Assembly: GCA_038326775.1 (NCBI GenBank)
Contig: JBBQKJ010000010.1
Span: forward strand, 7,236 to 71,235
Reading direction: 5' to 3'
Length of the DNA: 64,000 bases
Source of the DNA: Candidatus Geothermincolia bacterium
GTDB taxonomy: Bacteria > Actinomycetota > Geothermincolia > Fen-727 > Anoxymicrobiaceae
The position numbers and the translations under genes are program-made. The notes beneath the pieces were generated by a model. It did no database searches, was not told where the DNA came from, and saw nothing but the letters and a program-made list of their open reading frames with translations. Shown here in pieces: positions 1 through 64,000 of this stretch (positions are counted from its first letter, which is position 1; each line of letters begins with the position of its first letter).

Positions 1-535
1 GCGATTGTCCCAAGGCGACCCACTGGCGCTTCCTCGAGCTCGACCAGACCTTGCTGGTAGGTCTTGAGAACCCTCGGGACCTTGGCGGCGTTCATCTCTC
101 CGTAGTAAGTGCCGTCGACCACCATTATCGGCCCCATGGCGCAGGCGCCCAGGCAGTTCACAGTCTCCACGGTGAAAAGCATGTCTTCTGTCGTGCCGCC
201 GGGCTCGACATCGAGGTAGCGACATGTCTCCTCGAGTAGGCCGGTTGAGTTCCTGACGTGACACGCCGTTCCCATGCATACGGTCACTACGTGCTCCCCT
301 TTGGGCGTCATTGAGAAAGACGTGTAGAACGTAGCTATCCCGTAAATATCGGTGACCGGGATGTCCATGAGCGCAGCGATGTCCCGAAGTGCCTGTTCGG
401 GCAGATAGCTGTACTCATTCTGCACCTCGTGCAGTATGAACGTCAGCCTGCTCCTGTCGGCGCCATGGCTCTTCACCAAGTTTTCCACGAAACTTGCCAT
501 GCTCTCGGTCTTTGTATCTGCCATTGTCCCTTCCT
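1..535 (-). CDS. NuoE/HoxE-like thioredoxin-fold [2Fe-2S] ferredoxin subunit (NADH dehydrogenase 24 kDa / hydrogenase-type); C-terminus runs off the window
   Basis: Minus-strand translation MADTKTESMASFVENLV...VTVCMGTACHVRNSTGLLEETCRYLDVE...VNCLGACAMGPIMVVDG shows the C-x4-C...C-x3-C pattern of NuoE-type [2Fe-2S] proteins. ATG at 533-535, preceded by GAGGAAGGGACA as RBS. Confidence 0.75.
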
Positions 536-538
536 CAT

Positions 539-575
539 AAAAAAAAGACGACTGTCGTCTTGACGACATCGTCTC
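539..575 (-). terminator. Hairpin GACGACAGUCGUC followed by U8 on the minus-strand RNA; candidate intrinsic terminator or attenuator directly abutting the RBS of the NuoE-like gene
   Basis: Plus strand 539-559 is AAAAAAAA GACGACTGTCGTC (a perfect 13-nt palindrome), followed by the near-repeat TTGACGACATCGTC at 560-573. On the minus RNA the stem precedes UUUUUUUU, which runs straight into GAGGAAGGGACAAUG. Confidence 0.35.
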
Positions 576-661
576 TGTCCGCACATCTTTGTGCGCCTAT
601 CGTCAGCAATAATATGCCAAGAGCCTGCCCAGGTCAAGGCATCGAAACAATCACTCAGGCG

Positions 662-1369
662 CTATTTCAGACCTACCTCGTGAGCGAGTATCACAGCCTC
701 CGCTATCTCACGAACCGGCCTCCTTGTATCCATTGACTTCCGGCGCATGGCCTGAAAAGCTTCAAAACCGCTTATGCCGCGCTCCTCCATGAGTACATCC
801 TTGGCGCGCTCGATGAGCTTTCGGGTCTCGAGCTCCTCTTCCATGAGCTTTGCCTGCATCAGGAGCTGGGTGTTCTCGATGGCCATCGCCGCCTGATTGG
901 CAACGGTCGCGAGAATCGTCTTCTCCTCTTCGCTGAACTCGTGCGGGAGCGATGTGTAACAGTTGATGACGCCCAGTATTCGTCCCTTTACGCTCATCGG
1001 CATACTGAGCAACGAGCAGAGGTTTTCCTTAACGGCCACTTCCTTGTTGACGTAAGCGGGGTCCTGCTTGACGTCAAAGACAATTATCGGCCTGTTTTCT
1101 TTAGCTGCTCGCCCGCTCACACCCTCACCGAGCCGCACCGGGGGTTTCTTGAGATAAAGCTCGCTAACCGCTTGCGTAGCCCTTATCTCCAACCAGCCGG
1201 AATCATTGTTCAGTAGCATTAACGAGCATATATTGGAACCCATCACTTTGGCGGTAACGACTACGATCAGCCGCAGGATATCGTCCAGATACGTATCTGA
1301 GGTAATCGCCTGGCTGATCTCCGAGAGCGCCTCGATTCTGCGGGCGCTTTTTCTTACCTTTTCTTCCAT
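662..1369 (-). CDS. GAF domain + ANTAR domain RNA-binding antitermination regulator
   Basis: MEEKVRKSARRIEALSEISQAITSD... (GAF), then the C-terminal ANTAR signature ...LETRKLIERAKDVLMEERGISGFEAFQAMRRKSMDTRRPVREIAEAVI. The start was chosen at the MEEKV Met to avoid overlap with the next gene. Confidence 0.8.
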   Translation of the reverse strand: MEEKVRKSARRIEALSEISQAITSDTYLDDILRLIVVVTAKVMGSNICSLMLLNNDSGWLEIRATQAVSELYLKKPPVRLGEGVSGRAAKENRPIIVFDVKQDPAYVNKEVAVKENLCSLLSMPMSVKGRILGVINCYTSLPHEFSEEEKTILATVANQAAMAIENTQLLMQAKLMEEELETRKLIERAKDVLMEERGISGFEAFQAMRRKSMDTRRPVREIAEAVILAHEVGLK

Positions 1370-1386
1370 ATTCCCCAGTAGTCTCC

Positions 1387-2202
1387 CTAATCGAACAGCC
1401 TCTCGTGGTTCCATTCGTCGAACCAGCGCATGGGGCCGTTCCAGTAACGGAACACGTAGCGCCACTGGTCTTGCCGAGCGACGGCAGTGTACCTGTTTCC
1501 CCGGCTCGAATAACAATACAGGCGCACGCTTTGATCTTTCATACTATCTATATATACCACGTCCGCGGTCTTCCCCGGAGCCACCCTGAAGTCGACCGAG
1601 TCGTCTATACGTTTAAGATCGGTATCTCGCATCCCCGTGTAGCTGTCACCGTGCTCGAAGTAGTAGATCCGCGCTGCCGCGGCACCATCCAGCAGCCTGC
1701 CGGCCGCGCGCAGTTCTGGCTTCACGAAAACAACCCCGAGCGGCACCAGGACCGCCGCCAGGATAACGGGAATCGCTATGCCTGCGATTCCAAGGATAAT
1801 GCCCGCCGTCGCCATGCCGGAGCCCTTGACCGCACCATTGCCGCGCCTGATCTCCCCCTTCGCGAATAACCCGAAAACAAACGCCAGTATCGACGCGAGA
1901 ATCGGGCATATGACCAAGCCGGCGACACCCAGTATCAGCGACGCGATCGAGAAGCCGCTGGTCTTGCCTCTGTGAGCACCAGGCTCCGGGGGTGAAGGTG
2001 GCAGCGGGGAACCCGGCTCGGCGGAAGTCGCGGCCCCGGTGACGACTGGCGCGCCCGGTTCCCCGGTGGCAGGAGACCCGGTATCGGCTTCCCCGGGCCG
2101 GGGGCGCTCCCCACCGGCGGAAGAGCCGGCGACCCTTATGCCGCACTCCGGGCAGAATACCTCTCCTTCGCCGGAACTTTTTCCGCACTTACTGCAGCGC
2201 AT
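1387..2202 (-). CDS. Membrane protein with N-terminal zinc ribbon (CxxC...CxxC), Pro-rich linker and DUF4190-like TM region
   Basis: MRCSKCGKSSGEGEVFCPECG..., then a PG/P-rich low-complexity stretch, then FSIASLILGVAGLVICPILASILAFVFGLFAKGEIRRG (typical DUF4190 pattern). Confidence 0.55.
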   Translation of the reverse strand: MRCSKCGKSSGEGEVFCPECGIRVAGSSAGGERPRPGEADTGSPATGEPGAPVVTGAATSAEPGSPLPPSPPEPGAHRGKTSGFSIASLILGVAGLVICPILASILAFVFGLFAKGEIRRGNGAVKGSGMATAGIILGIAGIAIPVILAAVLVPLGVVFVKPELRAAGRLLDGAAAARIYYFEHGDSYTGMRDTDLKRIDDSVDFRVAPGKTADVVYIDSMKDQSVRLYCYSSRGNRYTAVARQDQWRYVFRYWNGPMRWFDEWNHERLFD

Positions 2203-2286
2203 CTCTTACTCCTCCCACCGTAAATGCCTGTTTGCTATCGCCTTATGGAAACCCACTATCAAGCACAACGGGCCCTTTTTGAAACA

Positions 2287-3341
2287 TCAGAATCGCGCCA
2301 GGTGGTGCTCGCAGAGGCCAAACATCCCGTCAACCTGGATCCTCTGGCCGGCGGGGCCAGCCATCGTTCCATCGAATGTCCCGAATGGCTGATGGAAGTC
2401 GGACATTATCACGCCAAGTGATATCTTCCCCTGTCGCTCTCCCTGGGGGGTGAACTTCAGGTCCATCTCCCTGGCGGTGGTCGTAAGCTTCCAGGGTTCC
2501 ATCAGCGCGGACTCATCGTACAGAAAGCGCGCAGCGGGGAGCAGTGTTATCTCTCCGTCGACCCACGTGCAGTTTTCGTTGTAGTTCTCGTCGTCGGTTA
2601 TGAAGTTCTGGCAGGCGTTCATGCCGATCAGCCTTCCCGAAGCGTCATGCCCACCGAAAGTGGTCCACTTCCAGAACGTACGGTATGGGTAGTATGTCTT
2701 CTGCACATCCATGAGCGCGACGTCCTTCTCGGGGTCCAGCACTATCGTTTGCGCGCCCAGGGTCACTTTGCCCTCGACCGGGACCACCGCCTTGTGGGTG
2801 TAGAGCGGGCGGTTGGAAGAAACCGGGCTCACCTGTACGAGTGGCTTGTAACGCTCTATGTCCTCCAGCACGAATATCTCAGCCTGAACGGCAGGCTTTC
2901 CTCGCTTGCCCTTTATCTCGGCCCTCAGCCGGTGCATCCCGCTGTCCAGTCGGTTCTCGAACTCCATCGAGTAACCGAAGTGGCGGTAGTAGCACTCTCC
3001 GTGCCAGAGCTCGCGGGCGACCCGCAGCGGCCCGCCGACCGATGTGCGCTCATGCTCAAAGAACTCGCCTGTCTTGCGGTTGAAGGCGTAGAAGAACGAA
3101 GTCCCCATGAACTTCGCGTCAAAGATGACCATCCCGAAGTAGTAATCGCCGCAGATGATGCCGAAGTGTTCCCACTCTTTGAGCCTGTATTCCCTCAATG
3201 CGCGCGGGACCCGCCTGCCCCCGATTTTGAGCTCGACGTCGAGCAGGTTGACCTCCCGGAACGGCTCGGTGAAAGACCCGTACTCTGCAACCTGCCCGTC
3301 GACGACCATGCGCGGCGGCGTCTTCTTAAGCTCTCTCATCT
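2287..3341 (-). CDS. DUF2804-family protein (hypothetical)
   Basis: MRELKKTPPRMVVDGQVAEYGSF...WEHFGIICGDYYFGMVIFDAKFMGTSFFYAF... is recalled as DUF2804-like. GGAGG RBS lies before the ATG at 3341. Confidence 0.5.
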
Positions 3342-3454
3342 GTTCCCTCCAGGGCGGTGGCCTCGGCTTTCGCGCGACAGGTCGAACGCGCGAGACATTA
3401 CAATTGATATCATAAATGCGGAGGAGGTTCAGCGCCAGCGAAGCGGAACGTGCT

Positions 3455-5185
3455 TTATTGCCCAATGCGGGATATTGGCATCCGCCAGTCGCGCCCGAAG
3501 GCGCGAGGGGTTATCTTCACGCCCACCGGTGCCTGGCGCCTCTTGAACTCGTTGGCGTCGACCCTGCCTATCACCGATTGAACAAGTTCAGCCGGCGAAC
3601 CGCGCCTGACAATCTCACGCGGGCTCAGCGCCTCCTCGATGTAAGCCTCGAGCACCGGGTCCAGCTCTTCGTACGGCGGGAGGCTGTCGGTATCCAGCTG
3701 CCCCTCGCGAAGCTCAGCGGTCGGGGGCCGCTCTATCACGTGGCGGGGGATCACGTCTCGCCTTTCCCTGGAGTTTATGTACTCCGCGACCTCATATACC
3801 TGCGTCTTGAGCAGATCCTTGATAAGGGCGAAGCCCCCGGCCATATCCCCGTACAGCGTGCAATAGCCCATACTTAGCTCGCTCTTGTTGCCCGTCGCCA
3901 GCACGAGCCAGCCGAACCGGTTGGAGAAAGCCATCAACAGGTTACCCCTGACGCGGGCCTGGATGTTCTCGAACGTCTCACCTTCCTCGGCATTTCCCAC
4001 CTCATCTCTGAGAGTCTCGCGATATGCCGCGTATATGTCACCGATAGGTACGGAGAGGAGCTTCACCTCGAGGTTTCGGGCTAGTTCGCGCGCGGCCTCA
4101 GCGCTCTCACCTGATGTGTACTTCGAGGGCAGGAAAACACAGACTACGTTGTCGCTCCCGAGCGCTCCCACCGCCAGCGCCGCGGTCAGAGCCGAGTCGA
4201 TGCCCCCTGAGAGCCCCAGCACGACCTTGCGAAAACCGTTTTTGGCCACGTACTCCCGCAGGCCCAGCACGATAGCCTCGTATATTTCCTCGACAGGTGA
4301 CAGACCCCGGGGGCTCTCGGGCGCGGTTACCTCAGGCGGGCCGTCTACATTCGCTTCAGGGCGCTCGAGCGCACACACATCGATGACACGTGGGCGCTCT
4401 TTAGAGCCGTACCGGAACCGCGGCTCGAGCATCCTGGCACCCTTGAGTCCGCCCAGACTGATGCCGCAGAGCAGGAGATCCTCACTGAACCTGGGGGCCT
4501 CCGCGATGAACCCGAGCTGCGGGTGGTACACACATGAGCCTCCGTCGAAGACCAGCTCATCCTGAGCCCCGACGGTGTTTACGTAAGCAATGACGACGGG
4601 CCCGTCCATCGAGCGCGCTTCAATGAGCTTTTTGCGAAAGCCGAACTTGCCGCGGTTGAAGGGCGAGGCGGAGAGGTTGAGCACTATCTCGGCGCCGCCG
4701 CCCGCCACCTGCTCCTCCATGGGTCCTCCAGGGTACCAGATGTCCTCGCATATCGTTATGCCTACCCTGACTCCCGCGACGTCAAGGACAACGCTGCCCC
4801 TGCCCACGCCGAAGTACCTCTTTTCGTCGAAGACCCCGTAATTGGGCAGAAGTGCCTTGCGGTAAACGCACTGTATCTTATGGCGATTAATGACCGCCGC
4901 CGAGTTGAAAGTGTCATAGTCGCTCTCCACGAAGCCTACTACCGCGATTATGTCTTCGATTTGCTTCGCGAGCCCTCTCATTGCCGTCATGCTGCCCTCG
5001 GTGAACTCCGGTTTCAGCAGCAGGTCCTCCGGCGGATAGCCTGTGAGGCACAGTTCAGGAAACACGACTATGTCCGCGCCGGCCCTTGCCGCCCGTGCGG
5101 AATACTCGAGGATCTTCCTGGTGTTACTCTCAAGGTCACCAACGGCCGTGTTTACCTGCGCCAAGGCAATCAGAAGCTCGGTCAT
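3455..5185 (-). CDS. nadE: Glutamine-dependent NAD+ synthetase (N-terminal CN-hydrolase/nitrilase domain + NAD synthetase domain)
   Basis: MTELLIALAQVNTAVGDLESNTRKI...IVVFPELCLTGYPPEDL (nitrilase-type glutaminase) ... LGLSGGIDSAL (PP-loop SGGxDS); 576 aa. Confidence 0.9.
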   Translation of the reverse strand: MTELLIALAQVNTAVGDLESNTRKILEYSARAARAGADIVVFPELCLTGYPPEDLLLKPEFTEGSMTAMRGLAKQIEDIIAVVGFVESDYDTFNSAAVINRHKIQCVYRKALLPNYGVFDEKRYFGVGRGSVVLDVAGVRVGITICEDIWYPGGPMEEQVAGGGAEIVLNLSASPFNRGKFGFRKKLIEARSMDGPVVIAYVNTVGAQDELVFDGGSCVYHPQLGFIAEAPRFSEDLLLCGISLGGLKGARMLEPRFRYGSKERPRVIDVCALERPEANVDGPPEVTAPESPRGLSPVEEIYEAIVLGLREYVAKNGFRKVVLGLSGGIDSALTAALAVGALGSDNVVCVFLPSKYTSGESAEAARELARNLEVKLLSVPIGDIYAAYRETLRDEVGNAEEGETFENIQARVRGNLLMAFSNRFGWLVLATGNKSELSMGYCTLYGDMAGGFALIKDLLKTQVYEVAEYINSRERRDVIPRHVIERPPTAELREGQLDTDSLPPYEELDPVLEAYIEEALSPREIVRRGSPAELVQSVIGRVDANEFKRRQAPVGVKITPRAFGRDWRMPISRIGQ

Positions 5186-5218
5186 GTCTTTCTCCTGTAG
5201 ATCGTGAGCGGGGCTCGC

Positions 5219-5557
5219 TCAAATCGCCTTCATGCCGTGTTCACCGGTCCTTACCCTGATCGCTTCTTCTACTCTCGTCACGAAGATCTTGCCGTCTCCA
5301 ATACTCCCTGTGCGTGCCTTGCGCAGCACCGCATCGAGAGTCCTGTCAAGGTCCTCGTCCAGGACAACCACCTCTATCTTTACCTTGGGTATGAACGTGA
5401 CGGTGTACTCGTTGCCCCGCCACTGCTGTCTTATCCCCTTCTGTTTGCCGTGTCCGCGCACCTCGCTGACAGTAACACCTGGATAGCCAATCCCGGCAAG
5501 AGCCTCGAGCACCGCCTCCAGTCTGTCGGGTCTGATGATGGCCTCGACCTTGTTCAT
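5219..5557 (-). CDS. glnK: PII nitrogen regulatory protein (GlnK/GlnB family)
   Basis: MNKVEAIIRPDRLEAVLEALAGIGYPGVTVSEVRGHGKQKGI...GDGKIFVTRVEEAIRVRTGE is a classic PII sequence including the T-loop. It lies immediately downstream of amtB. Confidence 0.9.
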   Translation of the reverse strand: MNKVEAIIRPDRLEAVLEALAGIGYPGVTVSEVRGHGKQKGIRQQWRGNEYTVTFIPKVKIEVVVLDEDLDRTLDAVLRKARTGSIGDGKIFVTRVEEAIRVRTGEHGMKAI

Positions 5558-5585
5558 ATTCACCTCCTCCAAGCGACCTGGTCCT

Positions 5586-7103
5586 TCAGTCAAGCGCCAG
5601 TATCTCCGGTACGTCGTCTGTGTAAGCAGGCACTCCCATCTCGGTAACGTCGAGCCCGGCCAGCTCTTCTTCGGGGGAGACCCTTATCCCCATCACCTTG
5701 TCCTGCACCTTGAAAAAGACGTAGAAAATGGCGCACGCGAAGGCTATACAGGCTGCAGCTCCGATCAGCTGCGCGAAAAGCTGGCTCCAGTTACCGTAAA
5801 GTGCGCCGGTCACCGCGCCCCGCACGCCGTTCAACCCCGCGCCGTAAGTGCCGTCGGCGAATATCCCGAGCGCTATCACCCCCCAGAGCCCATTGACACC
5901 GTGCACCGCCACCGCCCCCACAGGGTCGTCGATCTTAAACCGCCTTTCCAAGGTGCAAACCGCGACACATACCAGCACCCCCGCGATAGCGCCGATGAGG
6001 GCGGCGGACCAACTGGGGACGAAGGCGCAAGGCGCGGTGATAGCGACCAACCCGGCCAGGCAGCCGTTAAGACTCATCGAAGGGTCGGGGTTCCCGGTCT
6101 TCTTCCACATGTAGAGCATGGCCGCCACCGCGCCGAAACACGATGCCAGAAGAGTATTTCCCGCTACTACAGCCAGGCGCAGGTCTTCGGCGTTAAGAGT
6201 ACTCGCGGCGTTAAAACCAAACCACCCGAATACAAGGAACATGCCGCCCACAATCGCCAGCGGTATATTGTGGCCGGGAATCGCCCGCGGCGTTCCGTCC
6301 TTCTTGAACTTCCCGAACCTCGGGCCGAGCACCAGGATTCCCATCAGGCCGGCCAAGCCGCCCATCGCGTGCACCACCGAGGAGCCGGCAAAGTCCACGA
6401 ACCCATTCCCCAGATGCGCCCTGGTCCCCAGCTGCGAAAGCCATCCGCCGCCCCAGACCCAGTTACCGAATATCGGGTAGGCGATCGCTCCCATGAAAAG
6501 GCCGTAGACGACGAACGCCGAGAATTTCCAGCGCTCGGCCAACGCGCCAGTCGGGATGGTTGCGGCGGTGTCCATGAAAACGACCTGGAAGAGGAAAAAG
6601 GCGAATATGCCAACATCGTAGGCCGGGCCGTTCAGGGCAAAGCCCTTCCAACCCAGCAGGCCCCACCCGCCAACAGAGAGCTCGCGAGTTAGAATCGGCT
6701 GCCCACCTAACATCTTGAGTGGCCCGATCCCACCGAACATGAGCGCGTATCCCACCAGATAAAAAGCCACGACCGCGATACCGAATATCATGAAGTTGGT
6801 CATCATGACGTGCAGGGCGTTCTTCTTCTGACAGAAGCCGGTCTCCACAAGCGCGAAGCCCGCCTGCATGAAGAACACCAGCGCCGCTCCAAGGAACAGC
6901 CACACGAAGGTAAGGCTGATCCTGGTGTGGCCGATCTCATCGAGCACCGCGTCGGTCGCCTGCCGCGCGGGCTTTGCGTCCCCTGGATTGTTGATGTCCA
7001 CCCTGGTGCCCGTATTCGCCCCATTCGGGTCTCCCGCTCGCGCCAGCGTCCCAACGCAGAATACCAGCCCCATCACTATGATCGATATAACCGCCGCCCG
7101 CAT
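5586..7103 (-). CDS. amtB: Ammonium transporter Amt family
   Basis: Multi-TM protein with Amt-family motifs (DFAGSSVVHAMGGLAGL..., GHNIPLAIVGGMFLVFGWFGFNA). Start chosen at MRAAVISII (GAAGGA RBS); the ORF could extend to 7178. Confidence 0.88.
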   Translation of the reverse strand: MRAAVISIIVMGLVFCVGTLARAGDPNGANTGTRVDINNPGDAKPARQATDAVLDEIGHTRISLTFVWLFLGAALVFFMQAGFALVETGFCQKKNALHVMMTNFMIFGIAVVAFYLVGYALMFGGIGPLKMLGGQPILTRELSVGGWGLLGWKGFALNGPAYDVGIFAFFLFQVVFMDTAATIPTGALAERWKFSAFVVYGLFMGAIAYPIFGNWVWGGGWLSQLGTRAHLGNGFVDFAGSSVVHAMGGLAGLMGILVLGPRFGKFKKDGTPRAIPGHNIPLAIVGGMFLVFGWFGFNAASTLNAEDLRLAVVAGNTLLASCFGAVAAMLYMWKKTGNPDPSMSLNGCLAGLVAITAPCAFVPSWSAALIGAIAGVLVCVAVCTLERRFKIDDPVGAVAVHGVNGLWGVIALGIFADGTYGAGLNGVRGAVTGALYGNWSQLFAQLIGAAACIAFACAIFYVFFKVQDKVMGIRVSPEEELAGLDVTEMGVPAYTDDVPEILALD

Positions 7104-7202
7104 CAGGCGAATCCTTCTCTCTCTCAGGTTCAGCGGTATCGCGCCTTCCCACATACCCGCCTCCATCGTCAAACTCATGTTTTTCCAGGATACCAGCGGG
7201 AT

Positions 7203-7229
7203 GTTTCGTGCCCGTTTCGGGTTTGTTAA
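7203..7229 (-). promoter_or_regulatory. 11-bp-phased box array TTAAC-n6-GAAAC-n6-GAAAC (read on minus strand) upstream of amtB; resembles actinobacterial GlnR boxes (gTnAc-n6-GaAAc)
   Basis: Plus strand has GTTTC at 7203-7207, GTTTC at 7214-7218 and GTTAA at 7225-7229, exactly 11 nt apart. An additional GTAAC lies at 7236-7240. Confidence 0.35.
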
Positions 7230-7329
7230 ATGCAGGTAACATCAGCGTTGTAATGAAAGGAAGGGTTTCAAAGCTTTCAAAGCGAAGTTGATCAAGCCCC
7301 TTCACCCGCGACGTGATGGCTGACCGGCG

Positions 7330-7404
7330 TGGTGGAGCTGGAGGGATTTGAACCCTCGACTTCCTCCCTGCCAAGGAGGCGCTCTCCCCCTGAGCTACAG
7401 CCCC
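7330..7404 (-). tRNA. tRNA-Ala (anticodon GGC), CCA encoded
   Basis: The reverse complement GGGGCUGUAGCUCAGGGGGAGAGCGCCUCCUUGGCAGGGAGGAAGUCGAGGGUUCAAAUCCCUCCAGCUCCACCA folds as a cloverleaf. It has a G3:U70 pair, an anticodon loop UUGGCAG and TΨC GGUUCAAAU. Confidence 0.9.
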
Positions 7405-7450
7405 GCGACTCACTCTCGAGTGAATATGATAGCGGTAACCGAAGGGCCTC

Positions 7451-7804
7451 TCAAGTGGCGGTCGTTTCGCGCCACTCGATGAGGGGGACCTGCCAGAGGT
7501 GCTCGAGGTCGTAGAACGAGCGGTCTTCCTCGAGGAAGATGTGGACCACGAAATCCAGGTAGTCGAGTATCAGCCAGCGCCCGCTCCTTTCGCCCTCCCT
7601 GCGATAGGGCTTCACGCCCTGCTCCCTCAGCCTTGACTCTACCTCGTCCTGGACGCGTTTGACCTGGCGGTCGTTATGCCCGCTTGCCACCACGAAAAAG
7701 TCGGTAATGCTCAACGACTTTCGCATGTCCATTATCCGGACATCTTCGGCCTTCCTGTCATCGGCCGCCCTGGCGGCCTCTATGGCCAGCTGCTCGGGCG
7801 TCAT
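7451..7804 (-). CDS. rsfS: Ribosomal silencing factor RsfS (Iojap/YbeB)
   Basis: ...ITDFFVVASGHNDRQVKRVQDEVESRLREQGVKP...RWLILDYLDFVVHIFLEEDRSFYDLEHLW matches the conserved RsfS core. Confidence 0.85.
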   Translation of the reverse strand: MTPEQLAIEAARAADDRKAEDVRIMDMRKSLSITDFFVVASGHNDRQVKRVQDEVESRLREQGVKPYRREGERSGRWLILDYLDFVVHIFLEEDRSFYDLEHLWQVPLIEWRETTAT

Positions 7805-7884
7805 CCGGCGCCATGCTCCACTGGAGTATCCGCCCCTGCCTCGGCCGCCCGTGCTCGGCTCTTACGCGAATTGGTGCAGGTCAT

Positions 7885-9183
7885 CTACTTTTGCGCGTAG
7901 TCCTTTCCCACGATTATGGTTATGTCGGATATATCCTGTGTCTTAGGCCTGAACTCGATCCGACCTATCTCCAGTTCTCTCTTGACCTGCTCGGCGGCAT
8001 CGGCAACACCCCGGTCGCTTTCGTAAATAAGTATCACGGTGTCTGGGTGATTGAAGTCAGCGGCGTTCGCGCTGTTGACCACCTGGAACTTCCTCATGTC
8101 CAGCTTCGAGGCAACGTCCTCGCCGATTCCCGGCACCCCGTTTCCGTTGAGTATCTCGACCTTGTAGCGCCTGGGCTCCTTCTTGCTCGATGAGGACTTC
8201 ACATACTTCCGAACGAAGGCGCCAAGAGCGTCCTGGTCAAGACGGTGAACCACTGTCTCCTCGAACTTGAACTCCTTCACCGGGATGATTCCCTGCTGGA
8301 ACTTGCCGCCACCCAGGCCGGCATAGGTCTTCCAGATACCGGCAAGCTCTTTATCGGACGCATCCGTGTCAAACAGGCTGGCGTTTTTAGCCACCAGTTT
8401 GTCGATATCGGCGAACATCTCATCCGACCTTTTCAGAAAGAGCGCAGCGAACTCAATATTCCTCCGGCAGAGCGCTATCTCCTGCCCCGGCGGGGCATAT
8501 GTCAGGTAGGACGCAAGCGTAGCAGGTGACAGGTTCTGCTTGCCGGCCTGCAGGTTTACCTCCACGTTCGTGCTCGGGTCCTTAAAAGAGGTCTTCGAGG
8601 GCACATCTATGCTCCAGTTGCTGCCCATCTGGTTAAGGATTATGCGTACGTCCCTGTCGGTAGACAAGACGTAGCGGTCTATCTCCAGCCCCATGAGGTT
8701 CTCTATGGTGATGAGGGTCATGCTGATGCGGCCCTCGTCAAGGTCCACCAGGTTATTGAGCTGGTCTAACCCAAGCCCCGGGACGTTGACCATCAGGTCG
8801 TTGGGGAAGTATATGAGGCTTCCGGAATCACTCTCGGAATCATAACTGGCGAGAAACGCCACGGTCATCACCGGAGCGCCGTTTATCTGCTTGGTCATCG
8901 CGAAGAGATAGTTGGCGGTCTTCTTCCCCTCGGGAAGCCACCTGGCAGCCGTCCCAGCTTGCTTATCCTTAAAAGGCCAGGCTGACTTTATCTTCCGGCC
9001 GGTCCAGGTCAGGCCGTCGTAGGTCTTGTCCCAGGCCTTGTCGAAAGGGTTCACCTTTACGACCGCTCCAAGCAACACGAAAAGGCCGATGACCACAACC
9101 AGCGCGATCACCCACCGCCACCATGTTTTCTTATCCTTGCGCTCGAGCCTCTTTTTGGTCCGATACCCTACGTTGTCCTGCAC
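7885..9183 (-). CDS. LytR-CpsA-Psr (LCP) family cell-envelope phosphotransferase with C-terminal LytR_C-like domain
   Basis: N-terminal TM anchor. Core FLASYDSESDSGSLIYFPNDLMVNVPGLG...IENLMGLEIDRYVL resembles the LCP catalytic domain. The C-terminus VEILNGNGVPGIGEDVASKL... looks like a LytR_C-type domain. GTG start with GGGAGG RBS. Confidence 0.65.
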   Translation of the reverse strand: MQDNVGYRTKKRLERKDKKTWWRWVIALVVVIGLFVLLGAVVKVNPFDKAWDKTYDGLTWTGRKIKSAWPFKDKQAGTAARWLPEGKKTANYLFAMTKQINGAPVMTVAFLASYDSESDSGSLIYFPNDLMVNVPGLGLDQLNNLVDLDEGRISMTLITIENLMGLEIDRYVLSTDRDVRIILNQMGSNWSIDVPSKTSFKDPSTNVEVNLQAGKQNLSPATLASYLTYAPPGQEIALCRRNIEFAALFLKRSDEMFADIDKLVAKNASLFDTDASDKELAGIWKTYAGLGGGKFQQGIIPVKEFKFEETVVHRLDQDALGAFVRKYVKSSSSKKEPRRYKVEILNGNGVPGIGEDVASKLDMRKFQVVNSANAADFNHPDTVILIYESDRGVADAAEQVKRELEIGRIEFRPKTQDISDITIIVGKDYAQK

Positions 9184-9271
9184 TTTCCTCCCCGTTGACT
9201 AAGTGCTCTCGCTCTTTTCACCTCTCCCATCAGTACTATTCATATATTTACGCCGAAAGCGCATTTCACCT

Positions 9272-9883
9272 TCAGGCGTAAAGCCCTTTCTCCCGTATGT
9301 AAGTCCACACCGCGTGGCTCACCAGGTACCTGTACGGACGCCCGGCCGCGACCCTCTCCCTGATGTCGGTTGAAGATATGGCAAGATCCGGTATCTCCAT
9401 GGCGAAAACACGCCTCACTGACTCCTCCCCGGCGCTGTTCAATCGCGGCAGCGCGTCCTCGAGCTTCTCCAGGGGGTAGCCGGGCCTGCTTGCGGCTATG
9501 AACCTGCTCTCCGACAGGAGCTCCTCGGGGTCCTTCCAGGTCAGTATCTCCAGGATAGCGTCCGCTCCTGTAATAAAGAACAGCTCGGTTTCCGTCCCGC
9601 GGACCCGGTGGAACTCACGGAGGGTTTCGATGGTGTAGCTCGGGCCTTGCCTGCCGGCCTCCATGTCAGAGACTGCGAGAAACGGGTTCCCTTCAACGGC
9701 GAGTTCGACCATTCGCAGGCGGTGTTCCATAGCCGACTGACGCGAGCAGGTCTTATGGGGCGGACGCGCGGATGGGACGAACGTTACCTCGTCAAGCTCG
9801 AACTGGAACCGCGCTTCCTCCGCCGTTACCAGGTGGCCAATGTGAATGGGGTCAAATGTGCCCCCCATGACACCAAGCCTCAA
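9272..9883 (-). CDS. nadD: Nicotinate-nucleotide adenylyltransferase
   Basis: MRLGVMGGTFDPIHIGHLV...VPSARPPHK carries the (H/T)xGH nucleotidyltransferase motif. Confidence 0.9.
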   Translation of the reverse strand: MRLGVMGGTFDPIHIGHLVTAEEARFQFELDEVTFVPSARPPHKTCSRQSAMEHRLRMVELAVEGNPFLAVSDMEAGRQGPSYTIETLREFHRVRGTETELFFITGADAILEILTWKDPEELLSESRFIAASRPGYPLEKLEDALPRLNSAGEESVRRVFAMEIPDLAISSTDIRERVAAGRPYRYLVSHAVWTYIREKGLYA

Positions 9884-12312
9884 TTGCCCTCACCTCTCAC
9901 ATCGTCCCGGCCCCTTATGGCCGCGGCGAACCGGGACTTCAGTGCAGCTATCACACGGTCCAGCTCAGCGTGCGCCTGCGCGTCGGTCAGGGTGCCCCCC
10001 GCCGAGCCAAACTCGAGGGCGTACGCCAGGCTCTTCTTACCAGCAGGAATCTGGGGACCGGTGTATACATCAAAAAGCCTCGCAGAAAGAAGAAGGTCTC
10101 CACCGCTCGCCTTTATCACCTCGGCCACCATCCGGGCTTCAAGGGACTCGTCTACAACTACGGCAATGTCAACCTTGACGTTCGGGAACCTGCCCACGGG
10201 GCGGTATTCACTCGTTCCCGCGGCCGCCTCCATCAGCGGCGCCAGTCGTAGCTCCGCGACGTACAGCTCGAAGACGAGCCCGAACTCCTCGGCGACCCCC
10301 GGGTGAAGCTGTCCGATGACACCGGCCTCGGCTCCGTCCACGAGCACCGCCGCCGAATGGCCGGGCGCCAGGTACGGCCTGTCGGCCGGGAGGAAATCGA
10401 TATCATCCACCCCCAGGGTCAGCGCGGCTTCTTCAACGGCGCCCTTGAGGTCGAAGAAGTCGGCCTGCCTGCCGGGCGCCGACCAACCGGCCGGTTCGAC
10501 CAGCCCGCACAGCAATATGCCGATGGCGTCGAACTCCTCCGGCAGTTCTTCAGGGCCCTTCGCTATGAAAACGCGCCCTTTCTCAAAGAAGGCGAGGTCG
10601 ACGTTTCCCCTGTTGGCGTTGCCCAGCGCAAGCCTGAGAAGACCTGGTAGCAGCGTGGTGCGCATCGCTTCACCCGTCTCCGCCAACGGGTTCATCAGTG
10701 TCACCGCCCGCCTCAGCCTGTCACCCTCCGGCAGGCGAAGGAGGTCAAGGTCGCCGGGGCGCATGAAGCTGTAAGGGACGACCTGGCAAAGCCCCCTGGC
10801 GACGAGTCCGTCCACCAGCCGCTCCTCGAGCGCCTGCTCGGCGGTAAGTCCGGCATCGAAACCGCCGCCCCCCGGCAGCGACCCCGGTATGCGGTCGTAC
10901 CCGTAAACACGGGCGATCTCTTCGATAAGGTCGACCTCGCGCTGGAGGTCAGGACGGAATGACGGCGCGGTGATGCGCGGCACGTCGGCATCTTCAACAC
11001 GCGCGGCGAGTCGCTCCAGTATTTCGAGCATCTCGGATTTCGATATCTCTGTTCCCAGCACCGTGTTCACCCTGGACGGCCTCAAGTCAATCGTCACCGG
11101 AATGACGGCTTTCGGATAAACGTCGATGGCTCCGAGAGCGATGTCCCCGCCCGCCAGCTCGCCCATGAGGCCCGCGGCCCGGTCGGCCGCCGCGAGCGTG
11201 CCCCCCGGGTCGGAACCTTTCTCGAACCTGCCGGAGGCTTCCGTCCTTACCCCGAGACGCCTGGAGGTCAGCATGATCGAGGTGGGGTCGAAGTGCGCGG
11301 ACTCGATGAGAATGTTCCTGGTTTTCTCCCCCACCTCGGAATCCTCTCCGCCGATTATCCCGGCAAGCGCAACTGGCCTCGAGGCGTCGGCTATCACCAG
11401 CGACGTGTCGTCCAACTGCCTGTCCACGCCGTCGAGCGTGGTGATGAGCTCCCCGCGCCTTGAGAGCCTGACAATGATGGTGCGCCCGGAAAGCAGGTCC
11501 ATGTCGAACGCGTGGAGCGGCTGTCCAAGCTCCATCAGCACGTAGTTGGTGATATCGACCACGTTGTTTATGGGCCGCAGTCCCGAGGCGAGCAACCTTC
11601 GCTGCATCCACGCGGGTGAGGGCCCGATCGAGACCCCCGTCACGGCCCTGCCGGAGTACCTCGGGCACCCCCCGGCGTCGTCTATCATAACAGCGACAAG
11701 GTCACCTGTCGGCGGACCGGTCTCGTTCACGGTGCAGTCGGGCATCCTCAGCTTCGAGCCGGTAACGGCGGCTACCTCCCTGGCGATACCGACCATCGAC
11801 ATGCAGTCAGGCCTGTTTGGGGTTATCTCGAGGTCAAGAACCACGTCCTCGAGCGGCAGGACCTCGTGGATGTCCAGCCCCGCCCGGGTAACGCCCTGTA
11901 GCTCTAGAATCCCGGAATGGTCGTCGCTGAGGCCAAGCTCGGAGGCGCTGAGAAACATGCCTTCGCTTTCGACTCCCCTGATAGTGGCCTTCTTCAGCTC
12001 TTTGTCGGAAACCTCTGGCAGCCGGGCTCCCGGAACTGCCAGGGCCGACTTCATCCCTTCGACGAGATTGGGAGCGCCGCAAACCACCGTGCGCCGCACG
12101 GTGCCGTCGTCAGCGATAGCCAGGCGCAGGTTGTCGGCGTACGGATGCGGCTTGACCTCGTCCACCCGCGCCACCACCACGCCGGAGACACCGGAGCCGA
12201 GCCGACGGACACGCTCCACCTCGGTCCCGGACATCCATAACAGATCGGCGACCTCCTCCGGGGAGGCTTCGACGTCCACGTATTCTTGAAGCCACTCAAA
12301 CGATACTTTCAA
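9880..12312 (-). CDS. pheT: Phenylalanine--tRNA ligase beta subunit
   Basis: 810 aa; MKVSFEWLQEYVDVEASPEEVADLL... tRNA-binding, B3/B4, B5 and FDX-ACB-like regions; immediately downstream of pheS. Confidence 0.95.
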   Translation of the reverse strand: MKVSFEWLQEYVDVEASPEEVADLLWMSGTEVERVRRLGSGVSGVVVARVDEVKPHPYADNLRLAIADDGTVRRTVVCGAPNLVEGMKSALAVPGARLPEVSDKELKKATIRGVESEGMFLSASELGLSDDHSGILELQGVTRAGLDIHEVLPLEDVVLDLEITPNRPDCMSMVGIAREVAAVTGSKLRMPDCTVNETGPPTGDLVAVMIDDAGGCPRYSGRAVTGVSIGPSPAWMQRRLLASGLRPINNVVDITNYVLMELGQPLHAFDMDLLSGRTIIVRLSRRGELITTLDGVDRQLDDTSLVIADASRPVALAGIIGGEDSEVGEKTRNILIESAHFDPTSIMLTSRRLGVRTEASGRFEKGSDPGGTLAAADRAAGLMGELAGGDIALGAIDVYPKAVIPVTIDLRPSRVNTVLGTEISKSEMLEILERLAARVEDADVPRITAPSFRPDLQREVDLIEEIARVYGYDRIPGSLPGGGGFDAGLTAEQALEERLVDGLVARGLCQVVPYSFMRPGDLDLLRLPEGDRLRRAVTLMNPLAETGEAMRTTLLPGLLRLALGNANRGNVDLAFFEKGRVFIAKGPEELPEEFDAIGILLCGLVEPAGWSAPGRQADFFDLKGAVEEAALTLGVDDIDFLPADRPYLAPGHSAAVLVDGAEAGVIGQLHPGVAEEFGLVFELYVAELRLAPLMEAAAGTSEYRPVGRFPNVKVDIAVVVDESLEARMVAEVIKASGGDLLLSARLFDVYTGPQIPAGKKSLAYALEFGSAGGTLTDAQAHAELDRVIAALKSRFAAAIRGRDDVRGEGN

Positions 12313-12334
12313 ACCAACCGCTCCCGGTCATTTA

Positions 12335-13423
12335 TCAGAACTGCCTCAGGAATCGCATGTCGTTCTCGAAGAAGACCCTCATATCGTCGATACCGTGCTT
12401 CAGCATCGCTACACGCTCGACCCCGACCCCGAAGGCAAACCCGGTATACTCCTCGGGGTCGTAGCCCACGTGCTCGAAAACGTTGGGGTCGATCATCCCG
12501 CAGCCAAGTATCTCCAGCCAGCCGCTGCCCCTGCACAAACCGCAACCCTCGCCGTCGCAGACGTAGCAGGAGACGTACACCTCCGCGCTCGGCTCCGTGA
12601 ATGGGAAGAAATGAGGGGTAAAGCGCACCTTGCGACTGGAGCCGAACAGCTTCCTGACGAATACCTCGAGGGTCCCTTTCAGGTGCCCCATGTTGATGCC
12701 CGGCCCCACCGCGAAGCCCTCAACCTGGTGGAACATGGCGGAATGAGTGGCGTCGATCTCGTCCTTGCGGTACGCCTTCCCCGGGCTTATCACGTAGAGC
12801 GGCGGTTTCCTCGACTCCATGACCCTGATCTGCACGGGGGAGGTATGGGTGCGGAGCAGAATATCGTCGGGGTACTCCCTGAAGGGGTCCTTCCTCCGGA
12901 TGTAGAGTGTGTCCTGAAGCGATCTCGCGGGATGGTAAGGCGGTTGGTTCAGAGCCTCGAAGTTGTAATAATCGAGCTCGACCTCGGGGCCTTGCACGAC
13001 CTCGTACCCCAGGCTTATGAAAACACTCGTTATCTCTTCGGCGACCTCTGAGAGCAGGTGCTTGTGCCCGACCGTGCGGCGCCGCCCGGAAAGGGTGACA
13101 TCCACCGCCCGGCTGCGAAGCAGACGCTCGCCCTGGATCTCGCTCAGCTCTCTGCCCTTCTCGCCGAGGCGCTCCTCGACAAGCCCTCGAAGGAGGTTTC
13201 CTATCTGCCCGACCACCGGCTTCTCATCGGCGGAAAGCATAAAAAGGCCTTTGAAGACGGTAGTAACCGTGCCTTTTTTGCCAAGCAGCTTCACCCGCGC
13301 TTCCTCGAGCTCTGAGACAGTGCGGCAGCCTGCCACAAGCGCAAGCGCATCCTCGACCAGCACTGCCATTTCCGGCCGCTCCGCGGTCAGGCTGTCAAGC
13401 TTATCCCTCGCGCCCTGGTCCAT
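12335..13423 (-). CDS. pheS: Phenylalanine--tRNA ligase alpha subunit
   Basis: 362 aa; class II aaRS motifs (...FRPSYFPFTEPSAEV..., GCGMIDPNVF). Confidence 0.95.
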   Translation of the reverse strand: MDQGARDKLDSLTAERPEMAVLVEDALALVAGCRTVSELEEARVKLLGKKGTVTTVFKGLFMLSADEKPVVGQIGNLLRGLVEERLGEKGRELSEIQGERLLRSRAVDVTLSGRRRTVGHKHLLSEVAEEITSVFISLGYEVVQGPEVELDYYNFEALNQPPYHPARSLQDTLYIRRKDPFREYPDDILLRTHTSPVQIRVMESRKPPLYVISPGKAYRKDEIDATHSAMFHQVEGFAVGPGINMGHLKGTLEVFVRKLFGSSRKVRFTPHFFPFTEPSAEVYVSCYVCDGEGCGLCRGSGWLEILGCGMIDPNVFEHVGYDPEEYTGFAFGVGVERVAMLKHGIDDMRVFFENDMRFLRQF

Positions 13424-13426
13424 CGC

Positions 13427-14233
13427 TCATCCACCTCGAACGGCGACTTCTCTCTGGCGAAGCGCCTCGAACAGCACCACTGCGGCGGCGCTGGCCACGT
13501 TCAGTGATTCAGCCATACCCGGCATCACGATAGACATGGTGCCGTCCATGATAGCCATGTCAGCCTCGACTATGCCGAAAGCCTCGTTGCCGACTACCAG
13601 CGCCACCGGCACTGTCATGTCGACTTCGAGATAGTTGCTCTTGCCACGCGGGTCCAACCCCAGCAGCGCCATACTGTCTTTCGTATCCTCTTTTAACGTG
13701 GCAAGCGCAACCCCGCGCGACATCCTCACGCGGAAGTGGGCCCCCGCCGCCGAGCGAACGACCTTGGGGTTGTACGGGTCGGCGCACCCCTCGGTCATCA
13801 GGAATGCGTCCACTCCGGTAGCGTCGGCTATCCTGAGCAGAGAACCAAGGTTTCCCGGGTCTCGCACCTGGTCGGCGACCAGGAGGATCGAAGCCTCTGT
13901 AAGCGACAGGTCCTCGTAAGGGGCATCGACCTGGTCTATTACTCCCAGGATCCCCTGCGAGGTCACCACGTCCGACACCCACTCCATCAGATTCTGGCTC
14001 AGCTCGTGTGCCGGCACCGAACCCTCCGAGCTTCCCCTTAGAAACCGGGCCTCCTCCGCGCGAGAGTCCACGTAAGCTATCTCACGAAGCTTAGCCCCGG
14101 AACCGACCGCCTCCTGGAGTAGGCTCAAGCCCTCGACAATGAACGTGCCGTTTTGATCGCGGTAGGAGCGCCGCCCGAGTTTCCTCAACCGTTTTACCAC
14201 GTCGTGGTTGCGGCTGCTTATCGGGTTCAGCAT
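13427..14233 (-). CDS. TrmH/SpoU-family RNA 2'-O-methyltransferase
   Basis: SPOUT motifs: LLVADQVRDPGNLGSLLRIADATG, ...VALVVGNEAFG..., ...SLNVASAAAVVLFE. Confidence 0.85.
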   Translation of the reverse strand: MLNPISSRNHDVVKRLRKLGRRSYRDQNGTFIVEGLSLLQEAVGSGAKLREIAYVDSRAEEARFLRGSSEGSVPAHELSQNLMEWVSDVVTSQGILGVIDQVDAPYEDLSLTEASILLVADQVRDPGNLGSLLRIADATGVDAFLMTEGCADPYNPKVVRSAAGAHFRVRMSRGVALATLKEDTKDSMALLGLDPRGKSNYLEVDMTVPVALVVGNEAFGIVEADMAIMDGTMSIVMPGMAESLNVASAAAVVLFEALRQREVAVRGG

Positions 14234-14261
14234 GGGTTAGGAGTCACTCTCCGGCTGCCTG

Positions 14262-14744
14262 TCATCCGGCAGCCTCGTCAGCCTTCTCATCCTTCACCCC
14301 GCCGTCGGTGGGCTCGCCCGGGCCCGCGTCCTCAGTCTCGGAGACGTCGGCAGTCGAGGCCTTCGTCTTGACCCCGGTCTTAACGTTAACCTGGCCGTCG
14401 CCCGCAACGAGGGCAACCAGCTGCCCGAACGCCTCGGGGTCGTGGACCGCCAGCTCGGCTAAAATCTTGCGGTCGACCTCCACCCCGGCGTTGTGAAGCC
14501 CGCTGATAAACTTGCTGTAAGACATGCCGTGCTCGCGGGTCGCCGCGTTTATGCGGGTTATCCATAACCTGCGAAAATCCGATTTCCTCGCCCGCCTGTC
14601 CCTGTAAGCGTACTGAAGCGAGTGCTGCACCTGCTCGTTGGCGGACCTGTAGCAGTTGCTTTTCGGACCTCTATATCCCTTGGCCATGTCGAGCACTTTC
14701 TTGCGGCGCTTCCTCGTAGCGACGCTGTTCTTTGCCCTCGGCAT
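14262..14744 (-). CDS. rplT: 50S ribosomal protein L20 with acidic C-terminal extension
   Basis: [26 protein letters not shown]...[11 protein letters not shown]... Confidence 0.9.
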
Positions 14745-14786
14745 CCTAACCAACCCCTCTGTATGTGATATCAGGTATCTTGCGAC

Positions 14787-14996
14787 TTACTTCTTGCGAT
14801 TCGGTATCCCCAGCACTTTACGCATGTTGCCGTCGTCAGCGCGGTCCACCTCCTGCTCCGCCTCCAGGCTTCGCAACCGCTTCGAGCTTTTCTCGGTGAA
14901 CAGGTGGCTGTTGTAAGCTTTTTTCCTTACGAGCTTTCCCGTTCCGGTAACCCGAAAGCGCTTCGCGGCGCCCCGGTGGGTTCTCATCTTCGGCAT
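14787..14996 (-). CDS. rpmI: 50S ribosomal protein L35
   Basis: [33 protein letters not shown]... Confidence 0.9.
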
Positions 14997-15000
14997 TCGA

Positions 15001-15576
15001 TCACTGCTCCTTCGGCTGCTTCTTCGTCTGCTCCTTCTTCTCCTTCTGATGCTCATCCCTGACCTCAACCGCAATTGGATTGAGTACCATGGTCATGTTG
15101 CGCCCGTCGAGCCGCGCCCTCGCCTCGACGTTGGCGATATTGTTCACGTCATCCGCGAGCCGGTTCAAGAGGTTCAACCCGAGTTCGGTGTGGGTCATCT
15201 CCCTTCCCCGGAACATAATGGTCACCTTGACCTTGTTGCCCTGGTTAAGGAACCGGACCACGTGCTTCTTCTTTGTCTCGTAGTCGTGGATGTCGATCTT
15301 TGGGCGCATCTTCATCTCTTTGACCACGATTGTGCTCTGTTTCTTTCGAGCAACCTTCTGTTTCTGCTCCTGCTCGTAGCAGAACTTGCCGTAGTCCATC
15401 ACCTTGCAGACCGGCGGGGTCGCCTGCGGCGCAACCTCCACAAGGTCCAGGTCCTCCTCCAGGGCAATCCGCTGGGCTTCCTCGATCGGTGTGATTCCCA
15501 ACTGCTCCCCGGTAGATGATATGAGCCTCACCTCCGGGCTCCTCACCATCTCGTTTATCCTCAGCTTTCCGGTTAT
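15001..15576 (-). CDS. infC: Translation initiation factor IF-3, probably with a non-AUG (AUA) start
   Basis: ...[60 protein letters not shown]... The conserved N-terminus begins near [22 protein letters not shown] sits 5 nt before an in-frame ATA at 15576. infC-rpmI-rplT gene order. Confidence 0.8.
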
Positions 15577-15890
15577 GGCAACCCCTCCTTCGCTCGGCTG
15601 AACGTGAAAAAAAGGGCAGCTCAATGCCACCCTTCATATCCATTATGGACAACCATGCCGGCAGCCTCGTTGTCTATCATCACATTGTCAGCGCCGCAAG
15701 GTGAGGAGCGGCATCCTTCGCCCCTGCTTATCAAGTTGATAGGAGTATAGCGAAAGCGCCCCGCAGTGTCCAACTCGCGGCGAGCGAGCAGGTGGTTGCG
15801 TCCCATCCGGAGGCGCCCGGCGTTTCATGATCGGAACCTTCGGGCGTTCAACGGTTATAATAGTGTCAGCTGTTGAAAGGCGGAGAGTTA

Positions 15891-16829
15891 ATGCTGCAGC
15901 CGAGGCCAAAGGTCCTTATAGCTGATGACGACCACAATCTGCGCCAGTTGTTGATGGAAGCGCTTCCGAAACACAAGTTCGAGGTCTACCAGGCCGCGGA
16001 CGGCCCCGAGGCGTGGGAGACAGTGAGGAACCTCAGGCCCGACATAGTGCTCCTCGACATAATGATGCCTGGCAAGGACGGTTTCGAGATATGCCGCTTG
16101 ATGCGCGAAAACCCACAGACACGCAGTATCCCGGTCATCATGCTCACGGCCAAGGCCCAGCTCAAGGACAAGCTGGAGGGAATAGAATCCGGGGCCGACG
16201 ACTACATCACCAAGCCGTTCGACCCGCTGGAGCTGCAGGCTCGTATCGAGATGCATCTCAGGCGCTACCTCCGGGACATCGACATAAGCCCAATCACCGG
16301 GCTGCCGGGAAACAAGTCCATTGAGACCGCCCTGCAGGCGATGCTTGATTCCGGAGAGCAGTTCGCGTTCCTCTACGTCGACCTAGACGACTTCAAGGCC
16401 TATAACGACTACTACGGCTTTCACCAGGGCAGCGATGTCATCAGAATGACAGGCCTGCTGCTCCAGGAAGCGCTGAACGCGGCCGGTCGCGAAGGCGACT
16501 TCCTCGGGCACGTTGGCGGCGATGACTTCATCGTCCTCACCTCAATCGAGAACGCCGAAGCGGTCTCCCGAGAGATCATCAGGCGGTTCGACGAGAGCAT
16601 CCCGTCCCGCTACCAGCCCGAGGACCTGGAAAAAGGCTACATAGTCTCTGTGGACCGCCGCGGCTATGTCATGAAGTTCCCGGTGATGAGCATCTCCATC
16701 TCCATCGTGCATAACGAATTTCGCGCGCTCACAGACCCCGCCCAGGTCGGCAGGGTCGCAGCCGAGCTCAAGAAGTACGCCAAGGACCTGGAGGGCAGCG
16801 TTTACGTCTTCGACCGGAGGAAGACTTGA
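15891..16829 (+). CDS. Response regulator receiver + GGDEF-type domain with non-canonical GGDDF motif
   Basis: REC: KVLIADDDHNLRQLL...DIVLLDIMMPGKDGFEIC...DDYITKPFDPLELQARI. GGDEF-like: SPITGLPGNKSIE...HVGGDDFIV. GGAGAG RBS precedes the ATG at 15891. Confidence 0.85.
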   Translation: MLQPRPKVLIADDDHNLRQLLMEALPKHKFEVYQAADGPEAWETVRNLRPDIVLLDIMMPGKDGFEICRLMRENPQTRSIPVIMLTAKAQLKDKLEGIESGADDYITKPFDPLELQARIEMHLRRYLRDIDISPITGLPGNKSIETALQAMLDSGEQFAFLYVDLDDFKAYNDYYGFHQGSDVIRMTGLLLQEALNAAGREGDFLGHVGGDDFIVLTSIENAEAVSREIIRRFDESIPSRYQPEDLEKGYIVSVDRRGYVMKFPVMSISISIVHNEFRALTDPAQVGRVAAELKKYAKDLEGSVYVFDRRKT

Positions 16830-16869
16830 GCCGCCCCGCCCTCCGCCGGACCTGAGGCGGATCGGGGCC

Positions 16870-19026
16870 ATGGACTACCGCGGGCTTTTTCGTGGCAAAG
16901 CCAGGCCGGCTCCCCCGCCCGGGGGCACGACCGGGGTCGACATCAGCCAGCAGTTGTTGGTGACAACTCGCCCCGGAGTACAGCTGTTCTGGACAGTTGT
17001 GGTTGGCGCTACGCTCATCTACGCCCTGTCCTCGGGCGGGCCCGGGCACTCCGCGGTCGTAGTGGTGATGCTTGCGTCCTACGCCTCGGTGATAGCAGGG
17101 AACCACTACTTCCCGTACAGGAGGTACAGGCCGTTCGCGTTCTTAGCGCTTATGTGCTCCTGCCTCGTTCTTATCTCGAGCATCGTCTTTCTGACAGGCG
17201 GCCGCGCCAGCCTGCTCGCCTTTCTTTTCTTTCTCGTGCCGGTTTTCGCCGCATCCTATTTCAGCTACCCGGGCACGCTGCTGGTTTCACTTCTGAGTGC
17301 CCTCGCACGCTGCTTCCCGTTCTTCACCGGTCAGTCGAGCGGCATCGTCCTGTTTTCGCTTGCCGTCTCCGCTTTCGCCTTCATTCTTCTCGGCATACTC
17401 GCTTGCTTCGTCTTCGAGGGCGAGAAGATGTACGCCCGCGAGTCGCACGAGTACCGCCATCTCCTGGAGTTGGCCCTCGACAAGGAGAGGGACATCTCGC
17501 TCATCTATAACCTGAGCCGGAAGTTCTCCTACACGCTCGACCTCGATACCGTTCTCAAGACCACGGCCGCCATGGCCCGCAAGATGCTCTCCTCACAGGG
17601 GGCGCTGGTTTTCCTTCTGGAGGATGGAAAACCAACGCTCAGGGCAGCGCTGGGGATACTCCCATTCTCCGATATGTCCGCGGTGCGTCCGCCCTCCGAC
17701 GAAAACTGGGCCAGCCAGCTCGAAGCCGGCAACAACGTTGTGGCCGAGAAAACCTGTCTTGGATGGCTGCCGCTTCCACCCGGCTCGGACCGCTTGCACA
17801 GCCTCTCGGCCGTGCCCCTTTTTACGGGCGCGGACATCGCGGGCTATCTCATGTGCTTCTCTCCGGCCGCCCGCTCTTTCAAAGAGACTCACCTTGATAT
17901 CCTTTCCACGCTGGCCAGCCAGGCGGTCGTTGCTATCGAAAAGGCGCGTCTTTACACTCGCACGCTGGATGAAAAAACAAAGGTGGAAACAATCCTTTCC
18001 GCTCTGCGCGACGGGCTGCTGGTGACCGACTCCCGGGGAGTGCTGGTCCAGACCAACCCGGTCGCCGATCGGCTGCTGGGCATCGGCTCGAGCGCGTTAG
18101 GCTGCGGGCTGCTCGATGTGCTCACTCCTGTTCTGGCCGCGTGCGACCTCGGGCCGTTCACCCCTGGTGAAGCAGTCCTGGCCGTACTGGGCGGACACAC
18201 GATCTTCGGCGAGATGGAGTTCTCCTCCGAGTCGCGCGTCTGTGTCCAGGCCCACTTCATTCCCCTCGAGGACCAGCTCGGCAAGGTCAGTGGAATGGTC
18301 CTCTTCCTCCATGACATCACCGAGTTGAAGCGTATCGACGAGCTGAAGACCAACTTCGTATCGAACGTCTCCCACGAGCTCAGGACACCGCTTACCAGTA
18401 TCGCGGGGTTCGTCAAACTCATGCTGGCGGGAAGGGCGGGCGCCCTTTCGGCGCGGCAGCGCAAATACCTGGATATAGTCAGCTCTCAGGCCTCGGACCT
18501 GACCGGGATGATAGAGAGCATTCTCGACCTCTCCAGGCTGCAGTCCGGCAGCGTCAACCAGGAGATGAGTGAGATCGACCTCTGTCAGCTTGTCAATTCG
18601 GTATTGACAGACCTCTCCCCTACCGCGTCCGAGAAAGATATTGATATCCGGAGCAGGTTGTCCGATACACTTCCTCACGCCAGGGCGAACCCCGTCCGCA
18701 TCTCGCAGGTCCTGACCAACATCATCGATAACGCAGTGAAGTTCACCGAGCCCGGCGGGCTTGTCGAGATATCCGCCCTGCACAACGGACCCCTCCTGCA
18801 GGTGCGGGTAAGCGACTCCGGTGTCGGCATTCCCCCGGGCGCGCTTCCACACATCTTCGACCGCTTCTTCCAGGCGCGCTCCGGAGAGGTCAACGATGCA
18901 GACGGTTTCGGCCTCGGCCTCGCCATCTCCCGGGAGATCGTCGAGATGAGCGGAGGTAAGATCTGGGCCGAGAGCGACCCTGGCCGCGGCAGCACGTTCT
19001 ATTTCACCCTACCGGTGCACAAGTGA
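16870..19026 (+). CDS. Multi-TM sensor histidine kinase with GAF and PAS regions, HisKA and HATPase_c
   Basis: About 6 N-terminal TM helices; GAF-like and PAS-like middle regions; H-box SHELRTPLTSIAGFVKLM; ATPase motifs ...NAVKFTEPGG..., DSGVGIP, GFGLGLAISREIVEMSGGKIWAESDPGRGSTFYFTLP. Confidence 0.85.
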   Translation: MDYRGLFRGKARPAPPPGGTTGVDISQQLLVTTRPGVQLFWTVVVGATLIYALSSGGPGHSAVVVVMLASYASVIAGNHYFPYRRYRPFAFLALMCSCLVLISSIVFLTGGRASLLAFLFFLVPVFAASYFSYPGTLLVSLLSALARCFPFFTGQSSGIVLFSLAVSAFAFILLGILACFVFEGEKMYARESHEYRHLLELALDKERDISLIYNLSRKFSYTLDLDTVLKTTAAMARKMLSSQGALVFLLEDGKPTLRAALGILPFSDMSAVRPPSDENWASQLEAGNNVVAEKTCLGWLPLPPGSDRLHSLSAVPLFTGADIAGYLMCFSPAARSFKETHLDILSTLASQAVVAIEKARLYTRTLDEKTKVETILSALRDGLLVTDSRGVLVQTNPVADRLLGIGSSALGCGLLDVLTPVLAACDLGPFTPGEAVLAVLGGHTIFGEMEFSSESRVCVQAHFIPLEDQLGKVSGMVLFLHDITELKRIDELKTNFVSNVSHELRTPLTSIAGFVKLMLAGRAGALSARQRKYLDIVSSQASDLTGMIESILDLSRLQSGSVNQEMSEIDLCQLVNSVLTDLSPTASEKDIDIRSRLSDTLPHARANPVRISQVLTNIIDNAVKFTEPGGLVEISALHNGPLLQVRVSDSGVGIPPGALPHIFDRFFQARSGEVNDADGFGLGLAISREIVEMSGGKIWAESDPGRGSTFYFTLPVHK

Positions 19027-19029
19027 AAG

Positions 19030-21135
19030 TCAGGGTTTGAGGCGCTCGGCGTGGGTCTCCGCATCTTCCGCCACCTGCATGTGAACGGCGGCTTCGCCCT
19101 CCGAAATAGCATCGAGGAACGCCTTCACGACGGACGGGTCGAACTGCGTGCCGGAGTTCGATTCGATCTCCATCATGGCATCGTGCAAATCCAGGGCCTT
19201 TCGATAAGGACGGTCAGACATCATCGCCTCGAACGAATCGGCCACCGCCAGTATCCTGGCCCCCAGTGGTATCTCCTCCGCCTTCAGACCGTCGGGATAC
19301 CCCTTGCCGTCAAACCGCTCGTGGTGGCGAAGGATTATCTCGCGGGGCTCCGAGAGGAAGTTGACCGGAGCAATGATGGAATCGCCCATCTGGGGATGCG
19401 TCTTCACGTGGAGCGACTCCTCCTCCGAGAGCGCACCAGGTTTGTTGAGAATATGTGCGGCGATGCCCAGCTTTCCGATATCGTGGAGCGCCGCGGCGTA
19501 TTTGATAGTGCGCGTCTCCCACTCCGTGAGTGAAAGCCTGCGCGCGATGACCAGGGCGTACCTGGTCACCCGCTCGGAGTGGCCGTACGTGTACGGGTCC
19601 TTGACCTCAATGGCCCTCGCCAGGGCATTGACCGTGGAAAAGTAACTCATCTCCAGGTCCTCGTAGAGCGACGCGTTCTCCATGGCGACGGCGGCCTGCC
19701 CGGCAATCGCGGTCAACAGGTCCAGGTCTTCATTCGCGACTTCCTCGCATTCCATGCAGTAGAAAAGCACCATGATTCCCAGCAGCCGCTCACGCGAGTT
19801 GAGCGGCACCAGCAAGACGGCCTTGACGCCGGTGTCGTCCAGGCGCTTCGCGGGTATGAACGGAGACAGCGCGGCGTCACTTACTACAGTCTGGCTGTTC
19901 AGAAGCGCCTCGGCGTCCTCTGTCGCGAGGTCCCCCGGCTGCACCCCCTCCGCAAGTGATGTCTCCCACTCGGACTCGGCGAACATACCGAAGGTGGCGG
20001 TCGGGAAAAAGCGCTCCGCGCCCTTCTCGCCGAGGCTGATATATACAGTGCATTTCCCTACCTCGCAAACGTCAGCTGTAATCTGGACCAGCCTGGAGAG
20101 CAGGACGTCTATGTCAAGGGTGGATGTCACCAGCCTCGACACCTCGAGCAGCGCCATTGTCTCCTTGATCTTCTGCTGCTCGCTTCCGTGGAGGCGGGCG
20201 TTCTCCATTGCGGCCGCCACCTTGCTGGCGAACCTTTCCGCCAGGTTGATCGTCTCCGGTGTGAACACCTGGGGGTTCCGTACGTTGTCCAGCATCATCA
20301 CGCCCACGTTCCTGTCCCTCACCATAAGGGGCACCAGCACCATGTGCTTTGTCTTGAGCCTTCTCATTATGGCTGAGGTAAGAGGCATGTTTCGCGGGTA
20401 TCCCTCGACCGTGACCGTCTGCTTCATGTGCACGAGCTGCCTGATCACGGGGCCGTCAAGCCTCACCCCACCGTGGCCGAAGGCTCGCCCGGCATCGAAG
20501 TTGGACGACTCAAGCCGCAGGTCGTTGGTCAACAGGTCTCTGGTGAACAACGCGCAGCGCTCGACGCCGATCAGGTCCTTGCACTTCTTAACAGCGGAGA
20601 GCAGGAGCGTGCTGAAATCGAGCGTCGCCGCGAGGTTGCCGGGGAAGCGGTCGATCTCCTCCTGGTAGGAGTGATAAAACCGCACCACCTCGTCCCTGGT
20701 CTGTGTGAACGACTCCGCCCTTAAAGTCTCCGCCTGCCCCAATATATCGCTCAACAGCACGGCGGCGGCCAGCCCCGCGCCGGCGTCCGCCTCCCCCGCA
20801 CCAGCCATGTCGGCGACAAGCCCGACCAGCGCCCTCTCCACCAGCGTAGGGACGCTCAGGACCTCCTTCATCGAAAACCCGTTCTTGGCGTGCGAATAGC
20901 TCTCGAACGTCTCGCTTCCAAGGAAGTCCGTGGTGTCTTCAGTCTCGACCGCTTCCTTGAGAAGGTCGAAATATCCGAAGAAGAAATTCTTGCGGGTCTG
21001 CTTTAGAAACGCGTAATAGGGAGTCCGCGGAGACTCTCTAACGGGTATCCGCCCGATAATGTCGTCTCGCCTGCTCGTGAGCAGGTCAAGCGCCAACCTC
21101 TTGCCTTCACCGGAATTCGACGGCAGCCTGGCCAT
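19030..21135 (-). CDS. GAF-GAF-HD-GYP domain protein (putative c-di-GMP phosphodiesterase)
   Basis: C-terminal HD-GYP: AAALHDIGKLGIAAHILNKPGALSEEESLHVKTHPQMGDSII...ILRHHERFDGKGYPDGL. Upstream GAF-like repeats. Start chosen at MARLPSN (GGGGACGA RBS). Confidence 0.8.
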   Translation of the reverse strand: MARLPSNSGEGKRLALDLLTSRRDDIIGRIPVRESPRTPYYAFLKQTRKNFFFGYFDLLKEAVETEDTTDFLGSETFESYSHAKNGFSMKEVLSVPTLVERALVGLVADMAGAGEADAGAGLAAAVLLSDILGQAETLRAESFTQTRDEVVRFYHSYQEEIDRFPGNLAATLDFSTLLLSAVKKCKDLIGVERCALFTRDLLTNDLRLESSNFDAGRAFGHGGVRLDGPVIRQLVHMKQTVTVEGYPRNMPLTSAIMRRLKTKHMVLVPLMVRDRNVGVMMLDNVRNPQVFTPETINLAERFASKVAAAMENARLHGSEQQKIKETMALLEVSRLVTSTLDIDVLLSRLVQITADVCEVGKCTVYISLGEKGAERFFPTATFGMFAESEWETSLAEGVQPGDLATEDAEALLNSQTVVSDAALSPFIPAKRLDDTGVKAVLLVPLNSRERLLGIMVLFYCMECEEVANEDLDLLTAIAGQAAVAMENASLYEDLEMSYFSTVNALARAIEVKDPYTYGHSERVTRYALVIARRLSLTEWETRTIKYAAALHDIGKLGIAAHILNKPGALSEEESLHVKTHPQMGDSIIAPVNFLSEPREIILRHHERFDGKGYPDGLKAEEIPLGARILAVADSFEAMMSDRPYRKALDLHDAMMEIESNSGTQFDPSVVKAFLDAISEGEAAVHMQVAEDAETHAERLKP

Positions 21136-21252
21136 TCGTCCCCTCACTCTTTCTGGTGCCAACAAACGCGTCTCGCCGGCCCGCCTCGCGGGCACATCAT
21201 TTCAAGCCTTCGCGGAGGCGAATCAACCTGTGACGGTTCAGATAATCTTCCG

Positions 21253-21723
21253 CTACTCCAACGCGGACATGAGGTTGGCCATCTCGATAGCGCTAAGCGC
21301 CGCCTGCCAGCCCTTGTTGCCTGCTTTGGCCCCCGCCCTGTCCACAGCCTGCTCCAGGGTGTCAGCGGTTATTATGCCGAAGGCAACCGGCACCCCCGTG
21401 TCGAGGCCGATCCTGGCGACACCCTTTGAGACTTCCGCTGCCACGTAATCAAAGTGCGGCGTGCTCCCACGGATAACGGCGCCAAGGCATATCACGGCGT
21501 CGTACTTACCTGATGCCGCCATCTTCTGCGCCACAAGCGGTATCTCGAAAGAGCCGGGCACCCACGCCACGTCGATGTTATCGTCAGGCGCCTCGTGTCT
21601 CTTCAACGAGTCAAGCGCTCCTGACAGCAGGTTCTTGCTGATAAACTCGTTGAAGCGGCTGACCACTATCCCGAACTTCTGATCCCTGGCTATCAACTTT
21701 CCCTCAAACGTTCCCATCTTCAC
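21253..21723 (-). CDS. ribH: 6,7-dimethyl-8-ribityllumazine synthase
   Basis: ...[25 protein letters not shown]...VPGSFEIPL...[18 protein letters not shown]... Confidence 0.9.
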
Positions 21724-21741
21724 TCCTCCCGCATGTCCCGA

Positions 21742-22965
21742 CTAATCCTTAACATCCTCGAGGTCAAGAATGTGGTCCATCTTCTCCTTCTTGGTCGTCA
21801 GGTATTTGAGGTTTTCCTCGCAGGGCTTTATCTCCAGAGGCACCCGCTCGCTGACCGAAAGCCCGTACCCCTCGAGACCGACACGCTTGGCCGGGTTGTT
21901 GGTAAGAAGTCTCATGGAGGTCACCCCGAGGTCGCGCAGGATCTGGGCTCCGGTGCCGTAGTCGCGGGCGTCCACAGGCAGTCCCAGCTCGATGTTAGCC
22001 TCGACGGTGTCCATCCCCATATCCTGCAGCTGGTAAGCCTGAAGCTTATGGGCGAGCCCTATGCCCCTGCCCTCATGGCCGATCATGTAGAGGAACACAC
22101 CCTCTTGCGCCAGGTCGATCATGCGCAGCGCGGCGGCGACCTGCGAGCCGCAGTCGCAGCGCAGGGACCCGAAAACGTCGCCGGTCAGGCACTCGGAGTG
22201 TACCCTCACGAGCACGTTCTTCTTGCCCTTGACATCTCCGCGGACCAGCGCCAGGTGGAAGGTACCGTCAGTCACACTTTCGTAGCCCATTGCCCGAAAC
22301 ACCCCGTAGGCGGTGGGCAGGCGGGCCTCTGACACGAGCGTCACCAGCTGTTCCTTGTCGATCCGGTAGCGGATGAGGTCGGCCACGGTGACCATCTTGA
22401 GACCGAACTTTTTCGCCGTCTTCTCGAGCTCGGGCACCCGGGCCATCGTGCCGTCCTCATGCATGATCTCGCAGATGACCCCGGCTGGAAAATGGCCGGC
22501 CAGGCGCGCCAGGTCTACCGCGGCCTCAGTGTGCCCGGCGCGGGTAAGAACGCCCCCCTCCTTTGCCCTCAAGGGAAAGACGTGACCCGGCTTGCTGATG
22601 TCCTCGGGCCCCGTCATGGGGTTGATGACCGCCTGGACGGTCGCCGCGCGGTCGTAAGCCGAGATGCCTGTAGTTATCTGTCCTTTTGCCCCGATGGAGA
22701 CGGTGAACGCCGTCCCCTGGGCGCTGGTGTTGTCCTCCACCATGGCCGGTATCTCGAGCTCATCGAGCCGGCTAGCTATGCAGGGCATACAGATAAGCCC
22801 GCGTCCGTGCTTGCTCATGAAGTTGATCGTCTCCGGCGTGACCATCTGCGCGGAGCAAACAAAGTCACCCTCGTTCTCCCTGTCCTCGTCATCCACGACG
22901 ATTATCAGGTGGCCGGCCTTCAGCTCATCCAACGCTTCCTCGATGGTGCTGAAAGGCATGCACAC
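21742..22965 (-). CDS. ribBA: Bifunctional 3,4-dihydroxy-2-butanone-4-phosphate synthase / GTP cyclohydrolase II
   Basis: ...IIVVDDEDRENEGDFVC... (DHBP synthase), then ...VHSECLTGDVFGSLRCDCG... (GTP cyclohydrolase II zinc site). Confidence 0.9.
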   Translation of the reverse strand: MCMPFSTIEEALDELKAGHLIIVVDDEDRENEGDFVCSAQMVTPETINFMSKHGRGLICMPCIASRLDELEIPAMVEDNTSAQGTAFTVSIGAKGQITTGISAYDRAATVQAVINPMTGPEDISKPGHVFPLRAKEGGVLTRAGHTEAAVDLARLAGHFPAGVICEIMHEDGTMARVPELEKTAKKFGLKMVTVADLIRYRIDKEQLVTLVSEARLPTAYGVFRAMGYESVTDGTFHLALVRGDVKGKKNVLVRVHSECLTGDVFGSLRCDCGSQVAAALRMIDLAQEGVFLYMIGHEGRGIGLAHKLQAYQLQDMGMDTVEANIELGLPVDARDYGTGAQILRDLGVTSMRLLTNNPAKRVGLEGYGLSVSERVPLEIKPCEENLKYLTTKKEKMDHILDLEDVKD

Positions 22966-22974
22966 ACCTCCCTT

Positions 22975-23622
22975 TCACATATCCTGCCCGGGTTCCAGAA
23001 AGCCTCCCCGCAGCAGGGCTTCTTCCATGCCTCTACGCCCCTCTCTCCTGGTGAGGAACGCGTCGACATACTTGCCGATTATGTCTACCTCCACGTTGAC
23101 CGGCGCGCCGGGCCGGGCCTCGCTCAACGTTGTCTCCTCGAGTGTGTGCGGTATCACCGACACCGTGAAATGCCCCGCCCTGACGTCCACGATCGTCAGG
23201 CTGACGCCGTCGATGGCGACCGAACCCCTGGCGACCATGCAGCGCGACAACTCCTCGGGCACCGCTATCTCGACGATTATCGCGTTTGCCTCCCTGCGAA
23301 GGCCGTGAACGGTTCCCACTCCGTCAACATGTCCATTGACCAGGTGGCCCCCAAAGCGTCCGCCGGCTCCCATGGCTCGCTCCAGGTTTATACGAGCGCC
23401 CGGCCTCAACCCACCCAGGGTTGAGCTCCTCAGTGTCTCGGGCATCACATCCGCCGCAAACCACCGCCCATCCAGCTCCACCACGGTGAGGCACACCCCG
23501 GAAACCGCGATGGAGTCTCCTATCCGTGTGTCCTCTAGCACCCTCGAGGCGGCCACCTTGAGTTTCCCCCCCGCGGAGAGCTCCACCACGCTTCCTCTCT
23601 CTTCGATGATCCCGGTGAACAC
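22975..23622 (-). CDS. ribE: Riboflavin synthase alpha chain
   Basis: MFTGIIEERGSVVEL...SIAVSGVCLTVV... duplicated-barrel signature. Confidence 0.9.
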   Translation of the reverse strand: MFTGIIEERGSVVELSAGGKLKVAASRVLEDTRIGDSIAVSGVCLTVVELDGRWFAADVMPETLRSSTLGGLRPGARINLERAMGAGGRFGGHLVNGHVDGVGTVHGLRREANAIIVEIAVPEELSRCMVARGSVAIDGVSLTIVDVRAGHFTVSVIPHTLEETTLSEARPGAPVNVEVDIIGKYVDAFLTRREGRRGMEEALLRGGFLEPGQDM

Positions 23623-23623
23623 G

Positions 23624-24775
23624 TCAGTCGACCTCCGGGTAGGCGATCACTTTGAAGTCTGGCCCCATCTCGAATATCGCGTAGATGACGAGCGGTCCCG
23701 CGTCCTCGATGCAGGCCACTCCCGCCCCGCCTATCGGGCCGGGCGCGCTGCATCCCGCTATGACCTTGGGCGCGAAGTAGAACACCAGCTTGTCTACGAG
23801 CCGCAGCTCCCACATGGCGCGGGTAAGCTCGGGGCCACCCTCCACCTGCAGGCTGGTCACCCCGCGGCCGCCCAGCAGTTCCAACAGGCCCGACAGGTCG
23901 ACCTTGCCCGCGTCGTCGAGCCGGACCACCTCTACGCCACGAGCTTCCAGGCTCCTGACGCTTTCGACCGGCGCGCTGTCCGACACCGCGATCAGTGTTT
24001 TAGCGTTCACTGTGTCGGTCACGTTGCTGTCCACGGGTGTTCGCGCTAGGCTGTCGACAACGACTCTCAGGGGGTTGGGTCGTCCATCGGCGGTCCTTGC
24101 CGTCAGTTGAGGGTCATCCTGGACGACTGTTCCGATGCCGACCATCACGGCGTCACTTTCCGCCCTCATTGAATGGACGTCCGCGCGGGAGGCCTCCGAC
24201 GATATCCACCTGGACTCGCCGGTCCTGGTGGCCGCCTTGCCGTCGAGGCTCATGGCCATCTTCATGGTCACGAAAGGCAGGCCCGTGGTTACCCACCGGA
24301 AGTAAGCCTCGTTCAACCTGAGCGCCAACTCGCCATAAGGGCCGTCGATCACCTCTACCCCGTTGTCCCGAAGGAAGCTCTCACCTTTCCCTCCCACCAG
24401 GGGGTTCGGGTCACGGACGGCCATCACAACTTTTGCGATTTTCGACTCGACGAGCCTGCCTGCGCACGAAGGAGTCCTGCCCCGGTGGGCGCACGGCTCG
24501 AGTGTCACGTACAGCGTGGCTCCGGCGGGGTCCCCAACGGAGTTCTCCAGCGCGTCTACTTCAGCGTGATTCCCGCCCGCGTAATGGTGGTACCCCTCGC
24601 CGATCACTTCGCCCCCGCGGGCTATCACCGCACCCACCATCGGGTTGGGAGAGGTGCTACCCCTCCCTTTCTCGGCCAACTCCAGCGCGCGCAGCATGAG
24701 CCGTTCCGCCGGGCAGGCAGGCTCCGGTATCCTCGATCCAGCTATAGTATTTGTTCCCCTGGCGATTAAATCCAT
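23624..24775 (-). CDS. ribD: Bifunctional diaminohydroxyphosphoribosylaminopyrimidine deaminase / 5-amino-6-(5-phosphoribosylamino)uracil reductase
   Basis: ...GYHHYAGGNHAEVDALE...TLEPCAHRGRTPSC... (CDA zinc motif), then a reductase domain. Start chosen at MDLIARG, downstream of the FMN riboswitch. Confidence 0.88.
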   Translation of the reverse strand: MDLIARGTNTIAGSRIPEPACPAERLMLRALELAEKGRGSTSPNPMVGAVIARGGEVIGEGYHHYAGGNHAEVDALENSVGDPAGATLYVTLEPCAHRGRTPSCAGRLVESKIAKVVMAVRDPNPLVGGKGESFLRDNGVEVIDGPYGELALRLNEAYFRWVTTGLPFVTMKMAMSLDGKAATRTGESRWISSEASRADVHSMRAESDAVMVGIGTVVQDDPQLTARTADGRPNPLRVVVDSLARTPVDSNVTDTVNAKTLIAVSDSAPVESVRSLEARGVEVVRLDDAGKVDLSGLLELLGGRGVTSLQVEGGPELTRAMWELRLVDKLVFYFAPKVIAGCSAPGPIGGAGVACIEDAGPLVIYAIFEMGPDFKVIAYPEVD

Positions 24776-24844
24776 CAGGCATAATCTCCATGCCGGGCCT
24801 GCGGGAACAAATGAGCGCCGGGAGAAGCCGGCGCGCTGACAACA

Positions 24845-24972
24845 ACTGCCAGATATCTTCTCCCATCCGGACTGTAACCGTCGGCCCCGGAATCTCACCG
24901 GGTCTGCTCCGAAGAGCTCGCGGGCTATACCGCCGGTAGGGGCTTCCACCCTGTCCCGAAGACCTTATGTTT
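24845..24972 (-). promoter_or_regulatory. FMN riboswitch (RFN element) aptamer in the leader of ribD-ribE-ribBA-ribH
   Basis: Minus-strand RNA GGUCUUCGGGACAGGGUGGAAGCCCCUACCGGCGGUAUAGCCCGCGAGC...CCGGUGAGAUUCCGGGGCCGACGGUUACAGUCCGGAUGGGAGAAGAU matches the conserved FMN-aptamer core segments almost base for base. About 75 nt of expression platform follow before the ribD ATG. Confidence 0.85.
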
Positions 24973-25239
24973 TTTTATTCTAGCAGACCTCCCACGTGCG
25001 TTCAACAAAGCTTTGTGCATGCTTCCGATGGCCTTTGTGTCTGAGACATTGCCCGGGCGCATGGACTCGGATAACATATGTGCCGGCGTTCCGGCTGTGG
25101 CGTCGCGAGTACGGCTTCGCGGTTCATCTGCCGATACCGCGGACCTTCAGTTGTGAGGAGAAAACCAATAGGGTTGCCAGTACTGTGGCGGGCCCTTTGA
25201 CATAGTACGTCAAATGAAAAAACGCGCAAAGGAGTCGAT

Positions 25240-25782
25240 ATGAAGAAATGCGTTACCCTGGCCCTGGTGATAATGCTGGTTGCCACAGTCGCGGTGCTGC
25301 TCCCCGGCTGCGCAGGGGACACCAAGCAGGCTAAACAGTATATGCAGAACGGCATCAAGCTAGTGAAGCAGCTCCAGGAGGAACAAAGCACCTGGCAGAC
25401 CGCTGTTTCATCGTCGATGACCAACATATCCGACCAGGTCGCCTACCAGGCGGCTATCGACAAGGCAAAAGCCTCGGCGACCAGTCTTTCCAAGACAGCG
25501 GGCGAGGCAAAGGCCGAGTTCGAGAAGATCAAGGGCCTCAACGGCGTTGATGACTACGTCAAGTACGCCAACTTTCAGATAGCGGCCCTCGACAAGTTCC
25601 AGGAATTCATAACCAAGACCAACTCCTTCTTTGACCAGGTTATCGCAATGGTCAAATCCGGTGACATCACGGGCTTGACCAGCGCGGAAGAGGCATATAC
25701 CAAAGAGGGGAGCAAGCTGGGCGAAGAGATGAACAAGCTGGACGAGGAAGCCCAGAAACTCAAGGCCGACAAGAACCTTTAA
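25240..25782 (+). CDS. Lipoprotein of unknown function (paralog 1)
   Basis: MKKCVTLALVIMLVATVAVLLPGCAG gives a signal peptide plus LPGC lipobox. Acidic/Lys-rich helical body. AAAGGAG RBS. Confidence 0.6.
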   Translation: MKKCVTLALVIMLVATVAVLLPGCAGDTKQAKQYMQNGIKLVKQLQEEQSTWQTAVSSSMTNISDQVAYQAAIDKAKASATSLSKTAGEAKAEFEKIKGLNGVDDYVKYANFQIAALDKFQEFITKTNSFFDQVIAMVKSGDITGLTSAEEAYTKEGSKLGEEMNKLDEEAQKLKADKNL

Positions 25783-25915
25783 GGACTGCTCTTTATTCTG
25801 AAGAGGCCCCTCCGGCAGGCCATTGGGGCCTGTTCTTCAATCCGGTGGGCGGCGGCGGTTTTACTAATCTGTGCCTTGAGATCCTTTTGGGGCATTGATC
25901 CATGAAGTGGGTAAG

Positions 25916-26491
25916 ATGAGAAAGCTTATCAACCTGACCCTGGTTGTTTTCCTTGGGATCGCCCTGAGTGGGATGCTCGAGGGCTGCGGTGGCGACAGGG
26001 GCAAAGCGCGCGAGTACCTCGAGAGAGGAGATAAGATCATTGTCGTCATAGAGAAGAAAAGCGAGACCGTTGGAAGCGATACCCAGACCATGTTCACCGA
26101 CCTCTTCGGCGCTCTCTCCTCCGGCAAGGCCCCCGATGTCGCCTCGTTCGCCCGGGACTCGGCTCAGATAAAGACAGTGGTGGACGGTATGATAGCCAAA
26201 GCAGCCCGGGCGAAGTCATCCTTCGAGAAGGTATCAACCCTCGAGGACGTGCCCGACTACGCCAGGTACGTCGATCTGAAGATCAAGATCATCGACCGCC
26301 AGGTGGCGGGCCTGAAGCAGCTCGAGACGTTTCTCGATGAGGCCGGGAACAGGCTGGCCGCCAAGCCGTTCGACCTCATCGCTTTTCAGACATTTGTCAC
26401 CGGGTTCGGCGACTCCATCCAGAAACAGGGCGAGGAATCCGGCAAGCTCCAGAAGCAGGCCGCGGACCTCAAGAAAGAGAAGAAACTCTAA
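25916..26491 (+). CDS. Lipoprotein of unknown function (paralog 2 of 25240-25782)
   Basis: MRKLINLTLVVFLGIALSGMLEGCGG lipobox. Length, spacing and C-terminal KxxKKL tail match the upstream gene (...FEKIKGLNGVDDYVKYANFQI... versus ...FEKVSTLEDVPDYARYVDLKI...). Confidence 0.6.
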   Translation: MRKLINLTLVVFLGIALSGMLEGCGGDRGKAREYLERGDKIIVVIEKKSETVGSDTQTMFTDLFGALSSGKAPDVASFARDSAQIKTVVDGMIAKAARAKSSFEKVSTLEDVPDYARYVDLKIKIIDRQVAGLKQLETFLDEAGNRLAAKPFDLIAFQTFVTGFGDSIQKQGEESGKLQKQAADLKKEKKL

Positions 26492-26540
26492 GTGCCGGTG
26501 CTGATTTCAGGCCTGCTCGCCCACGGAAGGCCCACGAAGC

Positions 26541-27236
26541 TCAGCTTGAGGATTGGTCCTCCGCCGGCATGGCCCAACCGTCGAGAAGGTCACGTATTTC
26601 CGAGGCGGCTTTTGAGACGTCGGCGTTTCCAAATATTGACGAGCCCACCACGACCGTATCCGTCCCGGCCGCAAGGACCTGGGGTAGGTTTTGCGCCTTT
26701 ACGCCGCCGTCCACCTCCACCTCGACAGTTACTCCCAGCTCGGCGGCGTCTCTATTTATCGCACCGACCCTGTTGAGCATCTCAGGCATCAGATTCTGCC
26801 CGCCGAATCCCGGGTACACGCACATTACAACAACGAAATCCACCATGCCCAGGTACGGCTTCAACTCGAATACCGGCACCTCTGGGCTTATTGCGAGGCC
26901 CGGCGAAGCCCCCAGAGAGCGTATCGCGCGTATCACGCTCTCGGAATCCCGGCAGGAACGCAGGTGGAAAGAGATGCGGTCGGCGCCGGCCTGGGCGAAC
27001 GTCTCGACCCACTCCGGCGGGTTGTATATCATCAGGTGGCAGTCAAGGGGGACGGTGGTGATTCGCTTCGCCGTCTGGACCACCATGGGACCGAACGTTA
27101 TGTTGGGCACAAAGTGACCGTCCATGACATCGAGGTGGATGTAGTCGGAGTACGGCTCGATAGCACGTATAGCCTTTCCCAGGTCGGCGAAATCGGCGTT
27201 CAGAATCGATGGGGCCAGCCTGACGTTGTCTTGCAT
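26541..27236 (-). CDS. rpe: Ribulose-phosphate 3-epimerase
   Basis: ...APSILNADFADLG...HLDVMDGHFVPNITFGP...GFGGQ...VDGG... Confidence 0.9.
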   Translation of the reverse strand: MQDNVRLAPSILNADFADLGKAIRAIEPYSDYIHLDVMDGHFVPNITFGPMVVQTAKRITTVPLDCHLMIYNPPEWVETFAQAGADRISFHLRSCRDSESVIRAIRSLGASPGLAISPEVPVFELKPYLGMVDFVVVMCVYPGFGGQNLMPEMLNRVGAINRDAAELGVTVEVEVDGGVKAQNLPQVLAAGTDTVVVGSSIFGNADVSKAASEIRDLLDGWAMPAEDQSSS

Positions 27237-27327
27237 GCCAATGCGCTCCTTTGGAGCATAGGGGCAACTCTACACCAAAGATTATACTCCCGGCGCCGGT
27301 CGCGCGCGGCCGCCGCAACCGCAGAGT

Positions 27328-28101
27328 TCAATAGCAGTACATGTTGCCGTAAGGCCTGTGCGAAAACGGCATCAGCTTGGCGAATTCGTCTATAGATACC
27401 GGGGAGATGTCGGCCCCGGTCTCGGCCGCGAACTCGGCGAGAAGGCTCTCCAGCTGACAGCGGTCTTCTTCCTCAAGCGGAAACACCCTGACCTCTTCCC
27501 CGAGCTGTCGTTCCGATACCTGACCACGAAGAAAGATGACACCGCCGTGCATGCCGGTTCCCACGTAGTTTCCGACGAGAGGGCCTTCCTCCGCATTCAG
27601 GCCCAGCAGCACCATGACACCGCCGGCCATGTATTCACCGAAGAAGTCGCCGGCGCGGCCGCCCGCCACGATCACCGGCACCTGGTCCTTGAAGGACTTC
27701 ATGTGGATACCGACCCGGTAACCGACGTTGCCGAGGACGAATATCCTGCCACCGCGCATCCCGTAGCCCATGACATCGCCCACATGGCCTTTCACCACTA
27801 TCTTGCCGCTGTTCATGGTGTTGCCGACCCCGTCCTGCGCATTTTCGTTCACGAACAGCGTGGGGCCGTCCATGAAAGCCCCAAGATCGTTTCCTGGGAC
27901 GCCGTTGACGATGATCCGCACCTTGTCCGTCAGGCCGTCGCCTATGTAGCGCTGACCGTTAACGCCGTCGAGCGTTATCTCCCGGCAGCCCTCCGCAATA
28001 AGGCCGCGTACCCGGCAGTTCAGGTCTTTGTAGTGGACGCCTGTCGCGTCGACGGTCATGCTCTTCGACCCCGTCTTGTCGCTGGTGGCCGCCTTCCCCA
28101 T
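27328..28101 (-). CDS. Glutamate synthase C-terminal (GXGXG) domain protein (archaeal-type split GOGAT)
   Basis: ...IVNGVPGNDLGAFMDGPTLFVNENAQDGVGNTMNSGKIVVKGHVGDVMGYGMRGGRIFVLGNVGYRVGIHM... shows repeated GxxGxxG beta-helix turns. Start chosen at MGKAATS to avoid a 145-nt overlap. Confidence 0.8.
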   Translation of the reverse strand: MGKAATSDKTGSKSMTVDATGVHYKDLNCRVRGLIAEGCREITLDGVNGQRYIGDGLTDKVRIIVNGVPGNDLGAFMDGPTLFVNENAQDGVGNTMNSGKIVVKGHVGDVMGYGMRGGRIFVLGNVGYRVGIHMKSFKDQVPVIVAGGRAGDFFGEYMAGGVMVLLGLNAEEGPLVGNYVGTGMHGGVIFLRGQVSERQLGEEVRVFPLEEEDRCQLESLLAEFAAETGADISPVSIDEFAKLMPFSHRPYGNMYCY

Positions 28102-28115
28102 GTCTTCCCTCGCTC

Positions 28116-29618
28116 TCACCTTCCGGCTGCTTTCACGTCGAGTATCTCGGTTGTCATCTCGTCGAGGCCAAGGGCGCGCAGCCTCTCCCTGTTTCCCCGA
28201 AGCGATTCGACCGCGTTGACGCCCAGCGCCCCCAGTATCTCCTTCAGCTCGAGCGACCACGCGTTTATGAGGTTCACCAACCGCTCGGCCCCCCAGTCGG
28301 GGTCAAGCCTTCCGGTGAGCTCCGGCCGCTGGGTGGCCAGGCCCCAGGAGCAGTTCCCGGTATAGCACTTCTGGCAGAGCCTGCACCCCAGCGCGATGAG
28401 CGCGGCCGTGCCTACGCCCACGGCGTCCGCCCCCAGCGCTATCGCCTTTGCCACGTCGGCGCTGGACCGTATTCCCCCCGCCGCGATGATCGAGACCCAG
28501 TTCCTTATGCCTTCACTGCGAAGCTGCTGATCGACGACGGCAAGCGCTATCTCGACGGGGATGCCCACGTGATCGCGTATGACCGCCGGGGCCGCCCCCG
28601 TTCCGCCGCGGAACCCGTCCAGGTAGATGATATCGGCCCCCGCTCTCGCGATTCCGCTGGCGATGGCCGCTACGTTGTGTACGGCCGCTATCTTGACCGA
28701 CACCGGCTTGTAGCCGGTCGCCTCTTTGATCGCGTAGATCAACTGCCGCAGGTCCTCTATGGAATAGATGTCGTGGTGTGGGGCGGGCGAAAGCGCGTCG
28801 GTGCCGATCGGTATCATGCGCGTACTCGAAACTTCTCTTCCTATCTTCTCCCCCGGCAGGTGGCCGCCGATGCCGGGCTTGGCGCCCTGGCCCACCTTGA
28901 TCTCGACCGCCACGCCTCGGTTGAGGTACTCGGAGTGGACCCCGAACCTGCCAGACGCGCACTGGACTATTACATTGTCGGCGTAAGGATACAACTCCTC
29001 GTGAAGCCCGCCCTCACCGGTGTTCATTACCGTCCCCAGCCGTTCCGCCGCGATTGCCAGCGCCTTGTGGACGTTGAGGCTGACCGACCCGTAAGACATC
29101 CCGCTGAATATTATCGGAATGTCCAGCTTTATATTGTTGCTTATCTTCGTGTCCAGCTTGTAACCGCCGTTTGAGGGCTCCAAGACCAGACGGTCTGGCT
29201 TGCGGCCAAGGTATGTGCGCAGCTCCATAGGTTCGCGCAGCGGGTCGATTGAAGGGTTTGTGACCTGGCAGGCGTCTATCAGCAGGTGGTCGAACACGTT
29301 CAGCCAGGGCTGGTCGTTGCCCATGCCGGTCAGTATCATGCCGGAGCTCTCCGCCTGCTTCCATATTGCCTTGCGACGGTCGACATCCCAGGAGGCGTGC
29401 TCGCGGAACGCCAGCGGGTTTCGGGCGATGGATATCGCCTCCTCCGGGCAGAACACCACGCACCTGTGGCAGGCGACGCACTTTGAGGCATCCGACGTGA
29501 CCCTGTCCTTGAAGTCGAAGACCCCGAACCCGCAGTTGAGCGTGCAGCGTTTGCACTTACGGCATCGCTCGTGGTCCACGACCACCTGGAACTCGTTCGT
29601 AACCATGTTGCCCGGCAT
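28116..29618 (-). CDS. Glutamate synthase FMN/Fe-S central domain with N-terminal 2x[4Fe-4S] ferredoxin domain
   Basis: N-terminus CRKCKRCTLNCGFG...CVACHRCVVFCP; the core has GOGAT central-domain motifs (...GEGGLHEE..., ...GQGAKPGIGGHLPGEKI..., ...LDGFRGGTGAAP...). Confidence 0.85.
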   Translation of the reverse strand: MPGNMVTNEFQVVVDHERCRKCKRCTLNCGFGVFDFKDRVTSDASKCVACHRCVVFCPEEAISIARNPLAFREHASWDVDRRKAIWKQAESSGMILTGMGNDQPWLNVFDHLLIDACQVTNPSIDPLREPMELRTYLGRKPDRLVLEPSNGGYKLDTKISNNIKLDIPIIFSGMSYGSVSLNVHKALAIAAERLGTVMNTGEGGLHEELYPYADNVIVQCASGRFGVHSEYLNRGVAVEIKVGQGAKPGIGGHLPGEKIGREVSSTRMIPIGTDALSPAPHHDIYSIEDLRQLIYAIKEATGYKPVSVKIAAVHNVAAIASGIARAGADIIYLDGFRGGTGAAPAVIRDHVGIPVEIALAVVDQQLRSEGIRNWVSIIAAGGIRSSADVAKAIALGADAVGVGTAALIALGCRLCQKCYTGNCSWGLATQRPELTGRLDPDWGAERLVNLINAWSLELKEILGALGVNAVESLRGNRERLRALGLDEMTTEILDVKAAGR

Positions 29619-30739
29619 CAGAGGTCACCCTTCAGTTCCCCGATGACCGGCTGGCCCGCGCTCGGGGCCCATACACGGTCCGGCCGTGGACATATTTGCC
29701 TAATGGCCGACTCCTCGCTCGAGATATAGAGGAAGTCATCCTTACCGGCCGCGACAAGCGGCCGCAGCTTTATCCTGTCGTTCAAACCGACTATGCCGCG
29801 GGAGTATCCCACGATCACCGCGAACGGCCCGTTCACGAGCGCGCTGCCGTAGGCCACGCGCAGAGCCTCCTCGAGCTCACGCTCGATCGGGTCGGACTCG
29901 TTATCTATGTCTTTCCAGAAAGGCGCCGCCAGAACTTTGCAGGCGACCTCGAGAGGCAACCTGTGCTTACGGACAAGGAGGTCAAACAGGTACGCCATCA
30001 CCTCTGTGTCTGTCAGCAGCGTGCACTCGTAGCCGAACATCTCCAGGTAGCGCTTGTTGATGCCGTAGGAGGATATCTCGCCGTTGTGCACGACAGCCCA
30101 GTCGAGGATATTAAACGGGTGGGCGCCTCCCCACCAACCGGGTGTATTCGTGGGAAATCTTCCGTGGCCTATCCAGCTGTAACCCGAGTAATCGGGCAGG
30201 CGGTAGAACTCGCCTACGTCCTCCGCGAACCCGACCGCCTTGAATACCCCCATGTTCTTGCCACTTGAGAAGACGAAGGTCCCCGGCACAGTCGTATTGA
30301 TGCCCATGACCAGCCTTACCATGAAGTCATCTGGCTCGATTGCCTCAGCAAGGAGCTTCTCTCCCCTCGGCAGTGCGAAGTAACGGCGCAGTTCGGGAAC
30401 GTCCTGTATCTGGGGGCTCGGAAGTGTAGGTATCTCCTCGGCGGCCTCGACCTCGAGGTTCATCTCGAGCATCTCCTCGCATGCGGCCCTGCCGTCAGCG
30501 TCCTCGAACATTATATGGAGCGCGTAGTGGTCATTGTATCTCGGGTATATCCCGTACCCCGCGAAGCCTCCGCCCAACCCGTTGCCCCGGTCGTGCAAGA
30601 CCTTCATTGACTCGATGATGACGTCTCCGCCTATCATCTTGCCGTCCTGGCTTATCACGCCGGAGAGCCCACAGGCCGCCGGGACACGGCTCTCGTCCAC
30701 TCGCCACTTCGAATACTTATCACCGAACGCCAATGTCAA
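29618..30739 (-). CDS. Glutamate synthase class-II (Ntn) glutamine amidotransferase domain protein
   Basis: ...ACGLSGVISQDG...HDRGNGLGGGFAGYGIY...HGRFPTNTPGWWGGAHPF... The putative nucleophile Cys lies at residue 23 of the annotated ORF, suggesting a propeptide or an alternative start. ATGA start/stop overlaps on both sides. Confidence 0.8.
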   Translation of the reverse strand: MTLAFGDKYSKWRVDESRVPAACGLSGVISQDGKMIGGDVIIESMKVLHDRGNGLGGGFAGYGIYPRYNDHYALHIMFEDADGRAACEEMLEMNLEVEAAEEIPTLPSPQIQDVPELRRYFALPRGEKLLAEAIEPDDFMVRLVMGINTTVPGTFVFSSGKNMGVFKAVGFAEDVGEFYRLPDYSGYSWIGHGRFPTNTPGWWGGAHPFNILDWAVVHNGEISSYGINKRYLEMFGYECTLLTDTEVMAYLFDLLVRKHRLPLEVACKVLAAPFWKDIDNESDPIERELEEALRVAYGSALVNGPFAVIVGYSRGIVGLNDRIKLRPLVAAGKDDFLYISSEESAIRQICPRPDRVWAPSAGQPVIGELKGDL

Positions 30740-32073
30740 CCATCCTTCCCTTCGAAAGTGTCCTTTAAGAGCCTGGCGAGCTCCGCGGTGCCGGGTTCAG
30801 CGACGGGCCCCAGACCCAGCCTGGCACGGGCTCTTTCCCTTGCCTTTCCCAGCACGCCCGTTTTATGGAACATCTCTATGCCCTGCAGCGTCTCGGCCGG
30901 ACCGATACCCCGATCGAGCGCCATGCGCTTGGCCTCCTTGAAGACCTTCATCATACCGAAGTTGTTCGGGCACATATCGGTGCAGGTGCCGCATTCCAGG
31001 CATTTCCATATATCGTCCCCGACGATGACCTCTTCAGCTTCTCCCGCCAGGATACGGGACAGGACACCGTGGGGTTGATACGTGTCATCGACCTGCGCTA
31101 CCGGACAATCGTTGGAGCATGATTCGCAGTCTACGCATGTGAGCATTGCCTGGTAGTCGAATTCTTCCGGTACGGCCCGGCGAATCCGCCGCAGCTCATC
31201 CCAGCGGTCAACAAACGGCTCGACCGGGACCCTGTGCATATCCAGGCCTAACTCCGCCGGGGAGAAGCCGAGCGCGAGCCCGGCAAGCTCCGTGTAATAC
31301 AAGACCGGGATGCTCATACCCTCCATCTGCTTCTGGATAACCATCTGCTGCGTCTCGAACTGCCCGAAGCACGCCGGGCAGGTAACGATCAATGCGTCCG
31401 CTTGCTCCCGCTCGAGCTCGAGCAGTTTGAGCCTGGCGCTTTCCATCGACTCCTCCGGGTTGCCCGCGCGCCCTAGAGCTTCGCCGCAGCACATGAGCTT
31501 GGACTCGTAATCTATACTGGTGGCTCCAAGGCACTCTACAAGGTGGTCGAGCTTCACTGGGTGCAGGGAGTCGTCCATACGTACTGTGGGCGACGGCCTC
31601 AAGACCTGGCAACCAACATGGACGCCCACCCTCATGCCATCGAGCCGGCGCTCCACCTTCCTGGCGATGACATCCGGCCCAACCTTGTCATGGAGCACCT
31701 CGACAATGTGATACACGGAAGTGCGGAAATTGTAGGAGAGGCCGATTTCCTCGAGGCGCCCCGATACTTGCTTCCGTAGCGCGCTCGAGGCGCTGAAGGC
31801 GCTTATCGCACTCCGGAAACTCGCGTAGCAACCGTTGCAGGCGACCAGCAGGTCGCCCCCGTTCTTCTCGGCTAGCGCAAGGTTGCGCGCGGCGGTAAGG
31901 TACCACGCCTCCTCCGAGAGCGTCTCAACGAGGAACTTCTCCGGGCAGCAAGTGAACCCCTCGACCTCTTGGTACCTGACGCCAAGCTCATCGAGCACCA
32001 GGCGCAGGGACTTCTCGAGGAAAGGAAACCTGCCAGGTATTGTGCAACCCCAGAAGAAAATGTACTCGCTCAC
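30736..32073 (-). CDS. Heterodisulfide-reductase-like Fe-S oxidoreductase: two CCG (HdrB-type) domains followed by HdrC-type 2x[4Fe-4S] ferredoxin domain
   Basis: CCG domain 1: WGC-x31-CCPEK-x35-CNGC. CCG domain 2: ...GCQV...MCCGE...CPAC. C-terminus: CVDCESCSNDCP and CLECGTCTDMCP. Confidence 0.75.
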   Translation of the reverse strand: MSEYIFFWGCTIPGRFPFLEKSLRLVLDELGVRYQEVEGFTCCPEKFLVETLSEEAWYLTAARNLALAEKNGGDLLVACNGCYASFRSAISAFSASSALRKQVSGRLEEIGLSYNFRTSVYHIVEVLHDKVGPDVIARKVERRLDGMRVGVHVGCQVLRPSPTVRMDDSLHPVKLDHLVECLGATSIDYESKLMCCGEALGRAGNPEESMESARLKLLELEREQADALIVTCPACFGQFETQQMVIQKQMEGMSIPVLYYTELAGLALGFSPAELGLDMHRVPVEPFVDRWDELRRIRRAVPEEFDYQAMLTCVDCESCSNDCPVAQVDDTYQPHGVLSRILAGEAEEVIVGDDIWKCLECGTCTDMCPNNFGMMKVFKEAKRMALDRGIGPAETLQGIEMFHKTGVLGKARERARARLGLGPVAEPGTAELARLLKDTFEGKDG

Positions 32074-32259
32074 TTGAATAGACGCTTCCTAACCTGTGTT
32101 TTCTTTCAATATCCTGCGAATTCTAGCACCCATAATACATACGTTCAATGACGGCCGCCAACGCCATCTTTGACCCCTTCATCGTGGTCACAGTCAAACG
32201 CAAAGCGCCCCACCGTGCACCAGGTGAGGCGAATTGCGGTCGCGGAAAGTCTCAATCTC

Positions 32260-33597
32260 TCATAATATCGACAGGTGGCATTCGAGCTCGTACTCGGTCA
32301 CTTGCGCCCTGTACTCCTCCCACTCGATCTTCTTGTCGATGATAAGGTTTTCGAACACGTGGTCGCCAAGGCACTCTCTCAACAGCTCGCTTTTCTCGGC
32401 AAGGCGTATGGCCTCCCAGAGGTCCTCCGGCAGCGACTCGATGCCAAGCTCCCTGCGCTCCCGCTCTCCCATCTCGTATATGTTGCGCTCGACGGGCTCA
32501 CCGGGGTCAATGTTTTCCTCCATGCCCTTGAGGCCCGCCGCTAGCATCGCGGCGAACGCCAGGTACGGGTTGGCGGCCGGGTCGGGCGAGCGGAACTCCA
32601 CCCTGGTGGACTTCTCCTTTCCCGGCTTGTACACGGGAACCCTGATCATGTCCGAGCGGTTGCGCCGCGCCCAGGACAGGTAGACGGGAGCCTCGTACCC
32701 GGGAACGAGCCTCTTATAGGAGTTAACCCACTGGTTTGTGACCAGGCACATTTCCGGGGCGTACTTCATGAGGCCGCCGATGAAGCTCTTGGCCTCCCTG
32801 GTCAGGAAATACTTGTCGTTCGCGTCGAAGAACGCGTTGGCGTCACCCTTGAACAGCGACATGTGCGTGTGCATCCCGCTGCCGTTCTCACCAAAAAGAG
32901 GCTTGGGCATGAAGGTCGCGTACACCCCGTGCTTCATTGCCACCTCCTTGATGACAAGACGGTAGGTCATTGCGTTGTCGGCCATCTGCAGGGCGTCGGT
33001 GTAGCGCAGGTCTATCTCGTGCTGGCTTGGGCCCACCTCGTGGTGGCTGTACTCGACCCCTATGCCCATCTCCTCGAGTGTTAGCACCATATCGCGGCGC
33101 AGGTCGCTTGCAACGTCCAGGGGGGTAAGATCAAAGTAGCCGCCGTGGTCTATCACCTCCGGAGGGTACTTATCGTTCGCGAAAACGTAGAACTCGAGTT
33201 CCGGCCCCACATAGAAGGTGTAGCCCAGATCCTGAGCCTTCATGAGGTTCCTCTTGAGCACGTAGCGCGGGTCGCCGGCATGCGGGCTGCGGTCTGGCTC
33301 GACTATGTCGCAGAACATGCGCGCCACGGCGCTATGGCCGCTGGGCCGCCAGGGCAGCAGGGCGAATGTTGAAGGGTCCGGCTGCGCGATCATATCGCTC
33401 TCGTCGATCCGGGCGAAACCCTGGATCGAGGACCCGTCGAACCCCATTCCGCTGTCCATGGCCTCCTCCAACTCCTCCCTGGTAATGGCGAAGCTCTTTA
33501 GGAAACCCAGGATATCGGTGAACCAGAGCCTTATGAACTTGACGTCGTGCTCCCTGACGGCCTCGAGTACGTACGCTTTGTCCGGGGTGTCAGTCAT
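32260..33597 (-). CDS. glnA: Glutamine synthetase type I
   Basis: ...KFIRLWFTDILGFLKSF...FDGSSIQGF... GS-I catalytic motifs (...NGSGMHTHMSLF...); about 445 aa. Confidence 0.92.
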   Translation of the reverse strand: MTDTPDKAYVLEAVREHDVKFIRLWFTDILGFLKSFAITREELEEAMDSGMGFDGSSIQGFARIDESDMIAQPDPSTFALLPWRPSGHSAVARMFCDIVEPDRSPHAGDPRYVLKRNLMKAQDLGYTFYVGPELEFYVFANDKYPPEVIDHGGYFDLTPLDVASDLRRDMVLTLEEMGIGVEYSHHEVGPSQHEIDLRYTDALQMADNAMTYRLVIKEVAMKHGVYATFMPKPLFGENGSGMHTHMSLFKGDANAFFDANDKYFLTREAKSFIGGLMKYAPEMCLVTNQWVNSYKRLVPGYEAPVYLSWARRNRSDMIRVPVYKPGKEKSTRVEFRSPDPAANPYLAFAAMLAAGLKGMEENIDPGEPVERNIYEMGERERRELGIESLPEDLWEAIRLAEKSELLRECLGDHVFENLIIDKKIEWEEYRAQVTEYELECHLSIL

Positions 33598-33653
33598 GAG
33601 CCCTCCCTTTGATCTGATGGCGTTCATTACGCATTTGATTGTAGGGCAGGGTT

Positions 33654-33691
33654 GTTTCGGAAATGTTTCCGACCGGTGAAATTGTTGTTAA
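33654..33691 (-). promoter_or_regulatory. 11-bp-phased box array TTAAC-n6-TTCAC-n6-GAAAC-n6-GAAAC (minus-strand reading) upstream of glnA; a -10-like TACAAT lies about 15 nt downstream
   Basis: Plus strand has GTTTC at 33654 and 33665, GTGAA at 33676 and GTTAA at 33687, exactly 11 nt apart. The same motif family appears upstream of amtB (7203-7229). Confidence 0.35.
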
Positions 33692-33717
33692 TAAAGCGAC
33701 GTCGCTATCGGGCTTCC

Positions 33718-34383
33718 TCAGGCGGAAACGAAACGGTAACCGACGCCGTGTACCGTCTCAATGTAACTCCGCTTACCCTCGATCTTGGCCCTCAGCCGGC
33801 GGACGTGGACGTCAACCGTTCTGGTCCCGCCGAAGTAGTCGTAGCCCCAGATGCCTCTGAGCAGCTCCTCCCTGGTGAACGCCTTCCCTGGTGAGCCCGC
33901 CAGCTTTCTCAGAAGCTCGAACTCTTTGAACGTGAGGTCTACCGGCTTTATGTCCAGGAAGACCTGGTGCGCTTCCAGGTTTATTACGAGCTCGCCGAAC
34001 ACCACGGCTTCGCCCTCTCCGCCGCGCCGGAGCGCGACCACTTTTACCCTGGAGACAAGCTCCCCGGCGCCACCCGGCGCCACCATGAAATCATCGACGA
34101 CCCTGAGGGTATCGGTGTCCTCCAGCCTGTCCATGCTTCCCATGGTTGTGATTAGCGGCACCCGGGACATCCATCCGCCGGCGCGGTTCATCGACGCCCT
34201 GGTTTCCCTGGCAAGGCGGGTGGGTGGGTTAGCGAGGACTACTGCGGAAAGGGGCTCGAGGTCCGGGCTCTCCAACTCGGAGGGGCTCTCGAGAAGTACT
34301 GCGGCAATATCCAGCAATTCCAACCCATCCAGCAGGCTGCCAGCATATTCCGACCCGTCACTGTGGAAAGCGTAAGCCGCCAT
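33718..34383 (-). CDS. OmpR/PhoB-family transcription regulator with degenerate receiver domain (GlnR-like orphan regulator)
   Basis: C-terminal winged helix ...FGELVINLEAHQVFLDIKPVDLTFKEFELLRKLAGSPGKAFTREELLRGIWGYDYFGGTRTVDVHVRRLRAKIE...GYRF. The N-terminal REC-like fold lacks the acidic pocket, and the phospho-Asp position reads ...AVVLANPP. Confidence 0.6.
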   Translation of the reverse strand: MAAYAFHSDGSEYAGSLLDGLELLDIAAVLLESPSELESPDLEPLSAVVLANPPTRLARETRASMNRAGGWMSRVPLITTMGSMDRLEDTDTLRVVDDFMVAPGGAGELVSRVKVVALRRGGEGEAVVFGELVINLEAHQVFLDIKPVDLTFKEFELLRKLAGSPGKAFTREELLRGIWGYDYFGGTRTVDVHVRRLRAKIEGKRSYIETVHGVGYRFVSA

Positions 34384-34392
34384 GGCCAGGCC

Positions 34393-35148
34393 TCACCCAC
34401 CAGAGTCCTGTTCCGCTGAGGCCACTCCTGGCACTCCGAATATCGGCACGGAAGCCCGCTTGTGCTCGCTTGCGGAGACCAGGCCCTTGACCCGGGCCAC
34501 TTCATCAGGCATTTCTACAGGGGTACGGCCCTGCTCCAGTGCCTTCAATATCGAGTCCATCTCCTGGTAGGTCATGCCCAATTCGCCCTCGTCGGTCTGT
34601 CCCTCCCACAGGCCCGCGCTTGGTGGCTTCGCAAGTATCGGCCCGGGCACCCCCAGGCTCGCGGCTATCTCGTAGAGGTCGGTCTTGTAGATATCGGCAA
34701 GAGGGCAGATGTCAGCGGCGCCATCCCCGTGCTTTGTGAAGTAACCCACGCTCCGCTCGCTCTTGTTGGAGGTGCCGACAATCATCATCCCGCGATCGTT
34801 TGCCAGGTAGTAAAGGGTTATCATGCGGAGTCTCGGCTTGATGTTCGAGATAGCCGCCTCGCCTCCGGGCGGCAGCACGGCCAGCAGGCTCTCGAGCACG
34901 GTTGAAAGGTCGATAGTCAGTGTTTTTATCTCGAACGCTTCGGCGGCAAGCAAGGCATCGTCCATATCGCGCCTACGGCTCATGCACGGCATTATCACCC
35001 CTAGCGCGCGGTCGCCAAGGGCTCTCTCGCACAGTGCTCCCACTACTGCGGAGTCCAGGCCGCCGGAAAGCCCGAAAACGGCTCCCTTTGCGCCTGCCGC
35101 TTTGGCCTGCTCTCTTATCCACAAGGTCAACTCTTCAATGATTCTCAT
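34393..35148 (-). CDS. nadE: NH3-dependent NAD+ synthetase (short form)
   Basis: ...GAVFGLSGGLDSAVVGAL... (PP-loop) ...MIVGTSNKSERSVGYFTKHGDGAADICPLADIYKTDLYEIA...; 251 aa, no nitrilase domain. Confidence 0.85.
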   Translation of the reverse strand: MRIIEELTLWIREQAKAAGAKGAVFGLSGGLDSAVVGALCERALGDRALGVIMPCMSRRRDMDDALLAAEAFEIKTLTIDLSTVLESLLAVLPPGGEAAISNIKPRLRMITLYYLANDRGMMIVGTSNKSERSVGYFTKHGDGAADICPLADIYKTDLYEIAASLGVPGPILAKPPSAGLWEGQTDEGELGMTYQEMDSILKALEQGRTPVEMPDEVARVKGLVSASEHKRASVPIFGVPGVASAEQDSGG

Positions 35149-35227
35149 GACGCTCCACGCTTTAAGCCCAATAACTGCCTATTGAAGATAATACTTCAGG
35201 TATGCGCTGCCGGAAACCCGGGAGGCC

Positions 35228-36586
35228 TCACAAGGCCCGCCGCAGGACCGCCGCGAACATCCCGTCGCTTCCGTCGGTGTCGCGGAAGAGCTCGAGGAAC
35301 GTCCCGCCGGCGCCTGGCCGTTGGCCCGAAGCCTCGATTGGCCCGAATCCGCTTTCTTTCTGGAGGAACAGATCGACCACATCCTGGTTTTCCCTTCTGG
35401 ATATGGTGCAGGTCGAGTAAACGAGCAGGCCTCCTGGTTTCACCATGGCGGCTCCTTCCCGTAGCAGGGCCAGCTGCAGCTTCGAGAGCCTTTCCACGTC
35501 TTCCGGCCTTTTTCTCCACCTCGTGTCAGGCCTCCGGGCGAACGTGCCAAGCCCGGTGCATGGCGCGTCGACCAGCACCCTGTCGAACTCCCCCTCGAGG
35601 TATGCTCTGGCGGTTGTCGAATCGAGCGCCCTTGTCTCAACGATTGTGTTGCCCAGCCTGCTCGCGGCCCCAGCAATCATCTCCAGACGCGCGGGGCTTA
35701 CGTCGAGGGCTGTCACCGACCCGATGTTCCTCATCAGCTCGGCCAGGTGATTGGCCTTTCCTCCCGGCGCTGCGCACATATCCAGCACCCGCATCCCGGG
35801 GGCCGGGTCCACTTGGTGGCCAACAAGAATTGAGCCCTGGTCCTGCACCGAAAACAGTCCACTCTGGTACTCGTAGAGCTCTGGAACCGAACCGCTTCCG
35901 CTGACAAGCAGCGCCTCGGGCGCCAGTTCGCCGCGGCGCACCTCCATGCCATGAGCCTGCAACTTCGCCTGCAGCTCCTCTGGAGTATTTCTCAACAGGT
36001 TGCATCTGATACTGAGCGAAGGCTGCTCGTTATCCGCGGCACAGAGGGACTCCGCGCGCTCGAAGCCAAGCTCCCTGACCCACATCTCGACCACCCAGCG
36101 CGGGTGGGAGTGGCGGACCTCCAGGTAAGAGAGTGGATCGCTGTCGCGGTCGGGCCACTCGATATTTTCCAGCCCACGCGCAAGCGCCCTTAGCACGCCG
36201 TTGACGTATCCCACCGCGCTCTCTCCCAGTTCGCTGCGAGTGAGGGCGGCGGCAAGGTCGCAAGTGGCGTAGTCTGGCACCTCGGTGAACATCACCTGGT
36301 AGGCAGACAAACGCAGAATCCACAGTACCCCCGGATCGAGAGTATCGAGAGCGCGGCTGGAGAACCGCGTGAGTGCCCAGTCGAGGGCGCTCTTCATACG
36401 AACCGTACCCTGCACCAGTTCGGTCACCAGGGCTCTGTCGCGCCTGTCCATCTCAGATGACGAGAGAGCTGCCGCCAGCAGATGATTTAGAAAAGCCCCA
36501 TCGCGCCCGTATTCCGCCAGCACCCCATAGGCGCACCTGCGCGCGCTCTCGCCCGCAGGTCTTGGCACTTCTCCGGAATATCTCAC
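35228..36586 (-). CDS. rsmB: 16S rRNA (cytosine967-C5)-methyltransferase (NusB-like N-domain + RsmB/Sun MTase)
   Basis: ...VLDMCAAPGGKANHLAEL... ...DRVLVDAPCTGLGTFARRPD... ...LLVYSTCTI... Confidence 0.85.
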   Translation of the reverse strand: MRYSGEVPRPAGESARRCAYGVLAEYGRDGAFLNHLLAAALSSSEMDRRDRALVTELVQGTVRMKSALDWALTRFSSRALDTLDPGVLWILRLSAYQVMFTEVPDYATCDLAAALTRSELGESAVGYVNGVLRALARGLENIEWPDRDSDPLSYLEVRHSHPRWVVEMWVRELGFERAESLCAADNEQPSLSIRCNLLRNTPEELQAKLQAHGMEVRRGELAPEALLVSGSGSVPELYEYQSGLFSVQDQGSILVGHQVDPAPGMRVLDMCAAPGGKANHLAELMRNIGSVTALDVSPARLEMIAGAASRLGNTIVETRALDSTTARAYLEGEFDRVLVDAPCTGLGTFARRPDTRWRKRPEDVERLSKLQLALLREGAAMVKPGGLLVYSTCTISRRENQDVVDLFLQKESGFGPIEASGQRPGAGGTFLELFRDTDGSDGMFAAVLRRAL

Positions 36587-37528
36587 GTCTCGGGCCTGTC
36601 TGAGAATCTTTCCCCGATCAGAAGGCGCTGACCGCGCGAGAACTCCCCGGCGGTCATGCGCTGCCTGCCCTCCGGTTGCATCAAGGCCACCCTCAAGCAG
36701 GCGGTCCCGGTATTCACCAGGAACCCTTCCTTTCCCATGTTCATCAAAGTACCGGGCTCATCCTCCGGCGGCACGTCCGTCACAAGCACCGACCAGATTT
36801 TTACCCTCTTGCCCCTGAAGAACGTGTAGGCTCCCGGTGCCGGATCGAAGGCCCGTACCAACCTGCCTATTTTCTCCGCTGGCTGGGACCAGTCTATCCT
36901 GCCTTCATCCGGATGCACGGCGGGGGCCATGGTGGCCTTGTCTTCCTCCTGGGCCACCGGCATGATAACCGCCGATTGCAGCCCGTCCAGGGTCTCCACG
37001 AGCAGGCGGGCCCCAACATGACCAAGCCGTTCGCCAAGGATACCGGCAGTGTCGAAATCGCTTATCGGGACCTCCTGGTGGAGGAGTATGTCTCCAGAGT
37101 CAAGCTTTCCGTTCATCCGGATCGTGGTCACCCCGGTTATGCTCGCTCCGTTCATCAGCGCGCGCTCGATCGGCGCTGCCCCCCGGTACCTGGGTAGAAG
37201 TGAAGGATGCAGGTTGACAAAGCCGAACGAAGGCAGCTCAAGCAGCCAGCCCGGGATGAGGCCGCCGTACGCGACTACGACCCCGGCGTCCCAGCCGATG
37301 CCGTCGGCCATCTCGGCGATTGCCTCCCGCGCGAGCGATACAGGCTGCCACACGGTGAGGCCGATCTCAATCGCACGCCTGACAACCGGCGTTGCCGCTT
37401 CCTTCAGGCCCCGCCCGGCCGGACGGTCAGGCATACCAACGACAGCGACGATCTCGTGCTCGCTCGAGTGTAGCGACTCGAGCGCTTCCAGCGCGAACCC
37501 GTCACTTCCGAAAAACAGTACTCTCAAG
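36583..37528 (-). CDS. fmt: Methionyl-tRNA formyltransferase
   Basis: ...RVLFFGSDGFA... ...GFVNLHPSLLPRYRGAAPIERAL... TTG start at 37526-37528, adjacent to the def stop (def-fmt operon). Confidence 0.88.
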
Positions 37529-38044
37529 TCAACCCCTCTGCGCGGCGGCCTCCTCGCGCCGGATAGCATGCTCCTGGCACTGCTCCAGCGCCCTCTTCCT
37601 TTCATCGGGGTCACACCTGTCGATTATCAGCACGCCTTCCAGGTGATCACATTCATGCTGGAACACCTGGGCGGTGAATCCAATCGATTCAAGCACGATA
37701 TTTTGCCCGGAAGGGGTCATGCATCTGACCTTTACACGCTCGAATCGTGGAAGGGAGATGTAAACACCCGGAAGGCTGAGGCAGCCCTCCTCGCAAACGG
37801 TCTCATTCTCCGTCTCTACTATCTCGGGGTTTATCAGACACCTGGTACCGTGGCCCAGGTCATAGATAAAAAGCTTCTTGAGGACGCCGACCTGCGAAGC
37901 CGCGAGCCCGACCCTGCCCGGCGCCTCTTTGAGGGTCTCCTCCATCTTCTCTACGAGATCGCTGACCTCTCGGTCCACGGCCTCGACCGCTCGGCACTTT
38001 TCCCGGAGCACCGGGTCGCCTAAAGTCCTTATCTCGAGGGCCAA
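37529..38044 (-). CDS. def: Peptide deformylase
   Basis: ...GLAASQVG... ...EGCLSLPG... ...QHECDHLEG... three canonical PDF motifs. Confidence 0.92.
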   Translation of the reverse strand: MALEIRTLGDPVLREKCRAVEAVDREVSDLVEKMEETLKEAPGRVGLAASQVGVLKKLFIYDLGHGTRCLINPEIVETENETVCEEGCLSLPGVYISLPRFERVKVRCMTPSGQNIVLESIGFTAQVFQHECDHLEGVLIIDRCDPDERKRALEQCQEHAIRREEAAAQRG

Positions 38045-38079
38045 CCTTGTTACCTCCGAGGGCAGAAATCCTATAAGTC

Positions 38080-39276
38080 CTAGAGCCCCGCTTCGCTCTT
38101 GAGTATATCCGCTTTGTCGGTTCGTTCCCAGGTGAAGCCCTCTTCCTGTCGGCCGAAATGCCCGTACGAAGCGGTCCTCCTGTAGATGGGGTTCAGCAGC
38201 TTCAGGTCCCTGATGATGGCCGCGGGCCTCAGGTCAAAGGTTGCAGAAATGAGCTTTCCTATCCTATCGATGTCGATCTTCTCGGTACCAAAACCCTCAC
38301 ACCTTATAGAAACCGGGTGGGCTACTCCGATAACGTAGGCGAGCTGGACCTCGAAGCGGTCGGCAAGGCCCGCTGCCACCACGTTCTTGGCCACCCAGCG
38401 CGCGGCGTAAGAAGCCGAGCGGTCGACCTTGGACGGGTCCTTCCCGGAGAAGGCGCCCCCGCCATGACGCGCCATTCCGCCGTAAGTGTCAACGATTATC
38501 TTCCGGCCGGTGAGCCCGGTGTCCGCCTTGGGCCCACCCTGTTCGAACCTGCCAGTGCAGTTTATGAGCACTTCGGTTTCCTCGTCCATTAGTTCCGCGG
38601 GCACTATCGGCCTTATGACGTGCTCCGTGAGGTCTGGCGTCAGCAGCGCCTCTATGTCGACGTCAGGCCCGTGCTGGGCCGCGATTACTATCTTTGAGAC
38701 CCTCACCGGCCGGTCGTCCTCGTACTCCACGGTGACCTGGGTCTTTCCATCGGGCCGTAAGTACGTAAGGACCTCCGCCTTCCTGACATCGGCAAGCCTG
38801 CGGGCAAGCTTATGCGCGAGCATGATCGGAAGCGGCATCAGCTCTTCGGTCTCGTTACAAGCGTAACCGAACATCATGCCCTGGTCGCCCGCGCCAAGCT
38901 TGTCGAGCTCATCGTCGCTTCCCTCGAGCCGTTCCTCCATCGCGTCGTCGACGCCCCGGGCGATATCCGGCGATTGCGGGTCTATCGATGTGAGCACCGC
39001 ACAGGTCTCAAAATCGAAACCGTACTTGGCCCGCGTATAACCTATCTCCTCGATGGTCTTTCTGACCGCCGACGGGATGTCCGCGTATGCATCGGTGGTT
39101 ATCTCGCCCGATACCACCACCAGCCCGGTCGTCACCAGCGTCTCGCAGGCGACGTGCGCGGTCGGGTCCTTGGCAATTATCTCGTCCAGAATGGCATCGC
39201 TGATCTGGTCAGCGACCTTGTCCGGGTGTCCCTCCGTAACCGACTCAGAGGTGAAGTACCTCTTTTCCTGCGACAT
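38080..39276 (-). CDS. metK: S-adenosylmethionine synthetase
   Basis: [31 protein letters not shown]... ...[12 protein letters not shown]... ...[16 protein letters not shown]... Confidence 0.95.
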
Positions 39277-39486
39277 TGCTTCCCTCCATTTCCATCCGAC
39301 GCCATTTTGCGCTGTTTTATCTTCCTACAAGCCTTGACGCTGTCACTGACAAATGCGACCCGACCCCAGCCTGACTTCATTAAGTATGCCCCCTCCACGC
39401 GGAGGGGGCACCACAACCCCCGATCCTTCAATAAAATACAATAGCACACTCAAGGAAGGCTGGCACCGCATCCTCCGCGGTGTGGC

Positions 39487-40161
39487 TCAGGACGGCGGTT
39501 TCTGGATCTCTTTACTTATGAAGTCCCCGTTCATCCCGTCGACATAGACACGCAGTATCTCGGAAGCGATCTTTGGCTCGCGGTAGTTTACGTCCCAGAT
39601 CCACTTGTACTTGGGGGCCGGCATCTTCTCGCCTATCGCTTCGTAATCAGCACTGCAGCGGAGCGTCACGTTCACCTGCGCATCGGGGTGCGCCTCCAGG
39701 AACTCGCTTCCTCCATTGCGCAGCCCTACCGTGTACACCTCGGAGGAGTCCACCCGGAAATCGGGCGGTTTGTTCTTTGAATAGATCTCCCGGCCTTTTT
39801 CAGCGCCTTTGTTCCTGGTCGGAACACCGGGCCAGATTCGGCCGCGGTTGTAAATAACCAGAAACTGCCCGTGTTCCTCCGGGGTCGGAGAGAAGTAGTA
39901 GACCTCCCATATCTTGCCCTTGCCATCCCGGCCTATGCCTTCGGCGTCACCGTCCCTCACCTGGATCATCCAGTTCTGGTCCTGCCACCTGTCGGCAGCG
40001 GGGCGTGTGAACCGTACGGCTTCGTAGGCGGACACCGCCTCCGGCCGGCCTCCAGTATCATCAGCCTGGGTGACTTCCACCTCCTTGCCGCATCCGGGCA
40101 GAGCAAGCGCCGCAAGCGCAACGATCAGGACGCATAAAGACAATGCCGCAAACGCTTTCAT
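39487..40161 (-). CDS. Lipoprotein of unknown function
   Basis: MKAFAALSLCVLIVALAALALPGCG lipobox; no recognisable catalytic motif. Confidence 0.55.
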   Translation of the reverse strand: MKAFAALSLCVLIVALAALALPGCGKEVEVTQADDTGGRPEAVSAYEAVRFTRPAADRWQDQNWMIQVRDGDAEGIGRDGKGKIWEVYYFSPTPEEHGQFLVIYNRGRIWPGVPTRNKGAEKGREIYSKNKPPDFRVDSSEVYTVGLRNGGSEFLEAHPDAQVNVTLRCSADYEAIGEKMPAPKYKWIWDVNYREPKIASEILRVYVDGMNGDFISKEIQKPPS

Positions 40162-40333
40162 ATTCGCACTCTCCTCCCCCGAGACTCGCTTGCATCCAGA
40201 TCGCCGGTCATCCTTGCCTGACCCCCCGCCAGTGAGCCTGTGACGGCTTCTCGACGATTATTCTACAGCATCGCAAGCACGGATCTCATCGCCGGCAACG
40301 CGCGCCCACAAACGATTAGACCACCCGGCGGCC

Positions 40334-41920
40334 TCAAGGGTTCACAGCAGGGACGATAGCCTCGCGCAGTAAGCGCCCGTCAAAGACCCAGACACCGTCG
40401 ATATCGATTGGGAGCACGAACCGCGCGAGCCCGAGAGCCGGGTCGGAGCCATCGGATGACTTGAACCCAGGCCTCATCATGACGAAATCCGGGCGAACAT
40501 ATGCGACGTGTTCGGCCACGGCGTCGGCGCCCACCGCCTGTAGAAGCACGAGCACGGTGCTGGCCGGATCGATACCCTTCTCCTCACCTCCGCCGGGCTC
40601 TTCGGGTAAAAGCAGAAGGGACTCCGGCCTGTAGCTCTTCAGGTAGAACGCCATGATGGGGCTGAGGTCGTTCAGCCGAAGCATCACACGGCCGCGCGCG
40701 GACATCCGCCCGTTCATGTACTCGGCCGCCTCCTTGTACATCAGGGAGCGTCGGTAGGTGGGGTCCGCTCTTAAGAGAAACGAACCGAACCCTACCGGCA
40801 GGCTCAAGGCGAGCGAGGCCGCCAGCACCGCGGCCACCACCACCCTCGCCCGCATCGGATGCGCCGAGAGCACACGGGCTGTCTCCGACAGGCCCCAGCC
40901 CCCGAGAAGGGCGAAGGCCGGCAAGGCAGAGTACACGAGCCAGGGAGGCTTGCCCCACGAAAGCGAGAGGAACACGTATGTGAGCAGGACCCATATGACC
41001 AGGAAGAGCGCAATCCGCCAGTGAGGTTGGCGGGATGATGTACGAGTGGTCGCGCTCGCTTCCGCGACCGGGGCTCGCGACCCTCCCCTCGGCCACCCGT
41101 TTCTTCGAATGTACGTTACCAGGAAAGCCGCGCCGGCTGCGGCCAGGGCGAGCGTGACCCAGCCGAGGTCCAGGTGAACGCGCCCGAGATAGAAGTGCCA
41201 CGGCTTGCGCCAGTTTGCCGACTCCGGGCTGCCGCCCAGGTAGAAACGCACGAACTCCCCTTTGCTGGTCGAGAAGAACAGGTACCACCATGACGAGATC
41301 AGAACGCCCGTGGCGAGGCTTATGAAGAACCCCTTCAACCGATCTAACCCGCGGCTTGCCAGGATGAAGAGAAAAAGCGCCGCGGGAAGGAAGACGAAGA
41401 TCTCCTTGGTGAGCATGGCCATGCCAAGCATCGCGCCCGCTACCAGGTACTTCCCGCGGAAGAACAGCAGCAGGAACAGCATCCCCAGCAGCAGCGCAAA
41501 GGATTCCTGCTTCACCAGGCTGTCGTATACCCTGGCCGCCGGCATGACCGCGAAGAGGAAAGCGGCCGCCAGCCCCGCACGCTCGCCGAACCAGTCGCGC
41601 CCGCAGAAGAAGATGGCGAGGGCAAGTCCTGCCGCGGAAGCGACAGACATGATCTCCATCGCTATGGAAAGCCCGTGCCTGCCGGTTCCGCTCACGGCCT
41701 CGTAGAGCGCCCCCAGCCCGGTGTAAAGCGGGGGGTGCCTCAAGAAGTTGTTATAGAAAACGTCGCTGGTATGGCCCGTCGCCGCGTCAATGACGGAGTT
41801 GACGTTCCATGCCTCGTCGTAGGTCAGGGCGTGTCCAACGTTGAACACCCGCAGCAGTATCACTAACGCCACGATGGCTATCAGCCCTGCCACCAGCAGC
41901 TTTCGGTTCATCCCGCCCAT
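40334..41920 (-). CDS. GT-C-fold glycosyltransferase, PMT_2 / ArnT-like (GT39/GT83-type)
   Basis: 11-13 predicted TM helices; N-terminal loop ...LTYDEAWNVNSV... with DE pair; hydrophobic-profile family resemblance only. Confidence 0.55.
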   Translation of the reverse strand: MGGMNRKLLVAGLIAIVALVILLRVFNVGHALTYDEAWNVNSVIDAATGHTSDVFYNNFLRHPPLYTGLGALYEAVSGTGRHGLSIAMEIMSVASAAGLALAIFFCGRDWFGERAGLAAAFLFAVMPAARVYDSLVKQESFALLLGMLFLLLFFRGKYLVAGAMLGMAMLTKEIFVFLPAALFLFILASRGLDRLKGFFISLATGVLISSWWYLFFSTSKGEFVRFYLGGSPESANWRKPWHFYLGRVHLDLGWVTLALAAAGAAFLVTYIRRNGWPRGGSRAPVAEASATTRTSSRQPHWRIALFLVIWVLLTYVFLSLSWGKPPWLVYSALPAFALLGGWGLSETARVLSAHPMRARVVVAAVLAASLALSLPVGFGSFLLRADPTYRRSLMYKEAAEYMNGRMSARGRVMLRLNDLSPIMAFYLKSYRPESLLLLPEEPGGGEEKGIDPASTVLVLLQAVGADAVAEHVAYVRPDFVMMRPGFKSSDGSDPALGLARFVLPIDIDGVWVFDGRLLREAIVPAVNP

Positions 41921-41930
41921 AGGTCCCTCT

Positions 41931-42683
41931 TCAGCGGCCAGCGGCCAGTCGCTCTATCAGCAACGCCGGAAGGCCGGTATTCGACATCCTCTTCTGCACA
42001 TCGGCAATGGGGTACTCCACCCGGCGGTAGGTGATGGTTCCACGGCCGCGGTCGAACTCAACGTAACAGGCGCGAGGGTCGCCGTCGCGCGGTTGTCCGA
42101 CGCTGCCCGCGTTCACCATGAACCGATGGCCTTCCTCCAGTTCTATGACATCGCCGTCGCGCGGCTTTGCGAGTGCAATGACTCTTTGCTCCTCTTCAGG
42201 AAACGATTCGCGGCTCAAGCGGAATACCGCCGGCACGTGCGAGTGCCCGTGAAAGCACACCGCCTCTTCGAACTCGAGAAAGCTCGCTCGCGCCTGCGAT
42301 ACTGAGACCACATACTCCCATAGCGGGTTTCGCGGGCTTCCATGCACCAGCCTCCACTCCACCGTGTGCCACATCGTCGCAAGAGAGTCCAGGTACGAAC
42401 ACGATGCCTCGACGAGCACTTCCCGGGTCCATTCACAGGCCAGGCGAGCCTCCCGGTTGAACGACGAGAGGTCCAGCCTTCCGCGCGACACGAGGTCGTG
42501 GTTGCCGGCTACGGCCATCGCTTCGATATCTTCTATCCTCCGCAAGCATTCATTGGGATACGGGCCATACCCGACAGTGTCTCCCGCGCACAGCCATTCC
42601 GCGGCACCATCCGCGTTGGCTATCACCGCTTCAAGCGCAGGCAGGTTTCCGTGAACGTCTCCGATCACGCACGTGAACGACAA
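41931..42683 (-). CDS. Calcineurin-like metallophosphoesterase (YfcE/MJ0936-like)
   Basis: MSFTCVIGDVHGNLPALEAV... ...GDTVGYGPYPNEC... ...AGNHDL... ...FHGHSHV... Confidence 0.8.
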   Translation of the reverse strand: MSFTCVIGDVHGNLPALEAVIANADGAAEWLCAGDTVGYGPYPNECLRRIEDIEAMAVAGNHDLVSRGRLDLSSFNREARLACEWTREVLVEASCSYLDSLATMWHTVEWRLVHGSPRNPLWEYVVSVSQARASFLEFEEAVCFHGHSHVPAVFRLSRESFPEEEQRVIALAKPRDGDVIELEEGHRFMVNAGSVGQPRDGDPRACYVEFDRGRGTITYRRVEYPIADVQKRMSNTGLPALLIERLAAGR

Positions 42684-42813
42684 CCATTCTCTCCCTGGAA
42701 TAACAGGCCGCTACGTGGCCGGTCGCGACTGCAGTCAGCGCAAAACCGCTCTCCCCGCCCACGCCCCGTCAACCCCGGCTTCGCTACCCTCACAATATGC
42801 CGCGGCACCGGTT

Positions 42814-43095
42814 TCAGGTCGCGATGTGTCCGTGGACGGCTACGATGTTGCTCCAGGGGATGAAGTAGTGGTGGATGCCGAGCATGCCCGTAGCCGCAAG
42901 GGTGATGCCCTCCCCCTGCACCTCGACCACCGCGTAGAACTGCACTTCAGGTACCTCATGCCGCAACAGGATCTCGATCGACTGGCAGGCCGATTCCCAG
43001 CCGAACATCTTCTTGCAGAGCTCCACCGGGAGGTGTTTGATATCGCTTTCAGGTTCCTGCACGTAACAAGGTTCCCTGAGCCTGATGACTTGCAT
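42814..43095 (-). CDS. Small hypothetical protein (93 aa)
   Basis: Coding-like GC3 bias; MQVIRLREPCYVQEPESDIKHLPVELCKKMFGWE...; no recognised domain. The opposite-strand ORF 42673-43185 looks like non-coding antisense. Confidence 0.35.
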   Translation of the reverse strand: MQVIRLREPCYVQEPESDIKHLPVELCKKMFGWESACQSIEILLRHEVPEVQFYAVVEVQGEGITLAATGMLGIHHYFIPWSNIVAVHGHIAT

Positions 43096-43200
43096 TCTTT
43101 CCTCCTTGCGGTCTCTTCCAGACCTTGGAAAAGGATATTCCATTCGCCCGGCCCGGGCAAACGGCACCTGCTCGCTCCAGCCTGACCCAGGTGTCGCTTT

Positions 43201-45006
43201 TCAGACCTGGGTCGCGCATCCCGGGGCCTTTATCCGTCGCTGGTAGCCTCCGCTCTTCTTCCTCTCGATGCGCGCTTCTATAAAACCGCCCGGGACAGGC
43301 ACTCGACCTTCCACCCAATCGAGCCCCACCGGCCGCGGGTCGAAGACAAACTTACGGTATCCGGCGCCCGCCGGCCGGATGCCAAGCACGAACTTGGAAA
43401 GCAGCGGCACCACACCCGCGGACCATCCGTGGCAAAGCGAGGTGAAGTGGCCCGGCGCTTCACCCTTGCGCCCTTTCCATTCCCAGAAGGTAGTCCCGGG
43501 CTCGCAGCCCAGCATGCCACCCCAACACCTCCGCACAAGCTCTATTGCGCCGTCGTCGTCTCCCGCGATGAAACGGGCCAGCGCCTCGTAGTTGTTCATG
43601 AACGGGACCACCCGCCTGTTGTGCCAGGGGTACCCGGGCGTAAGCCGGTAGTACGGGATATCCACGTTCGTGGAGCCCCATTCCTCCCACATGTTCTCCT
43701 TGATGTACTCGAGTATTCCCCTGGCGACATGCGGCTCCCCGGAAAGACCCGAGACGATCGCGATGGAGTTCGCGTCCTGGGGGACGCGGCCGCGGTCGGC
43801 CGTCGTGTCAACGAACGCGCCGCGCTCCTCGTCCCAGAGCTTGCGCTCCATCGCCTCCCCCAGCCTGAACGCCCTGGAAACGTACCCCGTAGAGATGACA
43901 TCTTCCCCTATCTCGTTCGCGAGGTAGGCCGCGCTGTTCAGCGCCCAGTAGTACATCGCGTTGGTGTAGGAAGGACTGCCCCTGCGCAAGACCGTGAAGC
44001 ACCACTCCATCATGTTGAGCGGCGTCTGGCGAAACATGCCTCCCCTGCACTGGGAATGCAGGTAATGAAGGGCCCTCTTTAGAGCCGGGAACGCCGCATC
44101 GAGCGTCTCCCGGTCGCCCGTGTGTATGTAGTACTGGTACAAGCAGACGACCCACCAGGCAACGTAGTCTCCGAACAAGCCGCCTGCCGCCCTCAACGGC
44201 AGTTGGGCCGGGCTGCAGGCGGGGATGTAACCGTCCTTCCCCTGGTAAGCGGCGAGCGAGAACAGGGAATCTCGCAATGCGCCGGTATTGTTGTCGCTGA
44301 CGCAGACCGCCGGGCCCATCGGGCCCAGGTCGCCGGTCCATATCAACCTGTCGCGCTTGGCGCCGTCGACCAGGACCCACCTGCCCTGCCCTATCCGCTG
44401 GCCGCCGCCGACGCCGCCCATACCTGGATCGATGGTGCACATCTCGACGGTGTGCAGGCCGGCGAACCAGGCACGGTTCAACATATCGTCGCTCGACAGG
44501 AAGTAGCCGCAGGAGTCCGGGGCCTCGGACCGGTACGGCGTATAGTCGACCGACACATCACTCAAGGTGACCCTGCCGGGGAGCATCGGATAAAACCAAA
44601 GGTAGCGGAAGCCCCCGCAATGAGCCAGGCGCACACCGGGCCCCGGGCGCGCCCTGAAGTGCCTGCAGTAAACGGACGGGTCCGCGATCGAAGCGGCATC
44701 GGCCGCCAGCGGGTTCAAGATGTGCTTCACAGACTCGACCGCCTGCAGCCCCACCCTCCGGCACTTGCCCTCGCCGAAGGAAACGCGCGGGAACCCGCCG
44801 ACCTCCAGTCCGAAGTCGACCAGGACGCCCCGGCGCCTCGACGCGGAAGCCACAAGCTGCATCCCGGCTTCACGAGAGTAAGGGACGCGTTTCAGCACGT
44901 TCCCTGACAGATCCGTCTCCGCCAGCCACACCGGCGCCACATCACCGGACTCCGGCTCCAACCAGTACTCCTTGATCGCGCTGGTCTCTTTGAGCACACC
45001 ACTCAA
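43201..45006 (-). CDS. Six-hairpin glycoside hydrolase, GH78 alpha-L-rhamnosidase-like
   Basis: ...WVLVDGAKRDRLIWTGDLG... (the DRLxWxGD motif typical of the rhamnosidase catalytic (alpha/alpha)6 domain); 601 aa. Confidence 0.55.
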   Translation of the reverse strand: MSGVLKETSAIKEYWLEPESGDVAPVWLAETDLSGNVLKRVPYSREAGMQLVASASRRRGVLVDFGLEVGGFPRVSFGEGKCRRVGLQAVESVKHILNPLAADAASIADPSVYCRHFRARPGPGVRLAHCGGFRYLWFYPMLPGRVTLSDVSVDYTPYRSEAPDSCGYFLSSDDMLNRAWFAGLHTVEMCTIDPGMGGVGGGQRIGQGRWVLVDGAKRDRLIWTGDLGPMGPAVCVSDNNTGALRDSLFSLAAYQGKDGYIPACSPAQLPLRAAGGLFGDYVAWWVVCLYQYYIHTGDRETLDAAFPALKRALHYLHSQCRGGMFRQTPLNMMEWCFTVLRRGSPSYTNAMYYWALNSAAYLANEIGEDVISTGYVSRAFRLGEAMERKLWDEERGAFVDTTADRGRVPQDANSIAIVSGLSGEPHVARGILEYIKENMWEEWGSTNVDIPYYRLTPGYPWHNRRVVPFMNNYEALARFIAGDDDGAIELVRRCWGGMLGCEPGTTFWEWKGRKGEAPGHFTSLCHGWSAGVVPLLSKFVLGIRPAGAGYRKFVFDPRPVGLDWVEGRVPVPGGFIEARIERKKSGGYQRRIKAPGCATQV

Positions 45007-45102
45007 CGATGAACCTCCCGCCCTGCCGGACTTTCTCTATCCATGCGTATTCTCGATCAGTGCAAGCTATCCCTTGAGCAAATGCCCCGAAAACCCCCGA
45101 GG

Positions 45103-45891
45103 TCACCTTCGCGCCACGAACTGCACGCGCCTGGTCTCCTCTCCCACACCCGTCAAGTCTCTTGCGTCACGGGCTTCGGCCCAGGTGAACCCGGCGCCGA
45201 AGACCAGGCCCATGACAAACTCCGTGTCGTACGACCTCTCCCGGTGGGTCTCTTCGCTCATCCTGAACAGACCGTTCTTCGACCTTATGAAGTTGGTCAT
45301 CCGGAGAGTGTTGGTGCGCGAATCAGGGTCCCATTCGGACTCCCAGACCGCCATGCCCATCGACACTCTATGAACAAACGCCGCTGTCCCCCACTCGACC
45401 TCGAGTTCCCTGGTGGTGTTCATATCGAAAACGCAGTATCCTCCCGCTTTCAGGCTGAGGGCAAACCGCGCTAGCGCCTCCCGGAGGTCCTCCTCGCGTA
45501 ACAGGTAGTTCAACGAATCGAAATTGCACGTCAGCAGGTCCACCGGCTCGGGCAGCTCGAGCTCGGTGAAAGACTGCTCCAGGAAAACGATGTTCTTTGC
45601 GCGCATCTTGCTTTCAGCCACCTCGAGCATCTCGGGGGACGCGTCGACCGCATACACGGTTGCACACCTGCCGGCCAGGTACCCGGCCGCGTGACCGGTC
45701 CCGCAGGCGACATCGGCGGCAACCTCGAAATGTATGCAGTACCTCGTAACCAGCGCCTCGAAATTGTCCTTCCAGCACTCGAACGCCGTGTCTCCGACGA
45801 GCTCATCGTAGATGAGCGACAGCTCCCTGTACGGCCGTTGGGAGTCACGCGCTCGCTTCATCCGGCCCTTGCCCATACGAATCACGCGCAT
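45103..45891 (-). CDS. Class I SAM-dependent methyltransferase
   Basis: ...VADVACGTGHAAGYLAGR... (motif I), ...VDLLTCNFDSLNYL... Confidence 0.8.
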   Translation of the reverse strand: MRVIRMGKGRMKRARDSQRPYRELSLIYDELVGDTAFECWKDNFEALVTRYCIHFEVAADVACGTGHAAGYLAGRCATVYAVDASPEMLEVAESKMRAKNIVFLEQSFTELELPEPVDLLTCNFDSLNYLLREEDLREALARFALSLKAGGYCVFDMNTTRELEVEWGTAAFVHRVSMGMAVWESEWDPDSRTNTLRMTNFIRSKNGLFRMSEETHRERSYDTEFVMGLVFGAGFTWAEARDARDLTGVGEETRRVQFVARR

Positions 45892-45917
45892 GCCTTGACA
45901 CCTCCGCGAACAGGCTA

Positions 45918-45947
45918 CATGACAATCCTACCCGCATATGGTTATGA
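45918..45947 (+). promoter_or_regulatory. Sigma70-like promoter candidate (ATGACA-18 nt-TATGAT) for the small Lys-rich ORF
   Basis: ATGACA at 45918-45923 and TATGAT at 45942-45947 with an 18-nt spacer, about 65 nt upstream of the ATG at 46014. Confidence 0.25.
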
Positions 45948-46013
45948 TATGTAACCGGAATTCATACTGGCGCAGCAATCAGTGACAAGCGGACCAGGAA
46001 GGGAGTGCTGAGA

Positions 46014-46181
46014 ATGGGAGCAAAGAAGGCAAAGAAGCTCGGGAAGAAAGCTTCAAAACTCAACAAGAAGGCCGACAAGGCCACCAAGAAGTCTGGCAAG
46101 GTCGTCCAGAAAGCTGAAAAGGCCACCAAGAAGGCCGACAAGGCCATGGCCAAGCTCGGCAAGGGCAAGTCGGCTGAATAG
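46014..46181 (+). CDS. Unlisted small ORF: 55-aa lysine/alanine-rich repetitive basic protein
   Basis: MGAKKAKKLGKKASKLNKKADKATKKSGKVVQKAEKATKKADKAMAKLGKGKSAE; GGAGTG RBS 6 nt upstream. It falls below the 60-aa ORF-track cutoff; the antisense 131-aa ORF 45962-46357 is likely spurious. Confidence 0.5.
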   Translation: MGAKKAKKLGKKASKLNKKADKATKKSGKVVQKAEKATKKADKAMAKLGKGKSAE

Positions 46182-46274
46182 CGGCAGTTAAACAGACCCA
46201 CGCAACACCGTGCAGGCACCACCTTCGCGCGCTCGCAGAAGGGTGGTGCCAATATTTGTTTGTGTGGAGGGGAA

Positions 46275-47372
46275 ATGAGGGAGTGCCGGCAGTGCGGTTT
46301 CCCGCGCAAGTTCGCGAGTAACTTCGATTGGCGCGAGGACGGAACCATAGTAAGCACCGACAGGGCTGGGACTCGCGCTCAGATCAGTTTGCTGAACGCC
46401 GGGGAGTTCGAAAGGGTTTTCGACGGGCTGTCTCACTCCATCGGCTTGAAGGTCGAGCCTTTTCTGGTGAAGGCGAATAAGGATATCGGCAAGGCGATAT
46501 ATAACTACACGCCCTTCAGATACCTGGCTCATTTCCCCAACAACAGGTTTTTCCGCCCCAGTTTATTTGCCAGGGCGGCCGTGCGCATGAGCGCCTACGA
46601 TATCGCGGCACTGGGAACGGGCCGTGTCAGGCTGGACCAGTTCAGAGCTGGAGAGTACGCGGTAGTGAGATTCAGGTATCCCTGCCTTTATCCTCTTCTC
46701 GCCGGGAGTGCTTCGGGGATATACGAGTCGGTCGAAGGCATCCCGGACTCACGCGTTGAGTTCGAGCTGGACGCCGGTGACCTGGTGGTCCGACTCGGTC
46801 ACGCCGAGGCGCCCGATGAATCACCGGATGTGGAGGGCAGGTTTCATTACGAGCCCGCGGTGCCGGCTGATGGCCCGGTGAGGTACGCCAGGTGCCGCGA
46901 ATGCGGAGTGCCCGCGCTGGCCGGCCTCGCACTCGAGTGGGATATCAAGCGGGGCGTTATCAAGAACCGCCTGACCGGCGAGCGCGAGGTCGTGGTTCCG
47001 GTCCAGGCTGTCAACGCGATACTTCGTGAGCTCGAGCTGGAACTCGGTGAAGGAATAGCTGACATTATCTACGCACACCAGAAAGCGCTTTCAATGGAGC
47101 GTCTCCAAGGCGTCCTGGTGCTGGACCCGGACGGTTTCTGGGACGAGTACCTTACCGAGCTCGCACTTCGCGGCCTGGGCTATCCTTTCGTTTTCGAGAG
47201 AGACGGCTCATCCGGACGCGTCGAGATAGTGAACGCTTACAACCAGGTTCTATACGCGGCGAAGCTGGCGGCGGCTTTCGAGGCGGCAAGCGGGTCTCCC
47301 AGCAAGATAGAGTGGGAGAGGCGAGACTGCTACCATGGCGTCTACCGCATTTCGACACTCCACAGCGGCTGA
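46275..47372 (+). CDS. Hypothetical protein with two CxxCG zinc-ribbon-like motifs (possible internal duplication)
   Basis: MRECRQCGF... and ...YARCRECGVPA... each precede a helical region; coding-like codon bias; no confident family assignment. Confidence 0.5.
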   Translation: MRECRQCGFPRKFASNFDWREDGTIVSTDRAGTRAQISLLNAGEFERVFDGLSHSIGLKVEPFLVKANKDIGKAIYNYTPFRYLAHFPNNRFFRPSLFARAAVRMSAYDIAALGTGRVRLDQFRAGEYAVVRFRYPCLYPLLAGSASGIYESVEGIPDSRVEFELDAGDLVVRLGHAEAPDESPDVEGRFHYEPAVPADGPVRYARCRECGVPALAGLALEWDIKRGVIKNRLTGEREVVVPVQAVNAILRELELELGEGIADIIYAHQKALSMERLQGVLVLDPDGFWDEYLTELALRGLGYPFVFERDGSSGRVEIVNAYNQVLYAAKLAAAFEAASGSPSKIEWERRDCYHGVYRISTLHSG

Positions 47373-47426
47373 ACGCCGCCAGTCACAAGGCATCGCGCCC
47401 CCGACCGGGGGTCAGTTGCCAGGCCC

Positions 47427-47624
47427 TCACCTGAAGCGGCTTGCGGGCTGCGTCGAGCAGGAGTGCACTGACGTGTTTCCCAGGGTCCCGAACACGGAGA
47501 AGACCTTCTTTATGACCCCCTTTTCGCAGGAGAGGCATTTCCTCCCGCTCGAATCCTCTCCCACATCCTGGAGCCTCTGCGTCCTCTCTCCGCACGCGTT
47601 GCACTGGTACTCATAAACAGGCAC
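47427..47624 (-). CDS. FmdB-family zinc-ribbon putative regulatory protein
   Basis: MPVYEYQCNACGERTQ...GRKCLSCEKG... matches the MPxYEYxCxxCG...CxxC FmdB pattern. Confidence 0.7.
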   Translation of the reverse strand: MPVYEYQCNACGERTQRLQDVGEDSSGRKCLSCEKGVIKKVFSVFGTLGNTSVHSCSTQPASRFR

Positions 47625-47666
47625 TTGCTCCTCCTCATCCGCGACGTTTACATCGTCATCGGCGCA

Positions 47667-48662
47667 TCAGGTAGGTATGAAATCGACGTCTCGGACCGTC
47701 ACCAGGCTGAGGGCGCCCGTCGGGCAGACGACCTGGCAGAGCCCGCATCCCATGCATTGCTCCGCGTCCACGGCGGCCACCCCCGTTTCATCGTCCATGG
47801 CGAGCGCCCCGAAGTAACAGCGCTCTAGGCATTCCCCACACGCGTCGCAAAGCTCGGCATCCACGATCGCGGCGTACCTGCTCGGGTCACACAGCTTCAG
47901 ACGGCGCTCGATAAGCATGGGGAAGGTGATGCAGCAGTCGTTGCAGCAGTTGCAGATGAAGTGGAACCCGCTGGTCCTGTTCATCGTGACGTGTATCAGG
48001 CCGGCCTCCTCGGCCTGCCTCAATAACCTGAGCGCCTCTTCCTTGTCTATCTCGCGGCCGCTCCCCCGGTCTATGGTGTACTCCCCCGCTTTGCCCACCT
48101 GGAGGCATATCTCAACCGGCCGGTCGCACTTGCGGGCGGTCAGTCGGCAGGTGCAGTTGACCACCGCTATCGGTGATTCGTTCTCGATGATCTCGCGTAC
48201 GTCTTCAAACGCCAGAATCTGCTGGCGGGCGTCCACCGACTCGCTGACGGGCACCACGCGGGCGACAGGCTTGGGCAGGAGCTTATCCACTATCTCCGAG
48301 AAAGCCGGCCACTCCGTCTCCATGTACTCCTGCCAGAGGTCGAGGTACTCACGGGGCGCCTCCGGCCAGAGTATCGAGGCGTCGTGGAACTGCATAAAAT
48401 CGCGGCACATCCGAAATTCCGTGCCTTCTGGCCGGGCTTTCTTAAAGACCAACCCCTTGTGAAAAAGCTCCTCCATCATGACCCGTACGGAATCTTCGTC
48501 ACGGCCGAGCTTCCCGGCGGCCTGCGCGACGGTACCGGGCAGCGCCAGGAGGAGGTCCGCCTCGTCGGGAGGAGCGATCATCTCGAAAAGCCGCGGCATG
48601 ATCAGCGAGCTCCCCATCATTATCTTTTCCGCCAGTGTCTGATACCGCTCGTCGTTTCCCAT
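47667..48662 (-). CDS. Fe-S protein: unknown N-domain, Cys-rich middle (CTCRLTARKC...C, CNCCNDCC) and C-terminal 2x[4Fe-4S] ferredoxin
   Basis: ...CDACGECLERC... and ...CMGCGLCQVVCP... give the ferredoxin motifs; total 17 Cys. Confidence 0.6.
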   Translation of the reverse strand: MGNDERYQTLAEKIMMGSSLIMPRLFEMIAPPDEADLLLALPGTVAQAAGKLGRDEDSVRVMMEELFHKGLVFKKARPEGTEFRMCRDFMQFHDASILWPEAPREYLDLWQEYMETEWPAFSEIVDKLLPKPVARVVPVSESVDARQQILAFEDVREIIENESPIAVVNCTCRLTARKCDRPVEICLQVGKAGEYTIDRGSGREIDKEEALRLLRQAEEAGLIHVTMNRTSGFHFICNCCNDCCITFPMLIERRLKLCDPSRYAAIVDAELCDACGECLERCYFGALAMDDETGVAAVDAEQCMGCGLCQVVCPTGALSLVTVRDVDFIPT

Positions 48663-48750
48663 GGTACCTTTCCTCCCGTTTCCTGCCGGGTTGACCGCAT
48701 CTTAGCAGCAAACCGGCGACCTGCCTCTGACATTTATCAATAGTTATTCA

Positions 48751-49278
48751 TCAATCGATACCCTCGCTTGCGGCCTCCATGTACACGTCATAGTCTTTCT
48801 TGTTGAAGGCACAGCAGATGACCCTGTCGAGCGTGGAGTCATTCGCAAGGAAGTCTCTTACCTCCTTGAGCGCGATCCTCGAGGCCCTGTCGATAGGGAA
48901 TCCGTAAACGCCGGTGCTGATGGACGGAAAACCGATTGTCTTCACCCCCTTCTCAACCGCCAGCCCGAGGCTGTTCAGATAGCAGCTAGCCAGAAGGGCA
49001 TCCTCGTTTGATTCCCCACCGTGCCAGACCGGGCCTACCGCGTGGATCACGTACCTCGCCGGCAGGTCATACCCGGCCGTTATTCTGGCTTCACCTGTCT
49101 GGCAGCCGCCCAGCGAGCGCGTTTCCTCGAGCAGTTTCGGGCCGGCGCCCCTGTGGATAGCCCCGTCAACACCGCCTCCACCGAGAAGGCTCTTGTTGGC
49201 GGCGTTCACTATGGCATCCACGTCAAGCCTCGTGATGTCCCCTTCGATGATTTCCAGGCGACCTCCGAGAAACTCCAT
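48751..49278 (-). CDS. Macro domain protein (ADP-ribose / O-acetyl-ADP-ribose processing, YmdB-like)
   Basis: ...IEGDITRLDVDAIVNAANKSLLGGGGVDGAIHRGAG... ...GFPSISTGVYGFP... Confidence 0.85.
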   Translation of the reverse strand: MEFLGGRLEIIEGDITRLDVDAIVNAANKSLLGGGGVDGAIHRGAGPKLLEETRSLGGCQTGEARITAGYDLPARYVIHAVGPVWHGGESNEDALLASCYLNSLGLAVEKGVKTIGFPSISTGVYGFPIDRASRIALKEVRDFLANDSTLDRVICCAFNKKDYDVYMEAASEGID

Positions 49279-49569
49279 GACGGCCCCCTTTGTTTTCCGC
49301 TTCCGACCTGCCCGAGAGGAGTATATCAAAGGACAGGCGGTTGTCCGCCCGTCATTACGCCCCGCCTCTGCACGACATAACCGGGGGGCCCATGACCGCC
49401 CCGCGCCTGGTGATTATGACGATGTTCGGTTGGTACAACCCCCGCGCCGCGCTGTGGGCGATTCGCCGGCGAAGTAAGATCATGAATACTTCTCGCTCGC
49501 TCTGGCTGTACGGGCAAACACGGTGTAACCTCAAGGTGTGCAGCTGTGCGGAAGAGGGAGGTGGGGTTT

Positions 49570-50553
49570 GTGTCGGTAGTCGCGGTGACAGGTTGCTCTG
49601 GATATATAGGGTCCCGCCTCCAGCGGTTCCTTGACGACGATGACACGGTTTCGAAGGTGGTGGGTGTGGACATCAACATTCCGGCCTTCGATTCACCCAA
49701 GCTCGAGTTCCACCGACTGGACGTTCGCGACCGGGTCATCTCCTCTCTCTTCAAGGAAAAGGGCGTCCACAGGGTCGTGCACCTTGCCTTCGTGATGAAC
49801 CCGCTTCACGACGAAGCCCTGATGCACGACATCGACCTTGGTGGCGCGGCGAACGTGCTGGCTGCCACCGGCGCCTGCGGCGCTGACCAACTGGTGGTCG
49901 CGTCATCGACAACCGCGTTCGGGGCGTTCCCGGATAATCCGCAGTGGCTCACTGAGGAAGACCCTGTCCGAAGATTTGAAAACTATTACTATTCCGCCGA
50001 CAAGTACGACGTGGAGATGATGCTGCGGCAGTTCGCCACCGGGCATCCCGCGGTCAAGGTGGCTATTGTCCGCCCCTGCTTCGTTTTCGGGCCAAACATC
50101 GACAACTTCGTTTCTCGCTTCATCCTGAAGCTGCCTTTATTGCCCGGCCTGGGAGGAGCGCGCCCGGACCTGCAGTTCGTCCACGAGGACGACGCGGCCG
50201 ACGTGTTCATGCGGGTTCTCGACAAGAGGGCCGCGGGGTGCTTCCACGCGGTCGGCGAGGGCACCGTCAACCTGAGCCGCATAGCCGGGCTTGCCGGCAA
50301 GCGGATACTGGACCTCCCGGCGGCGCTGGTCTCTGGAGCGGTGAACGTCCTCTGGAAGCTGCACGCTCCCTTGATAGAGGGACCCGCCGGCATGCTCGAC
50401 TTCATCCGCCACCGCTGGACCGCAACTGACGCGATTACCAGGGAAAAGCTGGGAATAGTCTCGATGCGCACGAGCGAAGAAGTGCTTCGCCTCATGCTGG
50501 AAAGCAAGAGTGCGCTTTCAAGCCGTGAGATTCTCAACCCGCACCAGGGTTGA
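49570..50553 (+). CDS. NAD-dependent epimerase/dehydratase family (extended SDR)
   Basis: ...VAVTGCSGYIGSRL... Rossmann GxxGxxG; ...YYSADKYDVE... (YxxxK). GTG start chosen after AAGAGGGAGG RBS. Confidence 0.75.
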   Translation: MSVVAVTGCSGYIGSRLQRFLDDDDTVSKVVGVDINIPAFDSPKLEFHRLDVRDRVISSLFKEKGVHRVVHLAFVMNPLHDEALMHDIDLGGAANVLAATGACGADQLVVASSTTAFGAFPDNPQWLTEEDPVRRFENYYYSADKYDVEMMLRQFATGHPAVKVAIVRPCFVFGPNIDNFVSRFILKLPLLPGLGGARPDLQFVHEDDAADVFMRVLDKRAAGCFHAVGEGTVNLSRIAGLAGKRILDLPAALVSGAVNVLWKLHAPLIEGPAGMLDFIRHRWTATDAITREKLGIVSMRTSEEVLRLMLESKSALSSREILNPHQG

Positions 50554-51447
50554 GGCCTTCGCGAAGGTTTGCGGTTCGGCAAGGCCGGGGCCCTGGTTCA
50601 TCACTGCGGCAACCGAGCACGCGAGACCTGTCTTGAAGACACGCTCCAGGGGCAAAGACTGTACTATTCCCATAACAAGCCCCGCCACCATCGAGTCGCC
50701 TGCCCCGACCGTATCGCCCGGGACGACCGGCACTACGCCCCTGAGCACCGTATCGCGGGTAATAAGAAGAGCGCCGGACCGGCCAAGCGAGACCACCACT
50801 ATCTCCACGCCCTTCTTGCCGAGCCCCCGGCAGAACTCGATTATCTCGGGCTCCTCGACAAGCTCTCTGCCGGCAAGCCCCCGCAGCTCGGCCAGGTTTG
50901 GCTTGACGAGGTAGGGGCCCGCCTCCAGGCCCGCGGCCAGCGCGGCCCCGTGGCTGTCGAGAACTACCCTGGAGCCCCTGGACTTCCCCGCCATGGTTAT
51001 CTCGCGGTAGATATCGTCGTTCACTCCTGGCGGAAGCGAGCCCGACAACACCAATATTTCCGGGGCCTGTGTTATCTGGCAGATCAAGTTGGTTATCCTG
51101 TCGGCCTCGGCCCTCTGAACCGGCGGGCCGGAGGCCTTTATCACCAGTTCGCGCTTGTCGCCGGCGCCGAGGATGACCACGTTGGTGCGCGTGTCGCTCT
51201 TTATCTTGACTATCTGGAGTATCAGGCCCTCGTCCCGAAGAAGGTCGAGCACTTCCTCTCCCACGTAGCCGCCGACAAGTCCCATCGTGACCGAGTCGGT
51301 GCCCATGGCCCTGAGCGCGCGGGAGACGTTGATGCCCTTGCCACCAGGGCTCTTGATCACCTCAAGGGCCTCGAGCGGCTCTCCGAATCCGATCTTGTCG
51401 AGCACGTAGGTTATGTCGAGGGTCGGGTTGAGCGTTACCGTGTATAT
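50518..51447 (-). CDS. PfkB-family carbohydrate kinase (1-phosphofructokinase / tagatose-6-phosphate kinase-like)
   Basis: MIYTVTLNPTLDITY...KSPGGKGINVSRAL... ...DTVGAGDSMVAGL... (GAGD anion hole). Its 3' end overlaps the convergent epimerase gene by 36 nt. Confidence 0.8.
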   Translation of the reverse strand: MYTVTLNPTLDITYVLDKIGFGEPLEALEVIKSPGGKGINVSRALRAMGTDSVTMGLVGGYVGEEVLDLLRDEGLILQIVKIKSDTRTNVVILGAGDKRELVIKASGPPVQRAEADRITNLICQITQAPEILVLSGSLPPGVNDDIYREITMAGKSRGSRVVLDSHGAALAAGLEAGPYLVKPNLAELRGLAGRELVEEPEIIEFCRGLGKKGVEIVVVSLGRSGALLITRDTVLRGVVPVVPGDTVGAGDSMVAGLVMGIVQSLPLERVFKTGLACSVAAVMNQGPGLAEPQTFAKASTLVRVENLTA

Positions 51448-51617
51448 CATCCTGCCTCCTGAACCGGCACCTTTCCCGGCGAATGTCATGCCCCGTCTCG
51501 GCTTGCTAAATGATACCATTTCTTTTACGCATGGAGTCGAACCGCGGGGGGCCGGGGGGCCGTTGACCCGGAGCAGGATAGTCAGCCAGATGTTCACTTC
51601 AGCGAAAGGAGCAGACG

Positions 51618-52514
51618 ATGGCCGCCGTAGAGAACGGCTCGGGATGGAGCGCAAGGAAAATACTGGCCGTGGTCATACCAGTCTGCGTGCTTGTCATAGC
51701 AGTGACGGTTATCGGTGTGCTGGTGCTCGGCAATGGCGATTCTGAGAAATCCGGCCCGACCGGCAAGCCGGCGACGGAGGAAGAGATAGCCGGCCAGTAC
51801 GAGCAGATAAAGACCGATGCCGACGCCGCGGTGAAGCAGCTCGAGCAGCTCGAAACCCAGCAGACACAGCAGGATACCGCCGCCTACCAGCAGCAGATCG
51901 AGCAGGCCGGCGCCGAGATGGCGCAGCTCGAAAAGGACACCGCCGAAGCTCTCGCGGCTGCCGGGCAAGCCTCGACGGAAGTGTCGAGCGCGGCGGGTAC
52001 TGCCACCGAGGTCGCCCTGGAATACGAGGCTTTCTTAAAAGAGCTCGAGGCGTATTACGCATACGTGGAAGGCCTCACGCAGCAGGCCGTGACCCAGGTC
52101 GAATACCTGAAGTCCGTGGCTCCCACCATGCAGGACGTCCAGCAGTGGCAGCATCTCGCGACGCGCCTCGGCGAGGCGCCGACCCCCGCCCTTCAGAGGC
52201 AGCTGTCCGGCCAGCTCACCGGCCGCGCGCAGCAGGCGCTCTCAAGCCACCAGTCTCTTACGACGACCGCGCCCGATTCGCTGAAGGGCTATGGAGACAG
52301 TGTCCAGGCCCTCACGGGCCAGCTGGGAGGAATATCAGAGCAGATGAGCCGGGCGCTGGCATCCGGAAACAAGGCTTCTTTCGACGCTCTGTCTAACCAG
52401 ATGACCGCCGCTTTAGACCAGGCACAGCTGCAGCTCGCCGGCGCGTTCGACTCCTTCAGCTCGGGGCTCTCCTCCGCTGCTTCGAAGGTGGACGCGGCAA
52501 TGCCAGAGAAATAA
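51618..52514 (+). CDS. Membrane-anchored Gln/Ala-rich coiled-coil protein (hypothetical)
   Basis: N-terminal TM ILAVVIPVCVLVIAVTVIGVLVL, then a long low-complexity Q/A/E-rich helical region. Confidence 0.5.
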   Translation: MAAVENGSGWSARKILAVVIPVCVLVIAVTVIGVLVLGNGDSEKSGPTGKPATEEEIAGQYEQIKTDADAAVKQLEQLETQQTQQDTAAYQQQIEQAGAEMAQLEKDTAEALAAAGQASTEVSSAAGTATEVALEYEAFLKELEAYYAYVEGLTQQAVTQVEYLKSVAPTMQDVQQWQHLATRLGEAPTPALQRQLSGQLTGRAQQALSSHQSLTTTAPDSLKGYGDSVQALTGQLGGISEQMSRALASGNKASFDALSNQMTAALDQAQLQLAGAFDSFSSGLSSAASKVDAAMPEK

Positions 52515-52551
52515 GTTTCGGTCTGGTCCGTCAAACCAGCGGAGCTGCCGG

Positions 52552-53211
52552 ATGAGCACTTCGTGGCAGATTGTCATACGCGTCCTGCTGGCCATGTTGT
52601 GCGGGGGCCTGGTAGGGTTGCAGCGCGAGCTTACAGACCACCCCGCCGGCATTCGAACCCACATACTGGTCACGGTCGGTGCATGCGTTTTCACCGCCAT
52701 GTCGTTGTTCGGCTTCCCCGGCTTCCCGAGGGGGGACCGGGTGGCGGCCGCGGTTGTCACCGGCATCGGATTCATCGGCGGCGGTGCGATCCTCAGGAGC
52801 AGAGACGGTTGGGTCACAGGTCTTACAACCGCGGCGAGCCTGTGGAGCGTCGCCGCCATAGGCATGCTGATGGCGACCGGCTACTACGCTGTGGGCTTCG
52901 TGGTGACCGCCATCGACCTGCTGGTCCTGGAGTTGATAGACCGTGCGATCGATGTTGTGTCACCGAAGGTCAAGACGCACACGATGCCAGTCAACATCGC
53001 CGGGGCCTACACGGACGAAAGCTTCGACGACGTGCTCGAGGTGCTCGAGCGCAACGGGTGCTGCCCCCAGCTTATCCATTTCCACCGGCTCGAGGGCGGG
53101 GAGAATATCGACCAGCGGCTGCTGGCCGGGCTTGGCCCGAAAAGCGGTTTGAAAGAAGTCACCGAACAGCTTTACGAGATCAGGGGTGTTTCGCAGGTCC
53201 GCTGGGGATAA
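52552..53211 (+). CDS. MgtC/SapB family membrane protein
   Basis: ...RVLLAMLCGGLVGLQRE...GIRTHILV... ...GIGFIGGGAIL... typical MgtC N-domain plus a C-terminal ACT-like domain. Confidence 0.85.
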   Translation: MSTSWQIVIRVLLAMLCGGLVGLQRELTDHPAGIRTHILVTVGACVFTAMSLFGFPGFPRGDRVAAAVVTGIGFIGGGAILRSRDGWVTGLTTAASLWSVAAIGMLMATGYYAVGFVVTAIDLLVLELIDRAIDVVSPKVKTHTMPVNIAGAYTDESFDDVLEVLERNGCCPQLIHFHRLEGGENIDQRLLAGLGPKSGLKEVTEQLYEIRGVSQVRWG

Positions 53212-53506
53212 AGCGGTTCACCCGGAAATGCCCGAGGAACGGCAGTGCCGGTCTTGCTACGCCGGGGAAACGGGCTGGCCTTTTGCAAAGCGCCGTTTTC
53301 TTTGCCAGTATGATGTCGCCGGCTATCAGGAACTCCAGCCCGAGAAGTATGCTTCTTGCGACGGTCTCGCGGTAGTCGCGGTAAGGGTCTGCCGGCCCGT
53401 GCTTGCGGTGAAAGATGTTGCGCATGAACGTGATGGTGGCGTACAGGGCGCCTATCACGATGACGGCCACACCGGCGGCGTCGATGACCTTGCTGGTGAA
53501 ATCCAT
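53180..53506 (-). CDS. DUF1622-like small membrane protein
   Basis: MDFTSKVIDAAGVAVIVIGALYATITFM... ...ILLGLEFLIAGDII... Its 3' end overlaps MgtC by about 30 nt (convergent). Confidence 0.55.
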   Translation of the reverse strand: MDFTSKVIDAAGVAVIVIGALYATITFMRNIFHRKHGPADPYRDYRETVARSILLGLEFLIAGDIILAKKTALCKRPARFPGVARPALPFLGHFRVNRFIPSGPAKHP

Positions 53507-53730
53507 TATCTCCTTGAAGTGCACGACGCCCCTCCATTCCTCACGGACAAACTGCCACCGGGCAATCGAACTACTCTCATCGCCCGGACCACCCCGGTCA
53601 CCCGCTTCGCGTTATTGTTCTCTTCGCCGTCGAATTCATTAATTCATTTTGCCTGCAATGCCTTGCGGATGAACCGGCTGTAGCCCGGCCCATCGCCCTT
53701 TTTCGCGCGAAGGAACACCGCCTCGAAAAC

Positions 53731-55593
53731 TTGTACAATAACTTGAAGCTGGAGGCCTTTAGCGGTCGGCGCGGGTGGCGGACAGGAGAGCGACTTTTGA
53801 GCAACAGGCGAAAGAAAGTTATTATCTACGCACTTGTCGTGCTCATCTTCACTCTCATGACCCTCTTCTACACACGCCCGCTAGCGCTCAAGGCTGACGA
53901 CCATACCATGCGTGAGAACTGGGGCGACACCCTCTTCAACATCTACGTTATCAACTGGACAGCCCACTCGCTCAAGACAAACCCTCTCGGTCTCTTCAAC
54001 GCCACCATGTTCTACCCGAACCGCTACACGCTCGCATACTCGGACCACGAGTTTATGAGCGCCCTCATCGCCCTGCCCGTGCTTGCCCTGACCCATAACG
54101 GCGTGCTTGGTTTCAACTTCGTTATCATGATGAGCTTTATTATCGGCGCGCTTGGCGCCTTCCTGCTCGTCGAGCACCTGACCGGCGACAGGCTGGCCGC
54201 CTTCGCGGGCGGGGTGATATTCGGCTTCTCCCTTTACAGGCTCGCCCACATAACACATATGCAGCTGCTGTCCACGGGGTTCCTGCCGCTGGCCTTCCTC
54301 TGTCTCCACCTTTTCACGGAGAGAAAGAAGCCCCTCTACGCCTTCTTGTTCAGCATCTTTTCAATCGCGCTCTTCTTGACGGTCTGGAGCTACGGCTTCT
54401 TCCTGGCATTCGCCGTGCTCGTATACCTTGCCGTCCTCGTGGTGCTGGAACGCACGAAAGTCTACGCCTTCATCAGGGGAAAGGCCGGTGCCCTCGAGCG
54501 GAGAGCGGCTTTCCGATGGGCGGCGTTCCTGTTGGCTTCGTTCGTGTTGATCGGGGCGGTTCTGGCGCCGTTCATCCTCCCCTACCTGAAAGCGCGCAAG
54601 CTCAACCCTGGCTTCCAGCGGGACATCTCGGAGATCTACAGCTACTCAGGCGATGTGGCCGACTTCCTGGTGGCCCCGAAGCAGAGCCTGTTCTGGGGGG
54701 CGGCCACCGGCGTTCTGCGCCCCGAGCCTTACCCTCGCGGCAACGGCTCCGAGAGGTCGCTCTTCACCGGTCTGCTCCCTTACCTGCTCGCCATCGCGGG
54801 CGTCGTCTATCTTCACGGGATGGGCCGTTCAAAGCGTTTCATACTGTGGTTCTACGTGGTCCTGCTCCTGCTTGCGGCCCTGATGTGCCTTGGTGTCACC
54901 TTCTACGCGTTCGGTCGCCACGGGGGCATCTGGATGCCATACCGCCTCCTCTACCACTTCTTTCCGGGCTTCAAGGCCATCCGCACGCCCACGCGGATGT
55001 TCGTCCTGGTGCTGCTGTCGCTCTCGGTGCTTGGCGGGTTCGGGGTAAAGTGGCTGCGCCAGAGGCTGGAGGGCCGCCTCGACAAACTCGCGGTGGTCTT
55101 CCTCATGGTGGCGCTCCTTGTCCTGATGTTCGCGGAGGTCATGCCCACCGGCATCGAGATGAAGAGGATCGAGACCAGGGACGAGTTCCCGGCTGTCTAT
55201 AGCTGGCTGGCCACCCGCCGGGGAGACGCACCCACCGTGGTATTCCCGCTGGCGCCTTACGACGCCGAGGCTCCCTCCGGTATAAACGAACCGGCCTTTG
55301 TAGGCATGGAACCTCATCGCATCTACCACAACACCGCCAACTGGAAGAAGCTCCTCAACGGTTACTCCGGCTACATCCCCGTTTCCTACAAGGACGCCGT
55401 GAAATACACGCGCGACTTCCCTTCCCCCGGCGCCCTTTCCTTCCTGCGCGGCTTGAAGATAAAGTATGTCCTGCTGGAAAGCCAGTGGTACGAGCCCGCG
55501 GTGCTGAAGGTCATCCTGCAGCGGGCAATGCGCGATCGCAGGCTGTCGCTCGAGTACGAGGCCAGCGGTTATTACGCGTTCCGATTGAGGTGA
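53731..55593 (+). CDS. Large polytopic membrane protein (about 13 TM), possible GT-C-type glycosyltransferase or YfhO-like; function unknown
   Basis: 620 aa; repeated hydrophobic helices, first loop ...FYPNRYTLAYSDHEFMSAL..., large C-terminal soluble domain. The start is uncertain; an internal TTG is possible. Confidence 0.5.
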   Translation: MYNNLKLEAFSGRRGWRTGERLLSNRRKKVIIYALVVLIFTLMTLFYTRPLALKADDHTMRENWGDTLFNIYVINWTAHSLKTNPLGLFNATMFYPNRYTLAYSDHEFMSALIALPVLALTHNGVLGFNFVIMMSFIIGALGAFLLVEHLTGDRLAAFAGGVIFGFSLYRLAHITHMQLLSTGFLPLAFLCLHLFTERKKPLYAFLFSIFSIALFLTVWSYGFFLAFAVLVYLAVLVVLERTKVYAFIRGKAGALERRAAFRWAAFLLASFVLIGAVLAPFILPYLKARKLNPGFQRDISEIYSYSGDVADFLVAPKQSLFWGAATGVLRPEPYPRGNGSERSLFTGLLPYLLAIAGVVYLHGMGRSKRFILWFYVVLLLLAALMCLGVTFYAFGRHGGIWMPYRLLYHFFPGFKAIRTPTRMFVLVLLSLSVLGGFGVKWLRQRLEGRLDKLAVVFLMVALLVLMFAEVMPTGIEMKRIETRDEFPAVYSWLATRRGDAPTVVFPLAPYDAEAPSGINEPAFVGMEPHRIYHNTANWKKLLNGYSGYIPVSYKDAVKYTRDFPSPGALSFLRGLKIKYVLLESQWYEPAVLKVILQRAMRDRRLSLEYEASGYYAFRLR

Positions 55594-55720
55594 GGGCCCG
55601 GCGCGCGGGCCATAGCGCATTGCGCGATAGACGGTACGCTCCGACAGGAAGTCGCTTCCTGCTGTAGAAGCAATGGGCTGAGGAGACATGCAGAACTCAT
55701 TGAAGAGAAGGGAGGCCAGG

Positions 55721-56065
55721 ATGAGCCAGGCACTGGAGCGTTTCAAGCAGGCCCCCGGTGCGATGAAGCATTTCTTCGCGGACCGGCTTTCCCGGGCGCG
55801 CACCTCCGAGCCCGAAAACCTCGGGAAAGGTGAGGGCGCCCTGGTCCAGGCCAGCTCCGGGAAGGTCGCGGTCTATCGTGACGAGGAGGGCAAGCTCCAC
55901 GCCATGTCCCCGGTCTGCACTCACCTGAGGTGCATCGTCGACTGGAACGCAGCCGAAAAGACCTGGGACTGCCCCTGCCACGGCTCTCGTTACGACCCCT
56001 ACGGGCACGTGACTAGCGGCCCGGCCAGGAAGAACCTGGCACACGAAGACCTCGAAGCCGACTAA
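55721..56065 (+). CDS. Rieske [2Fe-2S] domain protein
   Basis: ...CTHLRC...(x17)...CPCHGSRY is the CxH...CxxH Rieske motif. AGGGAGG RBS. Confidence 0.8.
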   Translation: MSQALERFKQAPGAMKHFFADRLSRARTSEPENLGKGEGALVQASSGKVAVYRDEEGKLHAMSPVCTHLRCIVDWNAAEKTWDCPCHGSRYDPYGHVTSGPARKNLAHEDLEAD

Positions 56066-56155
56066 AAATTGGGGTCAGATCTGATTTCATCAGCCGGTCT
56101 TACTCGAGCCGTGTGACGGCCAACGACTGATGAAATCAGATCTGACCCCAATTTT
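56065..56155. repeat. Perfect 29-bp AT-rich inverted repeat (arms 56065-56093 and 56127-56155) with 33-nt spacer; candidate bidirectional terminator between the Rieske gene and the glycyl-radical enzyme gene
   Basis: AAAATTGGGGTCAGATCTGATTTCATCAG ... CTGATGAAATCAGATCTGACCCCAATTTT. Both strands end in CCCCAAUUUU(U). The two arms touch the stop codons of the two convergent genes exactly. Confidence 0.55.
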
Positions 56156-59121
56156 TACACACCGTACTCGGCGCGCTCGATCAGCTCTGTCTGCATGTCG
56201 CGGTTCAGGGTGACGAAGTAAGCGTTGTAGCCGGATATGCGGACCAGGAGGTTGCGGTAGTACTCGGGGTGCGCCATCGCGTCGCGGAGCATATCGCTCG
56301 TAACCACGTTCATCTGCATCTGCATCCCGCCCAGGTCGAAGTACGTCTTTGCGTAGGAGTACATGTTCCGGACGACCTGCTCGTGCGTGTCATCCGCGCC
56401 CGGCACCACCTTGACGTTGAACGCCATGTTGTTGTTCATGCTGTGCGGGTCGAGCCTTGCCACGTCCCTGATGTTATCGAGGAGGTTCCTGCTCGCGTTG
56501 GGCTCGGGGGTGAGGCCCGGCGTGAACGCCCTGGTGGCCAGGCGCCCCGAGGGCAAGGCCCCCGTGAGGGTGCCGAACGCCACGTGGTTCGACATGGTCC
56601 AGAAGCCGGTCGTGTAGGGCCCTCCGCGGTAGTTGCGGTGCGCCAGGTAGGTATCGTGGGCGAACCTGGCGACCCTGTTGGCCATGTCGACTGCCTCGTC
56701 GCTCCCGGAGCCGAAGAACGGGACCTTACTGCTTGCCATGGCCCGCAGTGCGGGGTCGCTCTCGAAGTTCGAGTCGACGGCCTCTTTCAACTGCGCGAAA
56801 GTGACCACGCGGTCGTCGTAGACGAGCTTCTTTATGACCATCAGGGAATCGGTGACGTCCGCGAGCCCGATGCATGCCGCCCCGCTGGTGTTGTGGCGGG
56901 CCCCGCCCTTCGTGACGTCCCTTCCCTTCTTGATGGAGTCACTGATGAGCGCAGACAGCAGCGGCGTGGGGCGTATGTAGGCGTGGGCCTCTCCCATCAT
57001 GTTGTTGTACTCCACCGACGCGTCGATAAGGAACTCGAACTGGGTGGTGAAAGCGCCGTAGAAGTCCTCGAACGTCGGGAAGTCTCCCGCCTCGATGCGG
57101 CCTGTCTTCGGCCCGACGTCCCAGTTCATGAGCGGGTGCTTCCCGTTGTTCATCGCCATCTCCAGGGCGGCCACCATGTTCATCATCTGGAAGTTGGTGT
57201 GCCCCATGTGCCTGCCCCAGATAGTCGGCTCGACGCAGCCGACGGCTGCCCAGTCGCGCAGCTCCTCGGGCGGATAGTCGAACTCCTTCAGAGATTCCAT
57301 CACGGCGACATCGTTGTGCATGGAGGGTGTGGCCGCCGTTATTAGGTTGACCTCGCAGAGCCGCTTGAGATAAGTCTCGGAGTTCTTCTCGGGGTTATAC
57401 TTCGCGTTCATATTGGGGTCGCGGATGTTGAGCAGTTCCGTGACCTTCAGGAATATATAGGTCATGTCGTTGACCGCATCTTCGCCCAGTGGGGTCACGC
57501 CACCGAGGGTTATCGCCTGGTCGGACGAGCTGCCGCCGAATAGGTAGTTAGCCACGTCGGGGAACAGGGGAAGGTGGTCGGTGCACTTCATGAAGAAGCA
57601 GCCAACCAGCTCGATCGCTCTCCTGATATACACCTCCCGCTCCTCGGGGGTGGAAAGCTCCGCCATGCCGTCCTCGAAAAAGGGCTGGAACAGCTGGTCG
57701 AGGCGGCCCAGGGACAGCCCGGCGTTGGTATTCTCCATGTGCAGGCCCACGAACGTTATCCAGACCGCGTTGAGCGCTTCGTCGAGCGTTTCGCAGGGGT
57801 TCTCCGGGACTTTCGCGCACGTCCGCGCCAGGCTCTCCAGCTCGGCCACCCTGTCAGGATCGCTTTCGCGAGCAGCCTCGAGCCGGGCCTGCCTGCCCAG
57901 GTTGGCCGCGTAGGCGTTGACGCCCTGCAGACAGAGCTTCATCGCCTCCAGGGAGTCCTTCTTCTCCTGCGGCGGGCCCGCGCTCAGCTCGTCGTCTATC
58001 TCGGCGATGATGCCTGACGTCCCGAGCCGGAGCAGCTTGGGGAAGTCCGCTATGGTGTGCGAGAACGCGCTGGTCTTGAACATGAATATCACGGCAAAGC
58101 GCTCGTCGAGCCTCTGGCCCAGGGGATAGTCGTGTTTCACCCGCACCCACTCGCGCACGTTCCTCCTGGCCCAGAACGGGAAAACGTGATGGTGGAGGAC
58201 CTCGGCTGTCTCCTCAGATATCTCGTAGCTGTTGAGCATCCTGAACGGCGATGATCCCAGCTCCCCCCAGAACAGCGTCCCCGCCGCGTCCGGATAGCCG
58301 AGCACCCCTATCTCCATTGAGGTGGTCGTGCCCGCTATGAGGTCGTTTTTCCTTATGATGGGAACTCGGTTCTCCATCATGTGTTTATATGCCCGCGCCT
58401 GCCTGAGCTCGGGCACGTGGGGGTTTCCCTCACGATCGGTCTCGAAGCCGTTCTCGACGAACCAGTCGGTCATGAGCCTGGCGCGCTCACAGCAGACCTC
58501 CGGCTTGACCGTGAAGTGGATGTCCAGGAATCTCTTCAGTCTGGGGAAATCCTCGAGGGAGTATCCGGAGAGGTACGGCTCGGGCAGGTGCAAGACACCG
58601 GGGTCGACGCTTTCGGCCTTCATCCGGTCAAGTCGCCTGTTCTTCATCTCATCCCTGAGAGCCGGGTCCGCGGGAGGCGCCTGCCTAAGCCTCAGGGCGG
58701 TGTCCTCCACCTTCTGTTTGTCCATCATCCGGCGGTGAATCGGGCCGGCGATGAGCGAGATATAGAAGTTCAAGAGGGTCAAGTAGGTGAAGTTGCCTTC
58801 GGCGCGAACCTTGTTCTTGAGCAGGAGGTTAAAGACCTCGCTGGGCGGGAGCCTGACCATCTCCTTGAGGACCTCTTCGGCGGTGAACACCAGGCTGACG
58901 TCGCAGTCTTCGGGTATCTTCCTGGCGACCCTGACATGGCCGCCCTTGAATATCATGGCCTCCTCGACGCCGCGGTCCTCGGTGCGGAACCCAACGGAGA
59001 AGTCAATCCAGGATCCGTTGCCGCGCAGGTACCCATTGAGGCGCTTGCGATGGTTGAAGTTCGCCGCTATCAACCTCAGGGCGGCGTTAGCGACGTGATC
59101 CGTTAGAGTTCTGCCACTCAT
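56155..59121 (-). CDS. Glycyl radical enzyme, Cys-Val-Glu (eliminase/dehydratase-type) active site, with about 190-aa N-terminal SCP2-like extension (paralog A)
   Basis: C-terminal glycyl-radical motif ...LLVRISGYNAYFVTL... Thiyl loop ...WAAVGCVEPT... N-terminal region ...DCDVSLVFTAEEVLKEMVRLPPSEVFNLLLKNKVRAEGNFTYLTLLNFY... resembles the SCP2 sterol-carrier fold. 988 aa. Confidence 0.88.
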   Translation of the reverse strand: MSGRTLTDHVANAALRLIAANFNHRKRLNGYLRGNGSWIDFSVGFRTEDRGVEEAMIFKGGHVRVARKIPEDCDVSLVFTAEEVLKEMVRLPPSEVFNLLLKNKVRAEGNFTYLTLLNFYISLIAGPIHRRMMDKQKVEDTALRLRQAPPADPALRDEMKNRRLDRMKAESVDPGVLHLPEPYLSGYSLEDFPRLKRFLDIHFTVKPEVCCERARLMTDWFVENGFETDREGNPHVPELRQARAYKHMMENRVPIIRKNDLIAGTTTSMEIGVLGYPDAAGTLFWGELGSSPFRMLNSYEISEETAEVLHHHVFPFWARRNVREWVRVKHDYPLGQRLDERFAVIFMFKTSAFSHTIADFPKLLRLGTSGIIAEIDDELSAGPPQEKKDSLEAMKLCLQGVNAYAANLGRQARLEAARESDPDRVAELESLARTCAKVPENPCETLDEALNAVWITFVGLHMENTNAGLSLGRLDQLFQPFFEDGMAELSTPEEREVYIRRAIELVGCFFMKCTDHLPLFPDVANYLFGGSSSDQAITLGGVTPLGEDAVNDMTYIFLKVTELLNIRDPNMNAKYNPEKNSETYLKRLCEVNLITAATPSMHNDVAVMESLKEFDYPPEELRDWAAVGCVEPTIWGRHMGHTNFQMMNMVAALEMAMNNGKHPLMNWDVGPKTGRIEAGDFPTFEDFYGAFTTQFEFLIDASVEYNNMMGEAHAYIRPTPLLSALISDSIKKGRDVTKGGARHNTSGAACIGLADVTDSLMVIKKLVYDDRVVTFAQLKEAVDSNFESDPALRAMASSKVPFFGSGSDEAVDMANRVARFAHDTYLAHRNYRGGPYTTGFWTMSNHVAFGTLTGALPSGRLATRAFTPGLTPEPNASRNLLDNIRDVARLDPHSMNNNMAFNVKVVPGADDTHEQVVRNMYSYAKTYFDLGGMQMQMNVVTSDMLRDAMAHPEYYRNLLVRISGYNAYFVTLNRDMQTELIERAEYGV

Positions 59122-59173
59122 CACCCCTCACTCTCATGGCTACGGTTTACTGCCGGCATCGCGACGCTTCAGT

Positions 59174-62146
59174 CTATATACGGTATTCCGCGCGCTCGAT
59201 CAGCTCGATCTGCATCTCACGGTAAAGGGTCACGAAGTAAGCGTTATACCCGGAGATACGGACCAGAAGGTTGCGGTAGCTCTCGGGGTGCGCCATGGCG
59301 TCACGTAGCATCCGGCTCGTGACCACGTTCATCTGCATCTGCATGCCGCCCAGGTCGAAGTACGTCTTCGCGTAGGAGTACATGTTCTCGACGACCTGCT
59401 CGTGCGTGTCGCCGTCCCCCGGCACGACCTTGACGTTGAACGCGATGTTGTTGTTCATGCTGTGCGGGTCGAGCCTTGCCACGTCCCTTATGTTATCGAG
59501 GAGGTTCTTGCTCGCGTTGGGCTCCGGGGTGAGCCCCGGCGTGAACGCCTTGCCGGCCAGCTTGCCGGACGGAAGCGCCCCGGAAAGCATCCCGAAAGCT
59601 ACGTGGTTCGACATCGACCAGAATCCCGATGTGTAAGGACCGCCCCGGAAGTTCAGGTGCGCTCCGTAGGTATCGTGCGCGAACTTCGCCACACGGGAAG
59701 CCATCTCGACGGCCTCGTCGCTCCCGGAGCCGAAGAACGGTACCTTCCTGGTTACCATGGCGTGGAGCGCCGGGTCGTTTTCGAAGTTAGTGTCGACCGC
59801 CCTCTTCAGGTCGGCCAGGCCGATCACCTTCTCGTCGTAGACCAGCTTCTTTATCACCATGAGCGAGTCGGTCACGTCAGCGAGGCCTATGCATGCGGCG
59901 CCGGACGAGTTGTACCGGGCTCCGCCCACCGTCACGTCCTTCCCCTTCTCGATCGAGTCGCTTATGAGGGAGGAGAGCAGCGGGGTCGGCCTGATGACGC
60001 TGTGGGCCTCACCGAGCATGTTGTTGTACTCGACGGAGTTGTCTATGAGGAAAGCGAATTGCGTGGTGAAGGCGTTGTAGAAGTCCTCGAAGCCAGCGAA
60101 ACTGCCCGCTTCGATGCTGCCGGTCTTCGGCCCGACGTCCCAGTTCATGAGCGGGTGCTTCCCGTTGTTCATCGCCATCTCGAGCGCGGCGACCATGTTC
60201 ATCATCATGCAGTTGGTGTGGCCCAGGTGCTTTCCGGACAGCGTCGGCTCGACGCAGCCGACGGCTGCCCAGTCGCGCAGGTCCTCTTCGAGATAGTTGA
60301 ACTCCTTCAGAGACTCCATCACCGCCAGGTCGTTGTGCATTGAGGGGGTGGCAGCCGTTATGAGGTTGACCTCGCAGAGGCGCTTCAGGTACGTGTCTGA
60401 GTTCTTCTCGGGGTTAAAGCGCGCGTTGACGTTGGGGTCGCGTATGTTCAGCATCTCCGTGACCTTCAGGAAGACATAGGTCATGTCGTTGACCGCGTCC
60501 TCACCATCGGAGGTCACCCCGCCAAGGGTTATCGCCTGGTCTGAGGAGCTGCCGCCGAAAAGGTAGTTCCCGATGTCGGGGGCCAGCGGCAGGTGGTCGG
60601 TGCACCTCATGTAGAAGCAGCCAACCAGCTCGACGGCCTTCCTGACGTATTCCTCGCGCTCACCGGGCGTATCGAGCTTCGCCATGTCGGCCTCGAAGTA
60701 GGGCTGCAGCCACTGGTCCATGCGGCCGAGCGACAGCCCCATGTTGGAGTTCTCCATGTGGAGTGCCACCCACCCGATCCAGCAGGCGTTCACCGCCTCG
60801 TCCAGCGTCTCGCAGGGGTTCTCCGGCACGCGCGCGCAAATCTCGGTCATGCGCTCGAGCTCCGCGGCGCGCGCCGGGTCTTTTTCCAGGTCGGCTTCGC
60901 GAGCCGCCTGCCGCGAGAGGTTGCCCGCGTACGAGTTGACGCCCTCGAGGCAAAGCTTCATCGCCGCGAGCGTATCCTTCTTCTCCCGGCTCGCGTCCTC
61001 GTCCGAGGCCAGTTCATCCTCGATGTCCTTGATAATCCCGGAGGTGCCCAGTCGCATAAGCTTCGGGAAATCGGCGATAGTGTGCGAGAGAGCCGCCGTC
61101 TTCCACATGAAATAGACCGCGAAGCGCTCATCGAGCTTCTGGCTCAACGGAGCATGGTAGTTGTCCCGCACCCACTCGCGCATGTTCCTCCTGGTCCAAT
61201 ACGGAAAGACGTAATGGTGGAGCGTTTTCGCGGTCTCCTCGGAAACCTCGTAAGGGTTCAGCAGCCTCTCCGGCAGGGAGCCGAGCTCGTTCCATACCAT
61301 GGTGCCGGCCGTGTCAGGGTATACCACTACCCCTATCTCCCTGGTCGTGGTCGTCCCTGCGACAAGGTCGTCACCGCGGATGATGGGCTTCTTTTTCTCC
61401 ATGAGGTGCTTGAACGCGTGAGCCTGCCGCAGCACCGGCACCCAGGGCTTGCCCTCCATGTCGGTCTCGAAGCCGTTCTCCACGAACCAGTCCGTGAGCA
61501 ACCTGGGTCGCTCCGCGCATACCTCCGGCTTCTTAGTGAAGTGGATGTCGACGAAGCGCTCGAGCCTGGGGAAGTCGCCGATGTCGTACCTCGAAAGGTA
61601 CGGTTCCTCCAGGTGCTTGACCCCGGGGTCGCTCTTCTCGCCTGCCATCCTCTGCTTCCTGCGCCCGGACATCTCATTGCGGATGGCGGGGTCGACCTCC
61701 GGGGCCTCCTCCAGGCGCTCCGCGGCGTCACGGGCCTTGATCTTCGCGTTTCGCTTGCTGTTCTGCTTTGCCATAAGGACGGAGATGTAGTAGTTCATGA
61801 GCGTCATGTAGGAGAGGTTACCCTCGAGCCTGAACTTGCTTTTTAAGAGCATGTTCAATATCTCGTTGGGCGTGGCCTTCAGCATGTCCATGACCACGCC
61901 GTCGTCGGCCAGGATCATCGTCACGTCGGCATCGTCAGGGATTCTCCCCATCACCTTGACCTTGCCGTCCCTGAACCTGATGGCCTGCACGACCGTGTTG
62001 TTCTCGGTGCGGATCCCGACAGTGAAATCTATCCAGGCGCCGTTGCTCCTCATGTAATCCCTGACCGTAGGCCTGAGGTTGAAGCTGGCCGACATCAGCC
62101 GCAGTACCGATCCTCCAACGAGGTTGGTAATGGACTTACCGCTCAT
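59174..62146 (-). CDS. Glycyl radical enzyme, paralog B of 56155-59121 (same architecture)
   Basis: 990 aa; ...VRISGYNAYFVTL...; ...WAAVGCVEPT...; N-terminal ...DADVTMILADDGVVMDMLKATPNEILNMLLKSKFRLEGNLSYMTLMNYY... By eye it is about 75-80% identical to paralog A in the core and about 50% in the N-terminal extension. AGGAGGAG RBS. Confidence 0.88.
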   Translation of the reverse strand: MSGKSITNLVGGSVLRLMSASFNLRPTVRDYMRSNGAWIDFTVGIRTENNTVVQAIRFRDGKVKVMGRIPDDADVTMILADDGVVMDMLKATPNEILNMLLKSKFRLEGNLSYMTLMNYYISVLMAKQNSKRNAKIKARDAAERLEEAPEVDPAIRNEMSGRRKQRMAGEKSDPGVKHLEEPYLSRYDIGDFPRLERFVDIHFTKKPEVCAERPRLLTDWFVENGFETDMEGKPWVPVLRQAHAFKHLMEKKKPIIRGDDLVAGTTTTREIGVVVYPDTAGTMVWNELGSLPERLLNPYEVSEETAKTLHHYVFPYWTRRNMREWVRDNYHAPLSQKLDERFAVYFMWKTAALSHTIADFPKLMRLGTSGIIKDIEDELASDEDASREKKDTLAAMKLCLEGVNSYAGNLSRQAAREADLEKDPARAAELERMTEICARVPENPCETLDEAVNACWIGWVALHMENSNMGLSLGRMDQWLQPYFEADMAKLDTPGEREEYVRKAVELVGCFYMRCTDHLPLAPDIGNYLFGGSSSDQAITLGGVTSDGEDAVNDMTYVFLKVTEMLNIRDPNVNARFNPEKNSDTYLKRLCEVNLITAATPSMHNDLAVMESLKEFNYLEEDLRDWAAVGCVEPTLSGKHLGHTNCMMMNMVAALEMAMNNGKHPLMNWDVGPKTGSIEAGSFAGFEDFYNAFTTQFAFLIDNSVEYNNMLGEAHSVIRPTPLLSSLISDSIEKGKDVTVGGARYNSSGAACIGLADVTDSLMVIKKLVYDEKVIGLADLKRAVDTNFENDPALHAMVTRKVPFFGSGSDEAVEMASRVAKFAHDTYGAHLNFRGGPYTSGFWSMSNHVAFGMLSGALPSGKLAGKAFTPGLTPEPNASKNLLDNIRDVARLDPHSMNNNIAFNVKVVPGDGDTHEQVVENMYSYAKTYFDLGGMQMQMNVVTSRMLRDAMAHPESYRNLLVRISGYNAYFVTLYREMQIELIERAEYRI

Positions 62147-62356
62147 CGCACTCCTCCTGGTAACCGAACCACACGAAAATATCTTTGATAGCAGTACCGC
62201 CTGGAGTCAATGATATTACTCAAGCGACCCTTTGCGCCAGCAAATCTTACGTGCGATCGCCGGCAGAAGCCTTGCGCAATGAAGCTCGCGAGTCATATGC
62301 TTTCCCTGGCCGACCCGGCCGCCTGAAGCGGCCCCGTGAAACCAGTGGGAGGACTG

Positions 62357-63328
62357 ATGGCGCTTGACATCGACCTGGAGCTGCTCCAGGAGTTCGAAAA
62401 GTACCTCGACCCGCGCAAACCCGAGCAGAGCAGGGTGCCCGCCAAAGTCCTCGGATACGGAGAGATCAGCACCGTCTTCGAGATAGGCGACGAGCGGCAG
62501 AGGGACCTCGCTTACAAGCGGATGCCGATATTTGCCGCGGAGGGCGAGATCGAGCAGTACGAGCGGACCTTCAACGAGTACTGCCGTGTCCTTACCGAGG
62601 ATGTCGGCCTGGTGCTTCCTCCTTACGGGTGCGCGAGCCTGCCACCGGAAGCGGGAAGGCCCGTGATGTTCCTCGCCCAGAGGAAGCTTCTGCCCGAGTC
62701 CATCGGAAACAGGGCGATACACGTGATCTCCCGGGACGACACCGTCCGGCTGGTCAGGCACCTTCTCCGCGAGCTGAAGAAAGTCTGGGAGTACAACGCC
62801 CGCGGCCGAAGCGTCGAGCTCGGTATAGACGGCCAGATATCGAACTGGTCGATCGAGGGGTTCGACCCGGGAAACCCCGGCCTCGGAGAAGAGGCCAGGC
62901 TCATCTATTTCGACACCAGCACGCCTTTCCTTCGGATCGACGGCGTCGAGCAGCTCGAACCGGAGCTCTTCCTGCGCAGCGCCCCGTCATTCCTGGTGTG
63001 GCTGCTCAGGAAGCTCTTCCTCGAGGACGTCATGACCCGCTACTACGACTTCCACCTTGTTACGGTCGACCTGATAGGGAACTTCTACAAGGAGCAGCTG
63101 CCGGAGTACATCCCCGAACTGATCGACACGGCTAACTGTTTCTTCGCGGACGAGGCGGGCGGCCTCGAAATCGCCCCGATAACCGAGAAAGAGGTGCGCT
63201 CTTACTACCGGGAGGACGCCATAATCTGGTCGTCCTACCTCTCCGCTCGAAGGATCGACCGGTTCCTGCGTACCCGGCTGTTGCGCAAGGACTACCCCTA
63301 CATTCTGCCTGGAAAAATAAAGCGTTAG
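62357..63328 (+). CDS. Hypothetical protein with protein-kinase-like/APH-like motifs
   Basis: Gly-rich VLGYGEISTVFEI; possible beta3 Lys (LAYKRMP); catalytic-loop-like GIDGQISNWSI (D-x4-N); downstream IYFDTS (DFG-position Asp). GGGAGG RBS before the ATG at 62357. Confidence 0.45.
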   Translation: MALDIDLELLQEFEKYLDPRKPEQSRVPAKVLGYGEISTVFEIGDERQRDLAYKRMPIFAAEGEIEQYERTFNEYCRVLTEDVGLVLPPYGCASLPPEAGRPVMFLAQRKLLPESIGNRAIHVISRDDTVRLVRHLLRELKKVWEYNARGRSVELGIDGQISNWSIEGFDPGNPGLGEEARLIYFDTSTPFLRIDGVEQLEPELFLRSAPSFLVWLLRKLFLEDVMTRYYDFHLVTVDLIGNFYKEQLPEYIPELIDTANCFFADEAGGLEIAPITEKEVRSYYREDAIIWSSYLSARRIDRFLRTRLLRKDYPYILPGKIKR

Positions 63329-63338
63329 GAGGCTGGAG

Positions 63339-64000
63339 ATGAGCGTCATCGGCCAGGAATCCAAAGAGAAGATAACCGAGCTGTTCGCCCGGCATGTCTC
63401 AAGCGGCAAGGTCGAGTTCTTCAAAAACGCGGGTATGGACTTCATCCTCGGAAGGCGCGAGGGCGTCTACATGTACGACCTGGACGGCAACCAGTACATA
63501 AACTGCAACTGCAACGGCGGGGTCTTCAACCTCGGCCACCGCAACCCCGAGGTCGTCGCGGCCCTCCAGGAGGCGCTCAAAGAGCTCGACATCGGGACCC
63601 ACCACACCGTCAGCGAGCAGCGCGCGCTGCTGGGTGAGAGGCTTGCCTCGATATGCCCCGGTGATATCAACCGCGTCATCTACGGTGTCAGCGGAGGCGA
63701 GGTGGTCGACACGGCCATCAAGCTGGCGCGCGGGCACACCGGCAGGCCCGGGGTCGTTTCCGCCATCGGGGGCTACCACGGCCACACCGGGTTCGCTCTG
63801 CCCGCCGGCCACGAGCAGTACTCCAGGCCGTTTGAACCCCTCGTCCCGGGCTATACACAGGTGCCGTTCGGCGACACGGACGCACTCGACGCGGCTGTCG
63901 ACAAAAACACCGCGTGCGTGCTCTTCGAGACCATACCGGCGACGCTGGGAATACTCCTCCCTCCAGAGGGCTTCTACGCGCGCGTCCGCGGGATATGTGA
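63339..64000 (+). CDS. Class-III (omega) PLP-dependent aminotransferase family protein; 3' end truncated by window edge
   Basis: MSVIGQESKEKITELFARHVSSGKVEFF...GVYMYDLDGNQYINCNCNGGVFNLGHRNPEVVAALQEAL...VSGGEVVDTAIKLARGHTGRPGVVSAIGGYHGHTGFAL... AGGAGG RBS. Not in the ORF track because no stop lies within the window. Confidence 0.85.
   Translation, partial: MSVIGQESKEKITELFARHVSSGKVEFFKNAGMDFILGRREGVYMYDLDGNQYINCNCNGGVFNLGHRNPEVVAALQEALKELDIGTHHTVSEQRALLGERLASICPGDINRVIYGVSGGEVVDTAIKLARGHTGRPGVVSAIGGYHGHTGFALPAGHEQYSRPFEPLVPGYTQVPFGDTDALDAAVDKNTACVLFETIPATLGILLPPEGFYARVRGIC

Follow-up and report, generated by a model that had tools for sequence, protein, structure and literature searches.

We describe a bacterial operon in which a split glutamate synthase (GOGAT) is encoded together with a fused HdrB-HdrC-like protein (HdrBC). 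The conserved linkage of HdrBC, along with lipoate genes found in the clusters of relatives, suggests that this GOGAT is powered by a thiol carrier and not by a known electron donor. At a rough probability of 55%, we consider HdrBC to be the electron-entry subunit, which would oxidise a dithiol (in Bacillota, a dihydrolipoyl protein that NAD(P)H re-reduces) and pass single electrons via Fe-S clusters to FMN. We have no biochemical data; that the proteins form a complex, which way the electrons flow and what the donor is in the organism studied here are all inferred. The window analysed is a 64,000-nucleotide stretch of DNA from a Candidatus Geothermincolia bacterium, in which the operon and its neighbours are placed as follows:

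33718..34383, minus strand: GlnR-like orphan regulator of the OmpR family, with a winged helix and a degenerate receiver (Trans_reg_C 1.6e-26)
32260..33627, minus strand: glnA, type I glutamine synthetase, directly upstream of the operon (TIGR00653 529.9 bits, cut-off 429)
32206..32231, minus strand: terminator-like hairpin directly after the glnA stop, 9-bp stem (7 GC pairs) followed by CTTTGCGTTT
32120..32148, minus strand: operon promoter, TTGAAC and TGcTAGAAT (extended -10) spaced by 17 nt
30736..32073, minus strand: 445-aa HdrB-HdrC-like fusion protein, the proposed site of electron entry; starts at GTG, 11 nt downstream of AGGAAG
29618..30739, minus strand: 373-aa glutamine amidotransferase subunit of class II (Ntn), GltS-type; its TTG start overlaps the hdrBC stop
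28116..29618, minus strand: 500-aa ferredoxin-FMN subunit (GltB synthase-domain); 2x[4Fe-4S] ferredoxin domain at the N terminus, plus a Glu_synthase domain
27328..28101, minus strand: GXGXG (GltB C-terminal-domain-like) subunit, 257 aa; PF01493 115.5 bits, cut-off 32.5

Going by the ORF list and the sequence, the region 27328-32073 holds four co-directional minus-strand genes, for the HdrB-HdrC fusion, the amidotransferase, the ferredoxin-FMN subunit and the GXGXG subunit. At the hdrBC/amidotransferase junction, which reads GTTGA, the TTG start (30739-30737) and the TGA stop (30738-30736) produce a 4-nt overlap. The amidotransferase/FMN-gene junction reads TGATG, where the FMN-gene ATG and the upstream TGA share one base at 29618. 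The original prediction had given both as ATGA overlaps (30736-30739 and 29618), which the actual junctions do not bear out; its 14-nt gap before the last gene was right, and the GXGXG ATG at 28101 is preceded by GAGGGAAG, a Shine-Dalgarno-like run. Aligning 11 Geothermincolia-type loci, we find that the promoter block TCATTGAAC...TGCTA(G/A/C)AAT is kept in most of them, with L003 and L008 diverging at the -35 element. The terminator-like hairpin sets glnA apart from the operon, and GC-rich hairpins occupy the equivalent position in related loci too. Inside the operon there was no convincing terminator: the four terminator-like matches were weak, and their total did not exceed the shuffle expectation. 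The conserved promoter, the hairpin after glnA, the overlaps, the short gap and the lack of a convincing internal terminator make the four genes one transcription unit, as the prediction of a single minus-strand operon had held.

The neighbouring genes were also checked. The glnA gene is linked to the HdrBC-GOGAT cluster in at least 24 related loci, and the GlnR-like regulator is present in 20, the homologue in L083 giving a faint GlnR_1st match. Since both genes are linked to the operon, they support the assignment of the pathway as GS-GOGAT. Clustering of neighbour families returned only regulators (a PdtaS-like kinase, an ANTAR regulator and GlnR) and glnA as conserved neighbours in Actinomycetota. 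The window organism lives as a strict anaerobe and has glycyl-radical enzymes.

On sequence criteria, three of the genes are those of a split (archaeal-type) glutamate synthase; glutamate formation itself is inferred. Pfam and motif searches confirm the earlier view that the amidotransferase, ferredoxin-FMN and GXGXG proteins correspond to the separately encoded archaeal-type domains. The amidotransferase matched GATase_2 (27.9 bits, cut-off 19.9) and carries the motifs GRFPTNT (193) and HNGEI (218), together with the nucleophile Cys23 (codon 30673-30671), a Cys universally conserved across loci. The FMN subunit matched Glu_synthase PF01645 at 466.8 bits and the GltB large chains in PDB at E = 2e-69, with Fer4 motifs spanning residues 19-29 and 47-57, plus a Cx5Cx4C cluster motif, CRLCQKCYTGNC, at 412-423. 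The position of Cys23 had been taken to mean either propeptide processing or a mis-set start, and it is the propeptide that has support:

30674..30739, minus strand: 22-residue propeptide before Cys23, conserved as xxLAFGDQYxxWRVDxxKVPAAC

This peptide is conserved across the Geothermincolia loci, its start codon (GTG or TTG) falling at a common position, and other clades have amidotransferase propeptides of their own, each conserved within its clade. A Met immediately preceding the nucleophile Cys was seen in only 2 of about 80 loci. A mis-set start was rejected because the loci share the start position and conserve the preceding peptide at the protein level.

The fourth protein combines HdrB-like and HdrC-like parts, with the following predicted sites:

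31828..32046, minus strand: CCG motif 1, predicted first noncubane [4Fe-4S] site; C10, C42C43, C79xxC82 (C10-X31-CC-X35-CxxC)
31369..31611, minus strand: CCG motif 2, predicted second noncubane [4Fe-4S] site; C155, C195C196, C232xxC235 (C155-X39-CC-X35-CxxC)
30970..31137, minus strand: HdrC-like ferredoxin domain; two CxxCxxCxxxC motifs, residues 313-323 and 358-368

Pfam detected two CCG domains (4.8e-25; the second at residues 149-239) and Fer4_8 at residues 310-371, and the motif search agreed, so that the CCG-CCG-ferredoxin order with all signature Cys, noted before, holds. Both CCG motifs are complete and fit the HdrB-family pattern CX31-39CCX35-36CXXC. Across 46 homologues, with identities as low as 44%, none of the ten CCG Cys varies, and neither do the ferredoxin-domain Cys. 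Judged from sequence and the predicted model, the HdrB part closely resembles structurally solved HdrB: phmmer gave E = 8e-60 against methanogen HdrB (about 1e-11 against HdrC), identity to HdrB of methanogenic HdrABC is ~35%, and the AF2 model (pLDDT 90.9) returned Foldseek TM values of 0.91-0.92 to HdrB (rmsd 2.1 Å to 5odc_B and 8rwn_B) and 0.57-0.60 to HdrC, with EtfD and LutA among the weaker matches. Among the family models, HdrB scored 250.7 bits (TIGR03288), twice the SdhE score of 119 bits, and TfrB matched at 9.4e-14. The protein nevertheless remains below the equivalog cut-offs (TIGR03288, 250.7 vs 345.15 bits; NF041780, 120.5 vs 450), and the HdrC models are also below theirs.

Surveying 80 species-level genome loci from Actinomycetota, Bacillota and Nitrospirota, we found the HdrBC gene together with all three GOGAT genes in every one of the 60 loci that had enough flank, with no counter-examples. 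In the other 20, a contig end cuts the locus on the side where the missing GOGAT genes are expected. The linkage holds across three phyla, three gene orders and HdrBC identities down to 42%, and about 20 metagenome loci exhibit it as well. It is far beyond chance, and the co-occurrence of a CCG gene with split GOGAT across genomes, which the original prediction had named as one of its checks, is borne out. Distant unfused HdrB relatives (L115-L117, 36-38% identity) lack the GOGAT linkage; L115, the only one of them checked further, lies in a complex-I-like cluster and marks the boundary of the family.

The gene content of the Bacillota-type loci (8 genome and 14 metagenome) suggests a donor. 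Here, the GXGXG and HdrBC genes flank a set of lipoate genes: a dihydrolipoyl dehydrogenase (Lpd; TIGR01350 570 bits, cut-off 408.8), often alongside LipB, LipA and a stand-alone lipoyl carrier protein (LCP; 76-77 aa, E2-type Biotin_lipoyl domain). Two orders were seen, GXGXG-Lpd-(LipB-LipA)-LCP-HdrBC and GlnA-GXGXG-Lpd-LCP-HdrBC-GAT-FMN, and some metagenome loci of Bacillota order (L091, L093, L098) are without Lpd between GXGXG and HdrBC. The lipoate-bearing loci contain no 2-oxoacid-dehydrogenase or glycine-cleavage genes. The carrier family is not specific to this system, because it also occurs alone in Brocadia and with Lpd and LplA/B in an Omnitrophica MAG. The 64-kb window has no gene for Lpd, a lipoyl-domain protein, LipA/B, GcvH or thioredoxin (TrxA), the same kinds of genes are absent within 8-10 kb on each side of the Actinomycetota and Nitrospirota loci, and the lipoyl carrier protein search gave no match labelled Actinomycetota. 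Thus, the thiol/disulfide-linked input suggested earlier gains independent support from the lipoate genes embedded in Bacillota-type clusters, but not from any linked donor in the window's own lineage, where the donor stays inferred since no lipoate genes lie nearby. There, the thiol mechanism is inferred by homology (42-49% identity), not shown.

We propose that the four gene products would form one soluble four-subunit glutamate synthase. The amidotransferase would be autoprocessed to expose Cys23 and then hydrolyse glutamine, the GXGXG subunit may serve a structural role, and the ferredoxin-FMN subunit would reduce 2-iminoglutarate to glutamate. The HdrB-HdrC fusion would be the electron-entry module, the part played by GltD in NADPH-GOGAT. 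Its two noncubane [4Fe-4S] (CCG) sites would work in the thiol-oxidising direction, as in the thiol:fumarate reductase subunit TfrB, converting a dithiol to a disulfide and releasing two electrons. These may pass one by one through the two HdrC-type clusters, the two GltB ferredoxin-domain clusters and the 3Fe/4Fe cluster to FMN. In the Bacillota type, the donor would evidently be the dedicated dihydrolipoyl carrier protein, kept reduced by the operon-encoded dihydrolipoyl dehydrogenase with NAD(P)H; in the window's lineage, it may be some other dithiol or a lipoyl protein whose gene lies apart from the operon. Lipoamide has a potential of about -290 mV and the 2-oxoglutarate+NH3/glutamate couple about -140 mV, so electron flow from the dithiol to glutamate would be downhill. 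Counting against a thiol donor, we know of no HdrB-type site that has been shown to oxidise dihydrolipoyl groups.

Parts of this scheme have counterparts elsewhere. In the thiol:fumarate reductase TfrAB of Methanothermobacter, the CCG Fe-S subunit oxidises CoM-SH and CoB-SH, and the electrons go to a flavin reducing a carbon substrate; HdrBC is alike as a putative thiol-oxidising CCG-domain subunit feeding such a flavin, and differs in the flavoenzyme (GOGAT, not fumarate reductase), the domain order and the thiols. Like GltD (NAD(P)H-GOGAT beta), the proposed module would turn a two-electron donor into single electrons for the Fe-S chain to the synthase FMN; however, the proteins are unrelated, and a single FAD/2x[4Fe-4S] subunit would give way to the trio of Lpd, lipoyl carrier and HdrBC. 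HdrB and HdrC of methanogenic HdrABC (PDB 5odc, 7bkb, 8rvu) share the two complete CCG motifs and two ferredoxin-type clusters, whereas here B and then C are fused, score below the NCBIfam equivalog cut-offs, lack an HdrA partner nearby and belong to a non-methanogen, with thiol oxidation proposed instead of disulfide reduction. The methanogen split GOGAT, with an FrhB-like subunit 4 and proposed to be F420-dependent, is an earlier case of an exchangeable fourth subunit (Kaster et al. 2011, PMC3087415). It likewise has separate amidotransferase, ferredoxin-FMN and GXGXG domains and a donor-specific fourth subunit encoded alongside; in our case an HdrB-HdrC fusion takes the place of the FrhB-like F420-binding protein, and the lineage is bacterial (Actinomycetota, Bacillota). 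In sHdr-LbpA sulfur oxidation, Hdr-like CCG proteins are tied genetically to a dedicated lipoate carrier and lipoylation enzymes (Cao et al. 2018, PMC6067878). The Bacillota clusters show the same association, yet with an E2-type carrier in place of the GcvH-like LbpA, canonical LipB and LipA, and a setting of nitrogen assimilation; no sHdr-LbpA marker (GcvH match, sHdrA, DsrE, TusA) was found in the cluster neighbourhoods examined. Neither the searchable literature nor curated family models yielded an account of HdrBC being linked to GOGAT or lipoate, the nearest literature being on GltD-like domains in HdrA or Nfn, or on unrelated Flx-Hdr systems.

An unlikely yet still serious alternative is that HdrBC is only an iron-sulfur wire, its CCG clusters relaying electrons from reduced ferredoxin or another one-electron donor without thiol chemistry, in which case we would be dealing with a ferredoxin-dependent GOGAT that carries one additional, polyferredoxin-like subunit. 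No thiol-carrier gene lies near the operon in the window's lineage, reduced ferredoxin should be available in a strict anaerobe with glycyl-radical enzymes, and the GltB subunit already has a ferredoxin domain that alone could take electrons from ferredoxin. A mere relay fits poorly with the invariance of the ten CCG Cys and with a protein nearer to true HdrB than to any relay-type protein, and it offers no reason for lipoate genes to lie within the Bacillota clusters. We regard it as improbable that HdrBC is a docking partner of an HdrA-type bifurcating flavoprotein whose gene lies elsewhere, with GOGAT as the high-potential acceptor instead of the heterodisulfide. The glutamate couple does have a potential similar to that of CoM-S-S-CoB. 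Moreover, HdrBC works with HdrA in all characterised Hdr complexes (PDB 5odc, 7bkb, 8rvu), and related Actinobacteria have hdrA-mvhD genes elsewhere in the genome (PMC7325909). However, neither the genes called in L081-L084 nor the conserved neighbour families of the 80 loci (8-10 kb per side) included an hdrA or mvhD, so that flavin-bifurcating input, which the original prediction had offered as an alternative, finds no support. The CCG sites would also become a dead end, and the Bacillota clusters provide Lpd and a lipoyl protein instead.

We give very little weight to a menaquinol-dependent GOGAT, in which the CCG protein would connect the enzyme with the quinones of the membrane in the manner of SdhE, GlpC, GlcF or EtfD. 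Such CCG-domain proteins exist, and SdhE (119 bits) and, in the fold search, EtfD and LutA are weaker matches to HdrBC, but the HdrB score is double that of SdhE. Menaquinol, at about -74 mV, is a poor reductant for the GOGAT reaction. No membrane partner gene is present, and a membrane link was rejected as no hydrophobic or membrane segment was found in HdrBC. Equally hard to credit is a fortuitous adjacency, or a purely regulatory or redox-sensing HdrBC unrelated to catalysis: no direct evidence favours it beyond the fact that complex formation has not been shown by experiment, and it is opposed by the linkage in all informative genome loci and the metagenome loci, in three orders and three phyla, and by the overlapping genes under one common conserved promoter in the window.

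Electron entry through dithiol oxidation by HdrBC would bring three questions together in one operon and open them to direct testing: the donor of split GOGAT in anaerobes, which is largely unknown, the substrates of bacterial HdrB-like proteins, which are mostly unknown, and the non-classical roles of lipoate, which are only emerging. Bacillota offer a self-contained gene set (GOGAT, HdrBC, Lpd, LipB, LipA and the lipoyl carrier), and its completeness makes NAD(P)H -> Lpd -> lipoyl protein -> HdrBC -> GOGAT a specific hypothesis, open to reconstitution in vitro. We see the arguments as evenly balanced on whether this is a further glutamate synthase class, set by its donor, in which the HdrB-type noncubane cluster pair is run 'backwards' and oxidises a protein-bound dihydrolipoyl group or other dithiol for reductive amino-acid biosynthesis. 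The finding would correct the annotation of the fourth subunit, now labelled 'heterodisulfide reductase subunit B' or '4Fe-4S dicluster protein', labels that inflate Hdr-based inferences of energy metabolism in subsurface Actinomycetota metagenome-assembled genomes. If true, lipoate would be a diffusible electron carrier in anabolism, and HdrB homologues of non-methanogens would gain a defined substrate.

Reading the sequence directly and through an ORF listing, we find four co-directional genes on the minus strand at 27328-32073:

30736-32073, minus: gene 1, HdrBC, a fused HdrB-HdrC-like protein of 445 aa with two Pfam CCG domains and, at its C-terminus, a 4Fe-4S dicluster domain
29618-30739, minus: gene 2, a GltS-type class-II amidotransferase (GAT) with Cys23, GRFPTNT and HNGEI
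28116-29618, minus: gene 3, a Glu_synthase FMN domain (466.8 bits) preceded by a fused 2x[4Fe-4S] ferredoxin domain
27328-28101, minus: gene 4, a GXGXG protein

By its domains and motifs, the core belongs to the split (archaeal-type) glutamate synthases (GOGAT). The original prediction had the four-gene minus-strand cluster, its domains and the 14-nt spacer at the gene 3/gene 4 junction right, but the ATGA overlaps that it named are not there. The gene 1/gene 2 junction is GTTGA, with the TGA stop overlapped by a TTG start, and the gene 2/gene 3 junction is TGATG, an overlap of 1 nt. A purine-rich Shine-Dalgarno-like run lies upstream of all four starts. Terminator-like matches inside the operon were only weak, and their total was not above shuffle expectation. 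Residues 412-423 of the FMN subunit (window 28350-28385) carry the cluster motif CRLCQKCYTGNC, in which a fourth Cys joins the Cx5Cx4C typical of the GltS [3Fe-4S] site; a [4Fe-4S] instead of a [3Fe-4S] cluster may be bound here, conservation across loci not being established.

Upstream of hdrBC, the following features were noted:

33718-34383: GlnR-like orphan regulator
32260-33627: glnA
32231-32206: terminator-like hairpin in the 186-nt glnA-hdrBC spacer
32148-32120: promoter-like TTGAAC-17 nt-TGcTAGAAT, in the same spacer after the hairpin

Aligning the spacers, we found the block TCATTGAAC...TGCTA(G/A/C)AAT kept in most of 11 related loci, while the remaining spacer varied freely. Given the hairpin and the conserved promoter block, the hdrBC-like gene is, on sequence grounds, the predicted start of the transcription unit. 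In the window (32120-32160) and in the corresponding spacers of related loci L001-L033, TCATTGAAC-N17-TGCTAGAAT is strongly conserved upstream of hdrBC. The conserved bases past the -35 hexamer are GTCAT and might be a regulator site, perhaps for GlnR. Just upstream of the block, TTTGAC-N19-GTCAAA forms an inverted repeat (~32168-32198).

The best curated-model match of HdrBC was HdrB (TIGR03288, 250.7 bits), followed by HdrC models, although it scored below the equivalog cut-offs of all HdrB and HdrC models matched; no curated NCBIfam model claims the protein, and the names it bears in databases are generic. Both CCG signatures, each a predicted noncubane [4Fe-4S] site, are complete (C10-X31-C42C43-X35-C79xxC82 and C155-X39-C195C196-X35-C232xxC235), and two CxxCxxCxxxC motifs follow at residues 313-323 and 358-368. 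Alignments to methanogen HdrB chains covered the whole HdrB part (E = 8e-60 to 1e-53), and HdrC aligned to the C-terminal part at about 1e-11 to 1e-13. An AlphaFold2 model built on 46 homologues (pLDDT 90.9) superposed on HdrB with a TM of 0.91-0.92 and an rmsd of 2.1 A, and on HdrC with a TM of 0.57-0.60; it matched LutA, EtfD and a Helicobacter CCG protein far more weakly. No hydrophobic segment was found in HdrBC, and no split GOGAT structure was found in the PDB copy searched.

A pattern scan with one genome per GTDB species returned 217 HdrBC relatives. Using tblastn with the window proteins, we searched the best 80 of these loci for GOGAT genes. The proposed association of the CCG gene with split GOGAT was borne out: all three GOGAT genes were present at 60/80 loci, and in the other 20 the contig stopped on the flank that should carry the missing genes. 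One such edge-cut locus (L027) begins with LipA-LCP-HdrBC, LCP being a lipoyl carrier protein. No counter-example was seen among these best 80 of 217. The order HdrBC-GAT-FMN-GXGXG was kept in 57 of the 60 full loci and rearranged in three. HdrBC identity was 59-79% in Geothermincolia-like Actinomycetota, 43-47% in Coriobacteriia and Anaerosomatales, 44-49% in Bacillota and 42-43% in Nitrospirota. Seeding a metagenome scan with the Bacillota proteins, we gained about 20 further linked loci and also reached the edge of the family, where unfused HdrB relatives (36-38% identity) lack GOGAT linkage; the only one of these checked, L115, sits in a complex-I-like cluster. There (L115:8303-11024; also L116), the unfused CCG gene has a NuoC-like gene on one side and a NuoD/[NiFe]-like gene on the other, in a cluster resembling complex I or an energy-converting hydrogenase, an odd site for an HdrB homologue.

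When all neighbour ORFs were clustered, the sole recurrent neighbours in Actinomycetota were a PdtaS-like kinase, an ANTAR regulator, glnA and GlnR; hdrA, mvhD and flx were not found in the Pfam-annotated neighbourhoods. At L083:7801-9799 and in 25-27 Coriobacteriia-type loci, the operon is directly preceded by a PdtaS-like GAF histidine kinase together with an ANTAR response regulator, which suggests antitermination control in that clade. Near amtB-glnB, the window encodes a GAF-ANTAR protein of its own (662-1516).

In all Bacillota-type genome loci, the product of a gene between GXGXG and HdrBC carries the motifs GGTCLNRGCIPTK and HAHPTL(A/S)E and passes the dihydrolipoyl dehydrogenase (Lpd) equivalog TIGR01350 (504-570 bits; cut-off 408.8). 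In L019 and L036, Lpd is followed by the lipoylation enzymes LipB (above the TIGR00214 cut-off) and LipA (above the TIGR00510 cut-off), a stand-alone E2-type lipoyl domain of 76-77 aa (...EM(S/T)TSKA...), and then immediately HdrBC. Both orders seen, GAT-FMN-GXGXG-Lpd-(LipB-LipA-LCP)-HdrBC and GlnA-GXGXG-Lpd-LCP-HdrBC-GAT-FMN, place the lipoate genes among the GOGAT genes. The Bacillota-type inserts, which hold Lpd and often also LipB, LipA and an LCP of 76-77 aa, are located as follows:

L019:3203-6422
L036:3952-7829
L063:6209-7924
L017:6570-7949
also in L015, L027, L047, L051 and L088-L120

The pattern was repeated in 14 metagenome loci, and no 2-oxoacid dehydrogenase or glycine-cleavage components were present in these clusters. 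Within the available locus sequence, lipoate genes were absent from L091, L093 and L098, which have the Bacillota gene order, and from all Actinomycetota and Nitrospirota loci. Given these absences, HdrBC is the invariant GOGAT partner and the lipoate module is variably linked. Close LCP homologues also occur outside GOGAT contexts (L087:8021-10240; L085:10001-10336); in an Omnitrophica MAG one adjoins a pyridine-nucleotide disulfide oxidoreductase and an LplA/B-type ligase, and in Candidatus Brocadia it stands alone. There is thus a hint that stand-alone lipoyl proteins are more widely used in anaerobes.

The single four-gene unit, complete cofactor motifs, HdrB/HdrC fold, universal linkage and sister-clade lipoate genes are observations; we infer that the four proteins form one soluble complex with HdrBC as the electron-entry module. 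A dithiol would be oxidised between the two noncubane clusters of HdrBC, reversing the Hdr reaction by the logic of the thiol:fumarate reductase TfrB. Single electrons would then pass through the two HdrC-type clusters, the two GltB ferredoxin-domain clusters and the 3Fe/4Fe cluster to FMN, reducing the 2-iminoglutarate formed with ammonia from the amidotransferase. In Bacillota, the role that GltD has in NADPH-GOGAT, converting a hydride donor to single electrons, would fall jointly to Lpd, the lipoyl carrier and HdrBC. On textbook potentials this path would run downhill, from NADH at -320 mV through lipoamide (about -290 mV) to 2-oxoglutarate+NH3/glutamate (about -140 mV).

Could HdrBC instead be a pure iron-sulfur wire fed by ferredoxin? 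We consider this improbable though the most serious rival, since it leaves both the invariant CCG cysteines and the lipoate genes unexplained. That GOGAT serves as high-potential acceptor for a remote HdrA bifurcation module is still less likely: no hdrA lies within 8-10 kb in the loci inspected, and the CCG sites would lead nowhere. We give very little credence to a link to quinones like that of SdhE, GlpC or EtfD, given that HdrBC is predicted to be soluble, resembles such proteins more weakly and would face poor energetics. Chance adjacency, or a purely regulatory HdrBC, is just as hard to credit and is contradicted by the conservation.

For the preferred dithiol-fed GOGAT, no donor gene is encoded near the window operon; this organism may draw on a lipoyl protein whose gene lies elsewhere, or on some other dithiol. 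Genomes of related Hakuba actinobacterial clades are listed with lipA in a figure legend (PMC7325909), which is a lead only.

The amidotransferase starts lie 7-30 residues upstream of the catalytic Cys, and the intervening peptide is always present and conserved within each clade:

Geothermincolia: xxLAFGDQYxxWRVDxxKVPAAC
Coriobacteriia: RPRYxEExxFKIHGGC
Bacillota: PRIPSGC

Several relatives have GTG or TTG at the position of the window's TTG start, and Met directly precedes the Cys in two loci only. Propeptide autoprocessing is known in other Ntn amidotransferases. Between the propeptide and the mis-set start that had both been offered for Cys23, the clade-conserved peptides, matching start positions and rare Met-Cys make autoprocessing the likely explanation.

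The MAGs with the nearest homologues are labelled Candidatus Anoxymicrobiaceae, Geothermincolia or Actinomycetota. Elsewhere, the window encodes:

3455-7178, minus: second nitrogen cluster
5586-7178, minus: ammonium transporter (amtB)
5219-5593, minus: P-II protein (glnB)
3455-5185, minus: glutamine-dependent NAD synthetase
25240-26491, plus: two adjacent paralogous lipoprotein-like genes (180 and 198 aa; signal peptide and Cys)
56155-62146, minus: two tandem paralogous PFL-like glycyl-radical enzymes (989 and 990 aa)

With amtB-glnB, the NAD synthetase and the tandem glycyl-radical enzymes, this content fits a strict anaerobe. Each PFL-like enzyme has an N-terminal extension of about 200 residues outside Pfam models. 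The lipoprotein-like pair lies between ribD and rpe and is kept paired in about 10 related loci; its L081 counterparts gave no informative Pfam match.

In methanogens, the fourth subunit of split GOGAT is FrhB-like, with F420 dependence proposed but not proven (PMC3087415), whereas here it belongs to the HdrB/HdrC structural family. Unlike a functional CoB-CoM heterodisulfide reductase, the window HdrBC scores below cut-off, lacks an HdrA partner nearby and comes from an organism that is not a methanogen. The sHdr-LbpA sulfur oxidation system (PMC6067878) likewise ties an Hdr-like protein to a dedicated lipoate carrier, but differs in carrier type, maturation genes, partner proteins and pathway. 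Full-text literature searches found no description of HdrBC, split GOGAT and lipoate in combination. Judged by comparative genomics, on which alone our overall verdict rests, the HdrBC-linked enzyme is a substantial variant of the known split GOGAT.

Follow-up and report, generated by a model that had tools for sequence, protein, structure and literature searches.

A probable divergent, aspartate-less GlnR-type regulator and its predicted box arrays at glnA and amtB in uncultured deep-branching Actinomycetota

An orphan regulator of 221 aa, encoded next to glnA in the 64-kb window (the whole stretch of DNA that was analysed), is probably a divergent, Asp-less actinobacterial GlnR, four protomers of which would bind head to tail and activate glnA and amtB-glnK-nadE. 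The leaders of these two transcription units carry conserved arrays of short boxes that are found at no other promoter in the window, and the closest relatives of the regulator outside its own clade belong to the GlnR family. The GlnR system is already known, and the aspartate-less variant in uncultured deep-branching Actinomycetota is an extension of it.

The regulator gene (33718..34383, minus strand) was assigned to the OmpR/PhoB type from its ORF translation and a domain search, and the gene order on the minus strand is NH3-type nadE, regulator, glnA. The NAD synthetase gene nadE (34393..35148, minus strand; 251 aa, Pfam and NCBIfam matches) has its stop only 9 nt ahead of the regulator start, so that the two genes are probably co-transcribed. 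Across eight loci, the neighbours of the regulator are rsmB, nadE and glnA; its gene is directly upstream of glnA in 8/8 and paired with nadE in six of the eight distinct loci, and no histidine kinase was found beside it in any of them. The sole kinase in the window is located ~15 kb from the regulator, with a REC-GGDEF protein as its partner. The adjacent glnA (32260..33597, minus strand) encodes a type I glutamine synthetase of 445 aa (TIGR00653, 530 bits). Its longest ORF begins further upstream, but the start is most likely ATG 33597, ahead of which there is a ribosome-binding site (GGGAGGG), and gene callers on identical contigs also give 445 aa.

The regulator comprises a receiver-fold N-domain without the acceptor Asp (residues ~1–120) and a winged-helix DNA-binding domain (~125–219). 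Trans_reg_C is its sole Pfam match (E 1.6e-26); the N-domain has no match to Response_reg at any threshold, nor to GlnR_1st (PF21695) with the E cut-off raised to 10; the canonical GlnR neighbours score 1e-13 to 5e-35 for GlnR_1st in the same search. An AF2 model (pLDDT 90.4) has the (beta-alpha)5 receiver fold followed by a winged helix, and in Foldseek it superimposes on the DNA-binding domain of 8hig at 1.4 Å with 52% identity; RitR (5u8m) and HP1043 (2hqr) are also among its structural matches. The initial annotation had read AVVLANPP at the phospho-acceptor position, and residues 47–54 are exactly that in the translation of ORF 33718–34383. The acceptor column is N52 in the regulator, Asp in 29/29 canonical GlnR proteins, and Asn in 48, Ser in 10 and Asp in two of 60 members of the regulator clade. 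The same annotation described the acidic pocket as missing altogether, which is true of the acceptor Asp but not of the pocket as a whole, as D9 is kept in 58/60 clade members. The beta4 Thr (here Ala) and the beta5 Lys are absent as well: positions 79 and 80 are Ala, and Ser, Ala or Tyr occupies position 102 before the retained P103. The regulator therefore lacks the acceptor Asp, the beta4 Thr/Ser, the beta5 Lys and the Response_reg match of a canonical phosphorylation-dependent response regulator, and its activity cannot depend on Asp phosphorylation. The clade receiver has near-invariant polar residues of its own that are absent from canonical GlnR, namely D9, S11, E/D12, Y/F13, N52-P53, R59, R62 and G69-G70-x-x-S73-R74.

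Several comparisons place the protein close to GlnR, in agreement with the earlier description of an orphan GlnR-like regulator beside glnA. Its best PDB sequence matches are the GlnR structures 8hig, 8hih and 8hml (E 1e-30 to 1e-26), followed by RegX3 (4e-22), and with the DNA-binding domain alone GlnR reaches 94–97 bits, VicR, YycF and WalR 73–79 bits and MtrA 61 bits. In a database of 5.8 billion proteins, the nearest proteins beyond its own clade (P0088–P0120) all carry GlnR_1st, and the gene of one canonical GlnR, P0088, likewise adjoins a glnA. Profile-profile comparison of the N-domain with canonical GlnR N-domains gave a probability of 96%; in a PDB profile search with the N-domain, PrrA (E 6e-8) ranked ahead of the GlnR receiver 4o1h (E 5e-4). 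The regulator fails two defining features of GlnR, the conserved Asp and the GlnR_1st match, and is therefore referred to as a GlnR variant rather than plain GlnR. NCBIfam contains no GlnR model, and the top match of the regulator there is MtrA. A placement as MtrA was rejected: the match to the equivalog NF040689 reaches 103 bits over residues 73–217 only, below the cut-off of 300, and it is uninformative since bona fide GlnR proteins match the model below the cut-off in the same way.

The bases of the GlnR box are read in Saccharopolyspora erythraea by R186, V190, R193 and R194 (PMC10235972). The matching residues are identical in the regulator and invariant across its clade, but VicR, YycF and WalR also carry them, and their identity was dropped as proof of GlnR specificity because VicR and YycF have the same residues. 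Binding to GlnR boxes has also been reported for MtrA, going by an entry in the reference list of PMC10704036. With the same residues in WalR, VicR and YycF and this report for MtrA, the DNA-binding domain alone cannot tie the boxes to the regulator.

The glnA leader contains four 5-nt boxes at 11-bp phase (33654..33691, minus strand; TTAAC-n6-TTCAC-n6-GAAAC-n6-GAAAC), with the sequence TTAAC-aacaat-TTCAC-cggtcg-GAAAC-atttcc-GAAAC from 33691 to 33654, as had been noted initially. For the amtB leader, three boxes had been described at 7203–7229; they are present on the minus strand from 7229 to 7203 as TTAAC-aaaccc-GAAAC-gggcac-GAAAC, but the count is four, as a further in-phase box, GTTAC, is found at 7240–7236. 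The complete amtB array (7203..7240, minus strand) is thus GTTAC-n6-TTAAC-n6-GAAAC-n6-GAAAC. In both leaders a TAnnnT hexamer is located exactly 10 nt past the array, TACAAT at glnA (33638..33643, minus strand) and TATCCT at amtB (7187..7192, minus strand), and neither promoter has a -35 consensus. From their sequence and position, the hexamers are predicted to act as -10 elements. No riboswitch or other RNA family was found in the glnA and amtB leaders with Rfam.

The ammonium transporter gene amtB (5586..7154, minus strand; 522 aa) was identified through homologues with PF00909, which are 518–523 aa long. As in glnA, the longest ORF begins further upstream, and the most likely start is ATG 7154, which follows a GGAGG ribosome-binding site. 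Downstream are the ORF of glnK (PII; 5219..5557, minus strand; 112 aa) and, as third gene of the operon, an ORF for a glutamine-dependent NAD synthetase with CN_hydrolase and NAD_synthase domains (3455..5185, minus strand; 576 aa). In four related loci (L090–L093) a 112-aa P-II gene likewise follows amtB and the glutamine-dependent NAD synthetase follows glnK. Close relatives of this AmtB are named Candidatus Geothermincolia, and the source of the DNA is an uncultured, deep-branching member of the Actinomycetota.

The layout of array and hexamer is also present at glnA in seven further related loci, the regulators of which are 50–70% identical, and the TAnnnT position is kept in all eight glnA leaders. 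Across these eight (regulators 50–100% identical), the boxes contain 1.90 bits per column and the -10 hexamer 1.51, compared with 0.25–0.42 in the flanks. The box consensus is K-W-N-A-C, and positions 4–5 are AC or AT in every box read, save TTTAT in L007. Five amtB-type leaders from the four related loci L090–L093 share the array-n10-TAnnnT layout, and the amtB-glnK-nadE gene set is downstream of the arrays in all four loci; the hexamers of the relatives' amtB leaders, at the same spacing, are TATCCT, TACCTT, TAACCT and TATCCT.

The window contains two instances of GAAAC-n6-GAAAC, where shuffled sequence gives an expectation of 0.04. A PWM built solely from the glnA leaders of relatives, without any sequence from the window, scored 28.3 bits at the glnA leader and 27.7 bits at the amtB leader, while the rest of the 64 kb contained nothing of at least 10 bits (the reporting threshold) besides these two arrays read again in a shifted frame. 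Across 267 kb of clade DNA, 14 arrays scored 20 bits or more at period 11 and none did so at periods 8–10 or 12–14. The negative control consisted of 80 loci from an AmtB metagenome scan (45–60% identity, evidently other lineages); none of these 80 loci had an array, and the 461 kb of control amtB loci gave none that reached 20 bits. Motif frequency had been put forward in the initial annotation as a check on the regulatory reading, and the outcome favours it, the arrays being conserved at glnA and amtB and absent from the rest of the window and from the control loci. Two-box pairs of at least 13 bits number 39 at period 11, mostly inside arrays, and 6–17 at periods 9, 10, 12 and 13; half-sites outside arrays are no commoner than at other spacings, and no recurrent half-site was found upstream of gdhA, the glutamate synthase cluster or nadE.

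Of the regulon predicted at the outset, glnA and amtB-glnK-nadE have arrays, but the NH3-type nadE does not: in the PWM scan, no array upstream of it reaches the 10-bit reporting threshold. It has instead a promoter with a conserved -10-like TATTAT (35188..35193, minus strand) within GTATTATC, upstream of the nadE-regulator pair. This element was recognised by its conservation in eight loci, GTAT(T/C)ATC, or TTATTATC in L007, being found at this position in 8/8. From this box-less promoter, the regulator is probably made constitutively together with the NH3-type nadE. Four of its protomers would line up head to tail along an array, each on one 5-nt box, at the 11-bp spacing. With the hexamer taken as the -10 element, the boxes span about -60 to -23, and the third is at the -35 position and the fourth between the -35 and -10 positions. 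The bound protomers would probably recruit RNA polymerase to these -10-only promoters, as in the GlnR complex of Mycobacterium tuberculosis, and glnA and amtB-glnK-nadE, the latter with the glutamine-dependent NAD synthetase, would be switched on, presumably under nitrogen scarcity.

This arrangement has much in common with actinobacterial GlnR (Streptomyces coelicolor SCO4159, M. tuberculosis Rv0818; structures 8hih, 8hig, 8hml and 4o1h), likewise an orphan with a winged helix, the same base-reading residues and no phosphorylation on Asp. The gTnAc and GaAAc box types at 11-bp phase, the four sites over the -35 region and the predicted targets glnA and amtB-glnK are also shared. The M. tuberculosis activation complex has four sites, the last of them downstream of -35, on a scaffold from -64 to +13, and the architecture described here matches it. 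Known GlnR boxes follow the pattern gTnAc-n6-GaAAc, alternate as a-b-a-b and require an A at their fourth position (PMC10704036). The likeness to this Streptomyces and Mycobacterium architecture, drawn in the initial annotation, applies to the box types and the phase but not to their order, which is a-a-b-b here. Further differences are the replacement of the GlnR Asp by Asn or Ser, the lack of a Pfam GlnR_1st match, His and Gly in place of the wing residues R211 and N212 (S. erythraea numbering), and nadE as the partner downstream of glnK. The aspartate-less OmpR/PhoB regulators ChxR, HP1043 and RitR, and ALR domains (PMC4395418, PMC12632262, PMC3960148), are similar in having a receiver fold without the acceptor Asp and in being independent of phosphorylation, but ChxR, HP1043 and RitR have other regulons and no specific kinship to the regulator, for which GlnR is the nearest family. 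MtrA and WalR/VicR/YycF have a closely similar recognition helix (RTVDV-x-V-RRLR) and bind 11-bp-phased direct repeats; unlike the regulator, they are kinase-paired and Asp-phosphorylated. The Bacillus-type GlnR/TnrA of the MerR family (glnRA operon) resembles it in nitrogen control and in a regulator directly upstream of glnA, but has an unrelated fold, binds inverted rather than direct repeats and senses feedback-inhibited glutamine synthetase. No MerR domain was found in the regulator with Pfam.

Since the boxes cover the -35 position and the spacer, the regulator could instead bind the arrays as a repressor, occluding about -60 to -23 when nitrogen is abundant. Some genes, ald and gdhA among them, are known to be repressed by GlnR (PMC4140684). 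We nevertheless consider repression unlikely here: both promoters, having no -35 consensus, have the look of activator-dependent promoters, and a last site downstream of -35 is equally a feature of the M. tuberculosis activation complex. That glnA and amtB are activated GlnR targets in actinomycetes also counts against it. The arrays could otherwise be bound by another OmpR/PhoB regulator encoded elsewhere (MtrA-like, PhoP-like or a canonical GlnR), with the Asp-less protein having other targets or a modulating role. The recognition-helix residues common to the WalR, VicR and YycF group and the report of MtrA on GlnR boxes would allow for this, as would the second glnA box, TTTCACC, which we take to resemble a PhoP-type repeat. 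It appears quite improbable, however, given that the adjacency of regulator and glnA is kept alongside the arrays in 8/8 loci, that GlnR has its closest database relative in the regulator clade, and that no second OmpR-family DNA-binding domain was found in the window or the clade loci. As the boxes are short, AT-rich and intergenic, the phased 5-mers might in principle reflect chance or base composition without a regulatory role, but this is barely credible against their conservation in eight glnA and five amtB leaders with unconserved flanks, the strict 11-bp period, the fixed 10 nt to the -10 hexamer and zero matches in the controls.

If activation by a GlnR variant is the correct reading, GlnR-type control with a four-protomer layout reaches uncultured deep-branching Actinomycetota, which suggests an early origin of the circuit within this phylum. 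In canonical GlnR, a conserved, unphosphorylated Asp (Asp50 in Amycolatopsis mediterranei, D48 in Mycobacterium smegmatis) stabilises the homodimer and is needed for function (PMC10704036). The present lineage is a natural experiment in this respect, having Asn or Ser at this reportedly required position while the boxes and targets are kept, and so offers a way to ask what the GlnR Asp is needed for. To our knowledge, the input signal of GlnR-type regulators has never been identified. The Asp-less receiver might itself be the sensor, binding 2-oxoglutarate, glutamine or a partner such as GlnK or the glutamine synthetase encoded next to it; this is a doubtful proposal, but, if true, it would give a GlnR-type regulator a direct input. 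Being few and unusually regular, the arrays lend themselves to binding and structural tests as a simple substrate. MAGs of the lineage label the regulator merely as a generic response regulator, and the motif and regulon are transferable to them as annotation.

Directly past the glnA stop codon there is a terminator-like hairpin (32206..32231, minus strand), which divides glnA from a split glutamate synthase cluster. Promoter-like sites are present past this hairpin, at 32161–32120.

The regulator, a 221-aa OmpR/PhoB-type protein (33718–34383, minus strand), is found in the minus-strand gene order rsmB, nadE, regulator, glnA, and appears to be co-transcribed with nadE, which encodes an NH3-type NAD synthetase of 251 aa (34393–35148, minus strand). 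The glnA product is a type I glutamine synthetase (TIGR00653, 530 bits). Its start is most likely the ATG at 33597, which has a GGGAGGG ribosome-binding site on its 5′ side; gene callers give 445 aa for the protein on identical contigs. A second cluster, approximately 26 kb from the glnA locus and likewise on the minus strand, comprises amtB (5586–7154; probable start at 7154, preceded by GGAGG; 522 aa, as in homologues), glnK (5219–5557) and the gene for a 576-aa glutamine-dependent NAD synthetase (3455–5185). A tRNA-Ala gene (7330–7404) is located immediately upstream of this cluster.

The leaders of glnA and amtB each contain an array of four 5-nt boxes at 11-bp phase, both on the minus strand: TTAAC-aacaat-TTCAC-cggtcg-GAAAC-atttcc-GAAAC at glnA (33691–33654) and GTTAC-ctgcat-TTAAC-aaaccc-GAAAC-gggcac-GAAAC at amtB (7240–7203). 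The initial annotation had read both arrays correctly but had recognised only three of the four amtB boxes. Exactly 10 nt after the last box is a −10-type hexamer, TACAAT at glnA (33643–33638, minus strand) and TATCCT at amtB (7192–7187, minus strand). No recognisable −35 element is present at either promoter, and the −35 position is occupied by the third box. The window contains the pair GAAAC-n6-GAAAC two times, where 0.04 occurrences would be expected. A scoring matrix (PWM) trained on the glnA leaders of relatives only gives 28.3 bits for the glnA leader and 27.7 bits for the amtB leader; in the rest of the window, nothing reaches its 10-bit reporting threshold except frame-shifted re-reads of these two arrays. 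On the plus strand, a GAAAC-n6-GTAAC pair (33725–33740) falls within the regulator gene, at its 3′-end, where it coincides with the codons for GYRFVS; the coding requirement most likely accounts for it.

Eight distinct loci were compared, with regulators 50–100% identical to the window protein. In six of them, metK-def-fmt-rsmB-nadE-regulator-glnA leads into a split glutamate synthase cluster; L007 and L008 keep this order but lack nadE. All glnA leaders of these loci contain TT(A/T)AC-n6-TT(C/T)A(C/T)-n6-GAAAC-n6-GAAAC-n10-TAnnnT, with 1.90 bits per column in the boxes, 1.51 in the −10 hexamer, 1.08 in the spacers and 0.25–0.42 in the flanks. An equivalent array, again with TAnnnT at 10 nt, is found immediately 5′ of amtB in all four amtB-glnK-nadE loci retrieved from the same lineage (AmtB 73–80% identical). 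L093, one of these loci, additionally contains a divergently oriented amtB-PII operon (5747–7524, minus strand), whose own four-box array reads TTTAC-n6-TTAAC-n6-GAAAC-n6-GAAAT-n10-TACAAA. The lineage itself is assigned through AmtB, whose close relatives have source names that include Candidatus Geothermincolia and Candidatus Solincola. Across 267 kb of DNA from the regulator's close relatives (hereafter the clade), a score of 20 bits or more is reached by 14 arrays at period 11, each of them 5′ of glnA or amtB and oriented in the sense direction, and by none at periods 8–10 or 12–14. The amtB loci of other lineages, 461 kb in total, contain no array that reaches 20 bits (top score 17.5 bits). 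Chance is excluded as the origin of the arrays by their period, their conservation and the control-locus counts; a similar motif frequency in random intergenic DNA, which the initial annotation had named as refuting its reading, was not found.

Pfam finds only Trans_reg_C in the regulator, with no match to Response_reg or to GlnR_1st (PF21695) even at E-values of up to 10. The initial annotation's GlnR-like reading was nevertheless essentially right, as the closest solved relatives in sequence are the GlnR proteins of S. erythraea and M. tuberculosis (8hig, 8hih, 8hml; E 1e-30 to 1e-26; PMC10235972), followed by RegX3 (E 4e-22), and the arrays are conserved at glnA and amtB. The DNA-binding domain alone scores 94–97 bits with GlnR, 73–79 with VicR, YycF and WalR, 64 with RegX3 and 61 with MtrA. 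Approximately 87 close relatives (45–89% identity) have no recorded GlnR_1st match; the next database neighbours all carry it. An AlphaFold model built from 89 sequences (mean pLDDT 90.4) consists of a (beta-alpha)5 receiver fold and, C-terminal to it, a winged helix, and its Foldseek matches are full-length OmpR/PhoB regulators, with M. tuberculosis GlnR the highest in identity (34%). The clade N-domain profile matches canonical GlnR N-domains at 96% probability. Since comparison with the PDB places the GlnR receiver (E 5e-4) no closer than PrrA (E 6e-8), the N-domain is best described as a divergent OmpR/PhoB receiver, not a specifically GlnR one.

The column that holds Asp in 29/29 canonical GlnR proteins contains Asn in 48 of 60 clade members, Ser in 10 and Asp in two, and is directly followed by a nearly invariant Pro. 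The beta4 Thr is replaced by Ala, and the beta5 Lys is missing while its partner Pro is retained. An acidic pocket had been described as lacking; the acceptor Asp, the Thr and the Lys are indeed lost, but D9 is kept, so the pocket is degenerate and not wholly absent. OmpR/PhoB receivers dimerise through an alpha4-beta5-alpha5 surface. The invariance of D97, E108 and R112 (beta5 and alpha5) in clade and canonical GlnR alike would fit its retention in the clade. The nearest canonical GlnR, P0088 (JGI 3300041965), which has both GlnR_1st and the Asp, is encoded immediately 5′ of a glutamine synthetase gene, so that regulator and glnA were already adjacent before the Asp was lost.

Bases are read in S. 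erythraea GlnR by R186, V190, R193 and R194, and its phosphate contacts have also been listed (PMC10235972). The window protein has the same residue at each of these four base-reading positions, and the clade does not vary there. Of the 12 phosphate contacts, 10 are identical in the window protein, the exceptions being R211 to His and N212 to Gly in the wing. The residues indicate that GTnAC/GAAAC-type pentamers can be recognised by the window protein, but not that it is their sole reader, because VicR and YycF have the same base readers and MtrA reportedly binds GlnR boxes (cited in PMC10704036). Binding of the arrays by another OmpR/PhoB family member is improbable, as neither the window nor the clade loci encode a further OmpR-type DNA-binding domain.

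GlnR boxes described in the literature follow gTnAc-n6-GaAAc in the order a-b-a-b, and the A in the fourth position of the box is essential (PMC10704036). The activation complex of M. tuberculosis GlnR has been solved on a scaffold that extends from −64 to +13; its four sites are occupied by four protomers arranged head to tail, and the final site lies downstream of the −35 element (PMC10235972). Should the hexamers here be −10 elements, the four boxes would cover approximately −60 to −23 and reproduce this geometry. On the strength of this match, four protomers of the Asp-less GlnR-type protein are proposed to activate glnA and amtB-glnK-nadE from promoters that would consist of a −10 element only. 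Repression through the same boxes, which do overlap core promoter positions, is improbable, given the missing −35 element and the activation precedent of the solved GlnR complex.

The activated regulon is probably small on present data, consisting of glnA and the amtB operons, since no array or recurrent half-site occurs at NH3-type nadE, the glutamate synthase genes or, in relatives, gdhA. The NH3-type nadE, earlier suggested as a possible member, is accordingly not supported as one. Instead of boxes, the sequence 5′ of nadE-regulator has GTAT(T/C)ATC (35188–35195, minus strand), found at the same position in all eight loci (TTATTATC in L007); it looks like a −10 hexamer extended by further conserved bases on its flanks, in otherwise unconserved surroundings. 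L007 alone has a two-box site, GTAAC-n6-GAAAC (9918–9933, plus strand), approximately 27 nt 5′ of the −10-like element of its regulator gene, which could reflect autoregulation. The split, archaeal-style glutamate synthase cluster downstream of glnA (27328–32073, minus strand; CCG/4Fe-4S protein, GATase_2, Glu_synthase FMN domain, GXGXG) is kept in all related loci; a terminator-like hairpin (32231–32206) and promoter-like sites of its own set it apart from glnA.

The two NAD synthetases of the window have opposite linkage, the NH3-dependent enzyme preceding the regulator behind a box-less promoter and the glutamine-dependent enzyme standing third in the box-bearing amtB-glnK operon, a glnK-nadE pairing kept in L090–L093. 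This linkage suggests a nitrogen-donor switch for NAD synthesis under ammonium scarcity.

The finding is real, although the system is not of a new kind: it would work like that of actinobacterial GlnR, its nearest relative, from which the window protein differs in lacking two defining features, the conserved Asp and the GlnR_1st match. Aspartate-less receivers are already well known (PMC4395418, PMC12632262, PMC3960148); none of the literature searched mentions both GlnR and Geothermincolia. The value of the finding lies in a clean regulon prediction that can be tested and in a GlnR variant in which Asn naturally replaces Asp.

The amtB-glnK-nadE genes and DUF2804 are followed, after a few further genes, by the gene for a GAF-ANTAR protein (662–1516, minus strand) that is conserved in L091 (13499–14206), L092 (14463–15188) and L093 (15403–16113), and that may provide a second, RNA-level layer of nitrogen control. 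Behind it, these relatives encode a NuoF-like/Fe-S protein, to which L091 adds a glutamate-synthase-type gene. A signalling cluster (15873–21195) encodes a REC-GGDEF protein and a GAF-PAS histidine kinase, which is the window's only kinase and has no linkage to the regulator; its GAF-GAF-HD (HD_5) protein is encoded on the other strand. The riboflavin genes ribD-ribBA are preceded by an FMN riboswitch (Rfam RF00050, 112 bits; 24851–24967, minus strand). Because the longest ORF for ribD overlaps with this riboswitch, ribD must start further downstream. Two tandem glycyl-radical enzymes of approximately 990 aa each (PFL-like and Gly_radical) are encoded at 56155–59124 and 59174–62146, both on the minus strand.

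Follow-up and report, generated by a model that had tools for sequence, protein, structure and literature searches.

Glycyl-radical enzymes (GREs) are oxygen-sensitive, and each newly characterized one has exposed an unexpected anaerobic pathway, be it for choline (to TMA), hydroxyproline, isethionate or anhydro-sugars. The GRE 1,2-eliminases, represented by B12-independent glycerol dehydratase (GDH; 1r8w), 1,2-propanediol dehydratase (5i2g/9rco), HypD (6vxc), CutC (5fau) and IslA (7kq3), possess a ten-stranded barrel, a C-terminal glycyl-radical domain and a Cys-x-Glu (CXE) loop, the motif that defines GRE eliminases and isomerases; the roles of this motif and of its His partner are documented (PMC7077986, PMC13450708). 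Long-form CutC (9f3w, 1150 aa) is an eliminase with a large N-terminal extension. Hydrophobic substrates have been linked (PMC8163825) to A. fulgidus PFL2/PflD (2f3o), a 776-residue protein with a single-Cys CXE-type loop, and are used by the X-succinate synthases (BSS, 4pkf; MASS, 9o8u), multi-subunit GREs that catalyze fumarate addition and whose beta subunits gate the hydrophobic substrate channel (PMC13450708).

The proteins described here, which we call SCP2-GREs, share the barrel, the glycyl-radical domain and the CXE loop with the 1,2-eliminases, and in their relatives, too, the GRE is partnered by an activase that carries additional ferredoxin-like clusters. What they add is a stretch of ~195 N-terminal residues, a predicted SCP2 domain plus linker, that is absent from every characterized eliminase. 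To our knowledge, an SCP2 domain attached to a radical enzyme has never been reported.

The tandem genes and their family

The window, by which we mean the whole 64-kb stretch of DNA analyzed, carries two adjacent GRE genes on its minus strand. GRE-A (59174..62146; 990 aa) encodes a predicted SCP2-fold domain, a linker, a PFL-like barrel and a glycyl-radical domain and represents the family consensus (A) type; GRE-B (56155..59121; 988 aa from its ATG) has the same architecture and is of a derived (B) type. The GRE-B ORF as listed begins one codon further upstream, with a GTG at 59124 (989 aa); the ATG at 59121 is most likely the true start, because the exact 988-aa sequence is recorded from the same 73,288-bp NCBI contig and this start agrees with the orthologs. 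Since no inverted repeat, and so no hairpin, was found in the 49-bp spacer between the genes (59125..59173), they are probably co-transcribed.

A sequence-only reading of this DNA had reported two ORFs of about 990 aa with RISGYNAYF and GCVEP motifs and a particular N-terminal sequence pattern. All of these are present where it placed them, both motifs in both proteins, and Pfam agrees: the PFL-like profile (PF02901) is fully covered by residues ~203–852 (E 1.6e-160 and 2.6e-170, the latter for GRE-A), and Gly_radical (PF01228) scores 80–81 bits against a cutoff of 22 (E ~1e-22; in GRE-A residues 868–972, E 2.3e-22). In GRE-A, the Cys loop G-C631-V-E633-P (60245..60259, minus strand) aligns with C433 and E435 of C. 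butyricum GDH, and Gly966 (59249..59251, minus strand), the predicted glycyl-radical site, lies in R-I-S-G-Y-N-A-Y-F within the Gly_radical match. The loop and R963-I-S-G966-Y are invariant among 46 family members, with the latter invariance extending over R963–F971.

Divergent from the GREs are genes with Pfam matches to DUF6206 (62336–63328, plus strand) and a class-III aminotransferase (plus strand, from 63321, cut by the window end at 64000), a pair that the actinobacterial clade retains on the upstream side of the GRE (L001, L009, L012, L017, L018, L025 and L030). On the other side, a Rieske [2Fe-2S] gene (55688..56065, plus strand; Pfam) is convergent with them.

GRE-A has at least 120 full-length relatives with 64% identity or more. 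All 80 kept GTDB loci cover residues ~1–990 at 60–83% identity across many phyla, with at least 80 species representatives in Actinomycetota, Chloroflexota, Desulfobacterales, Syntrophales, Spirochaetota and one Asgard archaeon. Among the best 150 of 326 matches in 1.8 billion representatives, the N-domain is N-terminal, and the full-length matches all have ~984–1041 aa. These proteins are annotated solely as "formate acetyltransferase" or "pyruvate formate lyase", labels under which the family stays concealed because its SCP2 domain falls below HMM thresholds. Judged by these alignments, the fusion is a trait of a widespread, uncharacterized family and not peculiar to this locus.

GRE-A is 100% identical to P0006 and 83–86% identical to its syntenic orthologs, and the orthologs of GRE-B share 95% (P0056), 82% (P0060) and 80% (P0063) identity with it. 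The two paralogs are 72% identical overall, with 78% in the core (residues 196–990), 43% in residues 1–130 and 55% in residues 131–195, close to the earlier estimates of about 75–80% for the core and about 50% for the N-domain. The N-domain thus evolves faster than the core, and its dN/dS between A and B is also higher. The presumed great age of the pair is borne out by the tree, in which the B clade and the entire actinobacterial A clade are sister groups, and by a dS of about 0.9 between the paralogs. Comparisons with orthologs gave dN/dS values of 0.11–0.12 for GRE-A and 0.12–0.15 for GRE-B, indicative of purifying selection on both (about 0.13). Seventeen substitutions in GRE-B are specific to its clade, among them L636I and S637W beside the Cys loop as well as C646F and M647Q. 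As far as the alignment can tell, GRE-A retains the family-consensus pocket, and the fixed changes by the Cys loop suggest a related yet different substrate for GRE-B.

Catalytic core and N-terminal domain

The best structural and sequence matches of the SCP2-GREs are the 1,2-eliminases, with 27–30% identity, E-values of 1e-98 to 1e-107 and TM-scores normalized to target of ~0.90; Foldseek gave 0.90–0.92 against GDH, PD and PFL2. Also shared is the His that partners the Glu (H355, equivalent to GDH H164 and HypD H160). By its motifs, the core belongs to the CXE eliminase/isomerase class, in keeping with the eliminase-type branch proposed beforehand, and it lies closest to the diol/glycerol dehydratases, HypD and CutC. 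Neither protein reaches an NCBIfam equivalog or subfamily cutoff: GRE-A and GRE-B score 478–494 bits against 678 for TIGR01774 (the PFL2/glycerol dehydratase subfamily), 390–406 against 1100 for HypD and 353–376 against 1050 for CutC, and both are below the HpsG/HpfG cutoff.

The family conserves a distinctive active-site signature consisting of H355, A/M469-G470, F-G-G-S-S-S-D-Q (530–537), C631-V-E633, H640, H643-T-N645, W843 and N847-H848. GDH H164, H281, S282, Y339, D447 and Y640, which we take to be the substrate-binding residues, were equated with family positions by hand counting on the HMMER alignment, with conservation read from the family alignment; only H164 is kept (as H355). H281/S282 correspond to A/M469-G470, Y339 to D536, D447 to N645 and Y640 to W843, and the A/M-G pair, D536 and N645 are invariant or nearly so. 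The CutC positions D216, F395, T502 and Y506 are not conserved either. PFL2/PflD, which the family matches in sequence more closely than any other solved structure (E 4e-115), differs in lacking the N-terminal domain, is only ~30% identical and has Q-A at 469–470, N at 536 and D at 645. As judged from these residues, the pocket is unlike that of any characterized CXE-class member.

In the predicted structure, residues ~1–125 of GRE-A (61772..62146, minus strand) have the secondary-structure order alpha-alpha-beta4-alpha-alpha-beta-alpha and form a five-stranded sheet packed on helices, the topology of SCP2. According to the model, the N-terminal domain of GRE-A and GRE-B therefore has an SCP2 fold. 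The SCP2-like segment recognized in the sequence-only reading is upheld at the level of the predicted fold, although not by profile thresholds: Pfam SCP2 (PF02036) scored 12.3 bits (E 0.22) against a gathering cutoff of 21.3, in GRE-A only, and the family profile matched PDB SCP2 sequences at a sub-threshold E of 0.07. The SCP2 domains of the alkyl/aryl-sulfatase YjcS/SdsA1 (4pdx), human SCP2 and the MFE-2 SCP2-like domain (8af2, 2c0l), UbiJ (6h6n) and A. fulgidus AF1534 (3bn8) are 9–15% identical to it. Unlike in these enzyme-fused or pathway-associated cases, the GRE family's domain sits at the N-terminus, ahead of a helical linker specific to the family.

In GRE-A, this linker (residues ~126–195; 61562..61771, minus strand) comprises two long helices and then the conserved stretch D173-P-G-V-K-x-L-x-x-P-Y-L-S..D-F-P-R-L, with near-invariant columns at D173, G175, V176, L179, P182, Y183, L184, D191, F192, P193 and R194. 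Residues 171–200 have a pLDDT of ~55 when the domain is predicted in isolation and of ~90 when the whole protein is modeled (pTM 0.88), and the conserved segment seems to pack against the catalytic core. The earlier remark that characterized GREs have no such fusion agrees with what we find: residues 1–190 are covered by no solved GRE, and the June 2026 review of the superfamily mentions neither SCP2 nor sterol nor an SCP2-GRE fusion family (PMC13450708). The extension of long-form CutC does not have an SCP2 fold, and its weak internal matches to query residues 194–280 and 394–517 fall in the GRE helical region.

Substrate and chemistry

The reading that we favor, with somewhat better than even confidence, is that GRE-A and GRE-B belong, as tandem paralogs of long standing, to a widespread subfamily in which a CXE core, permanently fused to an SCP2-fold lipid-binding domain, would turn an amphipathic substrate into a carbonyl product. 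A radical-SAM activase would install the radical on Gly966, from which it would be relayed to Cys631. Cys631 would take an H atom from the hydroxyl-bearing carbon at the polar end of the substrate and Glu633, tuned by His355, would deprotonate the hydroxyl, after which a neighboring leaving group would be eliminated, or the substrate isomerized, to give an aldehyde or ketone. The SCP2 domain may capture the hydrophobic tail and feed the substrate into the channel or hold it there; alkylsulfatases, the peroxisomal multifunctional enzyme MFE-2 and UbiJ offer examples of SCP2 domains in such a role. An aldehyde product could then be reduced, or oxidized and activated to a CoA ester.

The genomic context in relatives is in line with these last steps. 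In other lineages, the operon is tetR-GRE-activase, and across lineages a TetR gene precedes the GRE in the same orientation at 31 of 35 loci. Around the family operons lie genes for 3beta-HSD-like or SDR reductases (downstream, same strand), aldehyde:ferredoxin oxidoreductase (AFOR; divergent, upstream) and AMP-binding proteins (acyl-CoA synthetase; nearby), most of these associations being found in just 12–16 of 80 loci and partly inside related lineages; the actinobacterial clade has a different context, with DUF6206, aminotransferase and Rieske genes. The aldehyde/ketone reductases, AFOR and acyl-CoA synthetase fit an aldehyde that is reduced or oxidized and CoA-activated, and together with TetR these conserved neighbors suggest that an amphipathic substrate is turned into an aldehyde. 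We infer that the substrate is hydrophobic or lipid-like.

The fused domain could, however, have a task other than delivery, as a membrane tether, as a gate of the glycyl-radical domain or of activase access, or as a lipid sensor, with the core acting on a small polar metabolite. We regard this as unlikely, while noting that the characterized CXE-type GREs all use small polar molecules (PMC13450708). The residues near the radical site (H355, D536, H640, H643, N645, N847 and H848) are mostly polar and invariant, and such a pocket would suit a small polar substrate equally well if the SCP2 domain served another role; the faster divergence of the N-domain (43% versus 78% identity, higher A–B dN/dS) also speaks for it. 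At the other extreme, and in our estimation just as improbable, the family may perform a novel GRE chemistry in which a C–O (ether), C–N or similar bond next to a hydroxyl is cleaved in a lipid head group. The SCP2 domain would pull the lipid tail out of a membrane or micelle, the reaction would be an entry into anaerobic lipid catabolism, and the A, B and third-clade paralogs would each serve other head groups, with glyceryl ethers including archaeal-type lipids, long-chain diols or amino-alcohols, sphingoid bases and N-acylethanolamines as candidate substrates.

Very unlikely, in our view, is an X-succinate-synthase-like enzyme that activates alkanes or alkylaromatics by fumarate addition, with the SCP2 domain delivering the hydrocarbon. 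PflD-like GREs of sediment MAGs have reportedly been read as hydrocarbon-activating before. The MAGs that encode the family include some named as Desulfatibacillum, Desulfosudis oleivorans, Smithella and Syntrophales, groups that include hydrocarbon degraders, and the taxa overlap with those of X-succinate synthases; there is a domain for hydrophobic ligands, and genes for acyl-CoA synthetase and acyl-CoA dehydrogenase lie in the vicinity. The nearest solved structure, PFL2/PflD, is one for which Ass activity was proposed, and homologs of 29–33% identity have been called Ass/Bss (PMC8163825). Against this stand the similarities themselves: of the GRE structures listed, none is more remote than BSS and MasD (21–22% identity, rank 45 or lower), with sequence E-values of 1e-50 to 1e-60 compared to 1e-105 to 1e-115 for the eliminases, and the family keeps the eliminase/isomerase CXE motif. 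The known X-succinate synthases, moreover, have beta, gamma and delta subunits (PMC13450708), whereas beside the SCP2-GREs there are no conserved small ORFs, the gaps to tetR, activase or second GRE being 2–170 bp, and the extra element is the fused SCP2 domain. The association with aldehyde oxidoreductase and aldehyde reductase fits a carbonyl product instead. Weak similarity is thus poor ground for annotating such GREs as alkylsuccinate synthases.

The activase gene and the wider family

An activase of 304–329 aa with a CPLSCxWC motif and ferredoxin-like clusters adjoins the GRE in 61 of 68 informative family loci, and L007, L008 and L009 are tandem A-B-activase operons. The family at large thus has a cognate radical-SAM activase, and the window has none: open frames of 80 aa or more contain no CxxxCxxC motif anywhere in the 64 kb, and tblastn of the window with six family activases returned only generic ferredoxin-cluster matches. 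The sequence-only reading had found no activase within 6 kb on either side and considered this unusual for GRE loci. The family counts confirm that it is unusual and the absence extends to all 64 kb, but upstream of GRE-A the 6-kb statement cannot be read, because the window ends after 1.85 kb; nor do syntenic relatives point to an activase just outside, as none lies in the 10 kb upstream of their GREs.

The intergenic region from the GRE-B stop to the Rieske stop (56066..56154), about 90 bp, holds a perfect ~29-bp inverted repeat (AAAATTGGGGTCAGATCTGATTTCATCAG and its complement) with a 33-nt loop and A-tract and T-tract flanks. This hairpin, with a folding energy of -69 kcal/mol (z = -10.3), is unique in the window and matches no Rfam family; homologous hairpins occur directly 3' of GRE stop codons in L009 and L091. 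By blastn breakpoints against L001, the region is the slot of the activase gene in relatives, in which the 3' ends of the Rieske and activase genes abut. Because syntenic relatives hold the activase exactly at this slot, its absence is a derived loss, on the aligned loci a lineage-specific deletion from an operon in which the activase is normally the immediate neighbor. Either, then, an activase encoded elsewhere acts on the GREs in trans, or the two enzymes are inactive now.

That the locus is dead or dying, with both GREs on their way to pseudogenes for want of an activase, strikes us as quite unlikely. It would agree with the lack of any activase or remnant in 64 kb, with a gap lying exactly between the two stops, and with a protein collection that contains both GREs of the MAG but in which no activase from NCBI exceeds 71% identity to the one beside the 95%-identical GRE-B ortholog. 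Both ORFs are intact, however, with all catalytic motifs present, and the dN/dS of GRE-B against that ortholog is 0.13, equal to older comparisons. About 10% of family loci lack an adjacent activase, among them L010 of the same clade through an independent, different deletion, and the MAG may be incomplete. Activation of GREs in trans is known; E. coli PflA, for example, serves several GREs. An assembly artefact of this metagenome-assembled contig is scarcely credible: the L007, L090 and L091 contigs begin within a GRE and relatives' contigs break in or next to the paralog pair, so the region is hard to assemble, and the junction is a long perfect palindrome, but it is a clean succession of stop codon, native-type hairpin as after the GREs of L009 and L091, and stop codon, the flanks are colinear with relatives on both sides, L010 has its own deletion, and assemblers do not typically collapse a 1-kb unique gene.

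The SCP2-GREs make up a large, phylogenetically broad family whose catalytic core is, by the predicted structure, hard-wired to a lipid-carrier fold. The family operons in which the GRE is accompanied by its activase and by a TetR sensor offer a well-defined experimental target, and the TetR ligand could reveal the substrate. Anoxic breakdown of ether and other recalcitrant lipids in sediment, subsurface and digester communities is poorly understood. If our inference is right, SCP2-GREs would apply radical chemistry to amphipathic or lipid substrates in such communities and, should lipid head groups indeed be cleaved, would provide an O2-independent entry into lipid catabolism for sediment anaerobes, including Asgard archaea.

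A tandem gene pair with an SCP2-like N-terminal domain

GRE-A, an open reading frame of 990 aa, occupies positions 59174-62146 of the minus strand, and its paralog GRE-B is listed as an open frame at 56155-59124 of the same strand. GRE-B most likely starts at an ATG one codon within that frame, giving 988 aa, since an exact 988-aa protein from the same 73,288-bp NCBI contig is on record and the orthologs begin there. In both glycyl radical enzymes (GREs), Pfam recognizes a full-length PFL-like domain at residues ~203-852 (E values of 1e-160 and 1e-170), followed by a Gly_radical domain (E ~1e-22). Both also have the glycine motif R-I-S-G-Y-N-A-Y-F and, as cysteine loop, G-C-V-E-P, as the sequence-only reading had described. 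In each protein, ~195 residues precede the point where GRE homology begins. Identity between the paralogs is 72% over the full length and 78% in the core, but 43% over residues 1-130 and 55% over residues 131-195, which matches the earlier estimate of a well-conserved core and a more diverged N-terminal domain. A simple promoter and terminator scan returned nothing beyond shuffle expectation.

Structure prediction assigns the N-terminal extension to the SCP2 fold. By sequence methods alone, this assignment is only suggestive: the Pfam SCP2 match has an E value of 0.22 and occurs in one of the two paralogs only, and a 42-sequence family profile run against the whole PDB placed three SCP2 structures at the top, over the canonical region, but with E 0.07. 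Past this N-domain follow two long helices and then a near-invariant segment, D-P-G-V-K-x-L-x-D-P-Y-L-S...D-F-P-R-L. The pLDDT of this linker segment rises from ~55 in the isolated domain to ~90 in the full-length model, which argues that it packs on the core. The full-length model has a pLDDT of 83.8 and a pTM of 0.88, the latter being consistent with a docked SCP2 domain.

The impression that the N-domain is very rare rested on five fragment matches, reflecting the sensitivity limit of a word-indexed search, and was overturned by full-length, genome and profile searches. The full-length search returned at least 120 proteins of 973-1025 aa (64-100% identity, ~100% coverage), one of them from a Promethearchaeota metagenome-assembled genome (MAG). 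Among GTDB genomes, scanned at one per species, at least 574 related stretches turned up, and all 80 loci that were kept span residues ~1-990 at 60-83% identity. By the labels of the MAGs that hold them, these 80 loci come from Actinomycetota (Candidatus Anoxymicrobiaceae, Solincola), Chloroflexota, Desulfobacterales, Syntrophales/Smithella, Desulfomonilia, Spirochaetota/Leptospirales, SAR324, Myxococcota and Bacillota. When 1.8 billion representatives were searched exhaustively with a profile, 326 matches emerged; the best 150 of these have the N-domain at the N-terminus, the full-length ones all measure 984-1041 aa, and no other convincing N-domain architecture occurs among them.

Catalytic class, pocket and gene neighborhood

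Among solved structures, the 1,2-eliminases and PFL2 (PflD) of A. fulgidus lie closest to the core in sequence, with E values from 1e-98 to 1e-115. Foldseek superimposes it on these enzymes with a target-normalized TM-score of ~0.9 at 27-30% identity; the query-normalized score is just 0.73 because the N-domain is unmatched. Benzylsuccinate and methylalkylsuccinate synthases (BSS/MASS) are the most distant among the matches listed, with 21-22% identity at rank 45 or lower. The Cys-x-Glu (CXE) motif, C631-V-E633 in GRE-A, is invariant in the family alignment. Eliminases and the newer isomerases are defined by this motif, whose glutamate hydrogen-bonds or deprotonates a substrate hydroxyl (PMC7077986, PMC13450708). 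The invariant motif and the proximity to 1,2-eliminases bear out the earlier placement of both proteins in the eliminase-type branch rather than with PFL, and from these sequence features we infer eliminase chemistry.

Residue correspondences between GRE-A and B12-independent glycerol dehydratase (GDH) were counted by hand in the HMMER alignment. H355, which corresponds to H164 of GDH and H160 of HypD, is invariant. At the substrate-contact positions, GDH H281-S282 corresponds to A/M469-G470 in the SCP2-fused family, Y339 (the position of CutC F395) to D536 within F-G-G-S-S-S-D-Q, D447 to N645 (H643-T-N), and Y640 to W843 in W-[ST]-M-S-N-H-V. This set of replacements is family-specific and almost invariant, and neither GRE-A nor GRE-B reaches any NCBIfam equivalog or subfamily cutoff; the family is thus one of CXE-class GREs with its own pocket.

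Several neighbors recur among the 80 loci. A TetR regulator occurs in 35, upstream and on the same strand in 31 of them and across lineages, and an AMP-binding acyl-CoA synthetase is found nearby in 16. Mostly downstream and on the same strand are a 3beta-HSD/epimerase-type reductase (15 loci), with a further match to NAD_binding_4 of the fatty-acyl reductases, and a short-chain dehydrogenase (12 loci). An aldehyde:ferredoxin oxidoreductase is present in 12 loci, divergent and upstream in 11 of them, and some actinobacterial loci additionally encode MMPL/sterol-sensing transporters and MaoC hydratases. The neighborhood resembles the aldehyde-handling modules of diol dehydratases combined with genes of hydrophobic-acid metabolism, a pattern that provides circumstantial support for a carbonyl product formed from an amphipathic substrate.

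A lipid or amphipathic substrate would also be in keeping with the SCP2 fold. Alternatively, the SCP2 domain might act as a regulatory module or membrane tether while the substrate itself is small and polar, a reading with which the polar pocket agrees. Pairings of a kinase-like protein with a class-III aminotransferase are known as amino-alcohol kinase/phospho-lyase systems. In the window, genes for DUF6206 and a class-III aminotransferase (62336-64000, plus strand) overlap each other by 8 bp and are transcribed divergently from the GREs; all through the actinobacterial clade this pair is retained on the upstream side of the GRE. Were DUF6206 kinase-like, the pair might point to a substrate of the amino-alcohol type, with which the invariant Asp536 of the pocket would agree. 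These enzymes might also be fumarate-adding hydrocarbon activases, as PflD-like GREs have been labeled on weak similarity (PMC8163825). Four features oppose this reading: the CXE motif is present, BSS and MASS are distant, small-subunit genes are lacking, and the neighbors handle aldehydes.

Two further features of the surroundings deserve mention. A 620-aa multi-pass membrane protein (53731-55593, plus strand) has no Pfam match in the window scan, and its ortholog in the related locus L001 carries the precomputed label DUF6311; the protein belongs to the backbone that is conserved on the downstream side of the GRE locus. In two Chloroflexota loci (L022, 5912-9680; L045, 3503-7201), a second, unrelated GRE with its own activase adjoins the pair of SCP2-fused GRE and activase; this second GRE shares 28% identity and has no N-domain.

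Paralog history, activase loss and the hairpin behind the genes

GRE-B has orthologs at 95%, 82% and 80% identity and is not a private duplicate of the window's genome. On the contigs of these orthologs (L007, L008, L009), an A-type GRE is followed by a B-type GRE and an activase. In a neighbor-joining tree, the actinobacterial A clade as a whole forms the sister group of the B clade, and dS between GRE-A and GRE-B is about 0.9; the duplication is therefore old, as had been supposed. The B type carries 17 clade-fixed substitutions that are rare elsewhere, two of them (L636I and S637W) adjoining the Cys loop, and GRE-B also has C646F and M647Q, whereas GRE-A has the family consensus. In a third deep clade (L023, 1865-7978; L069, 3257-9395; L048), N645 is replaced by Gly, giving the pocket motif H-T-G-S-[IL]-L-M-N instead of H-T-N-C-M-M-M-N. 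In Syntrophaceae and Spirochaetota loci (L023, L069) its members form tandem pairs with a copy of the consensus type, so tandem paralogy has more than one origin. This repeated diversification of the pocket in tandem copies suggests that they act on related but distinct substrates. Metagenome contigs of several relatives end in or near a GRE gene of the operon (L007, 1-231; L090, 1-199; L091, 1-227). Sequence common to the GRE copies may break assemblies here, in which case short-read MAGs may show too few tandem copies.

The radical-SAM activase adjoins the GRE in 61 of 68 informative loci and is missing within the flanks in the other 7. It comprises 304-329 aa with C-P-L-S-C-x-W-C and ferredoxin-like clusters. 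Its gene follows the GRE in Actinomycetota, Syntrophales and Spirochaetota, but in Desulfobacterales it is found upstream. In the 64-kb window, CxxxCxxC is absent from every open frame of at least 80 aa, and tblastn with six family activases found only ferredoxin-type cluster motifs in unrelated genes. The earlier statement that no activase lies within 6 kb on either side stands for the window, but the window stops 1.85 kb upstream of GRE-A, so that the upstream side covers just that distance. A 331-aa protein in the window (47667-48662, minus strand) has a C-terminal 2x[4Fe-4S] ferredoxin domain and the Cys-rich stretches CTCRLTARKCD and FICNCCNDCC, and recurs within ~5-8 kb of the GRE in 10 loci labeled Actinomycetota, Spirochaetota and Desulfobacterales. 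As a substitute activase it was rejected, having neither the CxxxCxxC motif nor a radical-SAM domain; it could conceivably supply electrons to the activase or the GRE.

Six actinobacterial relatives share a backbone of class-III aminotransferase, DUF6206, GRE, activase, Rieske, PIG-L, DUF6311, MgtC, PfkB, Macro and the 331-aa Fe-S protein; some of them lack PIG-L or DUF6311. One relative, L091, has the window's exact variant (no PIG-L, but DUF1622 and an epimerase) with the activase between GRE and Rieske. Homology between the window and its relatives runs up to the GRE-B stop codon and picks up again in the Rieske gene; by this comparison, the absence of the activase is a derived loss. A related Candidatus Anoxymicrobiaceae MAG with a single GRE (L010) has independently lost the downstream activase, Rieske and PIG-L genes (at 4924-5161), which makes loss of the adjacent activase recurrent in the actinobacterial clade. 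The protein collection searched includes the GREs of the window's MAG, and among its NCBI-sourced activases none exceeds 71% identity to the one beside the 95% GRE-B ortholog; the cognate activase thus seems absent from the deposited MAG, which is possibly incomplete. The locus might be decaying, but dN/dS values of 0.11-0.15 for GRE-A and GRE-B indicate purifying selection in N-domain and core alike. Together with the intact reading frames, this selection argues for continued function of both enzymes, which are presumably activated by an activase encoded elsewhere. The clean, colinear junction and the independent deletion in L010 speak against an assembly artefact at the activase gap.

Between the GRE-B stop and the Rieske gene, about 90 bp (56066-56154) form one perfect inverted repeat whose arms of ~29 bp enclose a 33-nt loop. 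Hairpins with the same termini, GGGGTCAG...CTGACCCC, also occur 3' of the GRE stops in L009 (9568-9647 and 12647-12726, after A and B) and L091 (230-309), so the hairpin is native to this position and the activase behind it was lost. With the hairpin of L010 (4965-5066), these elements directly behind GRE stops are long and near-perfect (24-33-bp stems, 26-36-nt loops), and most share the termini. A cassette or hairpin-mediated excision was rejected because the inverted repeats do not bracket the activase in relatives and form a local hairpin directly 3' of the GRE stop in L009 and L091. The repeat is absent from L001, L012, L017, L018, L025 and L030; its arm has no other copy in the window and none in 89 loci, and Rfam returned only generic hairpin models far below threshold. 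The hairpins may act between cistrons, as terminators or as mRNA-stability elements, and thereby set the GRE-to-activase ratio, or they may represent a REP-like repeat. The called activase starts in L091 and L009 are probably too early, as the frames overlap the hairpin.

Standing and annotation of the family

The observation and main interpretation of the sequence-only reading hold overall, with the architecture and evolutionary history well supported. No solved GRE among the structures matched covers the N-terminal region, the June 2026 review of the GRE superfamily mentions neither SCP2 nor sterol nor an N-domain of this kind (PMC13450708), and targeted literature searches found nothing on an SCP2-fused GRE family, in agreement with the earlier remark that such a fusion is not known in characterized GREs. 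The fusion is the trait of a large family and not specific to this locus. The SCP2-fused GREs are best described as a widespread, unannotated subfamily of CXE-type GREs with its own pocket.

Source names of the full-length relatives read only 'formate acetyltransferase' or 'pyruvate formate lyase family', the labels that public records put on family members. In published MAG studies, PflD-like GREs were called alkyl/benzylsuccinate synthases at 29-33% identity (PMC8163825). Members of the SCP2-fused family are exposed to both mis-annotations, as PFL-type and as succinate-synthase-type enzymes.
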